Notes: generated by a model not told the origin, from the sequence alone. DNA of 64,000 nt from Candidatus Collierbacteria bacterium UBA2277 (GCA_002347045.1 DDWV01000001.1:223381-287380); one strand, 5' to 3'. Shown: positions 1-64,000, counted from the stretch's first letter. A program made the numbers and translations.

Positions 1-301
1 AAGTGTGTCTGAGGTAAGTATTATTACCTATGACAGTAAACCAATTGAACTATCAATATCTTCTCCTAAAGATGGAAGTGAGTTTTATGGAAAACTAAAT
101 CAAGTGATTGATATAAAGGGAGAAGTAGATAAGAAAAACAGCCAAGTACTTATTAATAATTCTTTTGTGACTCTTGACAGTAATGGAAGTTTTGTTCACA
201 GATTTATGCTTTCAGACGGGGACAACACTCTGACCATTAGAGCATCTGACAAAGCAGGTAACGTTGACGAAAAAAGTCTTAATGTGGTTTACTTTCCCTA
301 A
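1..301 (+). CDS. C-terminal fragment of a surface protein with bacterial Ig-like domain (5' end lies outside the window)
   Basis: ORF is open from the window edge. It carries a beta-rich Ig-like motif 'IRASDKAGNVDEKS', which resembles 'VTATDKAENFNS' at the C-terminus of the 885-aa protein at 10552-13209. Confidence 0.45.
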   Translation, partial: SVSEVSIITYDSKPIELSISSPKDGSEFYGKLNQVIDIKGEVDKKNSQVLINNSFVTLDSNGSFVHRFMLSDGDNTLTIRASDKAGNVDEKSLNVVYFP

Positions 302-1368
302 TCTTTCGAGAAAAGACCAAGGATAAACCAAAAATAAGCGAGTATCCATATATAAAAAAGACTGTTGTTGAATAAGCTATGTACGGCCAATGTAAAAATC
401 ATGGCAAGAAAAACAGAGTCATTTTTCCCTGATTTGATAACTTTGTATCCAAAATTAAAGAAAGATAGAGTGCCCATGGCACCAGTTGTTGCCATAAGCA
501 AGATGAAGCTGTTGTCTATGGATAGTCTGGCGCCAGAGGCAGACCTTAATGTGTTGTATCCCCAACCAAACAATGGTCTTTGAGAAAAGAGAATTATGCC
601 ATTTTTCCAACTTTGCAGTCTGGAAAAAATAGAAAATGTTCGAAGAAGATTAACTCCTTCCCCAAACGGTTTTGGTGACAAAAGAATACCAGCTCCAAGC
701 AATACCAAAGTAATAATAATCCTTTGTTTTTTTTGAAATATCATAAGAAAAATAATTCCCGACACAAAACAAACAAAAGAGGCTCTTGAAAAAGTAAGAG
801 TAAGTAACACAATAAATAGAATTGCTGGAAAATATTTCTTGTTTCCAATAAAAAATATGGCGGTACATGCAAATATAGCTCCAATGAAATTTGGATCATA
901 AAATGAACCAATCAAACGATAGTAGTGGTCGTCAAAACCAATATTTTTTAAATATCTCATGTCTGGAAAGACAAAATACTGACCTAAACTAAGCACTACA
1001 AAAATTCCAAGTGAAGCTAAAACTTGATTTTTTAGCCTTGCAATACCCACTTCTTTTACTGCGATAAAGATAGAAGGATAAATCAGTAAGCGAACAAGAT
1101 ACATCGATGAGGTTAGTATCCCCGAAGATATCGTTTGGCCATAGTTTGCAAACAAGGAAACGGTGGCAATGGTTAAAAATATTGTGTATGACGCCATAAG
1201 AGTTTTTGAAAAGTACCTCTTTCTCTTTGGAGAAACCACCAAATAGAGAAATAGGACAGCGACAATTAAATCCAAATAATATATCGTAAAGGGAAGAGAT
1301 GATGGTGACAGGGAGAGTAGCTGACCAAAAGGCCAGATGTAAAGAAGTAGTGTGAGTAAGAAAGTCAT
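298..1368 (-). CDS. Polytopic membrane protein, O-antigen ligase/polymerase-like (Wzy_C family)
   Basis: 356 aa with about 10 predicted TM helices and a central loop. It sits in a glycosyltransferase cluster, and a similar protein is found at 53590-54921. Confidence 0.5.
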   Translation of the reverse strand: MTFLLTLLLYIWPFGQLLSLSPSSLPFTIYYLDLIVAVLFLYLVVSPKRKRYFSKTLMASYTIFLTIATVSLFANYGQTISSGILTSSMYLVRLLIYPSIFIAVKEVGIARLKNQVLASLGIFVVLSLGQYFVFPDMRYLKNIGFDDHYYRLIGSFYDPNFIGAIFACTAIFFIGNKKYFPAILFIVLLTLTFSRASFVCFVSGIIFLMIFQKKQRIIITLVLLGAGILLSPKPFGEGVNLLRTFSIFSRLQSWKNGIILFSQRPLFGWGYNTLRSASGARLSIDNSFILLMATTGAMGTLSFFNFGYKVIKSGKNDSVFLAMIFTLAVHSLFNNSLFYIWILAYFWFILGLFSKD

Positions 1369-2699
1369 TTATTGTTAAGTTTAAATATTTGAATGCCGAC
1401 TATGTTGGTATGGACTAGTGTACCGTTTACTTCTGATTGGTCGGTGTTTGTAGTTATGAGGAAGTCGTAATCTTGTTCTGGGTTAGCCCATGAGGTGTGG
1501 TCAAAGTTGTGAGGGAAATAATATAAGTTGTGAAGCTTGTCTATAAGTATTCTACTTTCCTCAGGAATGTTGTTTTTTACGAATTCATCTGAGTCTATAA
1601 ATGTGTCAGGCAGACGACTTGCTTGAGTAGTGAGAAAGGTGTTTGTGTTTTGTTTGCCAAGTATGTAAGGAAAGTACTTTTTTACTGCTACGAACCTAAG
1701 TCCAAAAATCATGAGTGACGAAAGAATACACAACGACACAAATACACTAGCATATTTGTCTTTCATCTTGGAAACAAAAGCTACTGCTGCGATGATAATC
1801 GCAGGTAGATATGGAAGAAAATATCGACTGGACGGAGGATCTAAAACCTGGCTAAATATTGCGCCTAATAGCCCAATTTGAGAAATTTTTCTAACGTCTT
1901 TTTGTCTGCTATACAAAGAGAAAACCGCCATGATTACCAATACAAAAATCATAGGAGATAAAAAATCGTCGAAGGGAAAAGTAAGAGACAAAGGTAATAG
2001 AATTAACCTAGTGAAAATTTCCTGAAACGAAGAGAAAGCATTGTGAATAATGGTGTCAAAGATGGGATAAAGAGGATTGCCCGTGAATTTTTGGGCTATG
2101 AAAAACCAGGGGGACGAAATAATTGCGGCTGGTATTATCAAAATTGGCCCAAATACCAAAGCGTATATGGCCAGAGACCCAAGACTAAGCCATTTTGTAC
2201 CAATTGAAAGGCCAATAAAAATTCCTCCCTTTATCATTTTGCCTGAGACAAGATAGAGTAGGGCAACACTTTCTAAAAATGTCCTGAATAAATCTATGTA
2301 AGAGCTTCCCGACTGCCAACTTACTAGCCAAGTGCAATAAAACAACGAAACTGATACTGATTTGAGTATGGTAGAAAACTTAAGCCTGTCGGTGATTTTC
2401 CAAATAATAATACATGTGCCGACACCTGACAAAAACAGAAATGCTTTTGGTCCTATAAAGTCAAAGTATTTTATAAGTGGAATAAATAATGTTTCAGTAA
2501 TCCTGGGCATTACCGAGTAGTACAAAAGTCCTCCTTTGAAATACCATTGTCGCTTGAGAAGCCAGAGTTTTGGGAGAGTAAGATGATACCAGAGAGAGTC
2601 AAAACCAATCTCTGGAGAAAAAACAGTAACTATGTTTAATAGTCCAATCAGAATTATCGGAATCCATATCAAAATCAAGACTGTTTTTCTTTTTCCCAT
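1365..2699 (-). CDS. GT-C fold membrane glycosyltransferase, PMT_2/ArnT-like (GT39/GT83 family)
   Basis: 444 aa multi-TM protein whose N-terminal loop motif matches PMT_2 architecture. It overlaps its neighbours by 4 nt. A paralog-like gene lies at 52157-53593. Confidence 0.5.
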   Translation of the reverse strand: MGKRKTVLILIWIPIILIGLLNIVTVFSPEIGFDSLWYHLTLPKLWLLKRQWYFKGGLLYYSVMPRITETLFIPLIKYFDFIGPKAFLFLSGVGTCIIIWKITDRLKFSTILKSVSVSLFYCTWLVSWQSGSSYIDLFRTFLESVALLYLVSGKMIKGGIFIGLSIGTKWLSLGSLAIYALVFGPILIIPAAIISSPWFFIAQKFTGNPLYPIFDTIIHNAFSSFQEIFTRLILLPLSLTFPFDDFLSPMIFVLVIMAVFSLYSRQKDVRKISQIGLLGAIFSQVLDPPSSRYFLPYLPAIIIAAVAFVSKMKDKYASVFVSLCILSSLMIFGLRFVAVKKYFPYILGKQNTNTFLTTQASRLPDTFIDSDEFVKNNIPEESRILIDKLHNLYYFPHNFDHTSWANPEQDYDFLITTNTDQSEVNGTLVHTNIVGIQIFKLNNK

Positions 2700-3409
2700 T
2701 GAAAAATTCGAACTGATAATGATTGGACACTCATAAGATATGCTTGAAAGAGGCCAGCTAAGCCGTCCAAAAAGCCCATTCTGAAAATATAGTTCTGAAT
2801 AAATTTTGCCTTAGGGAGAAAAAATAATCTCCAGTAAGTAAAAGGTTTGTTTTCTTTTTCAAGAGATTTTGCGTCAATAAGTCCGTACTGTGCCATTCTG
2901 TCCGAGAACTCCGAGACGAAACTATCTTTAATATGATAAAGAGGAGAAACTATCTCTTTGATACTCCCCTTTACTTTCCATGTTTCATGGACAGGACGAG
3001 AAAATTTGCCTGAGTTTTTTCTTGCTAACCGTAGGATTTTAGTATGTCCTGTTTCGCCATGCAGTAGTGGTTGATGAAAGCATACATCTATCCTTGGGAT
3101 GAGATAGCCTCGATTTTCTTTTCTATTGATCACGCTTTGTATTTCTCTGGCAAGCTCTGTGCCAACATACTCATCGTCGTCCACAAACAGAACCCAATCG
3201 CTTTTCGCCTTTTGTAGGGCAAAGTTTCTTTGATCTGCAAAATTTGAGTTAAGAGGCCTGAATATGTGTTTTATGATCCCTTTTTTATATTCATTTTTGT
3301 ACTTATCTGTGTCTGTTATAACCAGTATTTCGTCTGCAAAAGAAATCGATTTTAGCAACAAGCCAGGTATCTCCTCTTTTTTAGAAAGTATTACTACAGA
3401 TAATGACAT
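2675..3409 (-). CDS. Family 2 glycosyltransferase
   Basis: N-terminal 'VVILSKKEE...DEILVITDTD' followed by the DxD-type 'VDDDEY' motif. Confidence 0.6.
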   Translation of the reverse strand: MSLSVVILSKKEEIPGLLLKSISFADEILVITDTDKYKNEYKKGIIKHIFRPLNSNFADQRNFALQKAKSDWVLFVDDDEYVGTELAREIQSVINRKENRGYLIPRIDVCFHQPLLHGETGHTKILRLARKNSGKFSRPVHETWKVKGSIKEIVSPLYHIKDSFVSEFSDRMAQYGLIDAKSLEKENKPFTYWRLFFLPKAKFIQNYIFRMGFLDGLAGLFQAYLMSVQSLSVRIFQWEKEKQS

Positions 3410-4548
3410 TAATGTGAGACTCGACTACTAACTTTCCCTGATAAAACCTGGGAAGGGACTTCGACCAGCCGATATACCAGATATGAAACGGCTGTGGCAA
3501 CGATTGTCGAAATAACAAATAGAGAGATATGAATTATCAGATAGCTATCTTTGTATGGAAGGTTAGGAAAATTTACAAACATAGCTTTACTGATTAAATA
3601 GAGCACAGAGAAATGTATCAGATATAAACTATATGAAATTTTTCCAAAGAACTTGAAGACCTTTCCGTCGAGAAAATTGAAAATGGTTACTTTTTGACTG
3701 AATGCCGATATGCCAATGATAAAAAATGAAATTATGGCTTCAACTACTCCACCAGTGTACTCATTGGTTAGATAGCGGAAGCTTAAAAAGAGGACAATCA
3801 TTAGAGGCGCTAGGACGTGGACAGTCCAGTTTGGAATACCTATAAAAAAACTTTTGAACTTGGGAATAGAAAGACCAAGATAAAACATATAAAGATAACG
3901 AAGATCTCTAAAGTTGTCGATTTTAAAAACAGTAAAACTGAGATAAATTAAGAGTAAAGTGATACAGATGTCTATCCACCAAGATGTTTTATTGTTTAAT
4001 AAGAAAAATACAGGAAACAGTATTGAGGCAATTACAATTACACGAAGAGTCCAGGTGACACCTCCTGTGTATGTATTAACAAGCATTAAATTTAGAACAA
4101 ATTCTTTAGCCGTCATTTGAAAGTTCATCCACCAGTTGAACCATGGAGAAGAGGCGGGAAATGTCTGGTGTACAAAAATGGTGTTCATGTATATCGCTGT
4201 CAAAATGACGATGAGAATATAGACAGGATACAAACGAATTAGTCTTTTTATTAAAAATGACATTAGACCTCGAAAGTTGAACTTTACTTTTGCCAAGGAT
4301 GGACCCAAGACAAGCCCAGACAATAGAAAGAAAAGAGTCACGGCAGCACCTCCGTTGCCAAGAACCATAAGTAACTGCTGGATTTTACTCTGAGGGCTAT
4401 TGAACAAAAGGGGGTTCTGTTTCCAAACATTTGCAAAGCTGGGTATTGAAACTACAAGAAAGGAGTGATTTAGAGCAACAATAAGTGAAAGCAAACCACG
4501 CAAACCGTCAAGCTTTGTAAATCGTGTGGTATTTTTAGCTTCCATCAT
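3409..4548 (-). CDS. Acyltransferase family 3 (membrane O-acyltransferase)
   Basis: 'FTKLDGLRGLLSLIVALNHS' N-terminal signature and about 10 TM helices. Confidence 0.7.
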   Translation of the reverse strand: MMEAKNTTRFTKLDGLRGLLSLIVALNHSFLVVSIPSFANVWKQNPLLFNSPQSKIQQLLMVLGNGGAAVTLFFLLSGLVLGPSLAKVKFNFRGLMSFLIKRLIRLYPVYILIVILTAIYMNTIFVHQTFPASSPWFNWWMNFQMTAKEFVLNLMLVNTYTGGVTWTLRVIVIASILFPVFFLLNNKTSWWIDICITLLLIYLSFTVFKIDNFRDLRYLYMFYLGLSIPKFKSFFIGIPNWTVHVLAPLMIVLFLSFRYLTNEYTGGVVEAIISFFIIGISAFSQKVTIFNFLDGKVFKFFGKISYSLYLIHFSVLYLISKAMFVNFPNLPYKDSYLIIHISLFVISTIVATAVSYLVYRLVEVPSQVLSGKVSSRVSH

Positions 4549-4565
4549 CTTGTATTATAGAGTCA

Positions 4566-5447
4566 ATGAGAGATTTTCGAATACAGACTTTACTTAATTG
4601 CTGGAAAATAGTCAAGAAAAAAGAAATGCCGATTGGGAATTTGTTGGCTTATTCATGGCTTTGGATTAAACCTGCAAAGAGAAAAAAAATAAAGGCCAAT
4701 AAGATGTTTGACCTTAATGACTTCCCCATTCTGAAATATAAATCGTACGAGCTAGCAAAGTTTGATCCATTGTGGTTCCCTAGACTTTTTGAGCCAACCA
4801 CTTTAGGAATACGAACTTGGGAGTATGGTTTGCTACTGGAAAGTACCGGGTTTAGAAAAAAAACTGTTTTGGATGCCGGGTGTGGAAACAGCAGGCTTCC
4901 TCTTTTTTTAGCCAAGAAAGGCGCCAAGGTGACTCTTCTTGACATGAATGACCCCCTAGAAAAAACTGTGGTCAAAAGACATAAAAACCTGAGGTTTGTC
5001 CTTGGTGATATGACCAGGCTAAAGTTCTCAGACAATCACTTTGATAGAGTAATTTGTATCTCTGCAATTGAACACGTGGATATGAAATCTGGTGGAGATT
5101 TTTTTTCAGAAAAAGAATATATTTCTCGTGCTCTTAAAACTATCAAAGAACTAGCTAGAGTTACAAAAGCTAAAGGCGTATTTTATCTAACAACTGACTT
5201 TTATTTACCAAGGCAAGACACGGATAAATGGCCTGGTTCAAAAGACATAATTAGAGGAGCTTTTCCGTGGAAATGTTTGCCTCTTTTTGTGAAGGAAATG
5301 AAAATGAATGGTATCAATTTGGACAGAGAGCCAGAGATAGATGAGGGAATTTTAGTTAGATCAAAGAGTAGAGCAAATTACCGTGGTAGATATTTTACGA
5401 CAGTTTCTTTTAGGGGAGTAAAGTCTTTGCTCGCAAGTAAAGATTGA
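4566..5447 (+). CDS. Class I SAM-dependent methyltransferase (start codon uncertain, may be internal)
   Basis: Motif I 'VLDAGCGNSRL' and acidic 'LLDMND'. Confidence 0.55.
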   Translation: MRDFRIQTLLNCWKIVKKKEMPIGNLLAYSWLWIKPAKRKKIKANKMFDLNDFPILKYKSYELAKFDPLWFPRLFEPTTLGIRTWEYGLLLESTGFRKKTVLDAGCGNSRLPLFLAKKGAKVTLLDMNDPLEKTVVKRHKNLRFVLGDMTRLKFSDNHFDRVICISAIEHVDMKSGGDFFSEKEYISRALKTIKELARVTKAKGVFYLTTDFYLPRQDTDKWPGSKDIIRGAFPWKCLPLFVKEMKMNGINLDREPEIDEGILVRSKSRANYRGRYFTTVSFRGVKSLLASKD

Positions 5448-6213
5448 ATAACAAATAGAATGGCAAACTTGTGACAGGAAGGTGTCTGCGACAAAATCTA
5501 AGATGACTATTGGCTAGAATAATCAATTTTTTCTTACCTAGTTTGTTTGTACTCATAGAAAGATGGTGGAATATCTTTACCGATGGACAAAATCCTAAAC
5601 AAAATCCTTTTTCGACAGCCCTTAGGCAATAGTCTGCATCCTCGTAGTAGAGAAAAAAACCATCATCCAACTTTCCTGCCACATCTAGAACTACCGAAGG
5701 AATCAAAAGACAAACGCCAGAAAAATAATCTGGTCTAATATTTGTGTTTTTACTTAGGTGATAGTTTCTTCCAAAAAACATGTCTACTTTGCCACCATAG
5801 TCATAAACAGCTTTTCCTTTGTCTTTGTACTCTACTTTTGGTGAGATAATGTCCCCTTTAGTTTTCAAAAGCTTTTGGAGAAAGTCTTTACTTTCTACGG
5901 TTGCGTCGTTGTTTATTAGCAAGACGAAGTCTGCCTTCATTTTCTTGGCGTAATCTAGACCTAGATTATTCCCCCCAGCAAAACCTAGATTTTTCTTTGA
6001 AAATATAAATTTTACCTTTGGAAATTTCTTATTTAGATTTCGTGACTCTTCTTCTACGGATCCGCAGTCGACAACTAGTAAGGTTAAGTCTATGCCGTCT
6101 TTGTTTATACCCTTAAACGACTTAAGACAGTCTTCTGTAAGGGCTGCGTTGTTGTAATTTACTGTAATTACTATAATTTTTTTATTTCTTTGTTTCATAA
6201 AATATTTTTTCAA
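5410..6213 (-). CDS. Family 2 glycosyltransferase
   Basis: 'IIVITVNYNN...LLVVDCGS...LINNDATV' GT2 signature. Confidence 0.7.
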   Translation of the reverse strand: MKKYFMKQRNKKIIVITVNYNNAALTEDCLKSFKGINKDGIDLTLLVVDCGSVEEESRNLNKKFPKVKFIFSKKNLGFAGGNNLGLDYAKKMKADFVLLINNDATVESKDFLQKLLKTKGDIISPKVEYKDKGKAVYDYGGKVDMFFGRNYHLSKNTNIRPDYFSGVCLLIPSVVLDVAGKLDDGFFLYYEDADYCLRAVEKGFCLGFCPSVKIFHHLSMSTNKLGKKKLIILANSHLRFCRRHLPVTSLPFYLLFNLYLRAKTLLP

Positions 6214-7276
6214 GTTTCGAGACTGTCTTTTCCCAAGTAAAGAATTTTTTTACTGCCTCTACCCCATTTTTCCCCATCTCTGACTGAAGTTCGCTGTTTG
6301 ACAATAGCATAGATATTGAGTCGGCAATTTTTTGGGGGTTTCTTTCTGTAAGCAGGCCTGTCTTTTTGTGAGTGACTGTTTCCCTAAAGCCTCCCTCACA
6401 AACAGCAATCACAGGTGTTCCGCAAGCCATAGACTCAACTACTGACAGGCCAAAAGGCTCTAAATGCGCTAAAGCTAGAGTGACTCTTGATTGATTGTAA
6501 ACTGTACATAGATCTTTTTGGCTCAGACTAAGAAGTAGTTTGATATCAACCCCTTTCTTTTTGGCAAAATTGACAATTGGCTTCATACTATTCTTTCTGG
6601 GTGAGGCGATAACTAATACTGGTCTAATTTTCTTATCCACCAAAGAGACTGCTTCTATAGAAAGCTTTAGATCTTTTTGCGGTTCATTGTTTCCAATGAC
6701 TAGAAGTTGATTTTTCTTGGCTATTTTTTTAGGGAAGTATTCTTTGGGGTCAACTCCTAAGTGAACTGGAATTGCATTTACTCCATAACTTCTAAATATG
6801 GACTCTACTGAGAAATAAGAGTTTGCTACTGTAACAGTGGCTTTTTTGGCACTAACTATTTCGATGTTTTTTCTGACTTGACGATTAATTTTCTCGTATA
6901 TTCTGTTTGGCAACGGAAGACTCGGGTCTATTTTTAAAAATTCTTCAAAGAGTGCTCGAGTTGGCTCCTGACAAAGAAAAACTGTAGGAGTTTTTAGGAA
7001 CCTTAGGATCCAGGGGGCCTGTGAATGTCTGTCGTGAGATACAAAACAAAGGTCAAAGTTTTTCGAGTCGATGTGTTTGGCAAGTTTGCGTTGCTTTATT
7101 CTTTGCAAAATAATAGATTCAAGATCAATAAACAGTCTATTCCGACTGGTCCACTTGGAGTTTTTTGGATCAGAAAAGAGTGTTATTTTATGTTTCTTGT
7201 TCAAAAGTTTCTGAACTTCTTCCATAGTTCGCGACGCTCCTCCTGAAGGAAGGTCTGAAAAGAAAGCGATCTTCAT
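6182..7276 (-). CDS. Family 4 (GT1-fold) glycosyltransferase
   Basis: C-terminal 'EPFGLSVVESMACGTPVIA' motif. Confidence 0.7.
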   Translation of the reverse strand: MKIAFFSDLPSGGASRTMEEVQKLLNKKHKITLFSDPKNSKWTSRNRLFIDLESIILQRIKQRKLAKHIDSKNFDLCFVSHDRHSQAPWILRFLKTPTVFLCQEPTRALFEEFLKIDPSLPLPNRIYEKINRQVRKNIEIVSAKKATVTVANSYFSVESIFRSYGVNAIPVHLGVDPKEYFPKKIAKKNQLLVIGNNEPQKDLKLSIEAVSLVDKKIRPVLVIASPRKNSMKPIVNFAKKKGVDIKLLLSLSQKDLCTVYNQSRVTLALAHLEPFGLSVVESMACGTPVIAVCEGGFRETVTHKKTGLLTERNPQKIADSISMLLSNSELQSEMGKNGVEAVKKFFTWEKTVSKLEKIFYETKK

Positions 7277-8577
7277 TCTCTTTCAATTGCCATCATCTCC
7301 TTTGTAAAAATTCGCCAAGTTACAAACAAAAAAGGTGGCACGGTAATAACTGAAGCCAAGAGGACACCGTATGCGACACCAACCACTTGATATTTTGGAG
7401 TTAGTATTAGGATTAAAATTATTTCTGTGACAACGGTAAAGACAGCAAAAAATGACGGAATTTGAGGTTTGTTCAAACTTTGTAAAAGGACTGAAGGAAT
7501 GGGTGTGAGAGCTGTGAGAACAAAATATATACTTAGGATTTTTAAGACGGGATATGCCGCCTCAACCACGACGGCGTCTTTAAGCCACCACATGAGGAAT
7601 TCTTTTCCAACTGAGAAGGACAGAAAAATGGCCAAGATGCCACCGATAAAGGTAAGTAACTGAATAGCAATTACTGAAGCCCTGAGCTTTCTAACCCTTT
7701 GCTTTTCCAGCAGTGATGTACCAAGTGGAAAAAAAGCTTGAGCAACTTGTGAGACTACTCCAGCCCCTTTGGCGACAATACTCTGGGGGATACTAAATGC
7801 AGTAATTGCCTGAGCTGAAACCATTACCCCTAAAGCATACTTGGAAAACTGGGCTTCGATTTGACTTGCAAGAGTTCCAACAAAGTTTTTGAGACCAAAA
7901 CCAACCAAAATTTTGCCTTCATTTTTGTAAAATTTTGGCAAGAAGTTCTTACCAGAAAATATTCTAGAAGAATAACGAGCCATAAAGATAAGTGTAAGTA
8001 TATGGAAAACTAACTGAAGAAGGAAAATGAGTGAGATATCAGGATAGTAGCCAGAAAATATTGCCGAGAGAATTGTGTTGGCAGACCCTACGAGAAGAGT
8101 TTTTGAGTTGAACACATCAAACCTTTGTTCTGCTTGAGGAAGACTTAGTAAGTGTGAGTTGATGTGGTTTATGAAAACGGTAATTGTCAGTATTAGAATT
8201 GTAAGGTTTAGCGTTAGTGGGTTCACGTTTTCAAGCAGTGGCAGTGAGTTGCTAAGGTATATTAAGATTGCAGAGATAAGCAAGGAAAGAACTATGCCGA
8301 TTATTAAGAAAAGACTAAAAGATGTTTTCCATGTCTGTATCCTTTCGCTGTCTTTTAAATTTGGAAGTGAAAGGCGGCGAACAACAGCGTTTGATATACC
8401 AAAATCAAATACGGAAGCAAGTGGAACTATAGAGCCTAAAAATAGATACACTCCAAACATATCGCTGCCAAGATTTCTAAGTAGTATGGAGATAGAAAAA
8501 AAACTAGCTAGTAATAGATAGACATAGCTTGCTAGATTAAATCCTGTGTTTTTAATTAAGCTTTTTTTTAGTGACAT
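7273..8577 (-). CDS. Wzx-like oligosaccharide flippase / polysaccharide biosynthesis protein (MOP superfamily)
   Basis: 434 aa with about 12 TM helices and a Wzx-like N-terminus. It is embedded among glycosyltransferase genes. Confidence 0.6.
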   Translation of the reverse strand: MSLKKSLIKNTGFNLASYVYLLLASFFSISILLRNLGSDMFGVYLFLGSIVPLASVFDFGISNAVVRRLSLPNLKDSERIQTWKTSFSLFLIIGIVLSLLISAILIYLSNSLPLLENVNPLTLNLTILILTITVFINHINSHLLSLPQAEQRFDVFNSKTLLVGSANTILSAIFSGYYPDISLIFLLQLVFHILTLIFMARYSSRIFSGKNFLPKFYKNEGKILVGFGLKNFVGTLASQIEAQFSKYALGVMVSAQAITAFSIPQSIVAKGAGVVSQVAQAFFPLGTSLLEKQRVRKLRASVIAIQLLTFIGGILAIFLSFSVGKEFLMWWLKDAVVVEAAYPVLKILSIYFVLTALTPIPSVLLQSLNKPQIPSFFAVFTVVTEIILILILTPKYQVVGVAYGVLLASVITVPPFLFVTWRIFTKEMMAIERE

Positions 8578-9659
8578 GAAATTTCTTCGTAGATTTTTTT
8601 TATTTTTTTGGCAGTTTTTTGACAGTTAAATCTTTCCTCAGCCCTTTGACGGGAGGCGATTGAAAGGGATTGCCTTAGATTTACATTATAAATGAGTTTC
8701 TCTAGGTTTGTTTTGAGTTCGTTGATATCTGAATGTCGAGATATGAGAGCAACATCTCCGCATACTTCAGGAATTGCGCCGCTATTTGTAGTAACTATAG
8801 GAAGTCCGCAGGCCATTGCCTCTAGAAGGCACATGCCATACTGCTCCTTCCATGTTTTTGTTTCCCTGCTTGGTAAGCAGAAAATGTCTGCTTTTTGGTA
8901 CTCTTTTTGAATTTGATGGTAGGGGATTGATTTTACAAATACGTTTTTGAACCCTACTAATTCTGATTTTAGCGGTCCGGAGCCAACGAAAGTAAGATTA
9001 ATTTTTTGATTATTTTCTTTGAGTGACAGGAATGCCTTTAAAAGATCCCCTACACCTTTTTCCGGAACGAGTCTGGCCACACATAAAATATTTACTTTTT
9101 TAGTTTTCTTTGCCGATAGATTTGGTTTGAATTTTTTGAGATCAATACCCATGTTCACTACGGATATTTTTGCTGGCGATACCCCCTCTTTGATTAGAGC
9201 TTGCTTGGCTTTTTCGGTGACGGCAATGAAATGATCGATGTTTTCGTATGCCATTCTTTTATACTGTTTTCTTCCTTTTATACTTTCATTACTAAAGGGT
9301 ATTATTTCCCAAACAGTGCTAACGACCCTCCTTACCATTCCCCTTCTCTTGGCCACAACAGCTTGATATGTATATCCATAATATGTTTCTGCTACGTGGA
9401 CAATATCCGATCCTTTTATCATTTTTTCAAGTCCAAATAGCCTATGGGCGTCTACAAATATTCTGTTGAGCACTGGATACTTGTATGGAAAATTTGGTAG
9501 ATCTGTAGGTGACCATAATTTTTCCAATGGCAAATCGATATTGCTTGATATGGGATGTTTTGAGGAATACACTGAGATTTCGAATGATCTTCTTAGACTG
9601 CTGTAGTTTTGAAGCTCAAAAGGGTTTAAAAAGGCTCCTCTAACGATTGATATTTTCAT
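8568..9659 (-). CDS. Family 4 glycosyltransferase
   Basis: 'EQYGMCLLEAMACGLPIVTT' motif. Confidence 0.7.
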   Translation of the reverse strand: MKISIVRGAFLNPFELQNYSSLRRSFEISVYSSKHPISSNIDLPLEKLWSPTDLPNFPYKYPVLNRIFVDAHRLFGLEKMIKGSDIVHVAETYYGYTYQAVVAKRRGMVRRVVSTVWEIIPFSNESIKGRKQYKRMAYENIDHFIAVTEKAKQALIKEGVSPAKISVVNMGIDLKKFKPNLSAKKTKKVNILCVARLVPEKGVGDLLKAFLSLKENNQKINLTFVGSGPLKSELVGFKNVFVKSIPYHQIQKEYQKADIFCLPSRETKTWKEQYGMCLLEAMACGLPIVTTNSGAIPEVCGDVALISRHSDINELKTNLEKLIYNVNLRQSLSIASRQRAEERFNCQKTAKKIKKIYEEISCH

Positions 9660-10522
9660 GTCCCAATTGACTTCTTCGTAATAATAATTAAATCATCAAT
9701 AAGGAATATCGTTTGTATCAATATATTTTTTACTACTCCAAAATGCTTTAAAAAATATTTTTTTCTTGACCACAACCACGAAGAATGCCTTATCCTATCC
9801 TTATTCTTACTGCTTGCCCCTCCGACATGAAGTATCTCTGATTTACTTGAATAGTAAATTTTATATCCAGCATTTTTTGCTCTCAGACAAAAATCAACAT
9901 CTTCTAAATACATAAAAAATGATTCATCAAACAATCCAACTTTGTTAAACAATGATCGCTTAACTAGCATATAGCCTCCTGTTATAACATCTACTGTAAA
10001 TGAGCTGTTTTGTTTTCTGTCTTGATAGTAGAAATATTTGTGCCATTTGTCATCACGGCGAAGTTTTCTAAAATTTGTAAAGTCGAAAATTCCAACCATC
10101 AAATTTGGAAATCTGAAATGAGAACCGCTTACCCTTCCCTCGTTGTCAATGGTGGCTCCCCCACATATTCCGGCATTATTTTTTTTAGCGCTATCAACCA
10201 AATGAAATAGTGAATTTCTCCTTAATATGGTGTCTGGATTCAATAACAGAACGTATTCACCATTGCTCTCTTTTATTCCCTGATTAACAGCGCAAGCAAA
10301 TCCAGCATTAACTTTATTTTTTAACAGTGATATGATTTTAAATCTTTTTTGTAACTTTAAGATTTTGATTACTGTGAGATCTGATGAGCAATTATCAATG
10401 ACAATTATCTTAGAGATTTCAAAATTTTTATTGTCGCTGTTTACAACAGATTCTATGCATTTATTTATATATCTTTCTGAATTAAATGTTACAATGATGA
10501 TTGTAAGGTTTGATTTTTGCAC
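9656..10522 (-). CDS. Family 2 glycosyltransferase
   Basis: 'LTIIIVTFNSERYI...IIVIDNCSSD...LLLNPDT' GT2 signature. Confidence 0.7.
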   Translation of the reverse strand: MQKSNLTIIIVTFNSERYINKCIESVVNSDNKNFEISKIIVIDNCSSDLTVIKILKLQKRFKIISLLKNKVNAGFACAVNQGIKESNGEYVLLLNPDTILRRNSLFHLVDSAKKNNAGICGGATIDNEGRVSGSHFRFPNLMVGIFDFTNFRKLRRDDKWHKYFYYQDRKQNSSFTVDVITGGYMLVKRSLFNKVGLFDESFFMYLEDVDFCLRAKNAGYKIYYSSKSEILHVGGASSKNKDRIRHSSWLWSRKKYFLKHFGVVKNILIQTIFLIDDLIIITKKSIGT

Positions 10523-10551
10523 TTTAGCTAATTAAAAATTAATTCTACACA

Positions 10552-13209
10552 ATGAAGTCCTGCATTTTGCTTCTTGTTGGGGTGATTATTGGAATCATAA
10601 CACTTTTTGGAATTCCAAAAACAGTTTTTGCTAATTATGATCTTAATGATAATTTTTCGTTTCTAAATAATTCAGTTTGGAATTTTATAAATAACAACGA
10701 AAATATTGAGATTGTCGACGACAATTTACGTTTAAGCGCTGCTAGTGGTTATAAATTCCCTTTTGTTACCCTTAAAAATAAATTGGATCTTGGAGACAAA
10801 TATATTATTGATTTAAGGTTTAAGTTTTCTGGTAATCTTTCGTATGGTAATGGAATTGTTTTTTCGCACATCACTCCATCGAATAACTCTTCAAAAGAAC
10901 TAGATTCAACTAACGTGATATTTCAAATATGGCCAAAAACTAGTGCCATCTGGGGTATTTGGTCACCCTTATGCGACTCAAGAGTGTCATTTTGTGTTGA
11001 TAATAAAAAATTTGAAGTACCGCTCTCCTCAACCCAGGCTACTTCAAACGAATGGCACGAAGTTAAGATAATTTACGAAAATAATACCTACAAAGTTAAT
11101 GTAGATAACACGTTGGTATTCAGCTCACTTAATACAGATTTGGGAATTACTGATATTTGGTTTGGAAACTATGAAAAATTGTTAACAGTTAATTCTTGGC
11201 CTAACTTATACATTGATTACTTATATGTTTATGATGATGTTGCAGAAAATGAACCTACGATAATTATTCCTGGGTTGGGAGCTAGTTGGGACTTGGGCGC
11301 TATGCTTACAGGTACGGATGGTAATAATTGGAATATTCCAAGTTTTATAAATGAATATGATGGACTAAAAAACTCTTTTATAAAAGCAGGCTACTCTGAA
11401 ACTGATGACCAGAATCTCTTTACATTTTCATATGACTGGAGAAAACCGTTGTCTGTTTTAGCCGAACGTTTAAATTCATTTATTGAAGACAGGGTTCCAA
11501 GTGGAAAAATTAATATTGTTGGACATAGCATGGGAGGACTAGTTGCCAGGGCGTATGTGGATTCTTACGGAGATACTAGAATCAATAAAATTGTTGCGGT
11601 TGGATCTCCAAACATGGGGTCAGTAAAGGCTTATGGTCCGTGGGAGGGAGCCACTGTTTGGGATGGTGCATGGTGGACGAAAGTTGCTCTAGATATTACT
11701 ACTCATTTTGGCGTTTTACCTGGAGAGCTGCCTGTTGATACTGTTCAGAGAAAGGTGCCTTCTTTAAAGGATCTTCTCCCAACTTACGATTTTTTAGTTG
11801 ACTCAACTAACTCAACTATTTCTTCATCTTCACTTATCCACAAGAATGATTATTTAAATTCACTTAATCAAAGTTCTGCTCTCAAAGGAGGAAAACTTAC
11901 GACGATTACCAGTCAGGACATACAAACTGAAAAACTTTTGAGGGTCGTTGCCCCTTCTAGTGAAGATGTATTAAATAATTTATGGACGGATGGAAAACCT
12001 TCAGAAACTGATCCATTTGTTTTTGTTGCGGGAGATGGTGTAGTAGTAAATGATAGTGCAAGAGGATTGTTTGATAATAACGTATTTGGAAATGGATGGC
12101 ATGGAGAACTTATTTCTCAAAAAAGAAATATTGAGAAAATATTTAATGTCCTTGGTTTGGATCCAAAGTTTGCTGTTGATGGAACAAGCGACAATAGACC
12201 TAATGTGTTTGTTGCGGCACTAAAATCTCCTGGGGAATTAGTAGTATGCGATTCAGATGATAATAAATGTGGTGATGATCTCGGTTTGTATTTTGATGAG
12301 GAAAAGCTATTTTTGTTGCCTGACTATAATAATCAGAGTTTAAAAATTCGCATTAAAGAAAAGGGCACCGGTTCTTACAGCCTCCACTTGGGAAATATTA
12401 ATGATGAATCAAATTGGATAGTAGCAGGTGGAAGACTGGATAGAGTTGGAGAGGTAGATTTTTTTGATATCTACAGTGATGGACACAGCTTGACAGCAAT
12501 CCAAGACACAACACCACCGAGCACCCCCCAAATATCTGGCTTTATCAATCCGACACTGGGATGTGGTGCAAGTACTCAGCTGCACACCATAACTGTAGAC
12601 TGGACAGATTCATGGGACAAAAATGGAGTACCCGGCTATGAATACAACGTAAACTATCCCATTGGGAATTTGAGGAAGGATTGGAGCACATTTTTTACTA
12701 CTTCTCAGTACAAAGGATCACTAAATGAAGGCGTTCACTATATAAAGGTTAGAACCAGAGATCTCGCTGGAAATGTGTCTGAGTGGTCGAATACATGTAG
12801 TATCACAGCTGACTGGACACCACCTAGCGTGACGATTGAGTCACCGAGTGAAGGAGTATACCAGTCGAAGTCTTTACCAGGCTTAAAATACACCGTAATT
12901 GACAATCTTGATGAGTCTCCTGTTGTAACTGTGACTGGATGGTCAAAGGAAAATGGCGAGCACACAGTAACAGTGACGGCAACAGATAAGGCAGAAAACT
13001 TCAACTCCGCATCAATTACCTATACTATTCAAAATCAAAAGCCAAAACCAGATTCAGATATGTGCAAAAAGAATGGCTGGAGAACGTTTGGACTATTTAG
13101 AGTCTTTCGTTTTAGAAATCAGGGAGAGTGTGTGAGTTATTTCAACAGAATGGAGCGTTTGAGAATAGTTACATTGAATAACTTGAAACGTTTGGGGTGG
13201 AGGAAATGA
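10552..13209 (+). CDS. Secreted multidomain protein: signal peptide, LamG/ConA-like lectin domain, alpha/beta-hydrolase lipase domain (PGAP1/LCAT-like, GHSMGG nucleophile elbow), C-terminal Ig-like repeats
   Basis: Signal peptide 'MKSCILLLVGVIIGIITLFGIPKTVFA'. Lipase motifs 'IIIPGLGASWD' and 'IVGHSMGGLVARAYV'. Ig-like domains 'TTPPSTPQISG' and 'DWTPPSVTIESPSEG...VTATDKAENF'. Cys-containing C-terminal tail. Confidence 0.6.
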   Translation: MKSCILLLVGVIIGIITLFGIPKTVFANYDLNDNFSFLNNSVWNFINNNENIEIVDDNLRLSAASGYKFPFVTLKNKLDLGDKYIIDLRFKFSGNLSYGNGIVFSHITPSNNSSKELDSTNVIFQIWPKTSAIWGIWSPLCDSRVSFCVDNKKFEVPLSSTQATSNEWHEVKIIYENNTYKVNVDNTLVFSSLNTDLGITDIWFGNYEKLLTVNSWPNLYIDYLYVYDDVAENEPTIIIPGLGASWDLGAMLTGTDGNNWNIPSFINEYDGLKNSFIKAGYSETDDQNLFTFSYDWRKPLSVLAERLNSFIEDRVPSGKINIVGHSMGGLVARAYVDSYGDTRINKIVAVGSPNMGSVKAYGPWEGATVWDGAWWTKVALDITTHFGVLPGELPVDTVQRKVPSLKDLLPTYDFLVDSTNSTISSSSLIHKNDYLNSLNQSSALKGGKLTTITSQDIQTEKLLRVVAPSSEDVLNNLWTDGKPSETDPFVFVAGDGVVVNDSARGLFDNNVFGNGWHGELISQKRNIEKIFNVLGLDPKFAVDGTSDNRPNVFVAALKSPGELVVCDSDDNKCGDDLGLYFDEEKLFLLPDYNNQSLKIRIKEKGTGSYSLHLGNINDESNWIVAGGRLDRVGEVDFFDIYSDGHSLTAIQDTTPPSTPQISGFINPTLGCGASTQLHTITVDWTDSWDKNGVPGYEYNVNYPIGNLRKDWSTFFTTSQYKGSLNEGVHYIKVRTRDLAGNVSEWSNTCSITADWTPPSVTIESPSEGVYQSKSLPGLKYTVIDNLDESPVVTVTGWSKENGEHTVTVTATDKAENFNSASITYTIQNQKPKPDSDMCKKNGWRTFGLFRVFRFRNQGECVSYFNRMERLRIVTLNNLKRLGWRK

Positions 13210-13212
13210 TAA

Positions 13213-13243
13213 AAAAACCCACCTAAATAGGTGGGTTTACTTT
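13213..13243. terminator. Bidirectional intrinsic terminator
   Basis: AAAAAAA-CCCACC-TAAATA-GGTGGG-TTT: a 6-bp GC-rich stem flanked by an A-run on one side and a T-run on the other. It lies between convergent genes. Confidence 0.6.
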
Positions 13244-13247
13244 CAAT

Positions 13248-13871
13248 TTATTTGATGGTAATCAACGCAGGGTTTACAACCCCGGAGTCACTATTGACTC
13301 CATACAGATCGTTGTGCCATTGTCGGAGCTGTTCTCCGTAAATCCAAACTTCGCAAAGAAATGCTACAACAATCCCATACATATAACCAGAGAGACCCTG
13401 GTCGTCTGCGATATCCATAGACTTATCAGCGCATTCTTCGAGAGTTTCCCCCAAAGAAATGCGATATTCCATGATTCGAGCCCATTGATCGGCGACTTGG
13501 ATAACTGCTTTGGAGTATGGAGAAGTCTGAACACGAAGAATATCTTCGTACGCTTCCTGATCCTTCACTGACATTTCAAATGGCGCGATTTGAAGCACCT
13601 CTTCCAAATCGGCCTTTCTAAGCGCTTCTATTTTTCTGTACTCTTCCTGGCGAATTGCGTACTGGGGAGATGCCAGATAACGCTTCTCTTTTTCAGCTCT
13701 CCTTTTGTAGAAGTTGCTGATAATTTCCTCGTGCGTCATTCCAGGAGCTGCTTTTACTGTAATTCCGTTGAACTTACACTTGATGACCTGGTGAGTCATT
13801 TTCTGCAAAACAATCATCTTTAAAACTACTACTTCAAGATGATCACCACCCCTTTCTTCCAAAATTATCAT
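13248..13871 (-). CDS. Hypothetical protein (207 aa), compositionally atypical (about 46% GC)
   Basis: Long ORF with a strong upstream SD (AAGGAGGAAG) and a near-consensus promoter. No family recognised. Confidence 0.5.
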   Translation of the reverse strand: MIILEERGGDHLEVVVLKMIVLQKMTHQVIKCKFNGITVKAAPGMTHEEIISNFYKRRAEKEKRYLASPQYAIRQEEYRKIEALRKADLEEVLQIAPFEMSVKDQEAYEDILRVQTSPYSKAVIQVADQWARIMEYRISLGETLEECADKSMDIADDQGLSGYMYGIVVAFLCEVWIYGEQLRQWHNDLYGVNSDSGVVNPALITIK

Positions 13872-13909
13872 TTCTTCCTCCTTGATCTATATTTGAATGT
13901 TCAGTCGGT

Positions 13910-13940
13910 AGATTTTATAACATTATGGGGTAAATGTCAA
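13910..13940 (-). promoter_or_regulatory. Sigma70-like promoter for the 13248-13871 gene: TTGACA-N17-TAAAAT
   Basis: Minus-strand read TTGACATTTACCCCATAATGTTATAAAAT, followed by AAGGAGGAAG and ATG. Confidence 0.4.
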
Positions 13941-14010
13941 TGTGGCTGAGTTTTTCTTTAGGCCTGCCTCGGTGTCGCCACACCTCCGGCTTTCGATTCC
14001 TATAATTATT

Positions 14011-14043
14011 TCTCATAAAAATAAAACTTCCTCGAGGGAAGTT
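14011..14043 (-). terminator. Intrinsic terminator downstream of tRNA-Val
   Basis: Minus-strand hairpin AACTTCCC-TCGA-GGAAGTT followed by TTTATTTTTAT. Confidence 0.4.
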
Positions 14044-14054
14044 CTATTTTTCTG

Positions 14055-14128
14055 TGGTCGCGACAGGAATCGAACCTGTGACCTCTGCAATGTGAATGCA
14101 GCGCTCTAACCAACTGAGCTACGCGACC
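14055..14128 (-). tRNA. tRNA-Val (anticodon CAC)
   Basis: Reverse complement reads GGTCGCGTAGCTCAGTTGGTTAGAGCGCTGCATTCACATTGCAGAGGTCACAGGTTCGATTCCTGTCGCGACCA. It folds into a canonical cloverleaf with anticodon loop TTCACAT. CCA is not encoded. Confidence 0.85.
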
Positions 14129-14171
14129 AAATGATTAACTTGATATATTATACCAATCAGAATAAACTTAA

Positions 14172-14744
14172 TTGATGTCTTTTTTCAGAAAATTTATAAA
14201 GGTTGTATATGAGTTTGTGGAAGCGTTTGTGATATCGGCCTCTGTTTTTGTAGTTGTCTATTTGTTCCTTATGCAACCACATCAAGTGAAGGGAAGTTCC
14301 ATGTACCCTACATTTAGAGACAAGGAGTATTTACTTACAGACAAAGTTACTTATAAAAGAATCGAGCCAAATTTTGGAGATGTAATTGTTTTCAAAGCGC
14401 CAGTCAATGAGAATTTTGACTTTATAAAGAGAGTAATTGCCGTCCCAGGACAAACGGTAATGATAAAAAATGAGCATGTATATATAGATGGAGAACTGCT
14501 TGATGAGTACTATATTTCAGATGATGTAATCACCAATACCGGACAGTTTCTCCAAGAAGGTCGATCTTACACTGTTCAACCTGGGGAGGTAATGGCTTTT
14601 GGTGACAACCGCGAACACTCGTCCGACAGTCGCGATTGGGGTCCTGTACCGGATGACAATATTGTGGGTAGAGTATTTTTCCGATACTGGCCAACGAATG
14701 TTGTAGGAGTTATTTCGAACTCAAAAAAATCCTTTACTAATTAG
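14172..14744 (+). CDS. lepB: Signal peptidase I (S26 family)
   Basis: N-terminal TM helix, catalytic 'GSSMYPTF' Ser box, 'IKRVIAVPGQTV' Lys box and 'GDNREHSSDSRDWG' box. Confidence 0.85.
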   Translation: MMSFFRKFIKVVYEFVEAFVISASVFVVVYLFLMQPHQVKGSSMYPTFRDKEYLLTDKVTYKRIEPNFGDVIVFKAPVNENFDFIKRVIAVPGQTVMIKNEHVYIDGELLDEYYISDDVITNTGQFLQEGRSYTVQPGEVMAFGDNREHSSDSRDWGPVPDDNIVGRVFFRYWPTNVVGVISNSKKSFTN

Positions 14745-14759
14745 AAAGAAAAGGATTGT

Positions 14760-15788
14760 TTAGTAATCAGAAAAATTTTCGGTGTCGTGAGGGATTACGG
14801 TTTCAAGATTTGAGTCGATGCTGTTGTCTACGAATGGCTCAAAAGGATTTGAATATGAAGATGATACTTCTTCGTTTGAGTTTGAGGTTGCGAGCTCTTG
14901 TGTTGGCTCATTTTTTTCTTCGGAGTCTTCCTCTGGTTTAGTTTCTGGCTGTGTTTCCAGTTTTGTGGATGAAGAAACTAAAAGATCGTGAATTTTTTGA
15001 ATCTGTGTTTCTGTTTCTTCAGGATTCCCTTTTAGAACAATATGAATAGCTGTTTCAACTCGAGAGCGACGCATTTTTACATGAACATTCTCCCCTATTG
15101 ATTTTCCAATTGCTGAGGCCATGTTGTCTATAGATTCATTGACTGTTCTTGTGTTGAAGCCATCAGAGGGTTTTGACTTGTGCATGGACTTTTTGAATCT
15201 ACGTGAGAGCTCCTCGGCTCGTCTTACAGACCCACCTTCACGGAGAATCATCTTGTATGCCTCAATCATAGACTGAGTGTCAGGAATAGCTGCTAGAGCT
15301 CTTGCATGACCTTCTGAAATTACGCCTGAGATCAAGCCGTCTTTAAGTGCATCAGGTAACTCGAGAAGACGAAGAGTATTGCTAACAAAGGCGGGGCTTT
15401 TCCCAATACGGGTACAGATATCGGAGTTTGTGAGAGTAAATTCCTTGATTAGTCTTTCAAAAGAGTTGGCTCTATCGATGGGGTTAAGATCTGTTCTCTG
15501 GACATTTTCCACAATAGCCATTTCTAGCATTCCTTGAGGCGATGTTTCTATGATTCGTACAGGAACTTCTTTGAGTCCAGCTAAACGACTGGCTCTCCAT
15601 CTACGCTCCCCAGCAATAATTTGGTAGCCTGCAGGAGTATGTGCCACAACGAGAGGCTGAATGACACCGTGTGTTTTTATCGAGTCTACGAGTTCTGAGA
15701 GAGATTCGGGGGTAATTACACCTCTTGGCTGAAGAGGATTTGGTTGAAGATAGTCGAGAGATAATCTTGCAACGGGTTGGTCGTCCAT
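14760..15788 (-). CDS. parB: ParB/Spo0J family partition protein with acidic/Ser-rich C-terminal tail
   Basis: 'IQPLVV' and 'IIAGERRWRASRLAGLKEVPV' ParB-box motifs plus an HTH region. Confidence 0.8.
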   Translation of the reverse strand: MDDQPVARLSLDYLQPNPLQPRGVITPESLSELVDSIKTHGVIQPLVVAHTPAGYQIIAGERRWRASRLAGLKEVPVRIIETSPQGMLEMAIVENVQRTDLNPIDRANSFERLIKEFTLTNSDICTRIGKSPAFVSNTLRLLELPDALKDGLISGVISEGHARALAAIPDTQSMIEAYKMILREGGSVRRAEELSRRFKKSMHKSKPSDGFNTRTVNESIDNMASAIGKSIGENVHVKMRRSRVETAIHIVLKGNPEETETQIQKIHDLLVSSSTKLETQPETKPEEDSEEKNEPTQELATSNSNEEVSSSYSNPFEPFVDNSIDSNLETVIPHDTENFSDY

Positions 15789-16040
15789 TTATTTTGTGAC
15801 TACGTCTACGTATTTAACACCGTTAAGTTTACGATATTTTACGTTTCCTGAGGCAGTTGCGTAAACAGTAAAATCTCGACCTTTGTCTGTGTTAACACCC
15901 GGATGGAAACCTGCTCCGCGTTGTCTGACGATTATCTGACCTGTTTTAATTGATTCGCCTCCGAATATTTTAACTCCGAGTCTTTTTCCTGCCCTCTGAG
16001 CGTGTTGTCTGGTCGCTCCACCAGATTTGACATGTGCCAT
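15789..16040 (-). CDS. rpmA: 50S ribosomal protein L27
   Basis: 'MAHVKSGGATRQHAQRAGKRLGVKIFGGESI...IIVRQRG' with no N-terminal propeptide. Confidence 0.9.
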   Translation of the reverse strand: MAHVKSGGATRQHAQRAGKRLGVKIFGGESIKTGQIIVRQRGAGFHPGVNTDKGRDFTVYATASGNVKYRKLNGVKYVDVVTK

Positions 16041-16046
16041 ATATGT

Positions 16047-17099
16047 TTATTTTTTTTGTAAGATAACTATTTCACGCTTAACATCCGCGTCGGGACGTGA
16101 ATAAAATATTCCGCGTTTCAATGGATTGTAACTTAGTTTCAGCTTCCCGTCAATAATTTCGCTTGTCTTATATACTTTCTTGCCGTCAGAAAACCAAGGG
16201 AATACCATTACAACGAAACCGCCAGGTTTTAATACCTTTAGCCAGTCTTTTAGGCAACCAAGATATAACTTTCCCAAACCGGGAACCATATAGCGAACCT
16301 CATCGGGTCTGAATTTTGATTTTCCTAAAAATGGCTCGGTGACAATAGCGTCGATATTTGAAAATTTTGTAGACAAATGAGTCGCATCGAGTACTTCAAG
16401 TAGTCCAGAAAAATTCATGGAACGAAGATTTTCTTCGGTGTCACTCACCTGCTTTGAGATAATGTCAGCACCGGCGATGGTGTACCCAAGTTCGGCTGCC
16501 TCAACCAATACGCGACCAGAACCACAAAAGGGGTCTAGAAGTGTCTTTCCCTCACCTGAAAAGGGTACAAGATTTACCATACTTCTGGCAATTTTAGGTG
16601 GAAGCATTCCTGCCCTTGGGTCAATGCGGGGCATATGTCTATCTTTTTTTATCCAGTGAGCAAAATTATGAACCCAGATAGTAGTCCATACTTGTAACTT
16701 TTCTATATTAATGAAAAATTCGTCTACTTTGTGCTTTTTGTTTATTATTGGAGATAAGCCAAAGGAATCTTTGGGAAGGATAAACCGCCCTTTTCCTTTT
16801 AGATCTTTGATTTCTTGATGGAATTTTCCCATTGGGCCTGTTTTTCCCAGTAAAGAAACCGAAAAAGTCTTTTCTTTTATTGCCGAAGCTATTGATTTTT
16901 CATCTGGTGAGACTTTTTCCATCAAAACTGCAAGTTTTATACTTGATCCTAGTCTTCTAGCTAGAGATTTTGCTTCGTCAATTGTGCCTGCAGAAAACAG
17001 ATATACATTGGGGTACTCTTGGGTCGCCTCCTTTATTTGAACGGCTACTTCTTCTGCCGCCAAAGTGTTGTTGGCTCCGACGAACAATAAAAACTGCAT
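16047..17099 (-). CDS. THUMP-domain class I SAM methyltransferase (putative RNA m2G/N6A-type methylase, UPF0020-like)
   Basis: 'LLDPFCGSGRVLVEAAELG' motif I and 'VTEPFLG' motif IV-like. It lies between rplU and rpmA. Confidence 0.55.
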   Translation of the reverse strand: MQFLLFVGANNTLAAEEVAVQIKEATQEYPNVYLFSAGTIDEAKSLARRLGSSIKLAVLMEKVSPDEKSIASAIKEKTFSVSLLGKTGPMGKFHQEIKDLKGKGRFILPKDSFGLSPIINKKHKVDEFFINIEKLQVWTTIWVHNFAHWIKKDRHMPRIDPRAGMLPPKIARSMVNLVPFSGEGKTLLDPFCGSGRVLVEAAELGYTIAGADIISKQVSDTEENLRSMNFSGLLEVLDATHLSTKFSNIDAIVTEPFLGKSKFRPDEVRYMVPGLGKLYLGCLKDWLKVLKPGGFVVMVFPWFSDGKKVYKTSEIIDGKLKLSYNPLKRGIFYSRPDADVKREIVILQKK

Positions 17100-17103
17100 T
17101 TAT

Positions 17104-17430
17104 TTATAGGTTTATAGCCTTGACAGTGAGATAATTCTCAGATTGTCTGTGTCCTTGAATTTTTCTATATCTAGACTTGGCTTTAAACTTTGCTACACGA
17201 ATTTTCTCACCTCTTCCAACACTGTCGAGAGTGAGATCTACAGTAACTTTATCTAGATATGGCTGACCAATAAGAGTTTCCTTTCCATCATGAACTAACA
17301 AAACTTCTTTAACCTTAATGGTGTCGCCTGCTTTGGCTTCAAGTTTTTCTGTTGTAATCTTGTCTCCTTGTTTGACGAGGAACTGTTTGCCGCCAACTTC
17401 AATGACAGCGTATATATTTTTGTCTTCCAT
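17104..17430 (-). CDS. rplU: 50S ribosomal protein L21
   Basis: 'YAVIEVGGKQFLVKQGDKI' N-terminus typical of L21. Confidence 0.9.
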   Translation of the reverse strand: MEDKNIYAVIEVGGKQFLVKQGDKITTEKLEAKAGDTIKVKEVLLVHDGKETLIGQPYLDKVTVDLTLDSVGRGEKIRVAKFKAKSRYRKIQGHRQSENYLTVKAINL

Positions 17431-17438
17431 GTGCGAAA

Positions 17439-18494
17439 TTATATCTCAAAGGGGGTGGTTAAATCAAGCTGGCGAAGTTGTAAACCAATAAGAATTGCAA
17501 AACTGAGTAAAGAACTTCCTCCATATGAAAACAATGGCAGTGTAATACCAGTAATTGGCATCACTCCTAGGTTCATTCCGACGTTAACGATAGTTTGGAA
17601 TGCAAAAACAGTTAGGACTGAGATCGACAAAAGGGATGCATTTTTGTCTTTTAGAATTTTGGCTGTCTGAAGACTAATGCTAAAAACAACGTAATATGCA
17701 GTTAGTAAAATCATAGCACCAACAAAACCAAACTCTTCTACGAATGAAGCGAATATAAAGTCGGTGTGCCTTTCTGGAAGGAAGTTTAGATGTGACTGAG
17801 TTCCCAGTTTCACCCCCTTACCAAGCAGTCCACCTGAACCTACAGCTATTGTGGCTTGGATTACGTTGTATCCCGCACCTCTCGGATCTTTGTACGGATT
17901 AATAAAAGTTTCAATACGTTGTCTCTGATATTGTTTGAGCAGTTGAGCCTCAAGGGGAACGACTAAGGCAAGGAAAACAATCCCTAAAATCATAATTTTT
18001 TTGAAACTTCCTGTAAAAATCAACAGTACGAGAGGGAGACACAGTAAAGTTAGTGCAGATCCGAGGTCTGGCTGAATTACGATGAGAGCTGTCGGTATGG
18101 CAGCTAAAAATAGAAACTTAAAAAGATCCATCCATTTTTCTGGCTTAAACTTTGATAGGTATGAGGAGTAGAAAATCGCCAGTAGAGGTTTTACTATCTC
18201 AGAAGTCTGTAGATTAAAAAATCCTAGATTTATCCAGCGAACAGAACCTCGTATGTTACTACCTATCATCATTGTAAGTACCAAGAGAAAAATACTGAGA
18301 ACGTATAAAAATGTAGCAATACTAAACAAATTTCTAGTATCAAAACGTGAGAGAGACAAAACAATAATGACACCAGCAACCACAAAAGCAAGTTGGGAGT
18401 AGAATAATTCCGAAGCGGTACTCCATATTGTGACAAGACTTAGGACTAATATTAAAGTTATTGCCCCGACATAGAGACCCTTGTTGGGACGCAT
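17439..18494 (-). CDS. SEDS family peptidoglycan polymerase (RodA/FtsW-like), second copy outside the dcw cluster
   Basis: 10 TM helices and the 'GSGGLLGKG...PERHTDFIFASFVEEFGFVG' SEDS signature. Confidence 0.8.
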   Translation of the reverse strand: MRPNKGLYVGAITLILVLSLVTIWSTASELFYSQLAFVVAGVIIVLSLSRFDTRNLFSIATFLYVLSIFLLVLTMMIGSNIRGSVRWINLGFFNLQTSEIVKPLLAIFYSSYLSKFKPEKWMDLFKFLFLAAIPTALIVIQPDLGSALTLLCLPLVLLIFTGSFKKIMILGIVFLALVVPLEAQLLKQYQRQRIETFINPYKDPRGAGYNVIQATIAVGSGGLLGKGVKLGTQSHLNFLPERHTDFIFASFVEEFGFVGAMILLTAYYVVFSISLQTAKILKDKNASLLSISVLTVFAFQTIVNVGMNLGVMPITGITLPLFSYGGSSLLSFAILIGLQLRQLDLTTPFEI

Positions 18495-18495
18495 A

Positions 18496-21459
18496 TTAGT
18501 TTGATCTTACAATTTTTAGATCGTCCCCTTTTGTCAGCTTTGACACTAGAGCTTTTCGCTTTATTTCATCTTCAAACTTTTTGGGCCAGTCTGAAAGCAC
18601 GACTTCAACCTTTTCGTCTAATCTACACCCAGCATCTTTTCGGGCACCTTGTATGTTTCTGACTACTTCACGAACCTTTCCTTTTTGGATAAGATCGTCA
18701 GTCAGGTTTGTGTTTAGTTCGATTGCGTACTGTTTTGAGTCTATAAATACGACAGACTCAATATTAAGTTCTTCTTTAATCAATTGAATTAATCCCTGGG
18801 ACTGGAACAAATCTGACTTAGGAGAATTTATCGTAATATCTGACAGAGGTTGTTTAACAGGAATGTTTTGAGTCTTTCTTATAGAGTGACCTGTTTCACA
18901 TATTTTCCTCACTTCTGCCATAAGGCTGATTAATTTCTTATCATCGTCGGTAACTAGATTTACCTCTGGCCAGTCAGCTAGGTTTACCGACTGATTTCCT
19001 GTGATGTTGGTATAGATCATTTCAGACATGTATGGTGTAAACGGCATAAGCACTCGTGAAAGGGTATCCAAGACTTCATAAAAAGTGTTGTTACAGTTTT
19101 CCTTGTCTTCCCCAGTCTCGGCACTTGGACCAACTCTATCTCTGGATCTTCGGATGTACCAAAGTGAAAAATCTTGAACAAAAGACTCAATCGAGTTTGT
19201 CGCTGAAAAAGCATCAAAGACTTCAAGTTTTTTTGTAGTTTCAAGAACAGTTTCTTTGAGTCTGGCTAAAACCCACTTATCCAGCACATTTTCTGACTGC
19301 TTGGGATTGTCTCTTGGTTGCCAGTTTTCCAGAGCAGCAAAGTTTGCAAAGTACCTGTATGAATTCCAGATGATCATATTGAACTGACGCTTAACTTCCC
19401 CAACTGTATTGTATCCAAATAATAAGTTTCTTTCGGGATTATGCCTCAGGAAAGTCCACCTCATAGCATCAACTCCCATCTTGTCTGCACCTTCGTTGAA
19501 CTCGACAGAATTTCCTGTAGATTTGTGCATCGGACGGCCATCTTCTCCAACGACTGTAGCGAATCCAAGAACAGACTTAAATGGGGTTGTGTCTTCGAGA
19601 ACTGTACTCATGGCTATTAGCGCATAGAACCAGTTTTTAAACTGACCAGGGAAAGACTCAGTTATAAAATCAGCCGGAAACCATTCCTTCCAGGATTCTT
19701 TATCACCTGTGTAGCTAACTTTTCCAGTTTTAGGATCCGTGAGTGTTGAAAAGGGAACGATTCCTGCGTCAAGCCAAGGATTGCCTACGTCTGGAATGCG
19801 ATGCATTAGACCTCCACAAGAGCATTTTATGGTTACTTCGTCTATAAAAGGCTTGTGTGGAGTATGGCCTTCAAACTTGTCCCAACCTGAGGAAGCTCTT
19901 TTCTTTAGCTCTTCTTGGCTACCAATTACGTCAAAACTGTCACAGTCTTCACATACCCAGATAGGCAAAGCTAGGCCCCAGTATCTATTTTTCTTACTTA
20001 TTAGCCAATCGTGCATGTTGTTAAGCCAATCAATCTCTCTTTCGAGTCCGAACTCTGGTTTCCAAGTTATTTCTTTGGCTACGTCTATCATCTTCTGACG
20101 AAGAGTTCTGCCCTTTTCATCTTGAGGATCAACTTTGTCCATGGCTATGTACCATTCGTCGGCTACTTTCCAGACAAGTTCTGTCTTGCAACGCCAGCAA
20201 GCAGGGTATCGATGAGTGTAGTTTTCTACTCGAAAAAGCCAGTTTTCGCCCTTGGCTTCTCTCTCGGCAAGGTAATCAAGGATAATCTCAGGATGTTTTT
20301 TTGCGTTTTGACCTGAGAGGAATCCTAAGTTGGGAAGATAATCTGCATTGTCTCCTATGATTGGAATCATAGGAAGTCCAAGTTTTCGTCCAAGCAAAAA
20401 ATCTTCGGTACCGGCACTGGTCGCGGTATGCACCATACCAGTTCCTTCCGTATTGCTTATTGGCAAAATAAAAGTATCGGTAGCTACAACAACGTGGAAT
20501 TTATCTTGATTCAATTTGGCAACCTCAGCCACAGCGGGAAGAGTGTCGAATGGAGTTGTGTAGTGAAGACCAACGATCTCTGAGCCTAGAGACGTCTTAA
20601 CAATTTTTTTGTAACCATCCTTAAAAACAGAGTCTACAAGTGCTTTCAATACCCAAAAACTATCTCCGCTATTACCTTCAACGAGAGCATATTCTTGCGT
20701 GGCATCCACAGATACGGCGATATTGGCAGGAATAGTCCAAGGAGTTGTTGTCCAGATAATTAAATACTCATTATTTTTATCTACAATAGGTAGCGAAAGA
20801 TAAATTGATTTATGAGTAAGCTCTTTATAGTCTTCGGTAAGCATTTCGTGTTGAGATATTGCAGTTTCACAACGAGGACACCATGGAACGGCATCGTGCC
20901 CTTTGTAAATCCAGCCTTTCTGCCAACAAATTTGAAGAAAGTTCCAGATTGAGTAGTTGTTAGTTTCGGACATGGTGAAGTAAGAGTTATCCCAGTCCAT
21001 AAAATAACCAAGTCTTTTGCTTTGATCAGTTTGAATTTTTGAGTACTTAAGAACTCTTTGCTTACAGAGTTCTACGAATTTGTCTACTCCAAAGGATTCA
21101 ATGTCTTTTTTGGTGCGAAAGCCAAGCTCCTTTTCTACTTCTACTTCTACCCACAAACCCTGACAGTCGAAACCATTTTGAAACCTTTGCTTGAATCCAC
21201 GCATATTGTTGAACCTTTGCCAAAGATCTTTATATGTTCTTCCCCAGGCGTGATGAACTCCCATGGGATTATTTGCTGTGATTGGGCCGTCTAGAAAGGA
21301 AAATTTTTTGTCTGAGTCATTATTTTTACTTAGATATTTTTCTAGTGTTCCGTCTGAGTACCACTTTTCTATAAGTTCTTTTTCCATCAAAGAAAAATCT
21401 GGGGATGACTCCACCTCTTTTATCTTATGTGTTTTTGTGTTTTTCATATTATTGTTCAA
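18496..21459 (-). CDS. ileS: Isoleucyl-tRNA synthetase (type 2-like)
   Basis: Class I aaRS 'NGFDCQGLWVEVEVEK', IleRS-specific 'YPACWRCKTELVWK' and a KMSKS-like 'KMHKSTGN'. 987 aa. The ORF begins at TTG, and an in-frame ATG 12 nt downstream is an alternative start. Confidence 0.8.
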   Translation of the reverse strand: MNNNMKNTKTHKIKEVESSPDFSLMEKELIEKWYSDGTLEKYLSKNNDSDKKFSFLDGPITANNPMGVHHAWGRTYKDLWQRFNNMRGFKQRFQNGFDCQGLWVEVEVEKELGFRTKKDIESFGVDKFVELCKQRVLKYSKIQTDQSKRLGYFMDWDNSYFTMSETNNYSIWNFLQICWQKGWIYKGHDAVPWCPRCETAISQHEMLTEDYKELTHKSIYLSLPIVDKNNEYLIIWTTTPWTIPANIAVSVDATQEYALVEGNSGDSFWVLKALVDSVFKDGYKKIVKTSLGSEIVGLHYTTPFDTLPAVAEVAKLNQDKFHVVVATDTFILPISNTEGTGMVHTATSAGTEDFLLGRKLGLPMIPIIGDNADYLPNLGFLSGQNAKKHPEIILDYLAEREAKGENWLFRVENYTHRYPACWRCKTELVWKVADEWYIAMDKVDPQDEKGRTLRQKMIDVAKEITWKPEFGLEREIDWLNNMHDWLISKKNRYWGLALPIWVCEDCDSFDVIGSQEELKKRASSGWDKFEGHTPHKPFIDEVTIKCSCGGLMHRIPDVGNPWLDAGIVPFSTLTDPKTGKVSYTGDKESWKEWFPADFITESFPGQFKNWFYALIAMSTVLEDTTPFKSVLGFATVVGEDGRPMHKSTGNSVEFNEGADKMGVDAMRWTFLRHNPERNLLFGYNTVGEVKRQFNMIIWNSYRYFANFAALENWQPRDNPKQSENVLDKWVLARLKETVLETTKKLEVFDAFSATNSIESFVQDFSLWYIRRSRDRVGPSAETGEDKENCNNTFYEVLDTLSRVLMPFTPYMSEMIYTNITGNQSVNLADWPEVNLVTDDDKKLISLMAEVRKICETGHSIRKTQNIPVKQPLSDITINSPKSDLFQSQGLIQLIKEELNIESVVFIDSKQYAIELNTNLTDDLIQKGKVREVVRNIQGARKDAGCRLDEKVEVVLSDWPKKFEDEIKRKALVSKLTKGDDLKIVRSN

Positions 21460-21641
21460 AAAAATCCTGCCTTGAGTGATCTCATACAGGATTAGAGTCC
21501 TTTGACTAGCTTAGGACGGTACCATCTAATTTTTTACTTGATTTTAGCTGTTACGGGCCACCCGGAAAGGTCTACTTTATTCTTCTTTCAGCTTGCTGGG
21601 TGATTGCCCAACTCAGACGCCTTTGTTGGTTAATTATAGCA
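21460..21641 (-). promoter_or_regulatory. Candidate T-box riboswitch leader of ileS: extended -10 promoter, AUC specifier candidate, T-box motif, intrinsic terminator
   Basis: Minus-strand TGCTATAAT (21633-21641). GGGCAATCACCC with AUC-A (21598-21609). AATTAGATGGTACCGTCC (21514-21531), which matches the T-box consensus AATTAGGGTGGTACCGCG at 14 of 16 positions once a single-base gap is allowed. Hairpin AATCCTG-TATGAGATCACTCAAGG-CAGGATT plus a U-tract (21458-21493) abuts the start codon. Confidence 0.45.
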
Positions 21642-21733
21642 TTGACTGGAAAGGTGTTTTTAGTTGAAATATTGAAACTTATAATATAAGATACTACCGT
21701 TCGTTAAAATTCTATTCAAAGGAGAAATAGGAT

Positions 21734-23278
21734 ATGAAAAAGGGAACATGGATTATTCTCATATTTGTTATAGTAGTAGTTTTAATTGTCTTTGGTCCAG
21801 GATGGACACTATCTAGTATTGCCAACAGCGTTTTCAATATTGACCCAGTAGCTTGGCTTCTGGGAACCATCGCTTTAGCATGCCTCGCCCTTTCATCATT
21901 AGTAAGCGATTCGGGAAATGATGGAGCAGGAAGATTATTTTTAGCTTTTATTGTTTTTGGTTTCGCCTGGTTGCTTTGGTTTATCTTCCAAGGTCCAATC
22001 ATGCTGAACAGCCTTTACAAAAACACTGGCTATATTGAGTCAGACTTGATCTCGCAAAACAACATCCGTGACGTGCCTTACACGGTTGCTATCACAAACA
22101 TCACTGGGACAAATCCAGAGTCGCGTACTGGTCCTGGTGACCTGGATTTTGTTGAAGGGGTATGGATTAGCTCAATCGACCCCAAAGGCGTATGGAACGC
22201 AATTTCTATGCCTACCCAAGGATTTTTTCTGTATGACCCCAGAAGTAAAGACAAGGTCGTAACCATTTCGCAGGAGATGCCTTACGCTGAAGGAGGGTTG
22301 TTTTTTAACTCGTCGACATATTTCGTTCGCAGCAAGAAATTTTTTGCTGAGTTTACAGAGATTCTTTATGTCCGAGTTAATGATACGGATGAGGTTGTTG
22401 GAGTCATGTCTCTTATCAAGAGACGGGGAATTTCTCGATGGCCATATGTGGCCAACGTGCTGGTTGTCCATGGGGACGGTCAGTATGAGATGCTTTCTGT
22501 TATTCAAGCAGAAGCTGATCCTCGACTTGTCAACATTGCACTCAAACCTGAGTGGTTGGTAAAAAAAGAAGTAGAGGCGTATGGGTATCGGTATGGAGTG
22601 ATCAAGGGAGTTTTTTCAAAAACTGGACGAATTCAAATCCAGAAAAGCTCGGTAAATGACGAAAACTCTCCACCATTTCACCTGAATACTCCTAATGGAT
22701 ATTTTTGGTATGCTCCTTTTTCACCACTGAGAAGCGAAAGTTTAACAGGCATTGCTATGACTTCGAGCCACGATGTTGATGGCCCTGTCTATGTGTGGAC
22801 CCTGCCCAAAGGGCAAGCCTATGTCGGCTCTGATTTCATGGTAGCCACCATTGAAGGGAAACACAAACAATATGCTTGGTATAGAGAAACAGAGGACTCA
22901 AAGTGCGGCAACATGACCGTGCTTGAGATGGTCCCTGTAGTCAAGAGTGAAAATGGGGAAAACAAATTGTATTTCTTGGGGTACGTTTCAACTGCCCCTA
23001 AGTCGGTTGATGTCTTGTTTTATACAATCATAGACCCTGAGACTGGCGTGGTATATGAAGATCTGCAAACAGCAGATCAAGTAAACTTCTGGCTTCAGAA
23101 CGGTGAGTACGACCTGATGCCGATTGGTGAGTATGAGATGACCCAGCCTGCAGTTGGGACTCCAGAAGTCTCTTGCGTTGAAGTTTCTTCGGAAGGACTT
23201 GAGGAAAAAGATACTCAAGATTTAATGGAAATCATCTTCAAGGTAATTTATGAGCTCGGGAGACGAGCTGACAAATAG
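21734..23278 (+). CDS. Hypothetical membrane-anchored protein (3 N-terminal TM helices plus about 400-aa extracytoplasmic domain)
   Basis: Strong SD AAAGGAGAAATAGGATATG. No recognisable family. A terminator lies 11 nt downstream. Confidence 0.5.
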   Translation: MKKGTWIILIFVIVVVLIVFGPGWTLSSIANSVFNIDPVAWLLGTIALACLALSSLVSDSGNDGAGRLFLAFIVFGFAWLLWFIFQGPIMLNSLYKNTGYIESDLISQNNIRDVPYTVAITNITGTNPESRTGPGDLDFVEGVWISSIDPKGVWNAISMPTQGFFLYDPRSKDKVVTISQEMPYAEGGLFFNSSTYFVRSKKFFAEFTEILYVRVNDTDEVVGVMSLIKRRGISRWPYVANVLVVHGDGQYEMLSVIQAEADPRLVNIALKPEWLVKKEVEAYGYRYGVIKGVFSKTGRIQIQKSSVNDENSPPFHLNTPNGYFWYAPFSPLRSESLTGIAMTSSHDVDGPVYVWTLPKGQAYVGSDFMVATIEGKHKQYAWYRETEDSKCGNMTVLEMVPVVKSENGENKLYFLGYVSTAPKSVDVLFYTIIDPETGVVYEDLQTADQVNFWLQNGEYDLMPIGEYEMTQPAVGTPEVSCVEVSSEGLEEKDTQDLMEIIFKVIYELGRRADK

Positions 23279-23288
23279 TATCTTGTAT

Positions 23289-23315
23289 GGGTACCCGAAA
23301 GGGTGCCCTTTTTTT
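23289..23315 (+). terminator. Intrinsic terminator
   Basis: GGGTACCC-GAAA-GGGTGCCC followed by TTTTTTT. Confidence 0.65.
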
Positions 23316-23325
23316 GACTCATAGG

Positions 23326-24045
23326 CTACGGATATATTCCCGTGAGAGTTGTTTCTCCCAGAATGTGCCTCTGAACTATCTGTTCGAGTTCATCTGCGGT
23401 AGCCTCTGAGGGTAACGTAAGGGTGGTGTCTAGGGCATAGAGATTAAATATGTATCGATGCTGACCAGACGTAGGACAAGGATTAAAGTAATGATTTTGC
23501 CCTGCACTGTTCTGCCCTTCAATGGCTTCAGTAGGAACGTTGTTTTCTAGAATACTTTCTGTTTTGGGAGATATGTTCCATATTAGCCAGTGAATAAAGG
23601 TAGCATTGGGTGCGTCTGGATCTCTTAGTGCTAAAACCAACGACTGAGTTCCTTCTGGAACTTCGTGGATCTCTAATGGTGGACTAATACCTTCGCCATT
23701 ACAGGTATATTTTTCAGGTAGTTTTTGATTATTTGTAAATTTTGGACTTGTAAGTTTCATTCTCGACACTTGGTTACTACTCTTTATCGATTTTGCCAGT
23801 ACTAGAGCTACAAATATGGCTACTCCAGAAATTAGGGTTGTAAATATTAATATTTTTCTTCTCACTGGATTTAGTATATATCTTTTGTTCGATATGTTAC
23901 AGTTAGGTTCAATTACACTATTGACAATGTGTGCAGAATTGTGTAAATTGTAATTAATCCCACAAAAAGAGATGTAGGGATAAGTTACAAAAGTAATGAA
24001 CTCTCTAGTCACTTTTGGTACACCGCACTTTTTAAGTGGTAGCAC
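23326..24045 (-). CDS. PEBP family protein (YbhB/YbcL-like), membrane anchored; true start probably downstream of the annotated M
   Basis: 'DPDAP...FIHWLIWNI...NPCPTSGQHRYIFNLYALD' PEBP signature and an N-terminal TM segment. Confidence 0.7.
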   Translation of the reverse strand: MLPLKKCGVPKVTREFITFVTYPYISFCGINYNLHNSAHIVNSVIEPNCNISNKRYILNPVRRKILIFTTLISGVAIFVALVLAKSIKSSNQVSRMKLTSPKFTNNQKLPEKYTCNGEGISPPLEIHEVPEGTQSLVLALRDPDAPNATFIHWLIWNISPKTESILENNVPTEAIEGQNSAGQNHYFNPCPTSGQHRYIFNLYALDTTLTLPSEATADELEQIVQRHILGETTLTGIYP

Positions 24046-24177
24046 AGCCTAGGGATCCTGTCCCACTCTGGGGTACGTGTGCTACGTATCAGTAGAAACC
24101 GGAATGTAAGTAACCGACCTGATTCTTAGCTTAAGATATCGAGGCTTCAGGTTCATGATATTCGGTGTAAATCAGAG

Positions 24178-24216
24178 AAAAAGCCACCTGTCCTTACGAG
24201 CAGATGGCTTTTTTTT
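24178..24216 (-). terminator. Intrinsic terminator downstream of the VanW-like gene (hairpin also followed by a T-run on the plus strand)
   Basis: GCCACCTG-TCCTTACGAG-CAGATGGC stem with one mismatch, flanked by A5 on one side and T8 on the other. Confidence 0.55.
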
Positions 24217-24219
24217 GGA

Positions 24220-24873
24220 TTAGGCAAGCGATATTACTGATACAGACAGATCTCCATCTTGATAAACAAACACAAACTTTACCGGAGTGTCTTGGTTGTT
24301 CTTGATGTATAGATTTTTTTGTGCACCTACTGCGCTGTTATTTGGCATGTAGTAGATAGACACTCCATACTCTTTTGGGATCTCAGGGATGACGGCGAAG
24401 TTGTGATTTGAAGGCACTACTACATCAAGCTTTGCATCTTGAGCAGCCCAGTTTATAAGTGAAGCAAGGTGGCAAACACCGTCTCCATATAGATAGCCAC
24501 TAGACCTAAATCCATCTTGACTATTAAAATGAGCCTCTGTAGTCTTGACTACCAGCCCTTCATACTCAGGAAAAACAGCATCGTGATAAGCAAATACCTC
24601 GTTTGGTTGTAAGACGAACTCTGTTTTGAATGACTTCGTGATTTCGGTCCAGTTGATATCACTTGCATTGCCAACACGCCCATCAAGATAGGCTAGGTTT
24701 AACAAAATGTTGTCTTTGAAAACTTCACTTACACTAGCTACAGGATATCGGTTGTTAAGAGACATCTCTCGACTTGAGATAACAGTCTCTCTTACAGGAA
24801 TGATATTATTAGCCACATTAAGTCCGCCAGGAAAAAGCGCAAAATAGAATCCAATGATTAAATTTTTTATCAT
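24220..24873 (-). CDS. VanW-like domain protein, secreted
   Basis: Signal-peptide-like N-terminus and VanW core motif 'GDGVCHLASLINWAAQ' (compare GGGVCQVSTTLYNA). Confidence 0.55.
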   Translation of the reverse strand: MIKNLIIGFYFALFPGGLNVANNIIPVRETVISSREMSLNNRYPVASVSEVFKDNILLNLAYLDGRVGNASDINWTEITKSFKTEFVLQPNEVFAYHDAVFPEYEGLVVKTTEAHFNSQDGFRSSGYLYGDGVCHLASLINWAAQDAKLDVVVPSNHNFAVIPEIPKEYGVSIYYMPNNSAVGAQKNLYIKNNQDTPVKFVFVYQDGDLSVSVISLA

Positions 24874-24979
24874 AAGGCGCGTATTATATACTATTATAGG
24901 TCTAATGTCAATCTGAAAGTAAGCGAAAATTGTCCAAAAGTAGTACTATTATTTAGTTAGTATTTAATAAAAAAATAAT

Positions 24980-25369
24980 ATGACTGGGTTCCATACAAAC
25001 ATTGAGGCAGAAACACTTAGCAACACTAATTTTAGAAAAGTTCTTTATACTGGCCCTCACAGCCAGTTGGTTCTGATGACTCTCCAACCTGGTGAAGATA
25101 TAGGTATGGAAGTCCACGGAAATGTAGATCAATTTTTCCGATTTGAGGACGGTGAAGGAAAAGCAATATTGGATGGTGAAGAAATTGTGTTTAAGGCGGA
25201 TGATGCACTAGTAGTGCCTGCGGGAACGAATCACAATATCATAAACACTTCGACCACAGAGCCGTTGAAGCTATACACTGTTTACTCTCCAGCAAATCAC
25301 CCAGACGGAACAATTCATGTGACACGAGAGGAAGCAATGGAGGCAGAGGAAGCCGAACACCACCAATAA
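24980..25369 (+). CDS. Cupin domain protein
   Basis: 'GMEVHGNVDQFFRFEDGEG...VVPAGTNHNIINTS' cupin-2 metal-binding motifs. Confidence 0.7.
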   Translation: MTGFHTNIEAETLSNTNFRKVLYTGPHSQLVLMTLQPGEDIGMEVHGNVDQFFRFEDGEGKAILDGEEIVFKADDALVVPAGTNHNIINTSTTEPLKLYTVYSPANHPDGTIHVTREEAMEAEEAEHHQ

Positions 25370-25371
25370 AT

Positions 25372-25845
25372 ATGAAAAAACTTAATTTTGGGAAGTTATT
25401 TATTTCAATCTCTATCCCCCTAATGGCTGGTTTTTTAGGTTCTTTCTTTACCTCTTCGAGTGTAAAAACATGGTATCTAATCATCAATAAACCCTCATGG
25501 AATCCACCATCTTGGGTGTTTGCGCCAGTTTGGACAACGTTGTTTATCATGATGGGGATATCTTTGTACCTTGTCTGGTCAAGAAAAATTGACAACAAAT
25601 CTCGAGTGGCTTTTAAGATGTTTGCCGTTCAGATGGTTTTGAATGTTTTGTGGTCTGTTTTCTTCTTTGGCATGGGTAATTTCTGGTTGGCTTTTGGAGA
25701 GATACTGGTCTTGTGGGCCTTTATCTTGGCCACCATAGTGTCATTTGCAAAAATAAACAAAACAGCAGCTTGGCTATTAGTGCCGTATATTTTATGGGTA
25801 AGTTTTGCTACCTACTTAAACCTTACAATCGCACTTCTAAACTAG
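25372..25845 (+). CDS. tspO: TspO/MBR family tryptophan-rich sensory protein
   Basis: 'KPSWNPPSWVFAPVWTTLFIMMGIS' and 5 TM helices. It starts 2 nt after the cupin stop. Confidence 0.8.
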   Translation: MKKLNFGKLFISISIPLMAGFLGSFFTSSSVKTWYLIINKPSWNPPSWVFAPVWTTLFIMMGISLYLVWSRKIDNKSRVAFKMFAVQMVLNVLWSVFFFGMGNFWLAFGEILVLWAFILATIVSFAKINKTAAWLLVPYILWVSFATYLNLTIALLN

Positions 25846-27093
25846 GTTTTTTATCTGACCAAAACCAATGCGGTCATGAACATGATTACCTGTGTTTGCC
25901 ATAATCGCAGGTGAGATAACAAAATTTCCCCACCTGTCATTGATGTCATCAATAGCAGATATCAATTTTTCTTTTTGAAGACTGTTGGAGAATAAGTCCA
26001 GCTGGAGAGAAGAACGTTTGGTTAGATTAAAACACGATACGGCTAGATTCCGAACCGGAAGTTTGTAAGGTGAGTGACGCAGAATGTGGTGTGCTGCCTT
26101 GTAAATATCTTGACTGTCAAAAATAGGCTGATAAAAGGTACGACCTTTGTGAAAAAACTGATGATTTCGATAGAGAATTCCCAAATGAACTCCTTTGGCT
26201 TGAAAGTCTGCATGACGCATGCGGAAGCCGACCTTTTCAACTAATTTACTGAGAATAGGAGCTAGATCATCTGGACTAACTAAAAATTTTGGTAAGGAGT
26301 ATGAGTGGCCAAAACTTTTCGTCTCAAAATCGATGTCATCTATCTCCCAACCACGAAGACGAAGAAACCAGTAGTAACCATGGACTGAGTGGAAAGCGGA
26401 ACGAAGTAAGGGGATATCGGCGTAAAAAAAATCTAGGACGGTGTAAATCCCGACACAATTTAGACGAGCAGCATTTTGATGATTGATACCTGTAAGATCT
26501 GTAAGGCTTAACTGTCTAAAAATATCTAAGTAATTGCTTTGATTAATTTCGTCTAAACCATCCGGCTTGTGAAGATTAGAGGCGGTTTTAGCTAGGAAAC
26601 GATTTGGTCCTATACCGATAGAGACAGAAAGATAATCTCCTATTTCTTCTTTAATTCTGAGCTTTATTTCCTTAGAAACAGAAATTAGGCCCTTTTGAAA
26701 GGCAGGCGTGCCTGAAAAGTCCAGAACAAATTCATCTATAGACTTGGGAACAACTCTAGGGGTGTAATTTGTGAGAAGATTTTTAAGTCTCAGATGAATA
26801 GCTCTGTACTTGTCTGAGTCAGGAGTGCGAACGATAAGATTGGGACACAAAAGAAGAGCGTCCTTGATACGCATACCGACCTTAACACCAACAAGCTTGG
26901 CTTCTGTCGAGGCAGCGACTATGCAGCCGTTGGGAGTGTCGTAGGCAGCCACAGCAAGAGGTTTATAACGCAGGAATGGATTTGCTTGCTGTTCTACCGA
27001 AGCAAAACAAGAATTAAGATCGATATGCAATACCGTGCTTGGAGCACGATTGAAGCCGAGGCTAATTGGCGAGTCCATCAGAGATTTCTTCAA
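25837..27093 (-). CDS. Y-family translesion DNA polymerase (DinB/ImuB-like)
   Basis: 'VLHIDLNSCFASVEQQANPFLRYKPLAVA...NGCIVAASTEAK' palm motifs. The likely true start is the ATG at 27078. Confidence 0.8.
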   Translation of the reverse strand: MKKSLMDSPISLGFNRAPSTVLHIDLNSCFASVEQQANPFLRYKPLAVAAYDTPNGCIVAASTEAKLVGVKVGMRIKDALLLCPNLIVRTPDSDKYRAIHLRLKNLLTNYTPRVVPKSIDEFVLDFSGTPAFQKGLISVSKEIKLRIKEEIGDYLSVSIGIGPNRFLAKTASNLHKPDGLDEINQSNYLDIFRQLSLTDLTGINHQNAARLNCVGIYTVLDFFYADIPLLRSAFHSVHGYYWFLRLRGWEIDDIDFETKSFGHSYSLPKFLVSPDDLAPILSKLVEKVGFRMRHADFQAKGVHLGILYRNHQFFHKGRTFYQPIFDSQDIYKAAHHILRHSPYKLPVRNLAVSCFNLTKRSSLQLDLFSNSLQKEKLISAIDDINDRWGNFVISPAIMANTGNHVHDRIGFGQIKNLV

Positions 27094-27322
27094 GTGTCCA
27101 AAATAATGTATCGGTGTCTAACTTGAGACGAAAAAATAGATTCTTGGATGTGACGGAAAATATATGGAAAAGGGTACGGCCTTCACGAATAGTGTGATGC
27201 ATGCCAACTTTGGATATCCGAACCACTTGACCATCCCAAAAAATTTGACGGGGACTAACAGTGTGTTGCCTGTGGTCGTAGACTAACTGAACAGAGACTG
27301 GAGCAGATATTTTTTGAATCAT
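27062..27322 (-). CDS. Small hypothetical protein (86 aa) overlapping and probably co-transcribed with the Y-family polymerase
   Basis: ORF sits immediately downstream of a promoter plus LexA-box-like element. It overlaps the polymerase gene 5' end. No SD. Confidence 0.4.
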   Translation of the reverse strand: MIQKISAPVSVQLVYDHRQHTVSPRQIFWDGQVVRISKVGMHHTIREGRTLFHIFSVTSKNLFFRLKLDTDTLFWTLEEISDGLAN

Positions 27323-27338
27323 ATACCCGAAGAATTAA

Positions 27339-27400
27339 CGAACATATCTTCATTAAACCAAAAATTACCCGAACGGTCAAGGGCCAGTATCTTTGCTACA
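27339..27400 (-). promoter_or_regulatory. Sigma70-like promoter (TTGACC-N17-TTTAAT) with overlapping LexA/Cheo-box-like operator
   Basis: Minus-strand read CCCTTGACCGTTCGGGTAATTTTTGGTTTAATGAAGATATGTTCGTT. TGAAGATATGTTCG matches the Gram-positive SOS box CGAACATATGTTCG at 12 of 14 positions. Confidence 0.4.
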
Positions 27401-27405
27401 AAAAC

Positions 27406-27870
27406 TTAGTTGATATACTTTTGATAGTTGTAGCCATAAAGGGAGATTAGCACCTCTTCAGTATCGTCTTGATTTAATAAAGTAATACCTAGTCGCTTTA
27501 CTACGTTCAATATATTGGGATTAAGACTTTCTGAATTGTTTAAAAGACAGTAGAGTGAGTAATTATTGTCGTCCCCTGCAATCCTATTGCAAGAAACATG
27601 ACCACAGTTTACACAGCGATGAACAATCATAAGCTCACCACTTGTTCTTCCGGTGTATTGATTGACTCTAAGATTTTTAAAAGTTAAACCTAGAGGTATC
27701 ATTCTTGATCCACAAGAAGATTTTCTATCTCCAGGCGTTTTTTGATCTAAATGCCTAGACCACAAACACAAGGGGCAGTGATTTCTATTTTTGGTCCCTA
27801 TGGAAGTATTGGAAACGATGGTGTGACAACTCAGACATCTGAAAGATGCCTGATCCGAGCAAAACCTTTT
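27406..27870 (-). CDS. RNHCP-domain zinc-ribbon protein; no canonical start codon upstream of the conserved motif
   Basis: Stop-to-stop frame translates '...FRCLSCHTIVSNTSIGTKNRNHCPLCLWSRH...HRCVNCGHVSCNRIAGDD'. The first ATG/GTG/TTG is the TTG at 27771, which lies after the RNHCP motif (27772-27786). Confidence 0.5.
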   Translation of the reverse strand, partial: KRFCSDQASFRCLSCHTIVSNTSIGTKNRNHCPLCLWSRHLDQKTPGDRKSSCGSRMIPLGLTFKNLRVNQYTGRTSGELMIVHRCVNCGHVSCNRIAGDDNNYSLYCLLNNSESLNPNILNVVKRLGITLLNQDDTEEVLISLYGYNYQKYIN

Positions 27871-28002
27871 CTATTGTTGTTTTTCAACATCAGAGGAAAT
27901 TTTAACATATATACGGCTTTTGGGCATAATTTGACTGACTAATGTTCCAGCAATCAAGGCATTACTAAACCTCTTTAGCAAAAATCGATTATAGTTATCT
28001 CA

Positions 28003-28878
28003 ATGAGTAGGCGGATACTATTTGGCTTGTTGATTTTAAATATCGCGATGGTGACTGTTGTTTTGGTGATACAAAAGGCCGATAAACCCGTACTACCAAT
28101 TCCTCAAAAAATTTCTCAATCCGTACCGCTGGCTACTCCTACAGAATCGCCGGCTCCAACCCCCATGACTTACCAAACAATAGAGCGATATCTTCAGCCG
28201 ATAATTCCTAATACATCGACATATACGCTGATTTTTATTGGGGATTCGATGACAGAAAGCCTGGGAGAAAACTTTGATGCTTTGAGAGTTAACCTAAAAG
28301 AATACTATCCGGATAAAGTATTTGGTCTATTTAATTACGGTTTTGGCTCAACTAGCATCTTGTCGACCGAGGAAAGACTCAATTTTGAAACAATTTATCA
28401 AGGTAGAACACTTCCGGCGATTCTTGGACGCCAGTTTGACGTTGTTTTGATCGAGTCGTTTGGAAACAATCCTCTTTCTGAGTATCCCTTGGAAGAAGGA
28501 CTCCAAAAACAAACTGCTGCACTTGACTATATGGTTGCAGAGATTGCTGATTCTCACCCTGGGTCTCTTATTGTTTTCGTAGCAACAATTGCCCCATCAC
28601 AAGCGTATTATGGCAAAGGGGTGGTAGATCTTTCTGCTCTAGCAAGAAACAAATGGGCCAACGAAAGGCGTGCGTATATTGAAAACCACATTAACTATGC
28701 AAAAAGGCACAATATCCCTTTAATTAATGTATACGAGAAATCCATAGATGAAAATGGCGTTACACTAATCAAGTATCTTGATGATGGTAACTATATTCAT
28801 CCATCAGCTGCAGGAGTAGATCTCATTAGCCAAACGATAGCTGATTTTTTACATAAGAATCAAATTCTAAAAAATTAA
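28003..28878 (+). CDS. SGNH/GDSL hydrolase family esterase, membrane anchored
   Basis: N-terminal TM helix, block I 'IFIGDSMTE', block V 'DGNYIHPSAAG' (DxxH). Confidence 0.7.
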   Translation: MSRRILFGLLILNIAMVTVVLVIQKADKPVLPIPQKISQSVPLATPTESPAPTPMTYQTIERYLQPIIPNTSTYTLIFIGDSMTESLGENFDALRVNLKEYYPDKVFGLFNYGFGSTSILSTEERLNFETIYQGRTLPAILGRQFDVVLIESFGNNPLSEYPLEEGLQKQTAALDYMVAEIADSHPGSLIVFVATIAPSQAYYGKGVVDLSALARNKWANERRAYIENHINYAKRHNIPLINVYEKSIDENGVTLIKYLDDGNYIHPSAAGVDLISQTIADFLHKNQILKN

Positions 28879-28938
28879 CCCTTTCTAACAAAATCCACGA
28901 CGTTCGGATGTTTTTATCCGGATACATTTATACGTGGT

Positions 28939-29136
28939 TTATTCTGCTTGATTAACGTTTACGTCAATCGTGTCAGGGACATTTATCTGGACACCTTTTT
29001 GTTGCATGTTTTGCACTACAGGAAGTCCGTAAACGTATCCCAAATATCCTAAAATGATGAGAATTACCAAACCAATAATCCAACCTATGGGACTACCCGA
29101 TTTTTCTGCGGGTGGTGTGTTTACAATTGTTGTCAT
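28939..29136 (-). CDS. Small single-TM membrane protein
   Basis: 65 aa with the TM helix 'IGWIIGLVILIILGYLGYVYGL'. Confidence 0.4.
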   Translation of the reverse strand: MTTIVNTPPAEKSGSPIGWIIGLVILIILGYLGYVYGLPVVQNMQQKGVQINVPDTIDVNVNQAE

Positions 29137-29166
29137 TTTTTATTCACCTCCTTTGGTGTTTTTTTG

Positions 29167-29361
29167 TTAAGTGAGAATTCCTAAGCCAAACAGTCCGATG
29201 ACTATCAGATAAAAGGCAATTAGGTAATTTAGAGATTTTGGAAACATTAGAATCAGAATTCCAAAAAGTATCGAGGTCCAGGGACTTAGTGACGCAATAG
29301 AAAAATTCATATATATATTAATTAGTAATTTATCAGCCAAGACCGAGTAGACGGGCTGCAA
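29167..29361 (-). CDS. DUF3096-like small membrane protein (likely start at internal M, 29310)
   Basis: 'ILFGILILMFPKSLNYLIAFYLIVIGLFGL' two-helix hairpin typical of DUF3096. Confidence 0.45.
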   Translation of the reverse strand: MQPVYSVLADKLLINIYMNFSIASLSPWTSILFGILILMFPKSLNYLIAFYLIVIGLFGLGILT

Positions 29362-29476
29362 AAATGACTAGGGCGATAACAAGTAACAGATGAATTAGTT
29401 TTCCACCAAATTTTAGTGAAAATCCTCCCAGCCAAGTAACGATTAAAACTACAATAATGATATCAAGTAAGCTCAT
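29333..29476 (-). CDS. lmo0937-family small membrane protein (47 aa), absent from the supplied ORF track
   Basis: ATG at 29476. Translation MSLLDIIIVVLIVTWLGGFSLKFGGKLIHLLLVIALVIFAARLLGLG. TGA stop at 29333-29335. Confidence 0.5.
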   Translation of the reverse strand: MSLLDIIIVVLIVTWLGGFSLKFGGKLIHLLLVIALVIFAARLLGLG

Positions 29477-29496
29477 ATGTTTTTTTGATTAATAAT

Positions 29497-29892
29497 TTAT
29501 ATTTCTTGCTCTTCTCCAGAGAAGATCCTTACTAACCTCACGATACCCCAAGCAACTACAGCGTAGACAATCAGAGCTACAAAAGTTGAGGGCTCGAAAA
29601 CTGATACTGTTTCAATTCCCTGAGCAACCCCTCTACGAAATATTCCCTCAAAGGGTAAAATAAAGACTCCAGTTAATGCATAGATAAAGCTGACAAAACC
29701 ACTTGTGATGCTAGCTCCCATGAGCTTAAGAACTAGACGAAAAGCCAAAAATATTTCTAATGCTCCTAGAATGTAGTAGATAACATACTCTATTGTTTGA
29801 GAATTAGAGGCCTCTCTTCTTGTTTCGATCTTAATGGCTGAACCACCAACACTCCCTTTTGTGGTTACAGATTTTTTGACTATTTCTGCCAT
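29497..29892 (-). CDS. YggT family membrane protein
   Basis: 'YILGALEIFLAFRLVLKLMG' YGGT-type repeat. It lies downstream of ftsZ, as in Gram-positive ylm clusters. Confidence 0.5.
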   Translation of the reverse strand: MAEIVKKSVTTKGSVGGSAIKIETRREASNSQTIEYVIYYILGALEIFLAFRLVLKLMGASITSGFVSFIYALTGVFILPFEGIFRRGVAQGIETVSVFEPSTFVALIVYAVVAWGIVRLVRIFSGEEQEI

Positions 29893-30155
29893 ATTCTTTT
29901 TATTTTATTTTTTACTCCTTTAACGACACCTACAGTGTTTTCTGTTTTATCTTTCCCTTCGGCAATTTTTTCTTCGACCATTTCCTTTTCACTCTCAATA
30001 TAGTCGGTTACTTTGTCCCTTGCATTATTATAGGCTTTTTTTATCTTCTCTTGATTATCTTTGTTACTTAAGAGTACTGCACCAGCACCTACCGCTGCAC
30101 CTACTACAGCTGCTGCGACAGGACAAGCTCCTTTTTTTAGTTTTGATTTTTTCAT
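29880..30155 (-). CDS. Small membrane-anchored coiled-coil protein (YtxH-like)
   Basis: N-terminal Gly/Ala-rich TM 'AAAVVGAAVGAGAVLL' followed by a Lys/Glu-rich helix. Confidence 0.4.
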   Translation of the reverse strand: MKKSKLKKGACPVAAAVVGAAVGAGAVLLSNKDNQEKIKKAYNNARDKVTDYIESEKEMVEEKIAEGKDKTENTVGVVKGVKNKIKRIWQK

Positions 30156-30199
30156 ACTGCATGTTGTTAATAATATTACAGTTTAAGTATAGCAAATTA

Positions 30200-30670
30200 T
30201 TATATTTTGGCAATCAACCTGTCTTTTAAAATCTCGTCAATTAAAAATAGTTGATTTTTACGAATCAAGGGAAGGTTGTCTTGAGTGAAAAAACTAAAAT
30301 CCGTGACCTCATGAGTTGGTTGGAAATCTCCACCGATTAAGGTACCGGAGTAACAGATATCCAGACGTGCCGAACTACGATCAGTTCGAGTTTTTATTAG
30401 ATCGTCCACACTAACCACCAAGCCTGACTCCTCCTTGATTTCTCTTTCCAGAGCCTCTCGGGGATGTTCACCTGAACTGATGTAGCCACCAGGCAAACTC
30501 CAGGAATGTGAACGGTAACTGTGTTTAAAAAGAAGGAATTCGTTTTTGTCGTTAAAAATTACTCCGGTAACACCGACAAGAAACTGATCTTGGACGATGC
30601 GCATTATAAAAAGCTGAACTCCTTTAGGAAGGTGAAGTAGTTTCCAGATCTTGGCGAGAAGTGTTTTCAA
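30200..30670 (-). CDS. NUDIX hydrolase
   Basis: Nudix box 'GGYISSGEHPREALEREIKEESGL'. Confidence 0.8.
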   Translation of the reverse strand: MKTLLAKIWKLLHLPKGVQLFIMRIVQDQFLVGVTGVIFNDKNEFLLFKHSYRSHSWSLPGGYISSGEHPREALEREIKEESGLVVSVDDLIKTRTDRSSARLDICYSGTLIGGDFQPTHEVTDFSFFTQDNLPLIRKNQLFLIDEILKDRLIAKI

Positions 30671-31011
30671 AGTAATTTTGAGTCTTCCGGCTCGCTTATC
30701 GGACTGTGTTTTTGTTTTTCGTTTTCCAACTCCAGCTGATGAATTCTTTTGGTTAGTTCAAGAACTTCGTCTTTGTAAACTTTGATCTCTTTTTCTTTTC
30801 CCCTGAGAGTCAAGGCGATTGAGATGGAGTTTACCAAGTAGATGATATAAGACAGTATAAGTCCTATAACTAATGAACCGACAATGACATAAAACAGAGG
30901 AATTTCCGTATAGGTGATAATTCCTAGATTAAGTGAAACTGGAACAAAGTTAAATTTCGACAAGTAAACAAGTATCGAACCAACAACCAAAAGCAAAATT
31001 AAAGTTAACAT
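30667..31011 (-). CDS. LapA-domain (DUF1049) membrane protein with C-terminal coiled coil
   Basis: Two TM helices followed by 'EVLELTKRIHQLELENEKQK'. Confidence 0.5.
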   Translation of the reverse strand: MLTLILLLVVGSILVYLSKFNFVPVSLNLGIITYTEIPLFYVIVGSLVIGLILSYIIYLVNSISIALTLRGKEKEIKVYKDEVLELTKRIHQLELENEKQKHSPISEPEDSKLL

Positions 31012-31070
31012 GATATCCTATAAAATACTGATAGACTCAGTATACTCTATTTTTCAAGTTCTTGCAGAAA

Positions 31071-31322
31071 TTACTTTTCTACCTCTACGGCGATGGTGCA
31101 CTCGCCTATTAGGGCGGCCATGGCTCCAATGGCGGCGAAAACGGGCAGAAGGGCTGTGGCCACAACACCCATGGTAAGAGGAAACTCCACAATTACTTTA
31201 TCGTTTTTGTCTTTTATGGTTATGTGACGAACATTACCTTTGGCAATTAACTCTTTGACTGTTTTTAGTAGTGACTCTCCAGACACTTTGAAGGTTTCTT
31301 CTTTTATTGCTTTTTTGGCCAT
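31071..31322 (-). CDS. DUF4342 domain protein
   Basis: 'KVSGESLLKTVKELIAKGNVRHITIKDKNDKVIVEFPLTMGVVATALLPVFAAIGAMAALIGECTIAVE' matches the DUF4342 pattern. Confidence 0.6.
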   Translation of the reverse strand: MAKKAIKEETFKVSGESLLKTVKELIAKGNVRHITIKDKNDKVIVEFPLTMGVVATALLPVFAAIGAMAALIGECTIAVEVEK

Positions 31323-31328
31323 ATACTT

Positions 31329-32498
31329 TTAATATTTGTTCCGTAAGAAGGCAGGAATATCTAGATCATCTTCTATATCAACCTCGTTGTGGTGCACTTT
31401 GTACTTACCGGCAAGTTTGGCTTTGGAAGCGGGCTCTTCTTCTTTGGGAGTTTCTTCTTTTGGCTCGGGGCCTGGTATGGGAGGTGTGGGCTGGCTAATG
31501 TATGGATTTGGGGCTGAGATCCCGCCAAACTGACGTCTATTTTCATCAAATCCAGCAGCAATAACGGAGATTTGTATCTCGTCTCCCAAGTCCTCTCGAA
31601 TGGTGGTGCCAAAGATAATATTGGCATCAGCATCGGCTGACTGTGTAATGATTGCGGAGGCCTCATTGATTTCTGTAAGCGTAAGATTTTTGCTACCGGC
31701 AATGTTATATAGAATTCCCCGAGCACCCTCGATGCTGATTTCGAGTAGTGGTGAGCTAACAGCTGCGTTGGCCGCGATAATTGCTCTTTTTTCTCCCTTA
31801 GCTTTACCAACTCCCATCAAAGCTGAGCCGGCATTGATCATGACGGACTTAACATCAGCAAAATCAACGTTGACCAGGCCTGGAATGGTAATGAGATCAG
31901 AGATGCTTTGCACACCCTGACCAAGTACTGAGTCCGCCATACCAAAAGCGTCAAGAAGAGTTTGTTCTTTCTTCGAGACGTCCATGAGGCGCTGATTTGG
32001 AATAATAATCAAAGTATCAACCTGGTCTTTGAGCTTCTCAATACCTTCTTCCGCTTGAACTCGCCTGCGGGCTCCCTCAAAAAGAAAAGGCTTGGTGACA
32101 ACGGCCACAGTAAGAGCACCAACGTCGTTTTTGGAAATATCTGCAATTACAGGGGCGGCTCCGGTACCAGTACCTCCTCCTTCTCCAGCAGTGATAAAAA
32201 CCATATCAGCACCGACCAGAACCTCTTTAATTTTCTCGCGAGATTCTTCGGCAGCCAACTGACCTATCTCTGGATTGGAACCCGACCCAAGACCTTTAGT
32301 TCCCTTCTCACCTATCTGAAGTTTGATGTCTGCATTCGAGTTTATGAGCGCCTGCATGTCAGTATTTATGGCAATAAACTCAACACCTTTTATCTTGCCA
32401 GATGAAATCATAGAGTTGACGGCGTTGTTTCCTCCTCCTCCAACACCCAAAACTTTTATCTTGGCAAATGTATTTGTATCTGGTTTTACGAGACCCAC
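31329..32498 (-). CDS. ftsZ: Cell division GTPase FtsZ
   Basis: '[13 protein letters not shown]' tubulin signature, T7 loop, C-terminal linker and tail. Confidence 0.95.
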
Positions 32499-32499
32499 T

Positions 32500-33768
32500 T
32501 TATGGTAAGAATGATTTGATAAATTTGATTATTTTACTGACAATTTGTTTGCCAGGAATCCCCTTTATCATACCAGACAGATTTAGTCCCGACTGAGAAG
32601 ATTGGTCTTTGTGGCGATAGCCATACAAAGCGAGACCAACTGAAGTGGCATAGACAGGAGAGTTTATTTCATCAGTGAGACCATGGAGTCCTGTTGGGAC
32701 CCCTATCTTGGCTGGAAGTTGCATGACTCTTCGACAGCTCTCGGTACAGTTTACAGTAAGAGCTCCACCTCCAGTGATAATAACCCCGGCAGGTGTTTGA
32801 CCTTGGAAACCTGACTGCTTTATGACGTTGTTGACCATGGCAAAAATCTCATTGAGGCGAGGCCTGATGATACCCTCGACAATTGTTTTTCGAGAAACCT
32901 TTTTTACGTCTTCACTGATACCTAGCTTGAGTAAATCAATTTCGTCACTGGCTTTTGGGTCGGTTGGATTTGGCTTTTCTTTGCCAAGAATGTGTTTGAT
33001 TTTCTCTGCACTATCAACGCTTATCTGAAGACCGATGGCGATGTCATCGCTGATTTTTTTGGCTCCAACAGGAATTACTGCTGAGTAGACACAAGAACCT
33101 TCAACATAGACACAGACACTTGTGGTGCCACCTCCAATGTCAATGAGGATAACTCCAAGCTCTTTGTCTGTTTCGGTGAGAACTGACTCAGCTGAAGCTA
33201 GACCGGTAAAAACTAACCCTGAAACATTAGCTCCCAGCTCACTAACACACCTAGTAACATTTTTTATGGCCGGAGACAAACCTGTGATGAGATGAGCTTC
33301 GGTCTCAAGACGGACACCTGACATGCCTGTAGGATCTTTTATTCCGTGTTGACCATCGACAATGAATTCACATGGCAAAACGTGAATAATTTCTCGAGAA
33401 GTTGGTAACGAAATTGCCCTTGCAGCCTCAATGACACGATAAACGTCATCGGGACTGATTTCATTTTCTGTTTCGGTAATGGCGACTAAACCTTGTGAGT
33501 TTTGGGATTGAATATTTTCTCCTGAGATGGATACATATGCCGAGTCAACTCCAAATCCAGCCATTCTTTCAGCGGACTCGACGCAGTCGGTGATAGAGCT
33601 AACACACTCCTCAATATTTACAATCTGACCACGACGAACACCTCTACTGGTGACTGTGGCAGCTCCAACTAGGTTTATTTTTGTGTTGTCCTGATTAGGG
33701 ATGGTAATCAAGCAAGTAATCTTGCTCGATCCTATGTCTATTGCATTTACGCCTTGTGGTTTTGCCAT
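32500..33768 (-). CDS. ftsA: Cell division protein FtsA
   Basis: Actin-fold '[13 protein letters not shown]' and '[15 protein letters not shown]' motifs. It is adjacent to ftsZ. Confidence 0.9.
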
Positions 33769-33772
33769 ATGT

Positions 33773-34612
33773 TTATCTTATGATCGGATTCTTAAAACTT
33801 AAGTCGATCACTTTTGTGTCCTTTTTTATTGTAACGAGGTAGCTTAATGATTGTAAAGCGTGGGTTATACCTTCCTCATTAAAAGGTACAAGAATAATGA
33901 TATCAGGTTGCCCCTGCTGACTCAAGAAAAAACGCTTATTGATAATGAATATTTGAGAATAATCGGTGTATTTACTTACTAGTTTTAAAAGCTGATAGAT
34001 TTCGGAGATTGTTTCGGCTTCTGGCTTCTGGGAAAAAATATATTTTATCGGAGAACTCTCGGTGGAAGTTGAGATCATGTTTCCGTTGCTAAAGATATTG
34101 AAACTTAAAGAAGACTTGGATGATAAGAACTCTTCGAGTTCGGTACTAGGTTTTGTCCACCACGCTGCAGAGTCTGTGGTGCTTGGCGCTTGATCGATAG
34201 AAAGTACAGGTAAATCATTTACTAGATATACTTCAGCGAGAACTGAAGACTGTGCTTCTTGTAGTTTTACTTGAAGGGTATTTATTTTTTTGAAATATAT
34301 GCGAACCTCTTTGACTGGAAAAATTGATCTTATGTTTTTTTCTACTTCTTTTTGGTTGATGAACATTGAGTTTGAGCCTACTAACTTGTCAAGAACATTA
34401 AGCACTTCACCCGGGCAGGTATCACCGTCAGCAACACAGTCAACCTTGTGAATGATAAATAAACTGTTTGCATAAAGAAGAAGAGCAGCGATGAATATAA
34501 AGGGAAGAGATCTAAATGCCCAATGCTTTGCCTGATCATAGGTTAAGCGAGCACGACGATTAAATCGTTTTGAGGGTGTCACGAATGATCTGGATGATCT
34601 TTTCTGAAGCAT
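33773..34612 (-). CDS. ftsQ: FtsQ/DivIB-like cell division protein (POTRA domain)
   Basis: Single TM helix followed by a POTRA-like region. Position between murG and ftsA. Confidence 0.55.
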   Translation of the reverse strand: MLQKRSSRSFVTPSKRFNRRARLTYDQAKHWAFRSLPFIFIAALLLYANSLFIIHKVDCVADGDTCPGEVLNVLDKLVGSNSMFINQKEVEKNIRSIFPVKEVRIYFKKINTLQVKLQEAQSSVLAEVYLVNDLPVLSIDQAPSTTDSAAWWTKPSTELEEFLSSKSSLSFNIFSNGNMISTSTESSPIKYIFSQKPEAETISEIYQLLKLVSKYTDYSQIFIINKRFFLSQQGQPDIIILVPFNEEGITHALQSLSYLVTIKKDTKVIDLSFKNPIIR

Positions 34613-35639
34613 TGGTCACTAATTTAATAGTTGGCTTAACAGCCGGTTTTCTTACTAAGTTCATAATAGACTCTTTTAGCACGTCTGGATTGAGATCCCT
34701 TTCTTCCAAAACAACACTTCCGATTTCTTTTTGGGCCAGTGTGGCATTGAGGAGCTGTTCGTTGTGGGAAACCCAGGGAATGGGGATCAAAATTGCCTTC
34801 TTTTTGAGTGCAACTAACTCATATACGGAGTGAGCACCTGCACGTCCGATAATTATACTTGCGGAACGAATGTATGTAGCGGCTTCTTCGTCAAAAAAAT
34901 ATGGTGCAAAGATATACCTATCTTTATAATCTCCGAGTTTGTCTTTGATTCTTCTGGCTCGATCTAGGTCTCTTGTTTGGGTATTTGATCCTGTTTGATG
35001 CACTACTGTGAATCTCTTGGTGAGCTCTGGAATTATGGGAAAGACGGCTTCATTTATGACATGCGAACCCTGTTTTCCACACGATATATATATTAATTTT
35101 GGCTCAAATTTTTTTGAGTATTTTTTACTTAAGAGTTTTTTTCTTATTGGTAGACCGACGACGACAGACTTATTTGGGGGAAAGTTTGGTAAAGATGAAG
35201 TGTATGTTAGAAGAATCTTCTTTACGAATGGGGACACTGCTTTGTTGGCCCAACCTGCAACCACAGTTTGCTCGTGAGTGATAGATGGAATACCAAGAAA
35301 CCAGCCAACTATAACAACAGGAACAGATAGATAACCGCCAGATGAAAATATTAGACTGGGACGATACTTAACAAGATACAAAAATGATTGCAAAAAGCCA
35401 AAAATAATTTTAAACCACTCAATTATGGAAAATTTGTTGTAAAACTTTCCTGCCTTTAGTTCTAAAAATTTTATCCCTGAACGAGTAATTTCTTGATACT
35501 CTGCAGATAAGGATTTATCACCCCTTGAGGCAAATTTATGGCCAATCCAAATAACTTCAAAACCTTCTTTTCTTAGATCTTTGGCCACCTCAAGTGCACT
35601 ATTGTGATGTCCCCCTGTGAATGCAATTAATTGTTTCAT
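34560..35639 (-). CDS. murG: Undecaprenyldiphospho-muramoylpentapeptide beta-N-acetylglucosaminyltransferase MurG
   Basis: 'IAFTGGHHNSALEVAKDL' N-terminal G-loop, GT28 fold and dcw context. Confidence 0.85.
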   Translation of the reverse strand: MKQLIAFTGGHHNSALEVAKDLRKEGFEVIWIGHKFASRGDKSLSAEYQEITRSGIKFLELKAGKFYNKFSIIEWFKIIFGFLQSFLYLVKYRPSLIFSSGGYLSVPVVIVGWFLGIPSITHEQTVVAGWANKAVSPFVKKILLTYTSSLPNFPPNKSVVVGLPIRKKLLSKKYSKKFEPKLIYISCGKQGSHVINEAVFPIIPELTKRFTVVHQTGSNTQTRDLDRARRIKDKLGDYKDRYIFAPYFFDEEAATYIRSASIIIGRAGAHSVYELVALKKKAILIPIPWVSHNEQLLNATLAQKEIGSVVLEERDLNPDVLKESIMNLVRKPAVKPTIKLVTNASEKIIQIIRDTLKTI

Positions 35640-36715
35640 GTCCTTTTTGCTATGTTTATTAGAAGTCCTAAGGCGATAAAGTTTGTGACTAAAGATGATC
35701 CTCCGTAAGATATAAAAGGTAGAGGAACTCCTGTTAGCGGAACTAAGGCAACCATAGAACTTAGATTAACAAAGATCTGAATTAAAAATAATAATGAGAT
35801 ACTGCTTGATAGTAGCTTATCAAATTTATCGTTAACATTCAGAGCAACTTTGAAAGATGCAACCAATAGAGAAAGAAGCACCCCAATAAGTAAAGAGGCT
35901 CCTAAGAATCCAAACTCTTCGGCAATAATGGCAAAAATTGAGTCTGTAGTTGCCTCGGGAAGATAGGCATATTTCTGTCTTGACCGTCCAAGTCCAACTC
36001 CCCCAAAGCCACCTGATCCGAGACTATAAAGCACTTGGTTGATGTGATATGAAGCTCCGAGAGGGTCATTTGTAGGATCCATAAAAGTCTTTAGTCGGTC
36101 CATACGATAAGGAGAGAGCAGTATCAACAAACTAATAGCAACCAACAAAATGGCACTAAAGGAAAAAATTACTTTGATTGGTGCCCCAGAAAGATAGTAA
36201 GTCATAAAAGCCATACCAATAACAATAAGGGCTGTACCTAAGTCTGGCTGGAGCATTATCAAAATCAAATTTACAGATAAAAGGGCGAGGAACTGCTTAA
36301 GATCTCTTTCTGACTCAAGCCATTTTGCCAGATATATTGCAAGAGAAACCTTTAGTAGTTCAGACGGCTGAAGCACCATAAAGCCAAGATTTATCCAGCG
36401 CCTTGCTCCAAGAAGTTTTGAGCCTATACCAGGAATGAGAACTAAAACCATAAGTATTAGAGTAAAACCATAAAAGATATGAGCATTGTCTTTTAGAAAC
36501 CGTATAGGAATAACAGAGGTGATTAATGCAACGGCAACACCAATGCAAATCCAGGTTGACTGCTGTTTGACATAGTGAAACTTGTCCCCAAAGGTTCTAA
36601 ATGCGTCTACTACAGATGCATCGTAGATTGCGATGAGACCAAAACAAGCAACAAGAATACCAACAACAAGTATGGCAAGGGGAAGACGTCTATGACGACC
36701 TTTGGAGCGTAACAT
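35636..36715 (-). CDS. ftsW: SEDS family FtsW
   Basis: 'SGGFGGVGLGRSRQKYAYLPEATTDSIFAIIAEEFGFLG'. Confidence 0.85.
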   Translation of the reverse strand: MLRSKGRHRRLPLAILVVGILVACFGLIAIYDASVVDAFRTFGDKFHYVKQQSTWICIGVAVALITSVIPIRFLKDNAHIFYGFTLILMVLVLIPGIGSKLLGARRWINLGFMVLQPSELLKVSLAIYLAKWLESERDLKQFLALLSVNLILIMLQPDLGTALIVIGMAFMTYYLSGAPIKVIFSFSAILLVAISLLILLSPYRMDRLKTFMDPTNDPLGASYHINQVLYSLGSGGFGGVGLGRSRQKYAYLPEATTDSIFAIIAEEFGFLGASLLIGVLLSLLVASFKVALNVNDKFDKLLSSSISLLFLIQIFVNLSSMVALVPLTGVPLPFISYGGSSLVTNFIALGLLINIAKRT

Positions 36716-36716
36716 G

Positions 36717-37742
36717 TTAAATTATGGCTAACCAAATTCCAAATATCACTAGCATAATGCCGACAAGCCATGCTCTTTGAACGATTTTGGGTTCGGTCCA
36801 GCCAATTTTTAATAGATAGTAGTGAAGCGGAGCGATGGGAAGAAGACGTCTATGCAAAAGTTTGACACCAAGAATTTGAATAAGACTGCTAAGGCCATCA
36901 ACCAAGAAGGGCAGTCCTATTATGATAAGGGCTATTACTTTTCCTGTGAGGAGTCCAACAGTGGCAAAGGCTGCACCAAATGCCATGGCGCCAGCGTCTC
37001 CCAAAAATAATCTAGCCGGAAAAACATTGAAATATAAAAAGGCGATTATGCCACCCAACCAAAGGGCAATAAAAATTGATAAGGGAGTGTCCAAAATTGA
37101 GATCGATAGCAGAAGAAAACCAAAAAGACTAATCATTAACAAACCAGCTGCGAGGCCGTCCATGCCGTCGGTAATGTTTACAGCGTTGGTAAAAGTAACT
37201 ACTAACAACGCAGCAAGTGGAACAAACCAAAAACCAAAATGGATAACTCCAAAGAAAGGAATATGGATAATATCAATTCCCAGATTTATGTACATCATGG
37301 CTCCAATGATTAGGCCAAGAGTGATTTGCATCATAAATTTGTAACCAGTTTTTAGTCCGGTGTAGCCTCTTTGTCTGTCGAGCTCAAAAAATTTAATTAT
37401 GTCGTCGTAAAAACCTAATAGACCGAAAGAAATAAAGGTAAAGAAAATGATATTAATTTCATCGTTGATTGGATATACATGAGTGATTTCAAAACCTAAA
37501 AATCTAAGTGCGGGAAGAGAAAAGGCAAAAATTAAACTGGTAATAACCAGTATTAGTATTCCTCCTCCTTCTGGAGTGCGAGCTTTTGATCGAATATGAA
37601 CTGAGGCTTCATCTTTCTTCTCTTTGGATACCGCAGTGGAGCTTTTATAAAACTTTAGTTTGTAGAGAAAATTGATATATGGAACAATTACTAAGGAGTG
37701 AATTATAAAAGAGAAGATTAGTACTCCTAACAATAGATCCAT
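36717..37742 (-). CDS. mraY: Phospho-N-acetylmuramoyl-pentapeptide transferase MraY
   Basis: 'NAVNITDGMDGLAAG' and the 'HHFE'-region equivalents. 10 TM helices. Confidence 0.9.
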   Translation of the reverse strand: MDLLLGVLIFSFIIHSLVIVPYINFLYKLKFYKSSTAVSKEKKDEASVHIRSKARTPEGGGILILVITSLIFAFSLPALRFLGFEITHVYPINDEINIIFFTFISFGLLGFYDDIIKFFELDRQRGYTGLKTGYKFMMQITLGLIIGAMMYINLGIDIIHIPFFGVIHFGFWFVPLAALLVVTFTNAVNITDGMDGLAAGLLMISLFGFLLLSISILDTPLSIFIALWLGGIIAFLYFNVFPARLFLGDAGAMAFGAAFATVGLLTGKVIALIIIGLPFLVDGLSSLIQILGVKLLHRRLLPIAPLHYYLLKIGWTEPKIVQRAWLVGIMLVIFGIWLAII

Positions 37743-37744
37743 AA

Positions 37745-38113
37745 TTAAAGAATAGTTAGTATTTTTGGTAAAAAGATTAGCAAGGCGATGATCACTGAAA
37801 ATGATGCGGAAACAAGAACCATTCCGGCGGCGACATCTTTTGCTATTTTGGCATCAGTCCTTCTCTCGAGTGATATTAGATCTACCATGGCCTCGATAGA
37901 GGTGTTAAGCATCTCAGCCACGACAACCATGTTTATGGTGAATATCAAAATTAACCACTCTGTCATTGAAATTGAGAGGTAAATTCCTAAGATAACAACA
38001 GCTGATGAAGCTAAAAGATGAAAGCGAAAGTTTGGCTGAGTACGAACCGAGTGTAAAAAACCATCAAGTGCGTGTTTAAAACTTACTCTGTGGATCCTAA
38101 ATGGATTTTGCAT
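37745..38113 (-). CDS. dgkA: DgkA-family lipid kinase (diacylglycerol/undecaprenol kinase)
   Basis: 122 aa, 3 TM helices, 'SIEAMVDLISLERRTDAKIAKDVAAGMVL' DgkA motif. Confidence 0.7.
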   Translation of the reverse strand: MQNPFRIHRVSFKHALDGFLHSVRTQPNFRFHLLASSAVVILGIYLSISMTEWLILIFTINMVVVAEMLNTSIEAMVDLISLERRTDAKIAKDVAAGMVLVSASFSVIIALLIFLPKILTIL

Positions 38114-38141
38114 GTTTAGTCTATTTTACCAGTGTTATCTT

Positions 38142-39818
38142 TTATAGCAAAAGTTGTTTTGCTATTGCAAACCAAAGAGGAGCGGCTGTCTCTGACCCCC
38201 ATGGGGAAGTTTTTGGCTCTTTTAGAGTAACCAACATCGTGTATTCAGGGTCGTTTGCGGGAAAAAAGCCCACAAAACTAGCTATTGTTTTTTCTGGATC
38301 ATAGTGTCCTTCAATCGGAATCTGTGCTGTACCTGTTTTGCCTGCAACTACTAGCCCTCGAGGCTTGGCCCACTTTGCTTCTCCGCTGTCTACTGCTTGG
38401 ATCATTATCTGAGTCATTTCATTTGCAGCTTCTGGTGAGATGACCCTTCTTGATCGTCCTTTTTCACCTTTGATAATGGTTGGCTCTAGATAGACTCCTC
38501 CATTTGCAATAGTGTTTACGGCTGAAACCATCTGAATTGGGGTAACAGCGATTCCTTGACCAAAGGAATTTGTTGCGAGGTCTATCTCACCATAGTCTTT
38601 GGCTTTTCTAATCGAGCCAGATACTTCCTCCTGAAGCTGAATCCCAGTCTTTTTACCAAGACCGTATTTCCCTAAATACTCTGCAAATTTGTCTTTTCCA
38701 AGTTTTCTGGCGACGAAAACCATTCCGGTGTTGTCGGAGTTTATGATTGTTTCTGCCATGGTAGTGTTCGGATGATACTGATCGTTCCACGTTTTGATAG
38801 CATATTTTCCTATCAGCAAAGGACTGGCACAGATATCGCATTCAGTTTCAGGAGTAACAACCTTTTCATTTAGACCAGCAGCCATAACAAGAACCTTAAA
38901 CACTGATCCTGGCTCAAAAAGGTCCGCTACAATAGGATTTTTGTAGGTAGTGTTTGGGAACTTAGAAAATATACCTGGGTCATAGTTTGGAAATGAAGCC
39001 ATGGCGACAACATTTCCAGTTTTAGATTCAATTATGGTGACATTTCCGGCTGATGCTTGATACTTTTCCAGACCCTCTTTTAGCAAGGTCTCAGTAAGGA
39101 ACTGGATTTTTTTGCTGATCGTGGTAGTTATTGACTTTCCTTCTATAGCATGAAGAAATTGGTAGTTTCCAATTAAAATCGGATCACCTTTTGCATCATT
39201 TTCAGTTCTTATCTTTCCGGCTCTCCCTTTCAGGAGCCTGTCTCCATAACCTTCAATTCCAAAGTATCCTTGTTCTTGCCCAGCAGCATCCTGACCAACA
39301 AACCCCAAAAGATGTGCCGACATGCTTGCTTCTGGATAGAAACGGACGTACTCGTCCTCAAAACCAAGTCCATCTATAGACATACTTTGGATTGTCTCTT
39401 TTGCTTCTGGAGATAAGTAGTGTTTTAGTGAAACCCAGCTTGCATTAAGTGAAAGCCTACTTTTCAAGTAAGCTCTTAAATCATCGCTTGAAGTAGCTTC
39501 AAGCTCTATGCTTAGTGTCTCTATTAGTTTGTCAATGAGTTCAGAGCTGCTAATCTCAAGTTGGGGCTTATAAACAAACAAGTGATACAGATTTTTTGTC
39601 CCAGCGAGTATGTTTCCATCTCTGTCGAGAATACTGCCTCTTTTGGCCTCTAGGTATGTAGTCGATTCATGCTGACGGCTGGCCAAAGTTTGTAGTTCTG
39701 GACCACGAATAATCTGCCAGTAAAATAGTCGACATAAAATAGCAAATCCAATTACAGGTACTAACAAAATAACAATTTTTAGCCTCTTCTGAGTAAGACT
39801 GCCAGAGTTTTTCGACAT
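38142..39818 (-). CDS. ftsI: Penicillin-binding protein 2/3-type transpeptidase (FtsI)
   Basis: N-terminal TM helix, SxxK 'GSVFK', SxN 'SDNTG', KTGT 'AGKTGTAQ'. Confidence 0.85.
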   Translation of the reverse strand: MSKNSGSLTQKRLKIVILLVPVIGFAILCRLFYWQIIRGPELQTLASRQHESTTYLEAKRGSILDRDGNILAGTKNLYHLFVYKPQLEISSSELIDKLIETLSIELEATSSDDLRAYLKSRLSLNASWVSLKHYLSPEAKETIQSMSIDGLGFEDEYVRFYPEASMSAHLLGFVGQDAAGQEQGYFGIEGYGDRLLKGRAGKIRTENDAKGDPILIGNYQFLHAIEGKSITTTISKKIQFLTETLLKEGLEKYQASAGNVTIIESKTGNVVAMASFPNYDPGIFSKFPNTTYKNPIVADLFEPGSVFKVLVMAAGLNEKVVTPETECDICASPLLIGKYAIKTWNDQYHPNTTMAETIINSDNTGMVFVARKLGKDKFAEYLGKYGLGKKTGIQLQEEVSGSIRKAKDYGEIDLATNSFGQGIAVTPIQMVSAVNTIANGGVYLEPTIIKGEKGRSRRVISPEAANEMTQIMIQAVDSGEAKWAKPRGLVVAGKTGTAQIPIEGHYDPEKTIASFVGFFPANDPEYTMLVTLKEPKTSPWGSETAAPLWFAIAKQLLL

Positions 39819-39821
39819 TTT

Positions 39822-40130
39822 TTATCTTTGGGCAAATGTGTGCGGGGTTGGGACGAACACGATGTGGTTTGATCTGATGAAACCTCGTTCAATAGCCATT
39901 TTTTCAATGTTTTTAAGTTGAACAGCTTCCTCGATCTTAACAGATAACATTTGGTTTTCTTTTTCGAGCTTAAGAGTTTTTGTCTCGGCTTCGCTTACGG
40001 TTATTCCTTCTGTTGCGAGAGAGTTTGTGCCTATAAGATTTAGAGCTGAGACTACAACAAAACACACCGCAGTAACACTGAGGGCAGTTTGATAGTTAAT
40101 TAATTTTTTTAGCGATCCTAAGTTTGGCAC
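39822..40130 (-). CDS. ftsL: FtsL-like cell division protein
   Basis: 102 aa with a single TM helix plus coiled coil. It lies between rsmH and ftsI. Confidence 0.5.
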   Translation of the reverse strand: MPNLGSLKKLINYQTALSVTAVCFVVVSALNLIGTNSLATEGITVSEAETKTLKLEKENQMLSVKIEEAVQLKNIEKMAIERGFIRSNHIVFVPTPHTFAQR

Positions 40131-41028
40131 TTCTTGTTCTTGGACTGATTAATAACTCTGATTTAGAAGGAACGATTGGCTTTTTGGTTACCTCAGCTAA
40201 TAAACCTGCCTCTATCTGACTCGTTAAGTATTCTTTTACTAGTTTGTCTTCACCAGAGTGAAAACTTATTACTCCGAGAAGTCCATCTTTTTTTAGAATA
40301 CCTTGCAACTGAGGGAGAAGAAGACTTATATTCTCTCTTTCAAGATTTACAACCATACGTAAAGCCATAAACACCTGAGTAGCTGGGTGTATCTTCCCCG
40401 GACGGCCTTTTTTGACTTTGTAGACAATGTCAGCAAGCTGTTTTGTGGTTTTTATTGGATTAGCCTGTCTTTGCTTGACGATGATTCTGGCAAGAGGTTT
40501 GGCAAATGGCTCATCACCTAACATGAACAGCTCAGATAGCTCACCCTCGTTGAGAACGGCAAGAAGATCTGCCGCGGTAACGCCAAGATTCTTATCCAAA
40601 CGCATATCCAAAGGTTCATCGATAGCAAAACTAAAGCCTCTGTCTGGAGAAAGAACTTGGTACTGAGATGGTCCGAGATCCGCCATGATTCCGTCTACTT
40701 TTGGAAGCTGTAACTTCTTGAATATCTCCCCCACTTTGACAAAATTTCCCCTTATGACTATCCAAGAAAAATCTTTTGGAGCAGGAAGGCTTATCAACTC
40801 AGAGTCAAAAACCAAAGGTGAGTATTTTTCTGGGACAAACTCTACAGCTCTTTTGATTGCCTCATGATCGATGTCAAATGAAATCACTTTACAGCCGGCG
40901 TCTAAAGCTTCTTGAGTGTGACCTCCGTCACCTAGAGTTAAGTCTAAAAAGGTGTAGTCATTTTTGAAGCCGAAAAGATCCTTTAGTTCTCCCTTGAAAG
41001 CTGAAAAGTGTCTTTCTATTTTTGTCAT
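40096..41028 (-). CDS. rsmH: 16S rRNA (cytosine1402-N4)-methyltransferase RsmH
   Basis: 'FLDLTLGDGGHT' and 'ISFHSGEDK' motifs. Confidence 0.9.
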   Translation of the reverse strand: MTKIERHFSAFKGELKDLFGFKNDYTFLDLTLGDGGHTQEALDAGCKVISFDIDHEAIKRAVEFVPEKYSPLVFDSELISLPAPKDFSWIVIRGNFVKVGEIFKKLQLPKVDGIMADLGPSQYQVLSPDRGFSFAIDEPLDMRLDKNLGVTAADLLAVLNEGELSELFMLGDEPFAKPLARIIVKQRQANPIKTTKQLADIVYKVKKGRPGKIHPATQVFMALRMVVNLERENISLLLPQLQGILKKDGLLGVISFHSGEDKLVKEYLTSQIEAGLLAEVTKKPIVPSKSELLISPRTRSAKLRIAKKIN

Positions 41029-41456
41029 ATATTTAATTCGGCTAGACCTTGGTCTGTTTGACTGATTGTCTGTGTTATTGTGTCGAGGTGTTCGTGATAG
41101 GCATCTCTATCCCAGATTTCAACTCTGGTAAGGGTTCCTGCGACGACCACTTGTTTTTTTAAATTGACCTGATCTCTCAGGTGTTCTGGAATCAATGTTC
41201 TCCCCTGACTGTCGAGATTCAACTCCACTGCTGACTGAACCAAAAGACGCGTTAAGTTCCTGGCCGCTGGATTTGTAAGGGACAGAGAGGCCAGCTTTTC
41301 GGAAAGTTTCTGCCAGTATGATTCTGGAAAAAGAAATAGGCACCCATCTAGACCCCATGTGATTACGCCACCTAATGCTAGTTCTTGCCTGAAGGCCTGA
41401 GGAATAGCTAATCTTCCCTTGGATTCTAGATTGTGGTAGTAGCGTCCAGTAAACAT
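41025..41456 (-). CDS. mraZ: Transcriptional regulator MraZ
   Basis: Two DXXXR repeats 'LESKGRLAIP' and 'LDSQGRTLIP'. Confidence 0.85.
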   Translation of the reverse strand: MFTGRYYHNLESKGRLAIPQAFRQELALGGVITWGLDGCLFLFPESYWQKLSEKLASLSLTNPAARNLTRLLVQSAVELNLDSQGRTLIPEHLRDQVNLKKQVVVAGTLTRVEIWDRDAYHEHLDTITQTISQTDQGLAELNI

Positions 41457-41483
41457 AGTTCATATTTTGGGTTACAAATAGTG

Positions 41484-41545
41484 ATTATAGGTTACTTCAC
41501 CACTTGTCACCACTTTTCAGTATGATACACAATATATAGCATGTC
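41484..41545 (-). promoter_or_regulatory. mraZ promoter region with tandem AAGTGGTGA direct repeats (candidate MraZ boxes)
   Basis: Minus-strand read TTGACA-N17-CATACT GAAAAGTGGTGACAAGTGGTGAAGTAACC TATAAT. The repeats at 41497-41515 have a 10-bp period and overlap the -35 of the proximal promoter. Confidence 0.4.
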
Positions 41546-41612
41546 AAGGGGTGTGTAAAGAGGGTGTGAAAAGATATTTTGGTGAGAAATCATATATATA
41601 GTAAGATGAACT

Positions 41613-42725
41613 ATGGAAAACAAGACCCCTTCCGAAGAAATGGTTATTGAAACCAAACTTGAAACTGTACCTGAGGCAGAAGAGATAAAAATGAAACCAC
41701 CAATTAGAGCTGGTTCGGTTGTAGTTGCTATATTAGTTTTACTGGTGATTGTTTTGGGAATTGCCGTCTTTGCCTTGAGCAAGCGTGTAAATGAAACTTC
41801 TAGCACCCAAGACACAGATATTTCTGAGAGTCAGAGTGACAAAAAGATAGACACCTCAAACTGGAAAACGTACAGTGACCCAAAAATTGGATTCTCTTTT
41901 AAATATCCCGACACTGTTCTAATTAATGATGAGTCGGGAAACACTGACAAACTTATACTATACGTATCATCAGAAAAACTATCTGATATTCCTGATGTGC
42001 TACCTTTGCGAATGGGTCGACTGGACTTACTTGAGGAAAGAGACCGGTTGACAAAAGGTGAGGGAGAGGGACTTATAAAGATCGGGGGTCTATACGGCCA
42101 GACATCAACAATACTATCTCAATTTGAAGTTTGTAGTGTGATATTTTCAAAAAACATGACGTTCTATCCTGGAGCGTATCATGTGAGGCTAAGTCTAAGT
42201 GGTCCAAAAAATGAAATCATGGCTGATATGCCAGATTTTTTTACTACTGATCCTGAAAATTGTGGAACAAGTAAAACTTGGAATTTCGACCGAATGTCGG
42301 TGTTTGAATCTACACTGGCTGACAACAAAGGAGCTGGTATGGGTCAGACTTGGTACAACACTTTTTACGATATTTTAGACACACTAGAACAAGCTACACC
42401 AGTCTTAACTGCAGGCGATGAGACCTTATATTCAAACGAAAAGTATGGCTTTACATTGACACACAGCAATCAATTCAAAGTATTGACTGATAAGGACAAT
42501 CTTTATGGATATCCAAATGGAGTAGCTTTAATCTACAAAGGTGGCCAAGCATACGACATAGTAATTGAAGCTTGGGACTCTCAGTTGGCTTATGAACAAG
42601 CTCATTCTGGAAACTTGGCAAACGTAACAGCTTTCGAAAGCAAAGGGAAATTCATCACTTTTTACAACAATACTGAGTCTCCAGATAACAAGAAAATTAT
42701 CGACTCGGTGAAGATATCGCCTTAA
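41613..42725 (+). CDS. Hypothetical membrane-anchored protein
   Basis: Acidic N-terminus, single TM helix 'VVVAILVLLVIVLGIAVFAL', Ser/Thr-rich linker. Confidence 0.45.
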   Translation: MENKTPSEEMVIETKLETVPEAEEIKMKPPIRAGSVVVAILVLLVIVLGIAVFALSKRVNETSSTQDTDISESQSDKKIDTSNWKTYSDPKIGFSFKYPDTVLINDESGNTDKLILYVSSEKLSDIPDVLPLRMGRLDLLEERDRLTKGEGEGLIKIGGLYGQTSTILSQFEVCSVIFSKNMTFYPGAYHVRLSLSGPKNEIMADMPDFFTTDPENCGTSKTWNFDRMSVFESTLADNKGAGMGQTWYNTFYDILDTLEQATPVLTAGDETLYSNEKYGFTLTHSNQFKVLTDKDNLYGYPNGVALIYKGGQAYDIVIEAWDSQLAYEQAHSGNLANVTAFESKGKFITFYNNTESPDNKKIIDSVKISP

Positions 42726-42731
42726 TGTAAG

Positions 42732-43568
42732 TTATTTATAAAGAACAATTGGGCCAAGAAGATAAAGGTCTAGCGATTCTTTGGATCCTTTTTCATCGTC
42801 GCGAGTAATTTCAGCTTTCATTGACCATGGCTTATTGTTGATAGAAAAGGTCAGAACACCATCCTTTTCTGTGTACTTTAAGTTTTTATATGACTGGCCG
42901 TCGTATATGGAGGCTGAAGTAACACCTGACTGGTTTATGGAAAGAGAACCGACAATGTTTTTATTACTTACAGATGAGATAACAACTGGATAAAGAAGCG
43001 TTTCTCCGTCTACTGCCTTTGGAAGCCCAAAGGAATTTAGAAGTATTAAGTTGTCCTTGGCTGTTGCTTTTGAGGGAGTAAAGATTACTTTTCCATCCGG
43101 TAAGTTGTTTTGGCCTGTGACGAAGGCAAAGTCCCCTTTTAGAACATGAGTAACATTTTGTCCGCTGAAGTTGAGTTTGAACTTCATGGTACCGGACTTA
43201 AGATCAGTATCAAAGGAACATTTTCCACCCGTGGAACAACTTCCAAGAATGATAGCCTTCATGTAAGGGTTCGCGATAGGGGTTTCTAAAGTAGACTTGA
43301 TACCTTTTAGTAAATCACCAGACTGATACTCCAGGTCGAGTGCGGCTGACTTTGATTTATCCGCGTTTATGGCGACAAAAGTAAATAGCTTATTTGTAGA
43401 GTGAGGAACTAGCACTGTAAAGGGCCTTTCTGAAAGAGCAAGCTCGTTTACCAAGAGCTTAGTGCCGGATGTTGGAGTTTCGGTATCTGTTGAGGCAGTC
43501 TTTTTCCCCCCACAAGCCGAGAGAAGTATAGCAAAAATAAATATTGGTAAAAGTCTTTTTATTTTCAT
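42732..43568 (-). CDS. Lipoprotein, hypothetical
   Basis: Signal peptide plus lipobox 'LLSACGG'. Confidence 0.55.
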   Translation of the reverse strand: MKIKRLLPIFIFAILLSACGGKKTASTDTETPTSGTKLLVNELALSERPFTVLVPHSTNKLFTFVAINADKSKSAALDLEYQSGDLLKGIKSTLETPIANPYMKAIILGSCSTGGKCSFDTDLKSGTMKFKLNFSGQNVTHVLKGDFAFVTGQNNLPDGKVIFTPSKATAKDNLILLNSFGLPKAVDGETLLYPVVISSVSNKNIVGSLSINQSGVTSASIYDGQSYKNLKYTEKDGVLTFSINNKPWSMKAEITRDDEKGSKESLDLYLLGPIVLYK

Positions 43569-43610
43569 ATGTTGTTTGATTATTGCAGTTTTTAGCCCCA
43601 GACGTCAAGC

Positions 43611-44150
43611 TTATCTAAATTTTGGGCTAATTAATTTTTTGCTAATTATGGTTTCAAAGTATGAGGTAAGGTTTGCAGATTCTGACATCTTTGGAGTTGG
43701 ATAACCGAGATGGCGGAGAATAAATAAGCCAAATTTTCTACCCAAACGGTTAATTTCTCTTTGACCCTCAGATTTTTCAACCGCATCTAAAAATGACCTA
43801 AGAGAAAGGTATATCTCCTTGTCTTCAACTTCAGCAGGAAGAGTGGACGTTAGTATTTCTACTATGGTAAAAGAGATGTTTATCTTTGAGAAATTTGTCT
43901 TAATTTTTGGATAATAAAAAATAGACTCTACTTGATCTAAAAATCTTGGACTATCTCCCCTACTGGCTTGAAACTTTACAATATTTAGGAGATCTAGATG
44001 TGGAGATTTTTTAGATGTGATTCTTCTAGCTCCCCTGGCAACAAAATGGGACAGTCCATGCTGCTCAGTTAGAATAGAGACGTATTTATCTGCTTCACCT
44101 GAGTCCACTGACCGAACAACAATCCCCGTATCAGAGTATGAGGAGTTCAT
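43611..44150 (-). CDS. recO: RecO-like DNA repair protein (short, 179 aa)
   Basis: N-terminal OB-fold motif 'TGIVVRSVDSGEADKYVSILTEQHG'. Confidence 0.45.
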   Translation of the reverse strand: MNSSYSDTGIVVRSVDSGEADKYVSILTEQHGLSHFVARGARRITSKKSPHLDLLNIVKFQASRGDSPRFLDQVESIFYYPKIKTNFSKINISFTIVEILTSTLPAEVEDKEIYLSLRSFLDAVEKSEGQREINRLGRKFGLFILRHLGYPTPKMSESANLTSYFETIISKKLISPKFR

Positions 44151-44156
44151 CTTGGT

Positions 44157-46058
44157 CTAATTTAGAATTACTTCTTGATCTTGATCTAGCTCTAAGACAG
44201 TCTCGTGTCCATTGAAGATGATTGTGTGCTTTATGGCCGGTGTTCCAGGCTGTTTCTGAATAAGCATTCTATAAATAGACAGATCTAAAGCTGGAAGTTC
44301 GTATTTGAAGACAATTTTACTTTGGCTTTGTGGACGCATAGTAAAGAAAGCTTCAAAGACTGTTTTGTCTAAATCTTCAGAAACTGTCTCTTTTACTTCA
44401 GAACCAACTACTGAGATTAAATTACTACCTTTTGGAACAAAGAGTCGAATGTAGTCACGATATGTGCCATTTAGACATAGTTTTCCTGCCTCAAGATTAC
44501 AGTTGTCTCCTTTTGTGGGATTGCTATAACTGATACTAACTGTTTTTGTAACAATACCGTTTGAGAGCTCAATTTCTTGTTCAACTTCACGAGTGATAAA
44601 CATGTCCGTCTTGGCGCCTCCAAGGTTAGCATCGTTAACGTGAAGATAGTCATAATCGTAAGAGGTAATTCTTCCTGCGGCGTTGAAATCTTCGGCGACC
44701 TTTTGGGTCTCGTCCTCAAAGAAGTAAAAGAGTAGATGTTTTTGCTTGATAGAGTCAAGCGCAACATTTAGAAGTTTTGGCCAAAGGTGTTTTGGACTTC
44801 CCATGGCGTTTGCCATCATTGAGTGCATAAGGGGTCCAAGGACAGTCTTTCGCCCAGTTCTAATGGTGTTTGTTGGCCTGTCAACGATTTCTTCCAAAGC
44901 ATACACCACCTGAGGACAGTTACATCGAGGATCTATCTCTGCACTGAAGTTCCCCCAACCGCCGACTCCAATTGGCCCTATCACTTTTAATATTTCGACT
45001 GGAAGCTGGGTGTCAATGGCGATAATTCCGTCGGGACGAATCATACCGGGGATGTCGTTGTAGTACTTGGTGAATGTGTCCATGGAAACTTTAAAGTCCG
45101 GTGACATGTTTGCGTTGCGTAGGTTTAAGTAGGTCTCGTTTAGATACTTTTTGATGGCGTCTGGAGCGGGAACCTTTTTTGTAAATCGTGCATCAAGGTC
45201 GTATATGTCATATGAGGAAAGTAAGTCTATCTTTCCTTTGGAAACCTTCATAAAAGAATAGGCAGTAAGGAAGCCTCCTGTGGGTCTTAACTCGGCGTCA
45301 TTTTGAAACAAAATCATGTATGTTTTTGGATCAGGGTTACCAAGTAAATCAGGGAGAAGCTTGATGAGTGGTTTTGCTTGAGTTAGTAGCTGGGCAGACT
45401 CCCCTATGGTTGACTTTACGGAAGTAATTTTGCTACGTACCTGTTTACCTCTTATTTCTTTGGGGTATCTGTTTTCGTCGATCATGGCAAGTTCTTTTTG
45501 AGCCATCTCCATTTCGGCACCAACCTTGTCTAGGTCAGGGCTAATCAAGTCTAAAGTCTGAGCCATAAAAACAATTCTGTCTTCGATAGACTGTGCTTTT
45601 GGTAATTCTCCGGAAGGGGTGGCTTCGTCAGTTTTAAAGCCTAGCAAGTCCGCGTACGGAGAGACTGAGACAATAAGTATGTCGACTGCTGTAGCAAGTG
45701 ACTTGCTGGCGTTGATTGCACGCTGTCCATCTTTTGAGTAATTTCCCAAAAGAGGAATGGCAAAGGTCCAGCGAACTTTCTGATACTTTGAGTCGAGATT
45801 GTCTATTTGTTCGGAAAGAGTTTTTACTTCAGTCTTGGCTTGAGCTAAGTCTTGATTTTGAAAGGCCTCAGAAAGTCGTCCTCCAGTAGCCTGCATATCT
45901 GCGACTGATGGCATAAGAGACTTTGCGGTGAAGTATCCATACGTTCCTGTAACAATTACAAGTAGCAAGACTACAGCTAACGGGATAAAAAAGTATAAGT
46001 ATTTCTTCTTCAAAAAGCTTAGAACGTTCTTTATTGTCATTTTTATTTTTGTTACCAT
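44157..46058 (-). CDS. DUF4012-domain membrane-anchored protein
   Basis: N-terminal TM helix and 'FQNDAELRPTGGFLTAYSF' motif. It overlaps the downstream sugar transferase gene by 7 nt. Confidence 0.55.
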   Translation of the reverse strand: MVTKIKMTIKNVLSFLKKKYLYFFIPLAVVLLLVIVTGTYGYFTAKSLMPSVADMQATGGRLSEAFQNQDLAQAKTEVKTLSEQIDNLDSKYQKVRWTFAIPLLGNYSKDGQRAINASKSLATAVDILIVSVSPYADLLGFKTDEATPSGELPKAQSIEDRIVFMAQTLDLISPDLDKVGAEMEMAQKELAMIDENRYPKEIRGKQVRSKITSVKSTIGESAQLLTQAKPLIKLLPDLLGNPDPKTYMILFQNDAELRPTGGFLTAYSFMKVSKGKIDLLSSYDIYDLDARFTKKVPAPDAIKKYLNETYLNLRNANMSPDFKVSMDTFTKYYNDIPGMIRPDGIIAIDTQLPVEILKVIGPIGVGGWGNFSAEIDPRCNCPQVVYALEEIVDRPTNTIRTGRKTVLGPLMHSMMANAMGSPKHLWPKLLNVALDSIKQKHLLFYFFEDETQKVAEDFNAAGRITSYDYDYLHVNDANLGGAKTDMFITREVEQEIELSNGIVTKTVSISYSNPTKGDNCNLEAGKLCLNGTYRDYIRLFVPKGSNLISVVGSEVKETVSEDLDKTVFEAFFTMRPQSQSKIVFKYELPALDLSIYRMLIQKQPGTPAIKHTIIFNGHETVLELDQDQEVILN

Positions 46059-46702
46059 TTACTAATCATAGCAAAAGGGGTTTTTAATAAGATATATAGA
46101 TCATAAATGATAGAGCGACGCTGAGCATAATCGGCGTCGATGGCCACTCTTTGATTCCAAGGAATTTCGTTTCTTCCAGAAACCTGCCACGGACCAGTGA
46201 TACCTGGCTTGGCAGAAAGGCTTTTTTTAATTAAACCTTTTACGTTTTTGCCATAGCGTTTTTTGGCGTCTTCTAGCTCAGGTTTAACGTAAGCTCTTGG
46301 ACCAACAAGGCTCATTTCTCCAGAAAGAACATTAAACACTTGAGGCATTTCGTCGATACTTGTTTGGCGTAGTATTCTCCCTAACTTTGTAATACGAGGA
46401 TCTTCATTTATTTCTAGCTTCCAGCCATTCCGTTTGTATTTTTCAAATATCTCGGGGTTTGCCTTCCAAAACTCAACTGCATGAGCTGCTTTACCCGCCA
46501 CTTCAAACATCTTCATAGATCGAAACTTAAACATATTGAACTTTTTACCGTTTTTCCCAACTCTTTCTGGCTTGTAAAGAATTGGCCCTTTAGAGTCAAG
46601 ACTAATTAGGATTGGAATTATTATCCAGATTGGAAGAAACAAAACGGCTAGAATTGCTGACCCAATAATATCAATCAATCTTTTGATAAAGTCGTAAAAC
46701 AT
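46052..46702 (-). CDS. Initiating phosphoglycosyl transferase (bacterial sugar transferase, PglC/WbaP C-terminal-domain type)
   Basis: Single TM helix, 'KFRSM' and 'SIDEMPQVFNVLSGEMSLVGPRA' motifs. Confidence 0.8.
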   Translation of the reverse strand: MFYDFIKRLIDIIGSAILAVLFLPIWIIIPILISLDSKGPILYKPERVGKNGKKFNMFKFRSMKMFEVAGKAAHAVEFWKANPEIFEKYKRNGWKLEINEDPRITKLGRILRQTSIDEMPQVFNVLSGEMSLVGPRAYVKPELEDAKKRYGKNVKGLIKKSLSAKPGITGPWQVSGRNEIPWNQRVAIDADYAQRRSIIYDLYILLKTPFAMISKW

Positions 46703-46789
46703 ATTTTTAGGTCTTAGGCTAGATACTTATGATTATTTTAATAGTGATTATTTGAGTATACAAACAAAGCGACCAGCACACTTGATTGT

Positions 46790-47830
46790 TTGTATATAAT
46801 ACTTTATATGATACCAGTAATAATCTGTGGAGGTGTAGGGTCAAAGATGTGGCCTCTTAGCAGTCCTAGCCTCCCCAAGCACTTTTTACCGCTTATCAAA
46901 GGTAAGTCTTTGTTTGAGTTAAACTGGGAAGTGTTAAGGACAAGGTTTGAGGCAGACAAAATCTATTTACAGACAAACGCCGAACAGGCAAAGATAGCCA
47001 AGAAAATAGTTCCAGAGATAGTAAAAGAAAACATATTTATCGAACCCGAGTCCAGAAACCAAGGTCCAGCAACTGGCTTAGCTGCCGCTTTTCTTGCCAA
47101 AAAGGGTCTAAACAAGGAACCTTTTTTCCTTATTCAAGTGGATAATTTAAGGATTCCAGGAGAAAACATCTTTAAAATGATGAACCTGGCTGAAAAGCTG
47201 GCTAAGAAAACTGATAAGTATATTACCGGAGGTTTTGTCCCTGACAGATTTATCAAAGGAGTAGATTTTCTTCTTGAGGGAGACCTGGTTGATACAGAAA
47301 ATGGGGTGAAAATTTTTAAGGTGGCTGAGTATGTGGGAAGAGATGAGACAGAAAAGATAGAAAACAACCTATCTTCCGGAAAACTATTGGTACACGCCAA
47401 TCACAGTTGTATGACCCCGGACAACATGCTTAAGATGTTTAAGGAGTATAGACCAGACTGGTACGAACCACTAAAGCGAATAATTGAGGGTGCCGATGTA
47501 GCTCTAGAGTATGCAAAAATGCCAAAGGGAGCGATTGAAGAAATAACCCAACAGGTTCATGCAAAGGGAAATTCTTTAGTGATTGAGCTTCCATTTGAGT
47601 GGACCGATTTTGGAACCTGGGAGAGCTTGGAAAAATATTATCAAGCAAATAACATTGAACCCAAAAATGGTGAGGTTGTTGAGGTGGAAGCAAAAAATAA
47701 TTTTTGCGTCAGTGACAACAAAAAGAAGATCGCCATTATTGGCTTAGACAATATTATTGTTATTGAAGGTAAAGATGGAGTATTGATTTGTCGAAAAGAT
47801 CTAAGTGGAAGAGTCGGTGAAGTAGTCTAA
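46790..47830 (+). CDS. Sugar-1-phosphate nucleotidyltransferase, mannose-1-phosphate guanylyltransferase-like
   Basis: 'MIPVIICGGVGSKMWPLS' G-loop. Confidence 0.7.
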   Translation: MYIILYMIPVIICGGVGSKMWPLSSPSLPKHFLPLIKGKSLFELNWEVLRTRFEADKIYLQTNAEQAKIAKKIVPEIVKENIFIEPESRNQGPATGLAAAFLAKKGLNKEPFFLIQVDNLRIPGENIFKMMNLAEKLAKKTDKYITGGFVPDRFIKGVDFLLEGDLVDTENGVKIFKVAEYVGRDETEKIENNLSSGKLLVHANHSCMTPDNMLKMFKEYRPDWYEPLKRIIEGADVALEYAKMPKGAIEEITQQVHAKGNSLVIELPFEWTDFGTWESLEKYYQANNIEPKNGEVVEVEAKNNFCVSDNKKKIAIIGLDNIIVIEGKDGVLICRKDLSGRVGEVV

Positions 47831-48904
47831 GCAAAAAGATTTAATCTTTGACGAAAAAATATCAATAAAGGATTTTTCGTTGAAACGTAATGCGTTTTTG
47901 TTGCAGTCTCTGGGAGAAATATTCATTTTTTCGAATTTGAGGACTGCTAGAGAAAGAGATTTTACATTTTGAAAGCTGAAGAATACCCCAGTTTTCTTAT
48001 CCACGACTGTTTCAAGAGCACCTCCCTGACCAAAAGCGATTACTGGTGTACCACAAGCTTGGGCTTCAATTGGAACTAGACCAAAGTCTTCTTCTTGAGG
48101 AAAAATTACAGCCTTGGCATGAGAGTAGTAATCAATTAGTTGAGTGTCGTTGATACCTCCCACAAACTTGATATTAGGACCAGACATTTTTTTTAGTCTA
48201 GAGTACTCTGACCCTGTGCCAACTATGATTAACGGTTTATTTAATTTATTGAATGCTGATATTGCTAGGTCAACCTTTTTGTATGGCACCAATCTAGACA
48301 CTACGAGATAGTACATTCTGTCTAAACTAGAAACTAATTTTTTTGGGTAAAATTTATCTTCAATTGATGGATAAATTACCGATGATTCACGATGATAGTA
48401 CTTCTTAATTCTCTCTTTAACTTCATTTGAAATGGCAATGTACTTATCTGGTCTTTTGGATATGAGTAAATCTACTGTTCGGAAATAACTAAGTAACCAT
48501 TGAGGAGTAATTTTCAGTTTCCAGTCTTTTTTGTACTCTCCTGTTCCGCTCCAGTAGTATCGAGTTGGAGTAAGGCAGTAACAAACGTGCAACTGACCCG
48601 GTTTTGTAACGACAGCCTTTGCATCGCTACTCGTAATGGAAATAACTACGTCAAAGCCAGATAGATCTAGTGCTTCAAAGGCCATCGGGGCCAAAGGAGC
48701 TAAGAGTTCATGACGATTTCTAAAGAAGAGAAAGCTGTTTAAAAAGGTTGCCCTTACTTTAAATACATTTGCCCAAGAAGAAGTCTTTGGCTTGTATACA
48801 AGAGTGAACAAAGGAGCTTCCGGAAATATTTTGTGAAGTGAAAGAAGTACTCTTTCAGCTCCCCCAAACTTATTGACCCTATCGTATACAAGAGCAACTT
48901 TCAT
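47801..48904 (-). CDS. Family 4 glycosyltransferase
   Basis: 'EEDFGLVPIEAQACGTPVIAF'. Confidence 0.7.
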   Translation of the reverse strand: MKVALVYDRVNKFGGAERVLLSLHKIFPEAPLFTLVYKPKTSSWANVFKVRATFLNSFLFFRNRHELLAPLAPMAFEALDLSGFDVVISITSSDAKAVVTKPGQLHVCYCLTPTRYYWSGTGEYKKDWKLKITPQWLLSYFRTVDLLISKRPDKYIAISNEVKERIKKYYHRESSVIYPSIEDKFYPKKLVSSLDRMYYLVVSRLVPYKKVDLAISAFNKLNKPLIIVGTGSEYSRLKKMSGPNIKFVGGINDTQLIDYYSHAKAVIFPQEEDFGLVPIEAQACGTPVIAFGQGGALETVVDKKTGVFFSFQNVKSLSLAVLKFEKMNISPRDCNKNALRFNEKSFIDIFSSKIKSFCLDYFTDSST

Positions 48905-50040
48905 TTCTTAATTGCTTTTTTATATACAGAAAGCGTTTTTTCTACCATTCTTACCCAGGAATACTTTCGTTGCTGAAGGTACCCCTTGGCAGAGTACTCT
49001 TCACGAAGTGTTTGATCCTTTATAAATACTTCTAAGCAGGAAACTAAGTCATCAACACTATCTGGATTAAAATAGAGTGCAGCATCTCCGTAGACCTCAG
49101 GCAAACAGCTGGCGTTAGAAGAAATTACGGGGAGACCAACTCCCATGGCTTCCAAGCCGGTTAAGCCAAAACCTTCCATCTTGCTTGGATGCACAAGGGC
49201 AAGAGCCAGGCTGTAAAGCTCTGATACTTTTTCGTCTGGAACGAAGCCAAGAAGCTTTATCCATTTTTGGAGGTTCTCTTTTTCGATTTTGTCTTTTAAT
49301 CTTTGCCAAAAAACAGAACGCGAACAGACAAGGGCAAGTTGCAAATCGACTTCTCGGTTGATATTGTGTTTTTCAATGGCTCTGATAAGAATCTCAACAT
49401 TTTTATGTGGATAAACACTTCCAGTGTAAACAATAAAGGGCCTTGAAAGATGGTATTCTTTTAGAACTTTCTTTTTCTTTTCTTCAGAAAGAGCAATCTC
49501 TTTTATTGAGTCACCCGCAGCCTCATAAGTTACAGTTATTTTTTTTGATGAAATTCCTAAACGTTTACTAACGTCGTTTTTGACATACTCTGAAGGGACA
49601 ATGATGTGTACAGATCGTTTTGCGATTAGACTGGTGAGAAATAGATATCCAAGACGCTTAATTGAGTAAAGCCACTGATGATGAGTAGTTGTGGCTGATC
49701 CCTTTGAGTCATGTTTTATAAGATCGTGGATAGTAAGAAGTAGTTTCCCCGGGTATAAAAGGGGGGCATTGAAATGCGGGACATGAAGTATGTCAAGATT
49801 TTGTCTAGCAAATATTATTGGAAGTATTAACTGTTCGGAGAAACTATATATTGGGATATTGGTGACAACAACTGTTAGTCTCTTTTTGTTTTTAAACTCT
49901 TTTGAGTGGTTTGAGTTTACAAACAAAACATAGTGGTTCTTTTTGTCTTGTACTAGAAGATTATCGACCAACTTCATGACGTAACGGCCCAGACCAGCAT
50001 GTTCAAGTCCGTATAACCGTGCGTCAATACCAATTCGCAT
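48901..50040 (-). CDS. Family 4 glycosyltransferase
   Basis: 'EGFGLTGLEAMGVGLPVISS'. Confidence 0.7.
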   Translation of the reverse strand: MRIGIDARLYGLEHAGLGRYVMKLVDNLLVQDKKNHYVLFVNSNHSKEFKNKKRLTVVVTNIPIYSFSEQLILPIIFARQNLDILHVPHFNAPLLYPGKLLLTIHDLIKHDSKGSATTTHHQWLYSIKRLGYLFLTSLIAKRSVHIIVPSEYVKNDVSKRLGISSKKITVTYEAAGDSIKEIALSEEKKKKVLKEYHLSRPFIVYTGSVYPHKNVEILIRAIEKHNINREVDLQLALVCSRSVFWQRLKDKIEKENLQKWIKLLGFVPDEKVSELYSLALALVHPSKMEGFGLTGLEAMGVGLPVISSNASCLPEVYGDAALYFNPDSVDDLVSCLEVFIKDQTLREEYSAKGYLQQRKYSWVRMVEKTLSVYKKAIKK

Positions 50041-50958
50041 TTATTTACTTAATTTATATTTCAAAACTCTTATCTTTCCCTTGACTGCAATTCCAACTAG
50101 TACTAAGGCTGTAACAAAAAAAGGATAGCGCTTACTATAAAACTTCTTGTAGAAAATTTTCCATGCATCTGCAGATGACTTGGCAATTTTAATTTTGTTT
50201 GCTTTGGAAGAGGCTGTTGATTTGGAGTTTTCTTTTCTGAGGCCTGAGCTGGCTCCACGTAAGTGAAGAGTGCTTACCTTTGGATAGTAAATTATTTTGT
50301 ATCCAGCCTCATTAATACGATAACAGAGATCGATATCTTCACCGTAGAAAAAATATGTCTCATCCCACATACCAATGTCTCTAAACAGTTTTGTTGGCAT
50401 CATCATATATGAACCGGCAGCAACCGGAATTTGATGTATTTTGTTTAGTTTTTGGAAGCCAAGATGGTAGCTATTGAAGAATGTTGACTGTGGAAATAAC
50501 TTGGCTAGGCCTGTAAACTTGGAAATTGAGGCCCAGGGGGTTGGATATCCTCGATGATTGTCGAAGTCTATGGTGCCATCTTTGAGATAAAGCTTGATAG
50601 TGATGGCGCCAACTTTTGGATGAGTCCTAAGATACTTTAGTGGCTTTACAAGGCTATATCTTTTGACTACGGTGTCGGAGTTTAGGAATAGAACATACCT
50701 TGCGTCTGAAGCTTCAACGCCAACATTGTTTGCCTTGGCAAAACCAAGATTTTCTGAGTTCTTAATACCCAAAACTGCCGGATACTTTTTGGCGACCATT
50801 TCCATAGACTCATCAACAGAAGCATTGTCTACAACTATTACTTGTAGTCCCCCTTTGGGAGAGTCTGCTCGAAAGACCGATTCCAAACAGTCATCTAGAA
50901 GCTGTTTTGTGTTGTAATTGACAATAACAATTGCGAGTTCGTTTTTGTATTTTTTCAT
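50041..50958 (-). CDS. Family 2 glycosyltransferase
   Basis: '[20 protein letters not shown]...[10 protein letters not shown]...LFLNSDT'. Confidence 0.7.
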
Positions 50959-52160
50959 TTTGTTCCTAGTTTTTGATAAATTGAGTCCAAGCTTACTGCA
51001 ATTTTACGCCAATCAAAGCTTTCTTCAACATGATTTCTTGTGGTTAAGGCTAATTTTTGCGCCAGTTTGGGTGATTTAATAACTTTTATAATTAAATCAG
51101 CGATTTTTTTGGGCGAATTGCCAATTAAAACATGGACTTTGTCTTTAACCTTTAGCCCTTCAACTCCCACTTTGGTAGAGACAATTGGTAGTTGGCTGGC
51201 CATAGCAGCAAGGTTCTTTAGGCGTGTACCGCCTGGACCTTTTATGGTTGACGCAAAAACAGAAGAGTCATGATAGGCTTTGACTAAACTATCAACGTCG
51301 TTGTCGGCGATTTCTTTTATTGTGATACCCTTTCTCCCTGACGCATGGTCTTTGATATCTTGAGTGATGTGCTGACCGAGAATCAGTAGTTTAGACTTGG
51401 GAAGAGATTTTTTTACAAGAGGAAATACGTCTTTAATTAATACATGAGCTGCTTCAATATTTTGAAGCCATTTGAAGTTACTTACAAACAGAATAGTGGA
51501 CTCTTTGGAGTTCCAGTCAGTTTTCTTTTTAAAAAGATCTAGATTAACTCCGTTTGGTACGATTTCAACCGACAAGTTGGGCTCGAGTTTGTTCATTTCT
51601 TTTTTGTCAGCTTCTGAGACTGCAATAACCTGATCTGCCCTTCGCCAATAGAAGCGTTCTGAGTGTTTTAGCTTCTCCACATCAATCTGAAGCAACGGTC
51701 GGATGTACCAAGGGGCTGTTTCATTAACATAGTGCTGATAAACTAAATACTCAATTGTTTGGTCTACTAGAATTGTGGGAATATCGGTTTTTGGGAGAGA
51801 AGGCATGACATAAAAAGTCTCGGCATGAATTAGGTCATAGTCACCTGAAGCTAGCTCTTTGGCAACAGCTTCTTTTACTCCGACAGCTGAGTTTCTAACA
51901 ATTAGGAAGGGATCCAATGAAAAGCCAGTTTTTAGTATGTTTTTGAGAGTCCAGGGAGTAGCGCTCCGGGGAAAAGTCATCACTTTTTTACAGTACTTAA
52001 GCAGATGTTTGATGTTGTTGTTTTCTTTTTTATCTTTTATGAGTGAAACAAGAGTAATCTCATTATTTTTACACAAATACTTGAGTAGGTTTAGGGTTCG
52101 TATCTGCCCTCCTGAAGAGTCTGGGTATGGCAAATATGGAGTTAGCATTAATATCTTCAT
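50955..52160 (-). CDS. Family 4 glycosyltransferase
   Basis: '[21 protein letters not shown]' GT4 N-terminal domain and C-terminal GT1 domain. Confidence 0.7.
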
Positions 52161-53593
52161 TTGGTTTTTGGTTCTAACTTGATAATGACGTACTTGTCTG
52201 TTTTTTCTATTACTTGGTATTTTTTCTCGAGATCATGCATCTCATCGTCAAAGTTTACACTAGCATAATATGTAGCTCCCTGATCAATATGTTTTTGGAT
52301 ATCATAACCAAGAGGCCAACCAGAACGGTGAGTTTGATACAGAAATGCAGTATCACCATTGTAGGGGGCAATTACTTTTGCGTCTTTGGGTGTAAGTCGG
52401 TCAATGGCTTGTCCAGCCTCGATAATTACCGGATTGTTGATCTGATAATAACCTTTTATGTCGTACCAAGAAACCAACAGCATGCCAACAAAGATAGTAA
52501 CTGTGGCAAAAAGCGTTAGGAAGCGTGAGTATGTGGCTTTTGGTAAATTTGCAAAAAGTAAAACACCTTTTGCTAAGACAAGGCACAAGAATGGAACAAT
52601 TGTGGCTTGATAGTAATCATGACGAACACTACCATCAGCTACTACAACAAAATAAATTAATACACCTATTGCCCATAACCAGTATGTAAGACCTTCTTTT
52701 TTGGGTTTTGATATCAAGCCGAGTATTAGAAAGATTGTGCCATATACACCCAGAATAAGCTTTCCAATTCGTTCACTAAACAACCATCTAAACCAAGCTG
52801 GTCTAAGGCGAATTCCGTAGTAGTTGAGTAAACCTACGCTTACGGGAATGCCTTCGGGATAAAGTTGAATGTGCTGTCTCCACAGATAAAATGGGATCAA
52901 CGAGATAAATGCATAGACGACAATATCAATAAAATTAATTTCTTTTTTCACTAGAGTCCTAAAGATAATGGCAAGATGAGGAAGAGTAAAAAACAAGGCA
53001 TATGGCTTCACCAGTATTGAAACAGCCAAAAGCAAGGCGCTTAGAAAAAAATAGATCCTTTTCTTTGTACCCAGATTATCAACCGTTTGTAAAAGAAACC
53101 AAAAGGATCCCAAGAAAGTAGCTATCATCAACGGCTCCGGAAGAATCACCCTTGAGTAAAAAATATTAAAAGGAAGAACTGCCATGAACAAGGCAGCGAT
53201 TAGGCCTGTCTTGTATCCAGATAATTTCTTTCCAATAAGGTAGACGAAAATTATTGAGACTAGAGAAATTATTACCGATGTTAGTCTGCCTGATTTGTCG
53301 ATTCCCCAGGCTGGATAAGCCTTGTAAACCGCTAGATGCAGTCCATTGTAGAGCGGCATCTCTACCATGCGATATCCGCCCGGATTATCAAAGCCTGACT
53401 GGATGTTGGATACGTCGTGATAAGTTGGGACAAAAATATTTAGACCTTTCTCGGAAAAATTTCGGGTAACCGAGGCAGTGTCAGCTTGACGAAAAGAGTG
53501 CCAGTCTGCAACAGGATTGTCTATCTTGTAAAGCCTGAGAAACAAAGCTAGTACTAAAATTGAAAAAAGGACTAAAGGTTTAACTATTTTCAT
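52157..53593 (-). CDS. GT-C fold membrane glycosyltransferase, PMT_2/ArnT-like (second copy)
   Basis: 478 aa, multi-TM, first-loop motif 'DNPVADWHSFRQADTA' and downstream PMT-like segment. Confidence 0.55.
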   Translation of the reverse strand: MKIVKPLVLFSILVLALFLRLYKIDNPVADWHSFRQADTASVTRNFSEKGLNIFVPTYHDVSNIQSGFDNPGGYRMVEMPLYNGLHLAVYKAYPAWGIDKSGRLTSVIISLVSIIFVYLIGKKLSGYKTGLIAALFMAVLPFNIFYSRVILPEPLMIATFLGSFWFLLQTVDNLGTKKRIYFFLSALLLAVSILVKPYALFFTLPHLAIIFRTLVKKEINFIDIVVYAFISLIPFYLWRQHIQLYPEGIPVSVGLLNYYGIRLRPAWFRWLFSERIGKLILGVYGTIFLILGLISKPKKEGLTYWLWAIGVLIYFVVVADGSVRHDYYQATIVPFLCLVLAKGVLLFANLPKATYSRFLTLFATVTIFVGMLLVSWYDIKGYYQINNPVIIEAGQAIDRLTPKDAKVIAPYNGDTAFLYQTHRSGWPLGYDIQKHIDQGATYYASVNFDDEMHDLEKKYQVIEKTDKYVIIKLEPKTK

Positions 53594-54921
53594 GATTTTG
53601 TACTGAGTGCTAATCCCATGTATGCCCAGAAGAGTATCGCAATCTTGCTGGCTTCAAAAACATCAAGAAATATCGCGGTAGTTGCGAAAGAGAGCAAGAT
53701 ACCAATCGCTGAGATAGTGAAAAGTTTGTCCATTCCCTTTTGACCAGTAAGGTTGTTTTTTAACTTTAAGAAAAGCCCAGCCAGTATTGACAGGAAAGCC
53801 ATCAGTCCTAGAAGACCAGTTTCACCTAGAGATCTTAGATAATCATTGTCTGTGGCTAGACCCAGTGAGGAAAACCCTGTGCCAAAAAGAGGATTTTTGT
53901 AAAAAGACCGAAGAGACATAGGCCACTCTACGTCTAACCTGATACTGGTAGAGGTGTCTTGCTGGATAGAGCGAAGAGCTTCTGTTGGCACTGCTGTAGG
54001 CGTTGCTGTAGGAGATGGTAAGACTGTTGCGTAAACTGGTTTTGCGATATGTACTTCAGAAGTAAAAACCTTAATGATAGACATAAATCGGCCTATGAAA
54101 GAGGGAGAGGTGATCACAAACAGCGACAAAACAATCATTAGGAAAAGACCCAAGAAATACTGACGATAAAGATAACAAATTGTGGCTACAGACAAGAATA
54201 AGCCAAAGAGAGCGATTCTGGATCCGGCTTGCATAAACATCCAAAGAATTGCTAAAAAGAAAATAAAGATAGGAACACGAGTCAGCCATTTTTTTAGTTG
54301 ACAGAGAATAGCTGTAAGGAAAGAAAGAATCATCATAAAATATACTGCAAGGTCATAGTGTCCTGCAAAAGTACTAGACAAAGGAACCCCAGGGCGAAGT
54401 GTCAATGCCATTCCCTTACTTGCTTCGGCATCCATAGTAGATATTACAGGCGCCTTGAAATAAATTTGGGCTAAACCATAAAGAAAGACCCCAATAGCAG
54501 CACAAAGACTAATCTCAAGGAAGTATTTTCTTGTGGCTTGGTCTTTACTTGCCCATAAGACTAAAAAGAAGATTGAAAAATACTCAACTCGACGGAATAA
54601 ATGAAGTGCGGCAACCGATGGAACGATATTTTTTGTAATCAATAAGGCTGAGATCAACGAAAAGGTGCCTATTAGAAGATAAACACCGATCTGAAGCCAC
54701 AAGGGTGGTGTTTTTATTTTTTTAACAAAGAGAAGTCGAAGAAAAAATATCAGCCAGACTGAGGCAATAAGAAAATCTTCTGCTCTGATCTGTACATAAG
54801 TAAAAGGAACCGTAAACAAAGGAAACTTTGGATAAAGCGGTATAAAAATTAGTACTGCGGCAACAGAGTACTTAAAAAATGAGTCCAAGAGCCTGTGTGT
54901 ATGCACTTTTAGCTTTTTCAT
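53590..54921 (-). CDS. O-antigen ligase/polymerase-like (Wzy_C) membrane protein (second copy)
   Basis: 443 aa, about 11 TM helices, Thr/Pro-rich periplasmic loop. It is adjacent to the GT-C gene. Confidence 0.5.
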   Translation of the reverse strand: MKKLKVHTHRLLDSFFKYSVAAVLIFIPLYPKFPLFTVPFTYVQIRAEDFLIASVWLIFFLRLLFVKKIKTPPLWLQIGVYLLIGTFSLISALLITKNIVPSVAALHLFRRVEYFSIFFLVLWASKDQATRKYFLEISLCAAIGVFLYGLAQIYFKAPVISTMDAEASKGMALTLRPGVPLSSTFAGHYDLAVYFMMILSFLTAILCQLKKWLTRVPIFIFFLAILWMFMQAGSRIALFGLFLSVATICYLYRQYFLGLFLMIVLSLFVITSPSFIGRFMSIIKVFTSEVHIAKPVYATVLPSPTATPTAVPTEALRSIQQDTSTSIRLDVEWPMSLRSFYKNPLFGTGFSSLGLATDNDYLRSLGETGLLGLMAFLSILAGLFLKLKNNLTGQKGMDKLFTISAIGILLSFATTAIFLDVFEASKIAILFWAYMGLALSTKS

Positions 54922-55780
54922 CTCCTTTGATTATCCCAAATATTAACAGGCGAAGCAATGAACCACATAAAAAGAAAAACTTTATGAACGGAAGCTGCCA
55001 TTTTGGCTTGTGTTTTTTCCAAAAATAAATCATGTTTTTAATCTCACTGGTAAGCGCAAAGACAGACCCCCCTGACGCTCCCCCTAAGTGGATGATCGAA
55101 GGTGAAATTTGATAAACAGTTTTGTAACCTAGCTTTCTCAGACGGAAACAAAGCTCCATTTCTTCGGTGTACATAAAGATATTTTCATCAAATCCATCTA
55201 CTTGATCGTAGACATCTTTGGGAATAATCATAAAAGCACCTGTAATCCAGTCCATTTGTCTATTCCTATTGTAAGAGGAAAGCTGCGGATGAAATGAAGG
55301 AATTAAGGAGCCGATAAAAGGCAGGTCATCGATAAAGAACTGCCAGGCAAAAACGTTTCCAAATGTGGGGAAGTGACCTCCGGAAGCCTGAACAGTTTTA
55401 TCTGCATTTAAAAGCTTGCATGAATAGACTCCAACATCGGAAAGTTTTTTGAGATTGTCTAGCGACTCTTTGATTGCGTTATCAAAAATAAGAGTATCAG
55501 AGTTTAAAAGAAGCAGATACTCACCCTTGGCTTTTTTGGCACCGAGATTATTTGCCTTGCCAAAACCTACGTTTGCCTTGGCATCAACGAAACGAACTTG
55601 GGGATATTTTTTTTCTAGTTCTTTGATACGCTCTATTGAGCCGTCTTTGGAATCATTATCTACGACGATAATTTCATAGGTAATACCCTTGGTGTATTTA
55701 ACAATCGACTTTATACAATTAGTAAGGATTTCTCGCGTGTTAAAGGAGACTGTGATTATCGAAAGGTCAAGTTTAGGCAT
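54872..55780 (-). CDS. Family 2 glycosyltransferase
   Basis: 'LSIITVSFNT...IIVVDNDSKDGS...LLLNSDT'. Confidence 0.7.
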   Translation of the reverse strand: MPKLDLSIITVSFNTREILTNCIKSIVKYTKGITYEIIVVDNDSKDGSIERIKELEKKYPQVRFVDAKANVGFGKANNLGAKKAKGEYLLLLNSDTLIFDNAIKESLDNLKKLSDVGVYSCKLLNADKTVQASGGHFPTFGNVFAWQFFIDDLPFIGSLIPSFHPQLSSYNRNRQMDWITGAFMIIPKDVYDQVDGFDENIFMYTEEMELCFRLRKLGYKTVYQISPSIIHLGGASGGSVFALTSEIKNMIYFWKKHKPKWQLPFIKFFFLCGSLLRLLIFGIIKGDEKAKSAYTQALGLIF

Positions 55781-56330
55781 ATGAAGCGATAGTTTTCTTA
55801 ACTGATTTGCTTAGCAAGTAGATTGAGGGAAAGACCAGAGTCCACACCAAAACCCTTGCCCAAGGTGAAGAGCTGGTTGGCTTTAGTGTAACTTTACTAA
55901 CAAAAGGCACTCCCCGAAATGAAATCTGGGGAATTTCTTTTTTGTCTTTGCCGGCATATCGAGGTGAGTGTGTTGGCTCCCAACCGTTTACAAAAAGAGA
56001 GCTGTGAAAAGGATAGACAATTTCTTCGAGGTAGTAGCTACTTAACTGGTCTCGAACCAAAGAGTATGACTCTTCAGGACGATAGTTTAATCTGTACGAA
56101 GGAATCTTTACTCCAAAGAGGGTAAGTGAAAACTTGGATTGCATTTCGTTGAGAACTTGTTCACGATCACTGTTTGTGTAAAAACCTTTTTGATCTGGAT
56201 GTTGCCAAGTATCACCTGGTTCATCTGACCTTTCTGCTTGTGACAATTCGGGTACTTCTGGAGTAGGAAGAAGTAAATATGAAAGGCCGATAAGATATAT
56301 GAATAGTACTATTGGCAGCTTTAGTTTCAT
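55773..56330 (-). CDS. Hypothetical protein with N- and C-terminal hydrophobic segments
   Basis: Overlaps both neighbours by 8 nt. No family recognised. Confidence 0.4.
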   Translation of the reverse strand: MKLKLPIVLFIYLIGLSYLLLPTPEVPELSQAERSDEPGDTWQHPDQKGFYTNSDREQVLNEMQSKFSLTLFGVKIPSYRLNYRPEESYSLVRDQLSSYYLEEIVYPFHSSLFVNGWEPTHSPRYAGKDKKEIPQISFRGVPFVSKVTLKPTSSSPWARVLVWTLVFPSIYLLSKSVKKTIASYA

Positions 56331-56962
56331 TGAAAAAGCCTAGCTCTCCCCAGTTTGTAATTTTGTTTTTTCAAAGGTCTTTCCCCTATTACTTTAGCCG
56401 GTACTCCGCCCACGATAGCATTTGCGGGAACATTTTTGGTGACAACTGCACCGCCAGCAACAACTGCACCATCTCCGATGGTGACTCCTGGCATAATAAT
56501 TGATCTAGGACCAATAAAAACATAACTACCTACACTGACCGGTTCTTCAATGGCTGTAAATAAAGGATCTTGGAGGTCGTGCTCCGAGTTGTAGATCATT
56601 ACTTCTGAGGCTATATCGGTATGCTTGCCGATTGTTATCTTCGCCCGGCCATCAAAAAAGGCGTGGTCGCCAATGATGGTACCTTCACCTACTTGAATGT
56701 TCTGGGGTTTGTAGAAACGTGCACCCATGTGGAAGGTTGCTCCTTTGCCGAGCTTGATACCGGCGAGAAAATAGAAAAATTTTCTTACTGTGTGGCTTGG
56801 AAAGTAGCCAACAATCCAAAGAAGGTAAAGCTCCAAGTCAAGAAAGAAGCTGAAAAATCGACCAAAAATTTTGACAAAGGCCTTGGAAACTGGTAATTTT
56901 TGATTGTTTTTGTCAAAAAAGTAAACTCCGTTGGACGATATATTTAGATTCGCTATTTTCAT
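56327..56962 (-). CDS. Hexapeptide-repeat (LbH) sugar O-acetyltransferase
   Basis: Repeated [LIV]GxxxxI hexapeptides: 'IGKHTDIASEVMI', 'IGPRSIIMPGVTIGDGAVVAGGAVV'. Confidence 0.75.
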   Translation of the reverse strand: MKIANLNISSNGVYFFDKNNQKLPVSKAFVKIFGRFFSFFLDLELYLLWIVGYFPSHTVRKFFYFLAGIKLGKGATFHMGARFYKPQNIQVGEGTIIGDHAFFDGRAKITIGKHTDIASEVMIYNSEHDLQDPLFTAIEEPVSVGSYVFIGPRSIIMPGVTIGDGAVVAGGAVVTKNVPANAIVGGVPAKVIGERPLKKQNYKLGRARLFQ

Positions 56963-58074
56963 ACTGTTTTTAGTATTTGTAGTATTTTTTGGGCTGAGAC
57001 TTCCCAGTCAAAACGCTTGGTGTTTTCTTTGCCCTCTTTTATGAGTTTAAGTCTTTCTGAGGAAGAAAGCGAAAGAACTTTGTCGAGAGCTAGCTTGATA
57101 CTATCTATAGACATGGGATCTTCGATATAGATAGCGGACTCTCCTGCTACTTCAGGAAGAGAAGAAACCTTTGAAACTACGATTGGAGTACCAACGGCTT
57201 GAGCCTCAACAGCCGGCATGCCAAAACCTTCATAAAGACTTGGAAGGACAAAGGCTCTACTCCCCTTGATTAAGGCTGGTAAATCGTCGTTTGGAGCAAA
57301 ACCCGTAAAGATTACTCTATGACTTATACCTAAGTTCTTGGCTTGTTCTAGTATTTGTTCGTATAGCCAGCCTTTTTTTCCGCAGATTACAAGCTTTAGC
57401 TGAGGTTTGTCTATCTTTGCAAAAGCTTCAATCAAGCGATTAATGTTTTTTCTTGGCTGGAGAGTACCCCAGTACAAAAGGTAGCTGCCGGTGATACTGT
57501 ATTTCTTTTTTACTGAAACTACTTTTGTTTTGGGTACTTTTCCATGGTAAACCTCTCGATCAAAAGCGGGATAGACTACCTCAACCTTTTCAGGACTTGT
57601 TCCGTATAGCTTAATTATTTCGCTTTTGGAAAACTCAGAGATAGTGATTACTTTTTTGGATTTTTTCACTGATAAAGGAGTCCATTTTTTTAGCTGATTT
57701 ATGTCGTAGTTTGTGAAGTACTCTGTGCCGAATCTCTCAAAACTCATGTCCATGAGATAGATAACAGACTTGGTTGGAGAAAATAACGGAGTGTAATGAC
57801 TAGGAGAAAACAAAACGTCGATCTTGGGCCGGCCAAACCAAAGTCTTTTTGTAAGACTTGTCAAAACCCAAGCTTTTTTGGATCCAAAAATTTCATAAAT
57901 TAAATTATTTGAACCAACTGGCATGTCTGGAAGAGGTCTTTCCTTACCCAGGGCGATCATCTTGTCATCGCCTGAAACCTGCTTTACTAAATGGAAAAAC
58001 GTATTGTAGGCAACTTGATTTACACCAACGCGTTGGGGAATATTTGCTTCGTTGATATCAAAACCTATGTTCAT
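56959..58074 (-). CDS. Family 4 glycosyltransferase
   Basis: 'EGFGMPAVEAQAVGTPIVVS'. Confidence 0.7.
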   Translation of the reverse strand: MNIGFDINEANIPQRVGVNQVAYNTFFHLVKQVSGDDKMIALGKERPLPDMPVGSNNLIYEIFGSKKAWVLTSLTKRLWFGRPKIDVLFSPSHYTPLFSPTKSVIYLMDMSFERFGTEYFTNYDINQLKKWTPLSVKKSKKVITISEFSKSEIIKLYGTSPEKVEVVYPAFDREVYHGKVPKTKVVSVKKKYSITGSYLLYWGTLQPRKNINRLIEAFAKIDKPQLKLVICGKKGWLYEQILEQAKNLGISHRVIFTGFAPNDDLPALIKGSRAFVLPSLYEGFGMPAVEAQAVGTPIVVSKVSSLPEVAGESAIYIEDPMSIDSIKLALDKVLSLSSSERLKLIKEGKENTKRFDWEVSAQKILQILKTV

Positions 58075-59171
58075 TGTATGTTTTCTTTTAACACTTCTAG
58101 ATATACCTGATATGTACTTTCAGCAGCTTTTTCCCAAGTGAATTTTGCTGCTTGCACGAGACTCTTTTCTCTGAGTTCAGCTCTGTTTTTGATAGCCTCA
58201 ATTATACCAGCCGCGATACCCTCTGTACTCTCTGGATCAAAAAGGACTCCAGCCTCACCCACAACCTCAGGAAGTGAGCTAATATCACTAACGGCAACTG
58301 CAGCTCCACAGGCCATTGCTTGAAGAGGTGGAAGACCAAAGCCTTCGTAGATACTTGGAAGAACAAAGGCCAAACAGCCAGAGTAAAGCCCCGGTAAGTC
58401 TGCGTCGGGAATGTAACCTGGCATAGAGACTCCTTCGATCGGTTTGGGAATCTCTCCCCAACCAGTCTTTCCCCCAATTACCAACTGAAGATTTGGATAC
58501 TCTTTTTTTACCAGAGCAAAAGCTTTGATTAATCTTGCTTGATTTTTTCTAGGCTCTAATGTGGAAAGAGTAAAAATATAGTCTTCGTTAATTTTGTAGC
58601 GTTTTTTAATTGTTTCTTGGATATCGATGGACTGGGGACGGTATCGGTCTTCTACACCCTCCGGAATTACGACAATTTTTTCTTCAGGGATTTTTAAGAC
58701 GGAAATTAAATCTTCTTTGGTTGACTGACTTACGGCAATTATCTTGGCAGACTCTCTCATAACCCAGGCAAGACGTTTTTTGTGTGTGTTTCGAATCGAT
58801 TCGGTGGTGGTTTGAGGAAATTTAAAAGGGATTAGGTCGTGAACAGTTGTCACCTTGGGAATTCTGGACGGGGGTTCTGTCCAGTCTGAGGTGTGGATTA
58901 TATCCACCTGACCAACGAGCTTTTCTACCGGGAGAATATGAAGAGAGTTCCAGAGAAAATCCATAAAAGTTGGCGGAAAAGGATATACCTTGGGAATTCC
59001 TTTCAGTTTTTTTATTAGCGCGGATAGCTCACCTCGGCGACGAAGAGAACCTCCAAATAGAACAAACATGTCGTCGGGATAAAGCTTGATTAAGTAGGCA
59101 GCAATATTTTTAGTGTAAACAGACACACCTGTTCCATATATGGCCTGGGAGATGTCGATGGCAATTTTCAT
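58071..59171 (-). CDS. Family 4 glycosyltransferase
   Basis: 'EGFGLPPLQAMACGAAVAVS'. Confidence 0.7.
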   Translation of the reverse strand: MKIAIDISQAIYGTGVSVYTKNIAAYLIKLYPDDMFVLFGGSLRRRGELSALIKKLKGIPKVYPFPPTFMDFLWNSLHILPVEKLVGQVDIIHTSDWTEPPSRIPKVTTVHDLIPFKFPQTTTESIRNTHKKRLAWVMRESAKIIAVSQSTKEDLISVLKIPEEKIVVIPEGVEDRYRPQSIDIQETIKKRYKINEDYIFTLSTLEPRKNQARLIKAFALVKKEYPNLQLVIGGKTGWGEIPKPIEGVSMPGYIPDADLPGLYSGCLAFVLPSIYEGFGLPPLQAMACGAAVAVSDISSLPEVVGEAGVLFDPESTEGIAAGIIEAIKNRAELREKSLVQAAKFTWEKAAESTYQVYLEVLKENIQ

Positions 59172-60472
59172 GGTTTAGGTAGAAAAAGCTGATAATTTCC
59201 GATTTTATCTACCCCGATATAGTTTATTCTAATATACTCAAGGACTCTCCCGCTTTCTAAAGCGATATTTTTACCATCTATCTCGGACTCAAAATCTACA
59301 AGAACGAAGGACTTGGACTTCTCAAGGGACAAGATAATTTTGTCGACAAAGTCTTCTTGACTTAGATACCAAGGAAGCGAAGGAACATAGGTGTAGTTTG
59401 GAGGAATCTTGTCTGAAAGCTGATAAAGAATGTCTGGTGCACCCAAAAGGTATATTTCTATCCCTGGAATTTCTTTGATCTCTTGAACTGCTTTATGAAT
59501 ATCTGGGGTGAGATAAAAATTTCCATAGGGGTGTCTGATGGCAGAGATTAGATTTAGAAGAAAAAGACAAAAAATGAATGAGTAGACGATAATCCCTGGT
59601 TTTTTTTGCAGTAAAGACCAAAACAGGACACCAATCAAAAATACTGGCTGTAAATGTTCGTAGCCAAATCGAGGAAAAAGAAGAAGAACAGATAGAGCTA
59701 TCACTCCAAAATACAAGTATTTTTTGTATTTGATAATTTGGGACACAAGAGGAGCAACCCAGACCAACAAGAAGAAAATCTGCCTTTTTCCAGGCAGCAG
59801 AGAAGCTTCTTTTGGGTATACGGATTGGTTAAACTGGATTGTCAAACGATAAAAGTCTGTGAATATTTCTTGTTTTAGTATAAAAAGAGCAGGAATGGCT
59901 AGGCCAGAAAGACCTCCGAAAAATAGTGACCACGAAAGACCTGAAAAAGAAAATAACAGAATAAGAAGAGCAGGTGTAAATGTGGGTCTAAGTAAAATAA
60001 TTTGCGAGAGAAGAAAGCCAGACACAAAACGGCGAAGATTGTTTTTGGAAAAGGATAAAAATAGCCAAACTGCCAGTAGTAAGTTTACAAACGTTTCAAT
60101 CCAGAGAATGTTTCCTGAAAAATAAACTGATGTTAGGATAAAAAGAATCAACCAAACCAAGGGTTTTTTCACTTTGAAACGATACAGTGAAGCATAGAGA
60201 AAAATATCAGTAAGACAAAGGGTAAGTAAAAAGAGAGCTAAAAGTGGCCAAGGATTAACGGTAAGGAAACTTGGGAGAGAAAATGGGCCGAAGAGAAGAG
60301 AGGGAAAATGTTGGTCGATAATATCTCGATACGGTAGAAAGCCTCGACTGACAAGGTAAGGATATAAAGTAAACTCAGGTGACAAAAAATATCCCCGAGC
60401 CAAGATCAGAGAAATGTGAAAAATTAAGGCTGATGGAAGAAAAGAAACCTTAAGATTTTTTAGAAGTCTCAT
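59168..60472 (-). CDS. Polytopic membrane protein, possible GT-C-type glycosyltransferase (start placed at internal ATG 60472)
   Basis: About 12 TM helices. With the start at 60472 (MRLLKNLK...) the gene begins 1 nt after the upstream GT2 stop instead of overlapping it by 139 nt. Confidence 0.4.
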   Translation of the reverse strand: MRLLKNLKVSFLPSALIFHISLILARGYFLSPEFTLYPYLVSRGFLPYRDIIDQHFPSLLFGPFSLPSFLTVNPWPLLALFLLTLCLTDIFLYASLYRFKVKKPLVWLILFILTSVYFSGNILWIETFVNLLLAVWLFLSFSKNNLRRFVSGFLLSQIILLRPTFTPALLILLFSFSGLSWSLFFGGLSGLAIPALFILKQEIFTDFYRLTIQFNQSVYPKEASLLPGKRQIFFLLVWVAPLVSQIIKYKKYLYFGVIALSVLLLFPRFGYEHLQPVFLIGVLFWSLLQKKPGIIVYSFIFCLFLLNLISAIRHPYGNFYLTPDIHKAVQEIKEIPGIEIYLLGAPDILYQLSDKIPPNYTYVPSLPWYLSQEDFVDKIILSLEKSKSFVLVDFESEIDGKNIALESGRVLEYIRINYIGVDKIGNYQLFLPKP

Positions 60473-61194
60473 TTGGATGTTCTTACTTTTACTGTATGAG
60501 TGATGTAATAAACAGCCTGAAGATAACTTAGAAAAAGACCGTGATAGCCGTCCAAAAAGCCTAGCTTGTAAATATATCGTTTGAAATAGTCTCGCAAAAA
60601 CCACCAAGAAGGAAAGCTTTGCTTTTGTTTTACGGACAGCTCTGAGTAACGATCAATTTTTTCGATAAACTCTGAGACTGTTTCATAGTTTTTGTGAACT
60701 AAAAAGTTTTTTAGCTTACCGGCTTTATTGGTTGTCACGTACTCTTCGTGTACAAGACTTTTCCAAGCTCCATGTCCTTTTTTATAAAGCCAGATGTGAC
60801 AGTCGTCTTGTGGACCCCAGTCGGTGTGATAAATAGGTTTACCCCAGATTAAATTTAGGCGAGGAATAAAGTAGGCTGAGAATTTTTTTGACTTTATCGC
60901 ACTGCGTATCTCTGTTGCTAGATCGGAAGAAACAACGACGTCAGCCTCGAGAGAGAGTATCCAGTCCCCTTTTGCTTCTCTTGCACCAAAATTTCTGGTA
61001 TCTGAAAATGAAGAAAATGGATGGTGAATAACTCTGGCTCCATAATTCTTGGCTATCTCTACAGTCTTGTCTGTGGACCCTGAGTCGACTACTAGAATTT
61101 CATCTGCAAAATCTTTTACTGAAGCGAGAGTTTTGTACAAGTCTATCTCCTCGTTGAGCGTAGGGATAACGACGGTTAGTTTGGCTTTGGCCAT
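60469..61194 (-). CDS. Family 2 glycosyltransferase (start at internal ATG 61194)
   Basis: 'MAKAKLTVVIPTLNEE...ILVVDSGSTD'. The annotated longer ORF would overlap the divergent galE promoter region. Confidence 0.7.
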   Translation of the reverse strand: MAKAKLTVVIPTLNEEIDLYKTLASVKDFADEILVVDSGSTDKTVEIAKNYGARVIHHPFSSFSDTRNFGAREAKGDWILSLEADVVVSSDLATEIRSAIKSKKFSAYFIPRLNLIWGKPIYHTDWGPQDDCHIWLYKKGHGAWKSLVHEEYVTTNKAGKLKNFLVHKNYETVSEFIEKIDRYSELSVKQKQSFPSWWFLRDYFKRYIYKLGFLDGYHGLFLSYLQAVYYITHTVKVRTSK

Positions 61195-61223
61195 AAAAGG
61201 ATTATATTCGATATAATGTACTA

Positions 61224-62201
61224 ATGAATAAATACCTTGTTGTAGGGGGAGCTGGATACATAGGTGGCGTGTGTGTGGAAAAAATGATTGATCAAGGAGA
61301 CGATGTGGTGATACTTGACAATCTAAAAACTGGTCACAAAGAAAATGTGCACCCAAAAGCAGCTTTTTATCAGGGAGACAAAGGAGATGCAGCCTTACTT
61401 GATAAGATTTTTTCTGAACACAAAATTGATACAGTTCTGGACTTTGCAGGTTTAATTCAGGTAGGTGAATCAGTAAAAGAGCCCAGTAAATATTTTCAAA
61501 ACAATCTGGGTCAGGGACTAGATCTTCTTGATGGAATGATGAAAAATAATGTGAAAAAAATCATTTTTTCATCAACTGCTGCCGTTTTTGGGAACCCAAA
61601 AGTAGCACCAATAAATGAGGAAGCCAAAAAAGACCCTATCAACCCTTACGGTGAGTCTAAGTATTTTTTTGAGAGAGTAATCAAGAGATACTCTGAGGCA
61701 TATGGACTTAAATACACAGTCTTTCGCTACTTTAATGCTTGTGGGGCAACAGAGCAAAGTAGAGAGCAACACGCGCAAGAGTCTCACCTAATTCCATTGA
61801 TATTCCAAGCAGCAAAAGGTGAAAGACCAAACATCGCTCTGTTTGGGACAGACTACGACACCCCGGACGGGACTTGTATTCGTGACTATGTGCATGTGTC
61901 TGACTTGGTGGATGCCCATCTTTTGGCGATAAAAAAAATGGAGAGTTCTCCTGCGAATGAATATAATTTGGGAAATGGAAGTGGCTACTCGGTAAAAGAA
62001 GTAATTTCTGCAGTTGAGAAAATTTCGGGGAAGACAGTTCCTGTTGTGATGGCAGAAAGACGGGCAGGAGACCCAGCAAGACTAATAGCTTCTTCGGAAA
62101 AGGCTAAGACCGAGCTTGGATGGGAACCAAAGTATCCAGAAATTGAACAAATAATTGAGTCTGCTTGGAATGCAGAGCTAAATCCACCTTCAGAAAAATA
62201 G
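61224..62201 (+). CDS. galE: UDP-glucose 4-epimerase
   Basis: 'YLVVGGAGYIGG' NAD-binding, catalytic 'YGESKYFFE', 'YFNACGA'. Confidence 0.85.
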   Translation: MNKYLVVGGAGYIGGVCVEKMIDQGDDVVILDNLKTGHKENVHPKAAFYQGDKGDAALLDKIFSEHKIDTVLDFAGLIQVGESVKEPSKYFQNNLGQGLDLLDGMMKNNVKKIIFSSTAAVFGNPKVAPINEEAKKDPINPYGESKYFFERVIKRYSEAYGLKYTVFRYFNACGATEQSREQHAQESHLIPLIFQAAKGERPNIALFGTDYDTPDGTCIRDYVHVSDLVDAHLLAIKKMESSPANEYNLGNGSGYSVKEVISAVEKISGKTVPVVMAERRAGDPARLIASSEKAKTELGWEPKYPEIEQIIESAWNAELNPPSEK

Positions 62202-62203
62202 TT

Positions 62204-62476
62204 TTACTCTAAACTTATTCTCAATTTACTATCAACAGCGCCTGCGTATTGGACATATCTATTTATACTTGTACTGTGTTCACCAGACTCGAGCCTTGAA
62301 ATGGCTGTCTGTTTTGTGCCGAGAATTTTAGCCACATCTGACTGAGTCATTCCAATTTTTAATCTTTTCTCTATTAGTTGACTAATAAGGTCATATTCTG
62401 GCTTGTTTTTTAGATACTCTGCTTTGACTTTTTTGTCTTTAAAAAGTATTGCCTTAAATTCTTTGTATGTTTTCAT
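62204..62476 (-). CDS. XRE-family helix-turn-helix transcriptional regulator
   Basis: 'IGMTQSDVAKILGTKQTAISRLESGE' HTH_XRE. Confidence 0.7.
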   Translation of the reverse strand: MKTYKEFKAILFKDKKVKAEYLKNKPEYDLISQLIEKRLKIGMTQSDVAKILGTKQTAISRLESGEHSTSINRYVQYAGAVDSKLRISLE

Positions 62477-62499
62477 CTTTGTCTTAAATCTAATTAGTT

Positions 62500-62525
62500 A
62501 TAATATAACATTTTTGTTATATTAT
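62500..62525. promoter_or_regulatory. Perfect 11-bp inverted repeat (ATAATATAACA-TTTT-TGTTATATTAT), candidate operator for the XRE regulator
   Basis: Lies 24-49 bp upstream of the XRE gene start and overlaps TATAAT-like hexamers. Confidence 0.45.
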
Positions 62526-62570
62526 TTCAAATTATGTAGTCTTTTTATTCGGGTATCGTTCGGTCAGGTT

Positions 62571-63278
62571 TTAAGCCTTTTTGGCAACCAGCATTAGGCT
62601 TTGGCCAAAAGGAATCGGAAAGTATTTCTCGAGATACAACAGCGGAGTTATTAGTTTGTCAAAAAACTTAGCAAAAATTCCATCGGCATTTGTTTTTGAT
62701 GGAAGCAGACCTCGAAAATACCAAGTGAAGTAACCAGGAAGGTTGACGTACTTTATTTTTTTTACTTGGAAACCAGCTATCTTGGCTTTTTTGATTAAGT
62801 CCTCTTTGGAGTATCTTCTGTAATGCCCCATCGACTCGTCTAGGCTTCCATATATCTCTTGTCTGGCCGGGACAAACAGTAACAGGAGGCCTTTTGGTTT
62901 TAATAGTTTTGAACAGTTTATTAGTGCCTTTTGGTCATCTTTTAAGTGTTCGAAAACGTTGGATGAAAATATAGTGTTGTACCGTACCGAAGTTGACTTT
63001 TCAGAAATATTTTCAATATCAAGACTGATGATTTTATACCCTGCGAGGAACTTAAGCTTCTTAAGGTAGCCAGGCCTTATATCGGAGAGAGTGGTAGTTT
63101 TTTTTGGCAACAGTACTGAGACTCCCCCTAGGCCAGAACCAACCTCTAACAAACTGCCTCCGTGAAGATACCTGGCAAACAAAGAAACTATCCATTGATT
63201 GTAGCCTTGAAGGGCAGTGGCTTGAGACAAAATCTGGTGACTATTTTTTGTCCAGGATTTTTTCATATTGCTGTGCAA
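62571..63278 (-). CDS. Class I SAM-dependent methyltransferase
   Basis: Motif I 'LLEVGSGLGG'. Located in the glycan cluster. Confidence 0.7.
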   Translation of the reverse strand: MHSNMKKSWTKNSHQILSQATALQGYNQWIVSLFARYLHGGSLLEVGSGLGGVSVLLPKKTTTLSDIRPGYLKKLKFLAGYKIISLDIENISEKSTSVRYNTIFSSNVFEHLKDDQKALINCSKLLKPKGLLLLFVPARQEIYGSLDESMGHYRRYSKEDLIKKAKIAGFQVKKIKYVNLPGYFTWYFRGLLPSKTNADGIFAKFFDKLITPLLYLEKYFPIPFGQSLMLVAKKA

Positions 63279-64000
63279 TTTTTGTCCACGAATATCTTTC
63301 TGCTTGAGAAATCTGAGTAGATTTTGTTTTCTTTTTTAGGGCTAGTTTTAAGGCATTTGAGTATTCTTTTGGGTCTTGGGGGTCTTTTACATATATTCCA
63401 GTTTTGCCTAGGATTTCCCGACGACTGCTATCGTCAGTAACTACGCAGGGTAGCCCAGAAGCAAGCGCCTCAAGATATACAATACCAAAAGCTTCACTGC
63501 TGTCGGAGCAAAGTGTAAATACTTTAGACGACCGATAGATACTTGGCATGTCAGAGTGACTAACTTTTAGTCTTTTGTATCTGTTACCCAAAAGACTTTT
63601 CCCCAACATGTCTTCTTCTGTCTCTTGGGGGCCTGTACCCAGCACTAAAAGTGAGGCGTTTTTTATCTTGGACGCTGCACGAATAGTGTCGGGAATTCTT
63701 TTACTTTTTATGGCTGCAGCGACAGCCAAGATAATTGGCTCTGGTAAGTCTATAACACGCTTTGTTCCTCGAGGAGAGTATTCATCTAAATTTACGCCAT
63801 TGGGAATCACGACTATTTTTTGATTTTTCCAAGGGGTAGCTTTTTTGGCCCATTTGGCTTGGGTCTTGGTAAGAGCAACAAAAATATCTGGGTTTACATA
63901 CAAATTTATTTTGTCATTCCAGCCCGGACCGGACTGACCGGCTACAATAACCCTTGCGTTTATAAGGCTTGAAAAAGCTCTAAGTATCAGCACTTGCCAG
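63241..64000 (-). CDS. Family 4 glycosyltransferase, C-terminal part (5' end beyond window)
   Basis: 'SEAFGIVYLEALASGLPCVVTD'. ORF is open to the window edge. Confidence 0.6.
   Translation of the reverse strand, partial: WQVLILRAFSSLINARVIVAGQSGPGWNDKINLYVNPDIFVALTKTQAKWAKKATPWKNQKIVVIPNGVNLDEYSPRGTKRVIDLPEPIILAVAAAIKSKRIPDTIRAASKIKNASLLVLGTGPQETEEDMLGKSLLGNRYKRLKVSHSDMPSIYRSSKVFTLCSDSSEAFGIVYLEALASGLPCVVTDDSSRREILGKTGIYVKDPQDPKEYSNALKLALKKKTKSTQISQAERYSWTKIAQQYEKILDKK

Follow-up and report, generated by a model that had tools for sequence, protein, structure and literature searches.

The 64-kb stretch of DNA analysed here, referred to as the window, is part of a Microgenomatia (CPR/Patescibacteria) chromosome in which the dcw cell-division cluster is flanked by two glycan gene clusters, one on each side. 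CPR bacteria are mostly uncultured and their envelope chemistry is unknown; the Microgenomatia are monoderm-like. Cluster 1 (298–10522, minus strand) was annotated with Pfam and NCBIfam and followed by synteny in 80 metagenome loci plus L006 and L007. Its order is WzyC1, GTC1, GT2s1, Acyl_transf_3, a methyltransferase on the plus strand, GT2, GT4, a Wzx-like flippase (7273–8577), GT4 and GT2. The flippase gives weak MatE and WZX_like matches, and its orthologs match Polysacc_synt. Cluster 2 (44157–63993, minus strand; Pfam) begins with a DUF4012 protein that has one N-terminal TM, followed by a Bac_transf phosphoglycosyltransferase (46052–46702; Pfam), ManC (plus strand), GT4, GT4, GT2, GT4, PMT2, WzyC2 and GT2c. 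Beyond GT2c come a 185-aa unknown protein, a hexapeptide acyltransferase, two GT4 enzymes, a 434-aa polytopic protein (59168–60472), a GT2 (60469–61356), an epimerase (plus strand), a methyltransferase and a GT4.

In each cluster, a gene for a Wzy_C protein and a gene for a GT-C enzyme overlap by 4 nt, ATGA. In cluster 2, these encode WzyC2 (53590–54921, minus strand), a 443-aa polytopic protein with a WaaL/SEDS-like fold, and PMT2 (52157–53593, minus strand), a 478-aa GT-C of the PMT_2 type (GT39/GT83-like). In cluster 1, they encode the 356-aa WzyC1 (298–1368, minus strand) and the 444-aa GTC1 (1365–2699, minus strand). The four ORFs lie exactly where the preliminary description had placed them, and the adjacent, overlapping arrangement that it noted in both clusters is confirmed, as is its picture of two parallel, distinct modules of Wzy_C and GT-C, each with its own set of accompanying glycosyltransferases. 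Its further suggestion of a duplicated pair does not survive comparison of the proteins. The two GT-Cs give a BLASTP E of 2.2 and no profile–profile signal, WzyC1 and WzyC2 are similar over one 53-aa stretch (28% identity, E 6e-5), and the gene order is reversed, the GT-C coming first in cluster 1 and the Wzy_C protein first in cluster 2. The two pairs are not one duplicated cassette, an outcome that the preliminary description had itself listed as counting against its idea. Nor are the clusters islands, as they had been called; both are core loci, strictly syntenic across many genomes.

Cluster 2 contains a row of about 14 genes, unchanged in order in 80 species-level genomes from Collier-, Woese-, Shapiro-, Gottesman- and Blackburnbacteria. 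Among these 80 loci, Wzy_C and PMT_2 are adjacent in 62, fused in 8, otherwise arranged in 6 and cut at the locus edge in 4, an adjacency far above chance. The fused ORFs, of 1032–1060 aa, join Wzy_C and PMT_2 through a K/R-rich linker, and in Gottesmanbacteria Wzy_C and the GT-C form one polypeptide. Cluster 1 shows a recurrent row of GT2, GT-C and Wzy_C. Of 62 loci, 48 have the Wzy_C gene immediately after the GT-C gene, and in most of the 14 exceptions it is found some 1.3 kb downstream; a GT2 precedes GTC1 in 63 of 65 loci. The two clusters are found together on the same contigs.

Both Wzy_C assignments of the preliminary description hold, since WzyC2 (46.4 bits) and WzyC1 (43.2 bits) score above the Pfam gathering threshold for PF04932 (31.7 bits). 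The fold, a 12-TM GT-C_B arrangement with a long outer loop, is similar to that of the O-antigen ligase WaaL (GT121, PDB 7TPG/7TPJ), and the nearest solved structure is a ligase. The arginines with which E. coli WaaL binds Und-PP, R215 and R288, have equivalents in R235 and R328 of WzyC2 and in R195 and R250 of WzyC1, placed by local motif and HMM alignment, and both are invariant in alignment A2. The third key residue is unlike that of WaaL. Where WaaL reads H338-N-x9-G-xx-G, the two proteins read D-N-x9-G-xx-G, with D358 in WzyC2 and D285 in WzyC1 at the histidine position, so that the ligase motif H-[NSQ]-x9-G-xx-[GTY] is absent from both. Of 80 WzyC2 orthologs scored, at least 68 have this Asp, as do 53 of 63 orthologs of WzyC1; several of the other WzyC1 orthologs are truncated ORFs. 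His338 of E. coli WaaL corresponds to H349 of PglL and is functionally important in both (PMC3643930). At the motif position O-ligases carry His, and Asp or Glu is found there in SEDS enzymes and in the inverting BP-Pol (Wzy) families (PMC10920833), a rule that derives from family-level alignments and not from experiments on WzyC1 or WzyC2. One or two conserved arginines together with an acidic residue aligned with the ligase His are what the inverting Wzy polymerases (BP-Pols, CAZy clan GT-C1) display. An inverting polymerase of the Wzy type, with a WaaL/SEDS-like fold, is the most likely identity of each of the two Wzy_C proteins. The invariant Asp would activate a sugar hydroxyl of the incoming unit, and the chain would be joined onto that unit.

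The preliminary description had suggested a different role, possible protein O-glycosylation. Spelled out, this reading would make the Wzy_C proteins O-oligosaccharyltransferases like PglL, PilO or WsaB, which move a preassembled oligosaccharide from Und-PP to surface proteins such as an Ig-like neighbour, and the PMT-like GT-C would mannosylate or prime proteins. A Wzy_C domain and a WaaL-like fold are indeed common to such enzymes, and one of the two genes, WzyC1, lies beside a candidate target. At 5–301 (plus strand) is the C-terminal part of an N-anchored protein of some 235 aa with two Ig-like domains, its N-terminus lying beyond the window start; the ortholog in L006 contains Big_6, Big_13 and Glucodextran_B. 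A membrane-anchored Ig-like gene adjoins WzyC1 in 49 of 52 loci, and it stays there even where GTC1 is separated from WzyC1. PglL genes often lie beside their target genes (PMC3643930), and in streptococci proteins are O-glycosylated by GT2 plus GT-C pairs (10.1101/2024.05.05.592596). Moreover, a non-repeating oligosaccharide would suit seven glycosyltransferases without Wzz, and the best PDB sequence match of GT2s1 is the GT2 domain of GmaR, a flagellin glycosyltransferase (E 1.6e-8). However, the Asp replaces the histidine shared by WaaL and PglL, neither Wzy_C protein matches PglL_A (PF15864) at E ≤ 0.1 in a Pfam search, and no prominent Ser/Thr-rich tracts are seen in the window proteins. 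The Ig-like gene is convergent with WzyC1, their 3′ ends overlapping, rather than co-oriented, and a role as accessory subunit is equally possible for its product. The suggested functional link to Ig-like proteins has support from gene context for WzyC1; WzyC2 has no neighbouring Ig-like anchored protein. The assignment to the PglL/PilO type is not upheld, and protein O-glycosylation is a disfavoured, rather improbable reading.

The GT-C label was correct for PMT2 at the level of sequence, with a PMT_2 score of 47.4 bits against a Pfam cut-off of 26.1 bits. GTC1 has no Pfam or NCBIfam family, and just 3 of its 46 orthologs match GT87 or PMT, weakly; for this protein the label stands as a predicted fold. 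Its AlphaFold (AF2) model (pLDDT 91.7) has ArnT 5EZM as the top Foldseek match (E 5.8e-7, TMq 0.62), followed by ALG9, STT3, AftD, PimE and Pmt4, and it also resembles AglB and PglB. As modelled, GTC1 has a GT-C fold nearest to ArnT. In PMT2, orthologs of which occur in 80 genomes at 43–70% identity, residues D30, W31, H32, R35, Q36 and D38 of the first outer loop are invariant, D30 and D38 across 34 orthologs. In GTC1, E30 and D34, which follow TM1 in the corresponding loop, are invariant in 46 orthologs. Conserved acidic residues in the first extracytoplasmic loop and a soluble C-terminal domain are features that PMT2 and GTC1 share with the GT-C_A enzymes ArnT (GT83) and the protein O-mannosyltransferases (GT39). 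Unlike those enzymes, the GT-Cs described here are paired with a Wzy_C enzyme.

Each GT-C also has a GT2 partner. GT2c (54872–55780, minus strand), directly upstream of WzyC2, is a 302-aa Glycos_transf_2 protein (Pfam) with one C-terminal hydrophobic helix. Its PDB sequence matches include DPMS 5MLZ (E 1.8e-10), to which it is no more alike than to other GT2s. In P0365/L169, orthologs of GT2c (40% identity) and PMT2 form an in-frame fusion, a single case on one short contig from one sample. GT2c is put forward as a candidate polyprenyl-phosphate-sugar synthase serving PMT2. The upstream partner of GTC1, GT2s1 (2675–3409, minus strand), is a soluble 244-aa GT2 with a paralog at 60469–61356 (34% identity; BLASTP E 1.7e-32).

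On balance, we lean towards polymerases of the Wzy type that are coupled to a branch-adding system made up of a GT2 and a GT-C, and consider this somewhat probable. Each polymerase would act beside an ArnT/PMT-like GT-C and an adjacent GT2. The GT2 would load one sugar onto undecaprenyl phosphate at the cytoplasmic side, and the GT-C would add it, outside the membrane, to the same glycan, where it would form a branch or a priming sugar. The donor of the Wzy_C enzyme would be diphosphate-linked, since the primer is a Bac_transf enzyme. What the analysis shows are the ORFs, their domains and folds, the state of the catalytic motif, deep synteny, translational coupling and natural fusions; from these genes and models we infer polymerase rather than ligase activity, which donors are used and what the GT-Cs take as acceptor. 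There is precedent in the extracytoplasmic GT-A plus GT-C decoration systems of monoderms (PMC9574508) and in the bimodular ligase WadA, which consists of GT121 and GT25 (PMC10920833). Another division of labour would have Wzy_C polymerise and the GT-C act as the final transferase, moving the polymer en bloc to its acceptor in the manner of WpsJ or STT3, instead of adding single-sugar branches. Fusion and tight coupling suggest consecutive steps, the resemblance of the GTC1 model to STT3, AglB and PglB is to users of diphosphate-linked donors, and no LCP ligase is found among the 54 window ORFs of at least 150 aa. The top matches, though, are to ArnT and PMT, whose donor sugars are monophosphate-linked, and each GT-C has a closely linked GT2, in one case as a fusion, which indicates that the donor is a monosaccharide on Und-P. 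This division of labour is the least probable of the readings considered here.

Around these enzymes, cluster 2 supplies the phosphoglycosyltransferase, seven GT4/GT2 enzymes, an acyltransferase and ManC, and cluster 1 the Wzx-like flippase, glycosyltransferases and Acyl_transf_3. Neither cluster is a complete Wzx/Wzy pathway alone, because no recognisable Wzx flippase is annotated in cluster 2 (Pfam) and no initiating phosphoglycosyltransferase in cluster 1 (Pfam/NCBIfam). The setting of the polytopic Wzy_C proteins, among a phosphoglycosyltransferase, numerous GT4/GT2 enzymes, acyltransferases and, in cluster 1, the Wzx-like flippase, recalls the Wzx/Wzy pathway. The differences are that the phosphoglycosyltransferase and Wzx are split over two clusters, that translational coupling, and in some lineages fusion, ties the polymerase to a GT-C, that the operon is conserved across the class rather than hypervariable, and that Wzz is lacking. 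The preliminary description had named firm grouping with Wzy polymerases, in operons that also encode Wzz, as evidence against its idea. One half of this is seen: the polymerase-like catalytic signature is present, and no Wzz/PCP co-polymerase domain occurs in the same 54 ORFs. The absence of Wzz/PCP and of an LCP ligase from these ORFs speaks against polymerases. So does the unusually large repeat unit that seven cytoplasmic glycosyltransferases and a primer would build; seven such enzymes are equally compatible with a non-repeating oligosaccharide. Class-wide conservation is likewise atypical of Wzy polymerases. As a rule these are hypervariable; the system of the enterobacterial common antigen provides a conserved exception.

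The lack of Wzz would also fit a ligase that attaches a finished Und-PP-linked glycan en bloc to a non-protein acceptor, a glycolipid anchor or a second glycan built or primed by the GT-C, as in dual-chain assembly or as for TacL, the lipoteichoic acid ligase of pneumococci. Again, the nearest solved structure is that of a ligase, and the clusters are complementary and co-occur on contigs, as expected for two joined chains. The fusion of Wzy_C to a transferase is reminiscent of WadA, whose GT25 domain adds the last core sugar ahead of ligation (PMC10920833), and in Lactococcus the GT-C WpsJ links one glycan to another (PMC9574508). Against this, the catalytic residue is Asp and not His, and the polymer would be left without a separate polymerase. 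We judge such a ligase unlikely, though less so than protein O-glycosylation. No LPS genes are seen within the 64-kb window. CPR hosts are assumed to lack the lipid A-core acceptor of WaaL.

The coupled Wzy_C and GT-C enzymes, read as polymerase and branch-adding transferase, can be compared with multi-component systems such as GtrA/B/C, CsdA/B with CflA, GtrB with PgtC2, and PgfS with PgfM1. In these, too, a GT2 lies beside a GT-C, and a polyprenyl-phosphate sugar is passed to a glycan or protein outside the membrane, as predicted here. They differ in that no GtrA-like four-TM flippase for Und-P-sugar is found among the annotated ORFs of both clusters (mainly ORFs of at least 150 aa), in that our GT-Cs are ArnT/PMT-like and not YfhO-like, and in that these lie beside a polymerase or are fused to it. 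In WadA and in Lactococcus WpsI/WpsH/WpsJ, an enzyme of the Wzy_C or GT-C type works together with another transferase on the same acceptor; in the Lactococcus set, a GT-C joins or polymerises lipid-linked oligosaccharides. The fused partner here is a membrane GT-C, unlike the soluble GT25 of WadA, and the diphosphate-linked donor of Wzy_C sets the present enzymes apart from both. A literature search found no paper naming both Wzy_C and PMT_2. The obligatory pairing and the fusion suggest a physical coupling of chain assembly with extracytoplasmic sugar addition, and the fused Wzy_C–PMT_2 protein lends itself to structure prediction, cryo-EM and heterologous assays.

The unit of Wzy_C and GT-C, fused in Gottesmanbacteria, could also be read as a two-step machine of CPR bacteria that primes and then extends. 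The PMT/ArnT-like half would use an Und-P-sugar to attach the first sugar to an acceptor outside the cytoplasm, either Ser/Thr of a surface, S-layer or Ig-like protein or a membrane lipid, and the WaaL-like half would move the Und-PP-linked oligosaccharide made by the seven glycosyltransferases en bloc onto that sugar. If so, a class-wide conserved glycoconjugate would come from a previously undescribed kind of O-glycosylation system. We regard this as doubtful, to about the same degree as protein O-glycosylation of the PglL kind.

The two clusters are best explained as lineage-conserved envelope-glycan assembly operons, kept gene for gene across the Microgenomatia next to the cell-division genes. 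The operons being conserved class-wide, Microgenomatia probably share a surface glycan like a ‘common antigen’ rather than variable capsules. CPR phages might use a conserved glycan of this sort as receptor, and it might also serve in host attachment. Lastly, the 434-aa polytopic protein at 59168–60472 (minus strand) of cluster 2, GTCx, has no Pfam match. It has a soluble C-terminal domain and is preceded by the GT2s1 paralog, and its slot is occupied by a PMT_2 protein in L003. From these features, GTCx is possibly a third GT-C.

The four reading frames of the preliminary description lie on the reverse strand at exactly the positions it gave, and in each pair the upstream stop and downstream start overlap as ATGA. 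In cluster 2 (44157-63993), PMT2 (52157-53593, 478 residues) passes Pfam PMT_2 and WzyC2 (53590-54921, 443 residues) passes PF04932. WzyC1 of cluster 1 (298-10522), a protein of 356 residues encoded at 298-1368, passes PF04932 as well, and the family assignments made for these three proteins are thus borne out. The fourth protein, GTC1 (1365-2699, 444 residues), matches no Pfam or NCBIfam family, and just 3 of its 46 orthologs match GT87 or PMT, weakly. An AlphaFold2 model built from the 46 orthologs is confident (pLDDT 91.7) and has ArnT as its closest solved structure (5EZM, E 5.8e-7, TMq 0.62); ALG9, STT3, AftD, PimE, and Pmt4 come next. Since the model best matches ArnT, GTC1 is predicted to be a GT-C-fold enzyme, yet it is no recognisable PMT_2 member; of its description as a PMT_2/ArnT-like GT-C, the fold stands and the family membership does not. 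For the Wzy_C and GT-C proteins, fold comparison alone was informative, as neither single-sequence nor profile searches of the PDB gave a match.

The two pairs had been taken for duplicates. A recent duplication is ruled out by BLASTP, by hhalign, and by the inverted gene order, GT-C to Wzy_C in cluster 1 and Wzy_C to GT-C in cluster 2. PMT2 and GTC1 cannot be aligned (BLASTP E 2.2, no hhalign signal), and WzyC1 and WzyC2 have in common one stretch of 53 residues with 28% identity (BLASTP E 6e-5). The sole clear cross-cluster paralogy near the pairs is that of two small soluble GT2s, 2675-3409 (GT2s1) and 60469-61356, which are 34% identical and each of which precedes a gene for a polytopic protein, 1365-2699 and 59168-60472, respectively. 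The latter arrangement is a second GT2-polytopic pairing within cluster 2, both genes being on the reverse strand. The 59168-60472 product has 434 residues, matches no Pfam family, and ends in a soluble domain; translation probably does not begin at the listed TTG (60607), and the orthologs agree with the ATG at 60472. Its slot is occupied by a PMT_2 protein in one relative's locus, L003. No hhalign signal was found between the 1365 family and either the 59168 family or PMT2.

Nor are the clusters islands in the sense of mobile or variable segments, as GC is flat (0.34-0.43), the only tRNA is at 14 kb, and synteny is strict. The proteins are encoded on a contig of 646,801 bp and have homologs in Collierbacteria, Woesebacteria, and other Microgenomates. 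Between the two clusters are mraW, ftsI, mraY, ftsW, murG, ftsQ, ftsA, and ftsZ along with housekeeping genes, and the clusters are co-located on long contigs in several other genomes. Both are chromosomal core regions. The intervening segment also encodes two SEDS paralogs of the FtsW/RodA family, 17439-18494 (-) and 35636-36715 (-), 36% identical, one within the dcw cell-division cluster and the other adjoining a class I aminoacyl-tRNA synthetase gene (18496-21459).

The reaction carried out by the Wzy_C proteins can be approached by comparison with E. coli K-12 WaaL, whose functionally important residues R215, R288, and H338 correspond to R224, R298, and H349 of PglL (PMC3643930). Both arginines are retained, as R235 and R328 in WzyC2 and as R195 and R250 in WzyC1. 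The motif H338-N-x9-G-xx-G of WaaL aligns position for position with D358-N-x9-G-xx-G of WzyC2 and D285-N-x9-G-xx-G of WzyC1, so that His is replaced by Asp in both. This Asp is invariant in alignment A2 and is present in nearly all orthologs, the fused ones described below included. According to Meitil et al. 2024 (PMC10920833), Und-PP is bound by the two Arg residues in CAZy clan GT-C1, and Asp or Glu is found at the aligned position in SEDS proteins and in every inverting Wzy-polymerase family of the clan except one. By that rule, WzyC1 and WzyC2, with Asp at the H338 position, have the signature of polymerases and SEDS proteins, not that of ligases and PglL. The proposal that they are protein O-oligosaccharyltransferases of the PglL/PilO type is favoured by the Ig-like protein encoded next to WzyC1 and by the lack of a Wzz, but the ligase/PglL His is missing, Pfam detects no PglL_A motif in either protein, and we consider it quite unlikely; a search of the window's proteins for Ser/Thr-rich acceptor tracts gave nothing convincing. 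Polymerase and ligase are chemically alike, as in both cases the hydroxyl of a sugar receives a glycan from Und-PP. The uncertainty rests with the acceptor.

Cluster 2 was surveyed in 80 species-level genomes gathered via the PMT2 family, among them Collier-, Woese-, Shapiro-, Gottesman-, and Blackburnbacteria. The recurring order is GT4, GT4, hexapeptide acyltransferase, (185-residue protein), GT2c, Wzy_C, PMT_2, GT4, GT2, GT4, GT4, (ManC), the Bac_transf phosphoglycosyltransferase, DUF4012, and RecO. Wzy_C is at most 60 nt upstream of PMT_2 in 62 of the 80 loci, with the identical 4-nt overlap in 37 of these 62; in 8 further loci the two are fused, in 6 they are arranged otherwise, and in 4 they are cut by the locus edge. 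The fused reading frames, from several independent assemblies of Gottesmanbacteria and related genomes, lie at about 8.3-11.5 kb of their loci (L039, L045, L051, L055, L072, L085). They encode 1032-1060 residues, as in L045, L055, and L072 from three Gottesmanbacteria assemblies, with Wzy_C (about 1-510) joined through a K/R-rich linker to PMT_2 (about 546-1040), and Pfam detects both domains in the single polypeptide. A basic linker followed by the first transmembrane helix of the GT-C fits a topology with both active sites facing outward. When 1.84 billion representative proteins were searched independently, fused forms turned up again: P0371, P0397, and P0366, the last of them truncated. 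The same search yielded a single in-frame GT2c::PMT_2 fusion, P0365 (L169:819-3218), whose N-terminal domain is 40% identical to GT2c (54872-55780); it comes from one 4.6-kb contig of one sample, which has no Wzy_C at all and no GT4 between or after the domains. Fusion has a precedent in WadA, in which a ligase is joined to a transferase that finishes the ligase's acceptor (PMC10920833), and the Wzy_C proteins might by analogy ligate a glycan to a lipid anchor or a second glycan, which we regard as rather unlikely given the polymerase-type Asp.

Cluster 1 was surveyed in 80 metagenome loci. Of the 65 that could be tested, 63 have the small GT2 ahead of the GT-C, and Wzy_C comes directly after the GT-C in 48 of 62. 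In most of the other 14 it is about 1.3 kb downstream; in the one example examined, L127, the gap holds an extra GT-C-like reading frame (9441-10829) of 462 residues with a 'FDEPVH' loop after TM1 and no Pfam match. A gap of about this size recurs across the subclade L128-L142. No Wzy_C/GT-C fusion was found in the cluster 1 loci surveyed. A convergent gene with an overlapping 3' end follows Wzy_C in 49 of 52 loci and encodes about 235 residues that comprise two Ig-like domains (Big_6/Big_13/Glucodextran_B, L006:11389-12111) and an anchor at the N-terminus; the window's reading frame 5-301 (+) is its C-terminus. The arrangement is kept even where GTC1 identity is down to 32%, and in L007 Wzy_C stays with the Ig-like gene though it is 5 kb from the GT-C. 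The Ig-like protein may serve as a substrate or else as an accessory subunit, by analogy with bPBPs for SEDS proteins or Wzz for Wzy. On the other side of cluster 1, a conserved divergent neighbour (10552-13209 (+); also in L006, L007, L091, and others) encodes a secreted protein of 885 residues that combines an LCAT/alpha-beta-hydrolase lipase domain with Big_13/Big_3_3 Ig-like domains at its C-terminus.

Each GT-C is tightly linked to a GT2, in one case by fusion. Classically, a GT2 in such a pairing produces a polyprenyl-phosphate sugar, and transfer of this sugar outside the membrane falls to the GT-C, as known for monoderm wall polysaccharides (PMC9574508) and for protein O-glycosylation in streptococci (10.1101/2024.05.05.592596). 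The loop that follows TM1 has invariant acidic residues in both proteins (D30/D38 of PMT2, E30/D34 of GTC1), which is what outer-face catalysis by a GT-C would lead one to expect. No GtrA-like protein was seen among the annotated cluster ORFs, and we infer donor, acceptor, and flippase alike. That the GT-C instead acts last, transferring the finished glycan en bloc, seems quite unlikely beside its addition of single sugars from the GT2 product.

We lean slightly toward a mechanism in which Wzy-type polymerases are coupled to sugar addition by GT2 and GT-C. The cluster 2 enzymes would assemble an oligosaccharide linked to the lipid Und-PP, primed by the Bac_transf enzyme (46052-46702) and extended and modified by seven GT4/GT2 enzymes and the acyltransferase, with ManC, assigned by Pfam, supplying GDP-mannose. 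Flipping might be by the sole recognisable Wzx, encoded in cluster 1 (7273-8577). WzyC2 would then polymerise the oligosaccharide, and PMT2, physically coupled to WzyC2, would attach a sugar that GT2c supplies in the form of Und-P-sugar. In cluster 1, the GTs, Wzx, Acyl_transf_3, GT2s1, GTC1, and WzyC1 encoded there would do likewise, and priming may fall to the cluster 2 enzyme. Four observations count against a textbook Wzy system: no Wzz/PCP or LCP was found among the window's 54 reading frames of 150 residues or more, the phosphoglycosyltransferase is in one cluster and Wzx in the other, a large repeat unit is implied, and conservation is unusually strong. The missing chain-length regulator could be substituted by the DUF4012 protein or the 185-residue protein. 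The former (44157-46058 (-)) has 633 residues and one N-terminal transmembrane helix and always follows the phosphoglycosyltransferase, and the literature on DUF4012 just mentions enrichment in CPR and Gram-positives; the latter (55773-56330 (-)) is a single-helix membrane protein conserved within cluster 2.

Every protein here is a member of a known superfamily, and lipid-linked glycan assembly of the kind already described accounts for the general logic. What appears to be new is that two such operons are conserved gene for gene throughout the class Microgenomatia, together with the obligatory grouping of GT2, GT-C, and Wzy_C, the natural Wzy_C::PMT_2 fusion, and the conserved Ig-like partner gene. 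Our literature searches returned no paper with both domain names, Wzy_C and PMT_2, and nothing specific on CPR or Microgenomates glycan clusters, none describing cluster 1 or 2.

Many contigs syntenic with cluster 2 (L008, L011, L013, L057, and others) are labelled as uncultured Pseudomonadales, Gammaproteobacteria, Spirochaetia, or Bathyarchaeia, labels that point to mislabelled or contaminated MAG records. Beside tRNA-Val(CAC) (14054-14128), a reading frame of 207 residues (13248-13871 (-)) has a C-terminal half that matches PF25186 (Tad4, Type I Thoeris inhibitor) at 80 bits, with a cut-off of 25 and E 1.9e-22. Such an anti-defence-type domain is unexpected in a cellular core region of a CPR chromosome.
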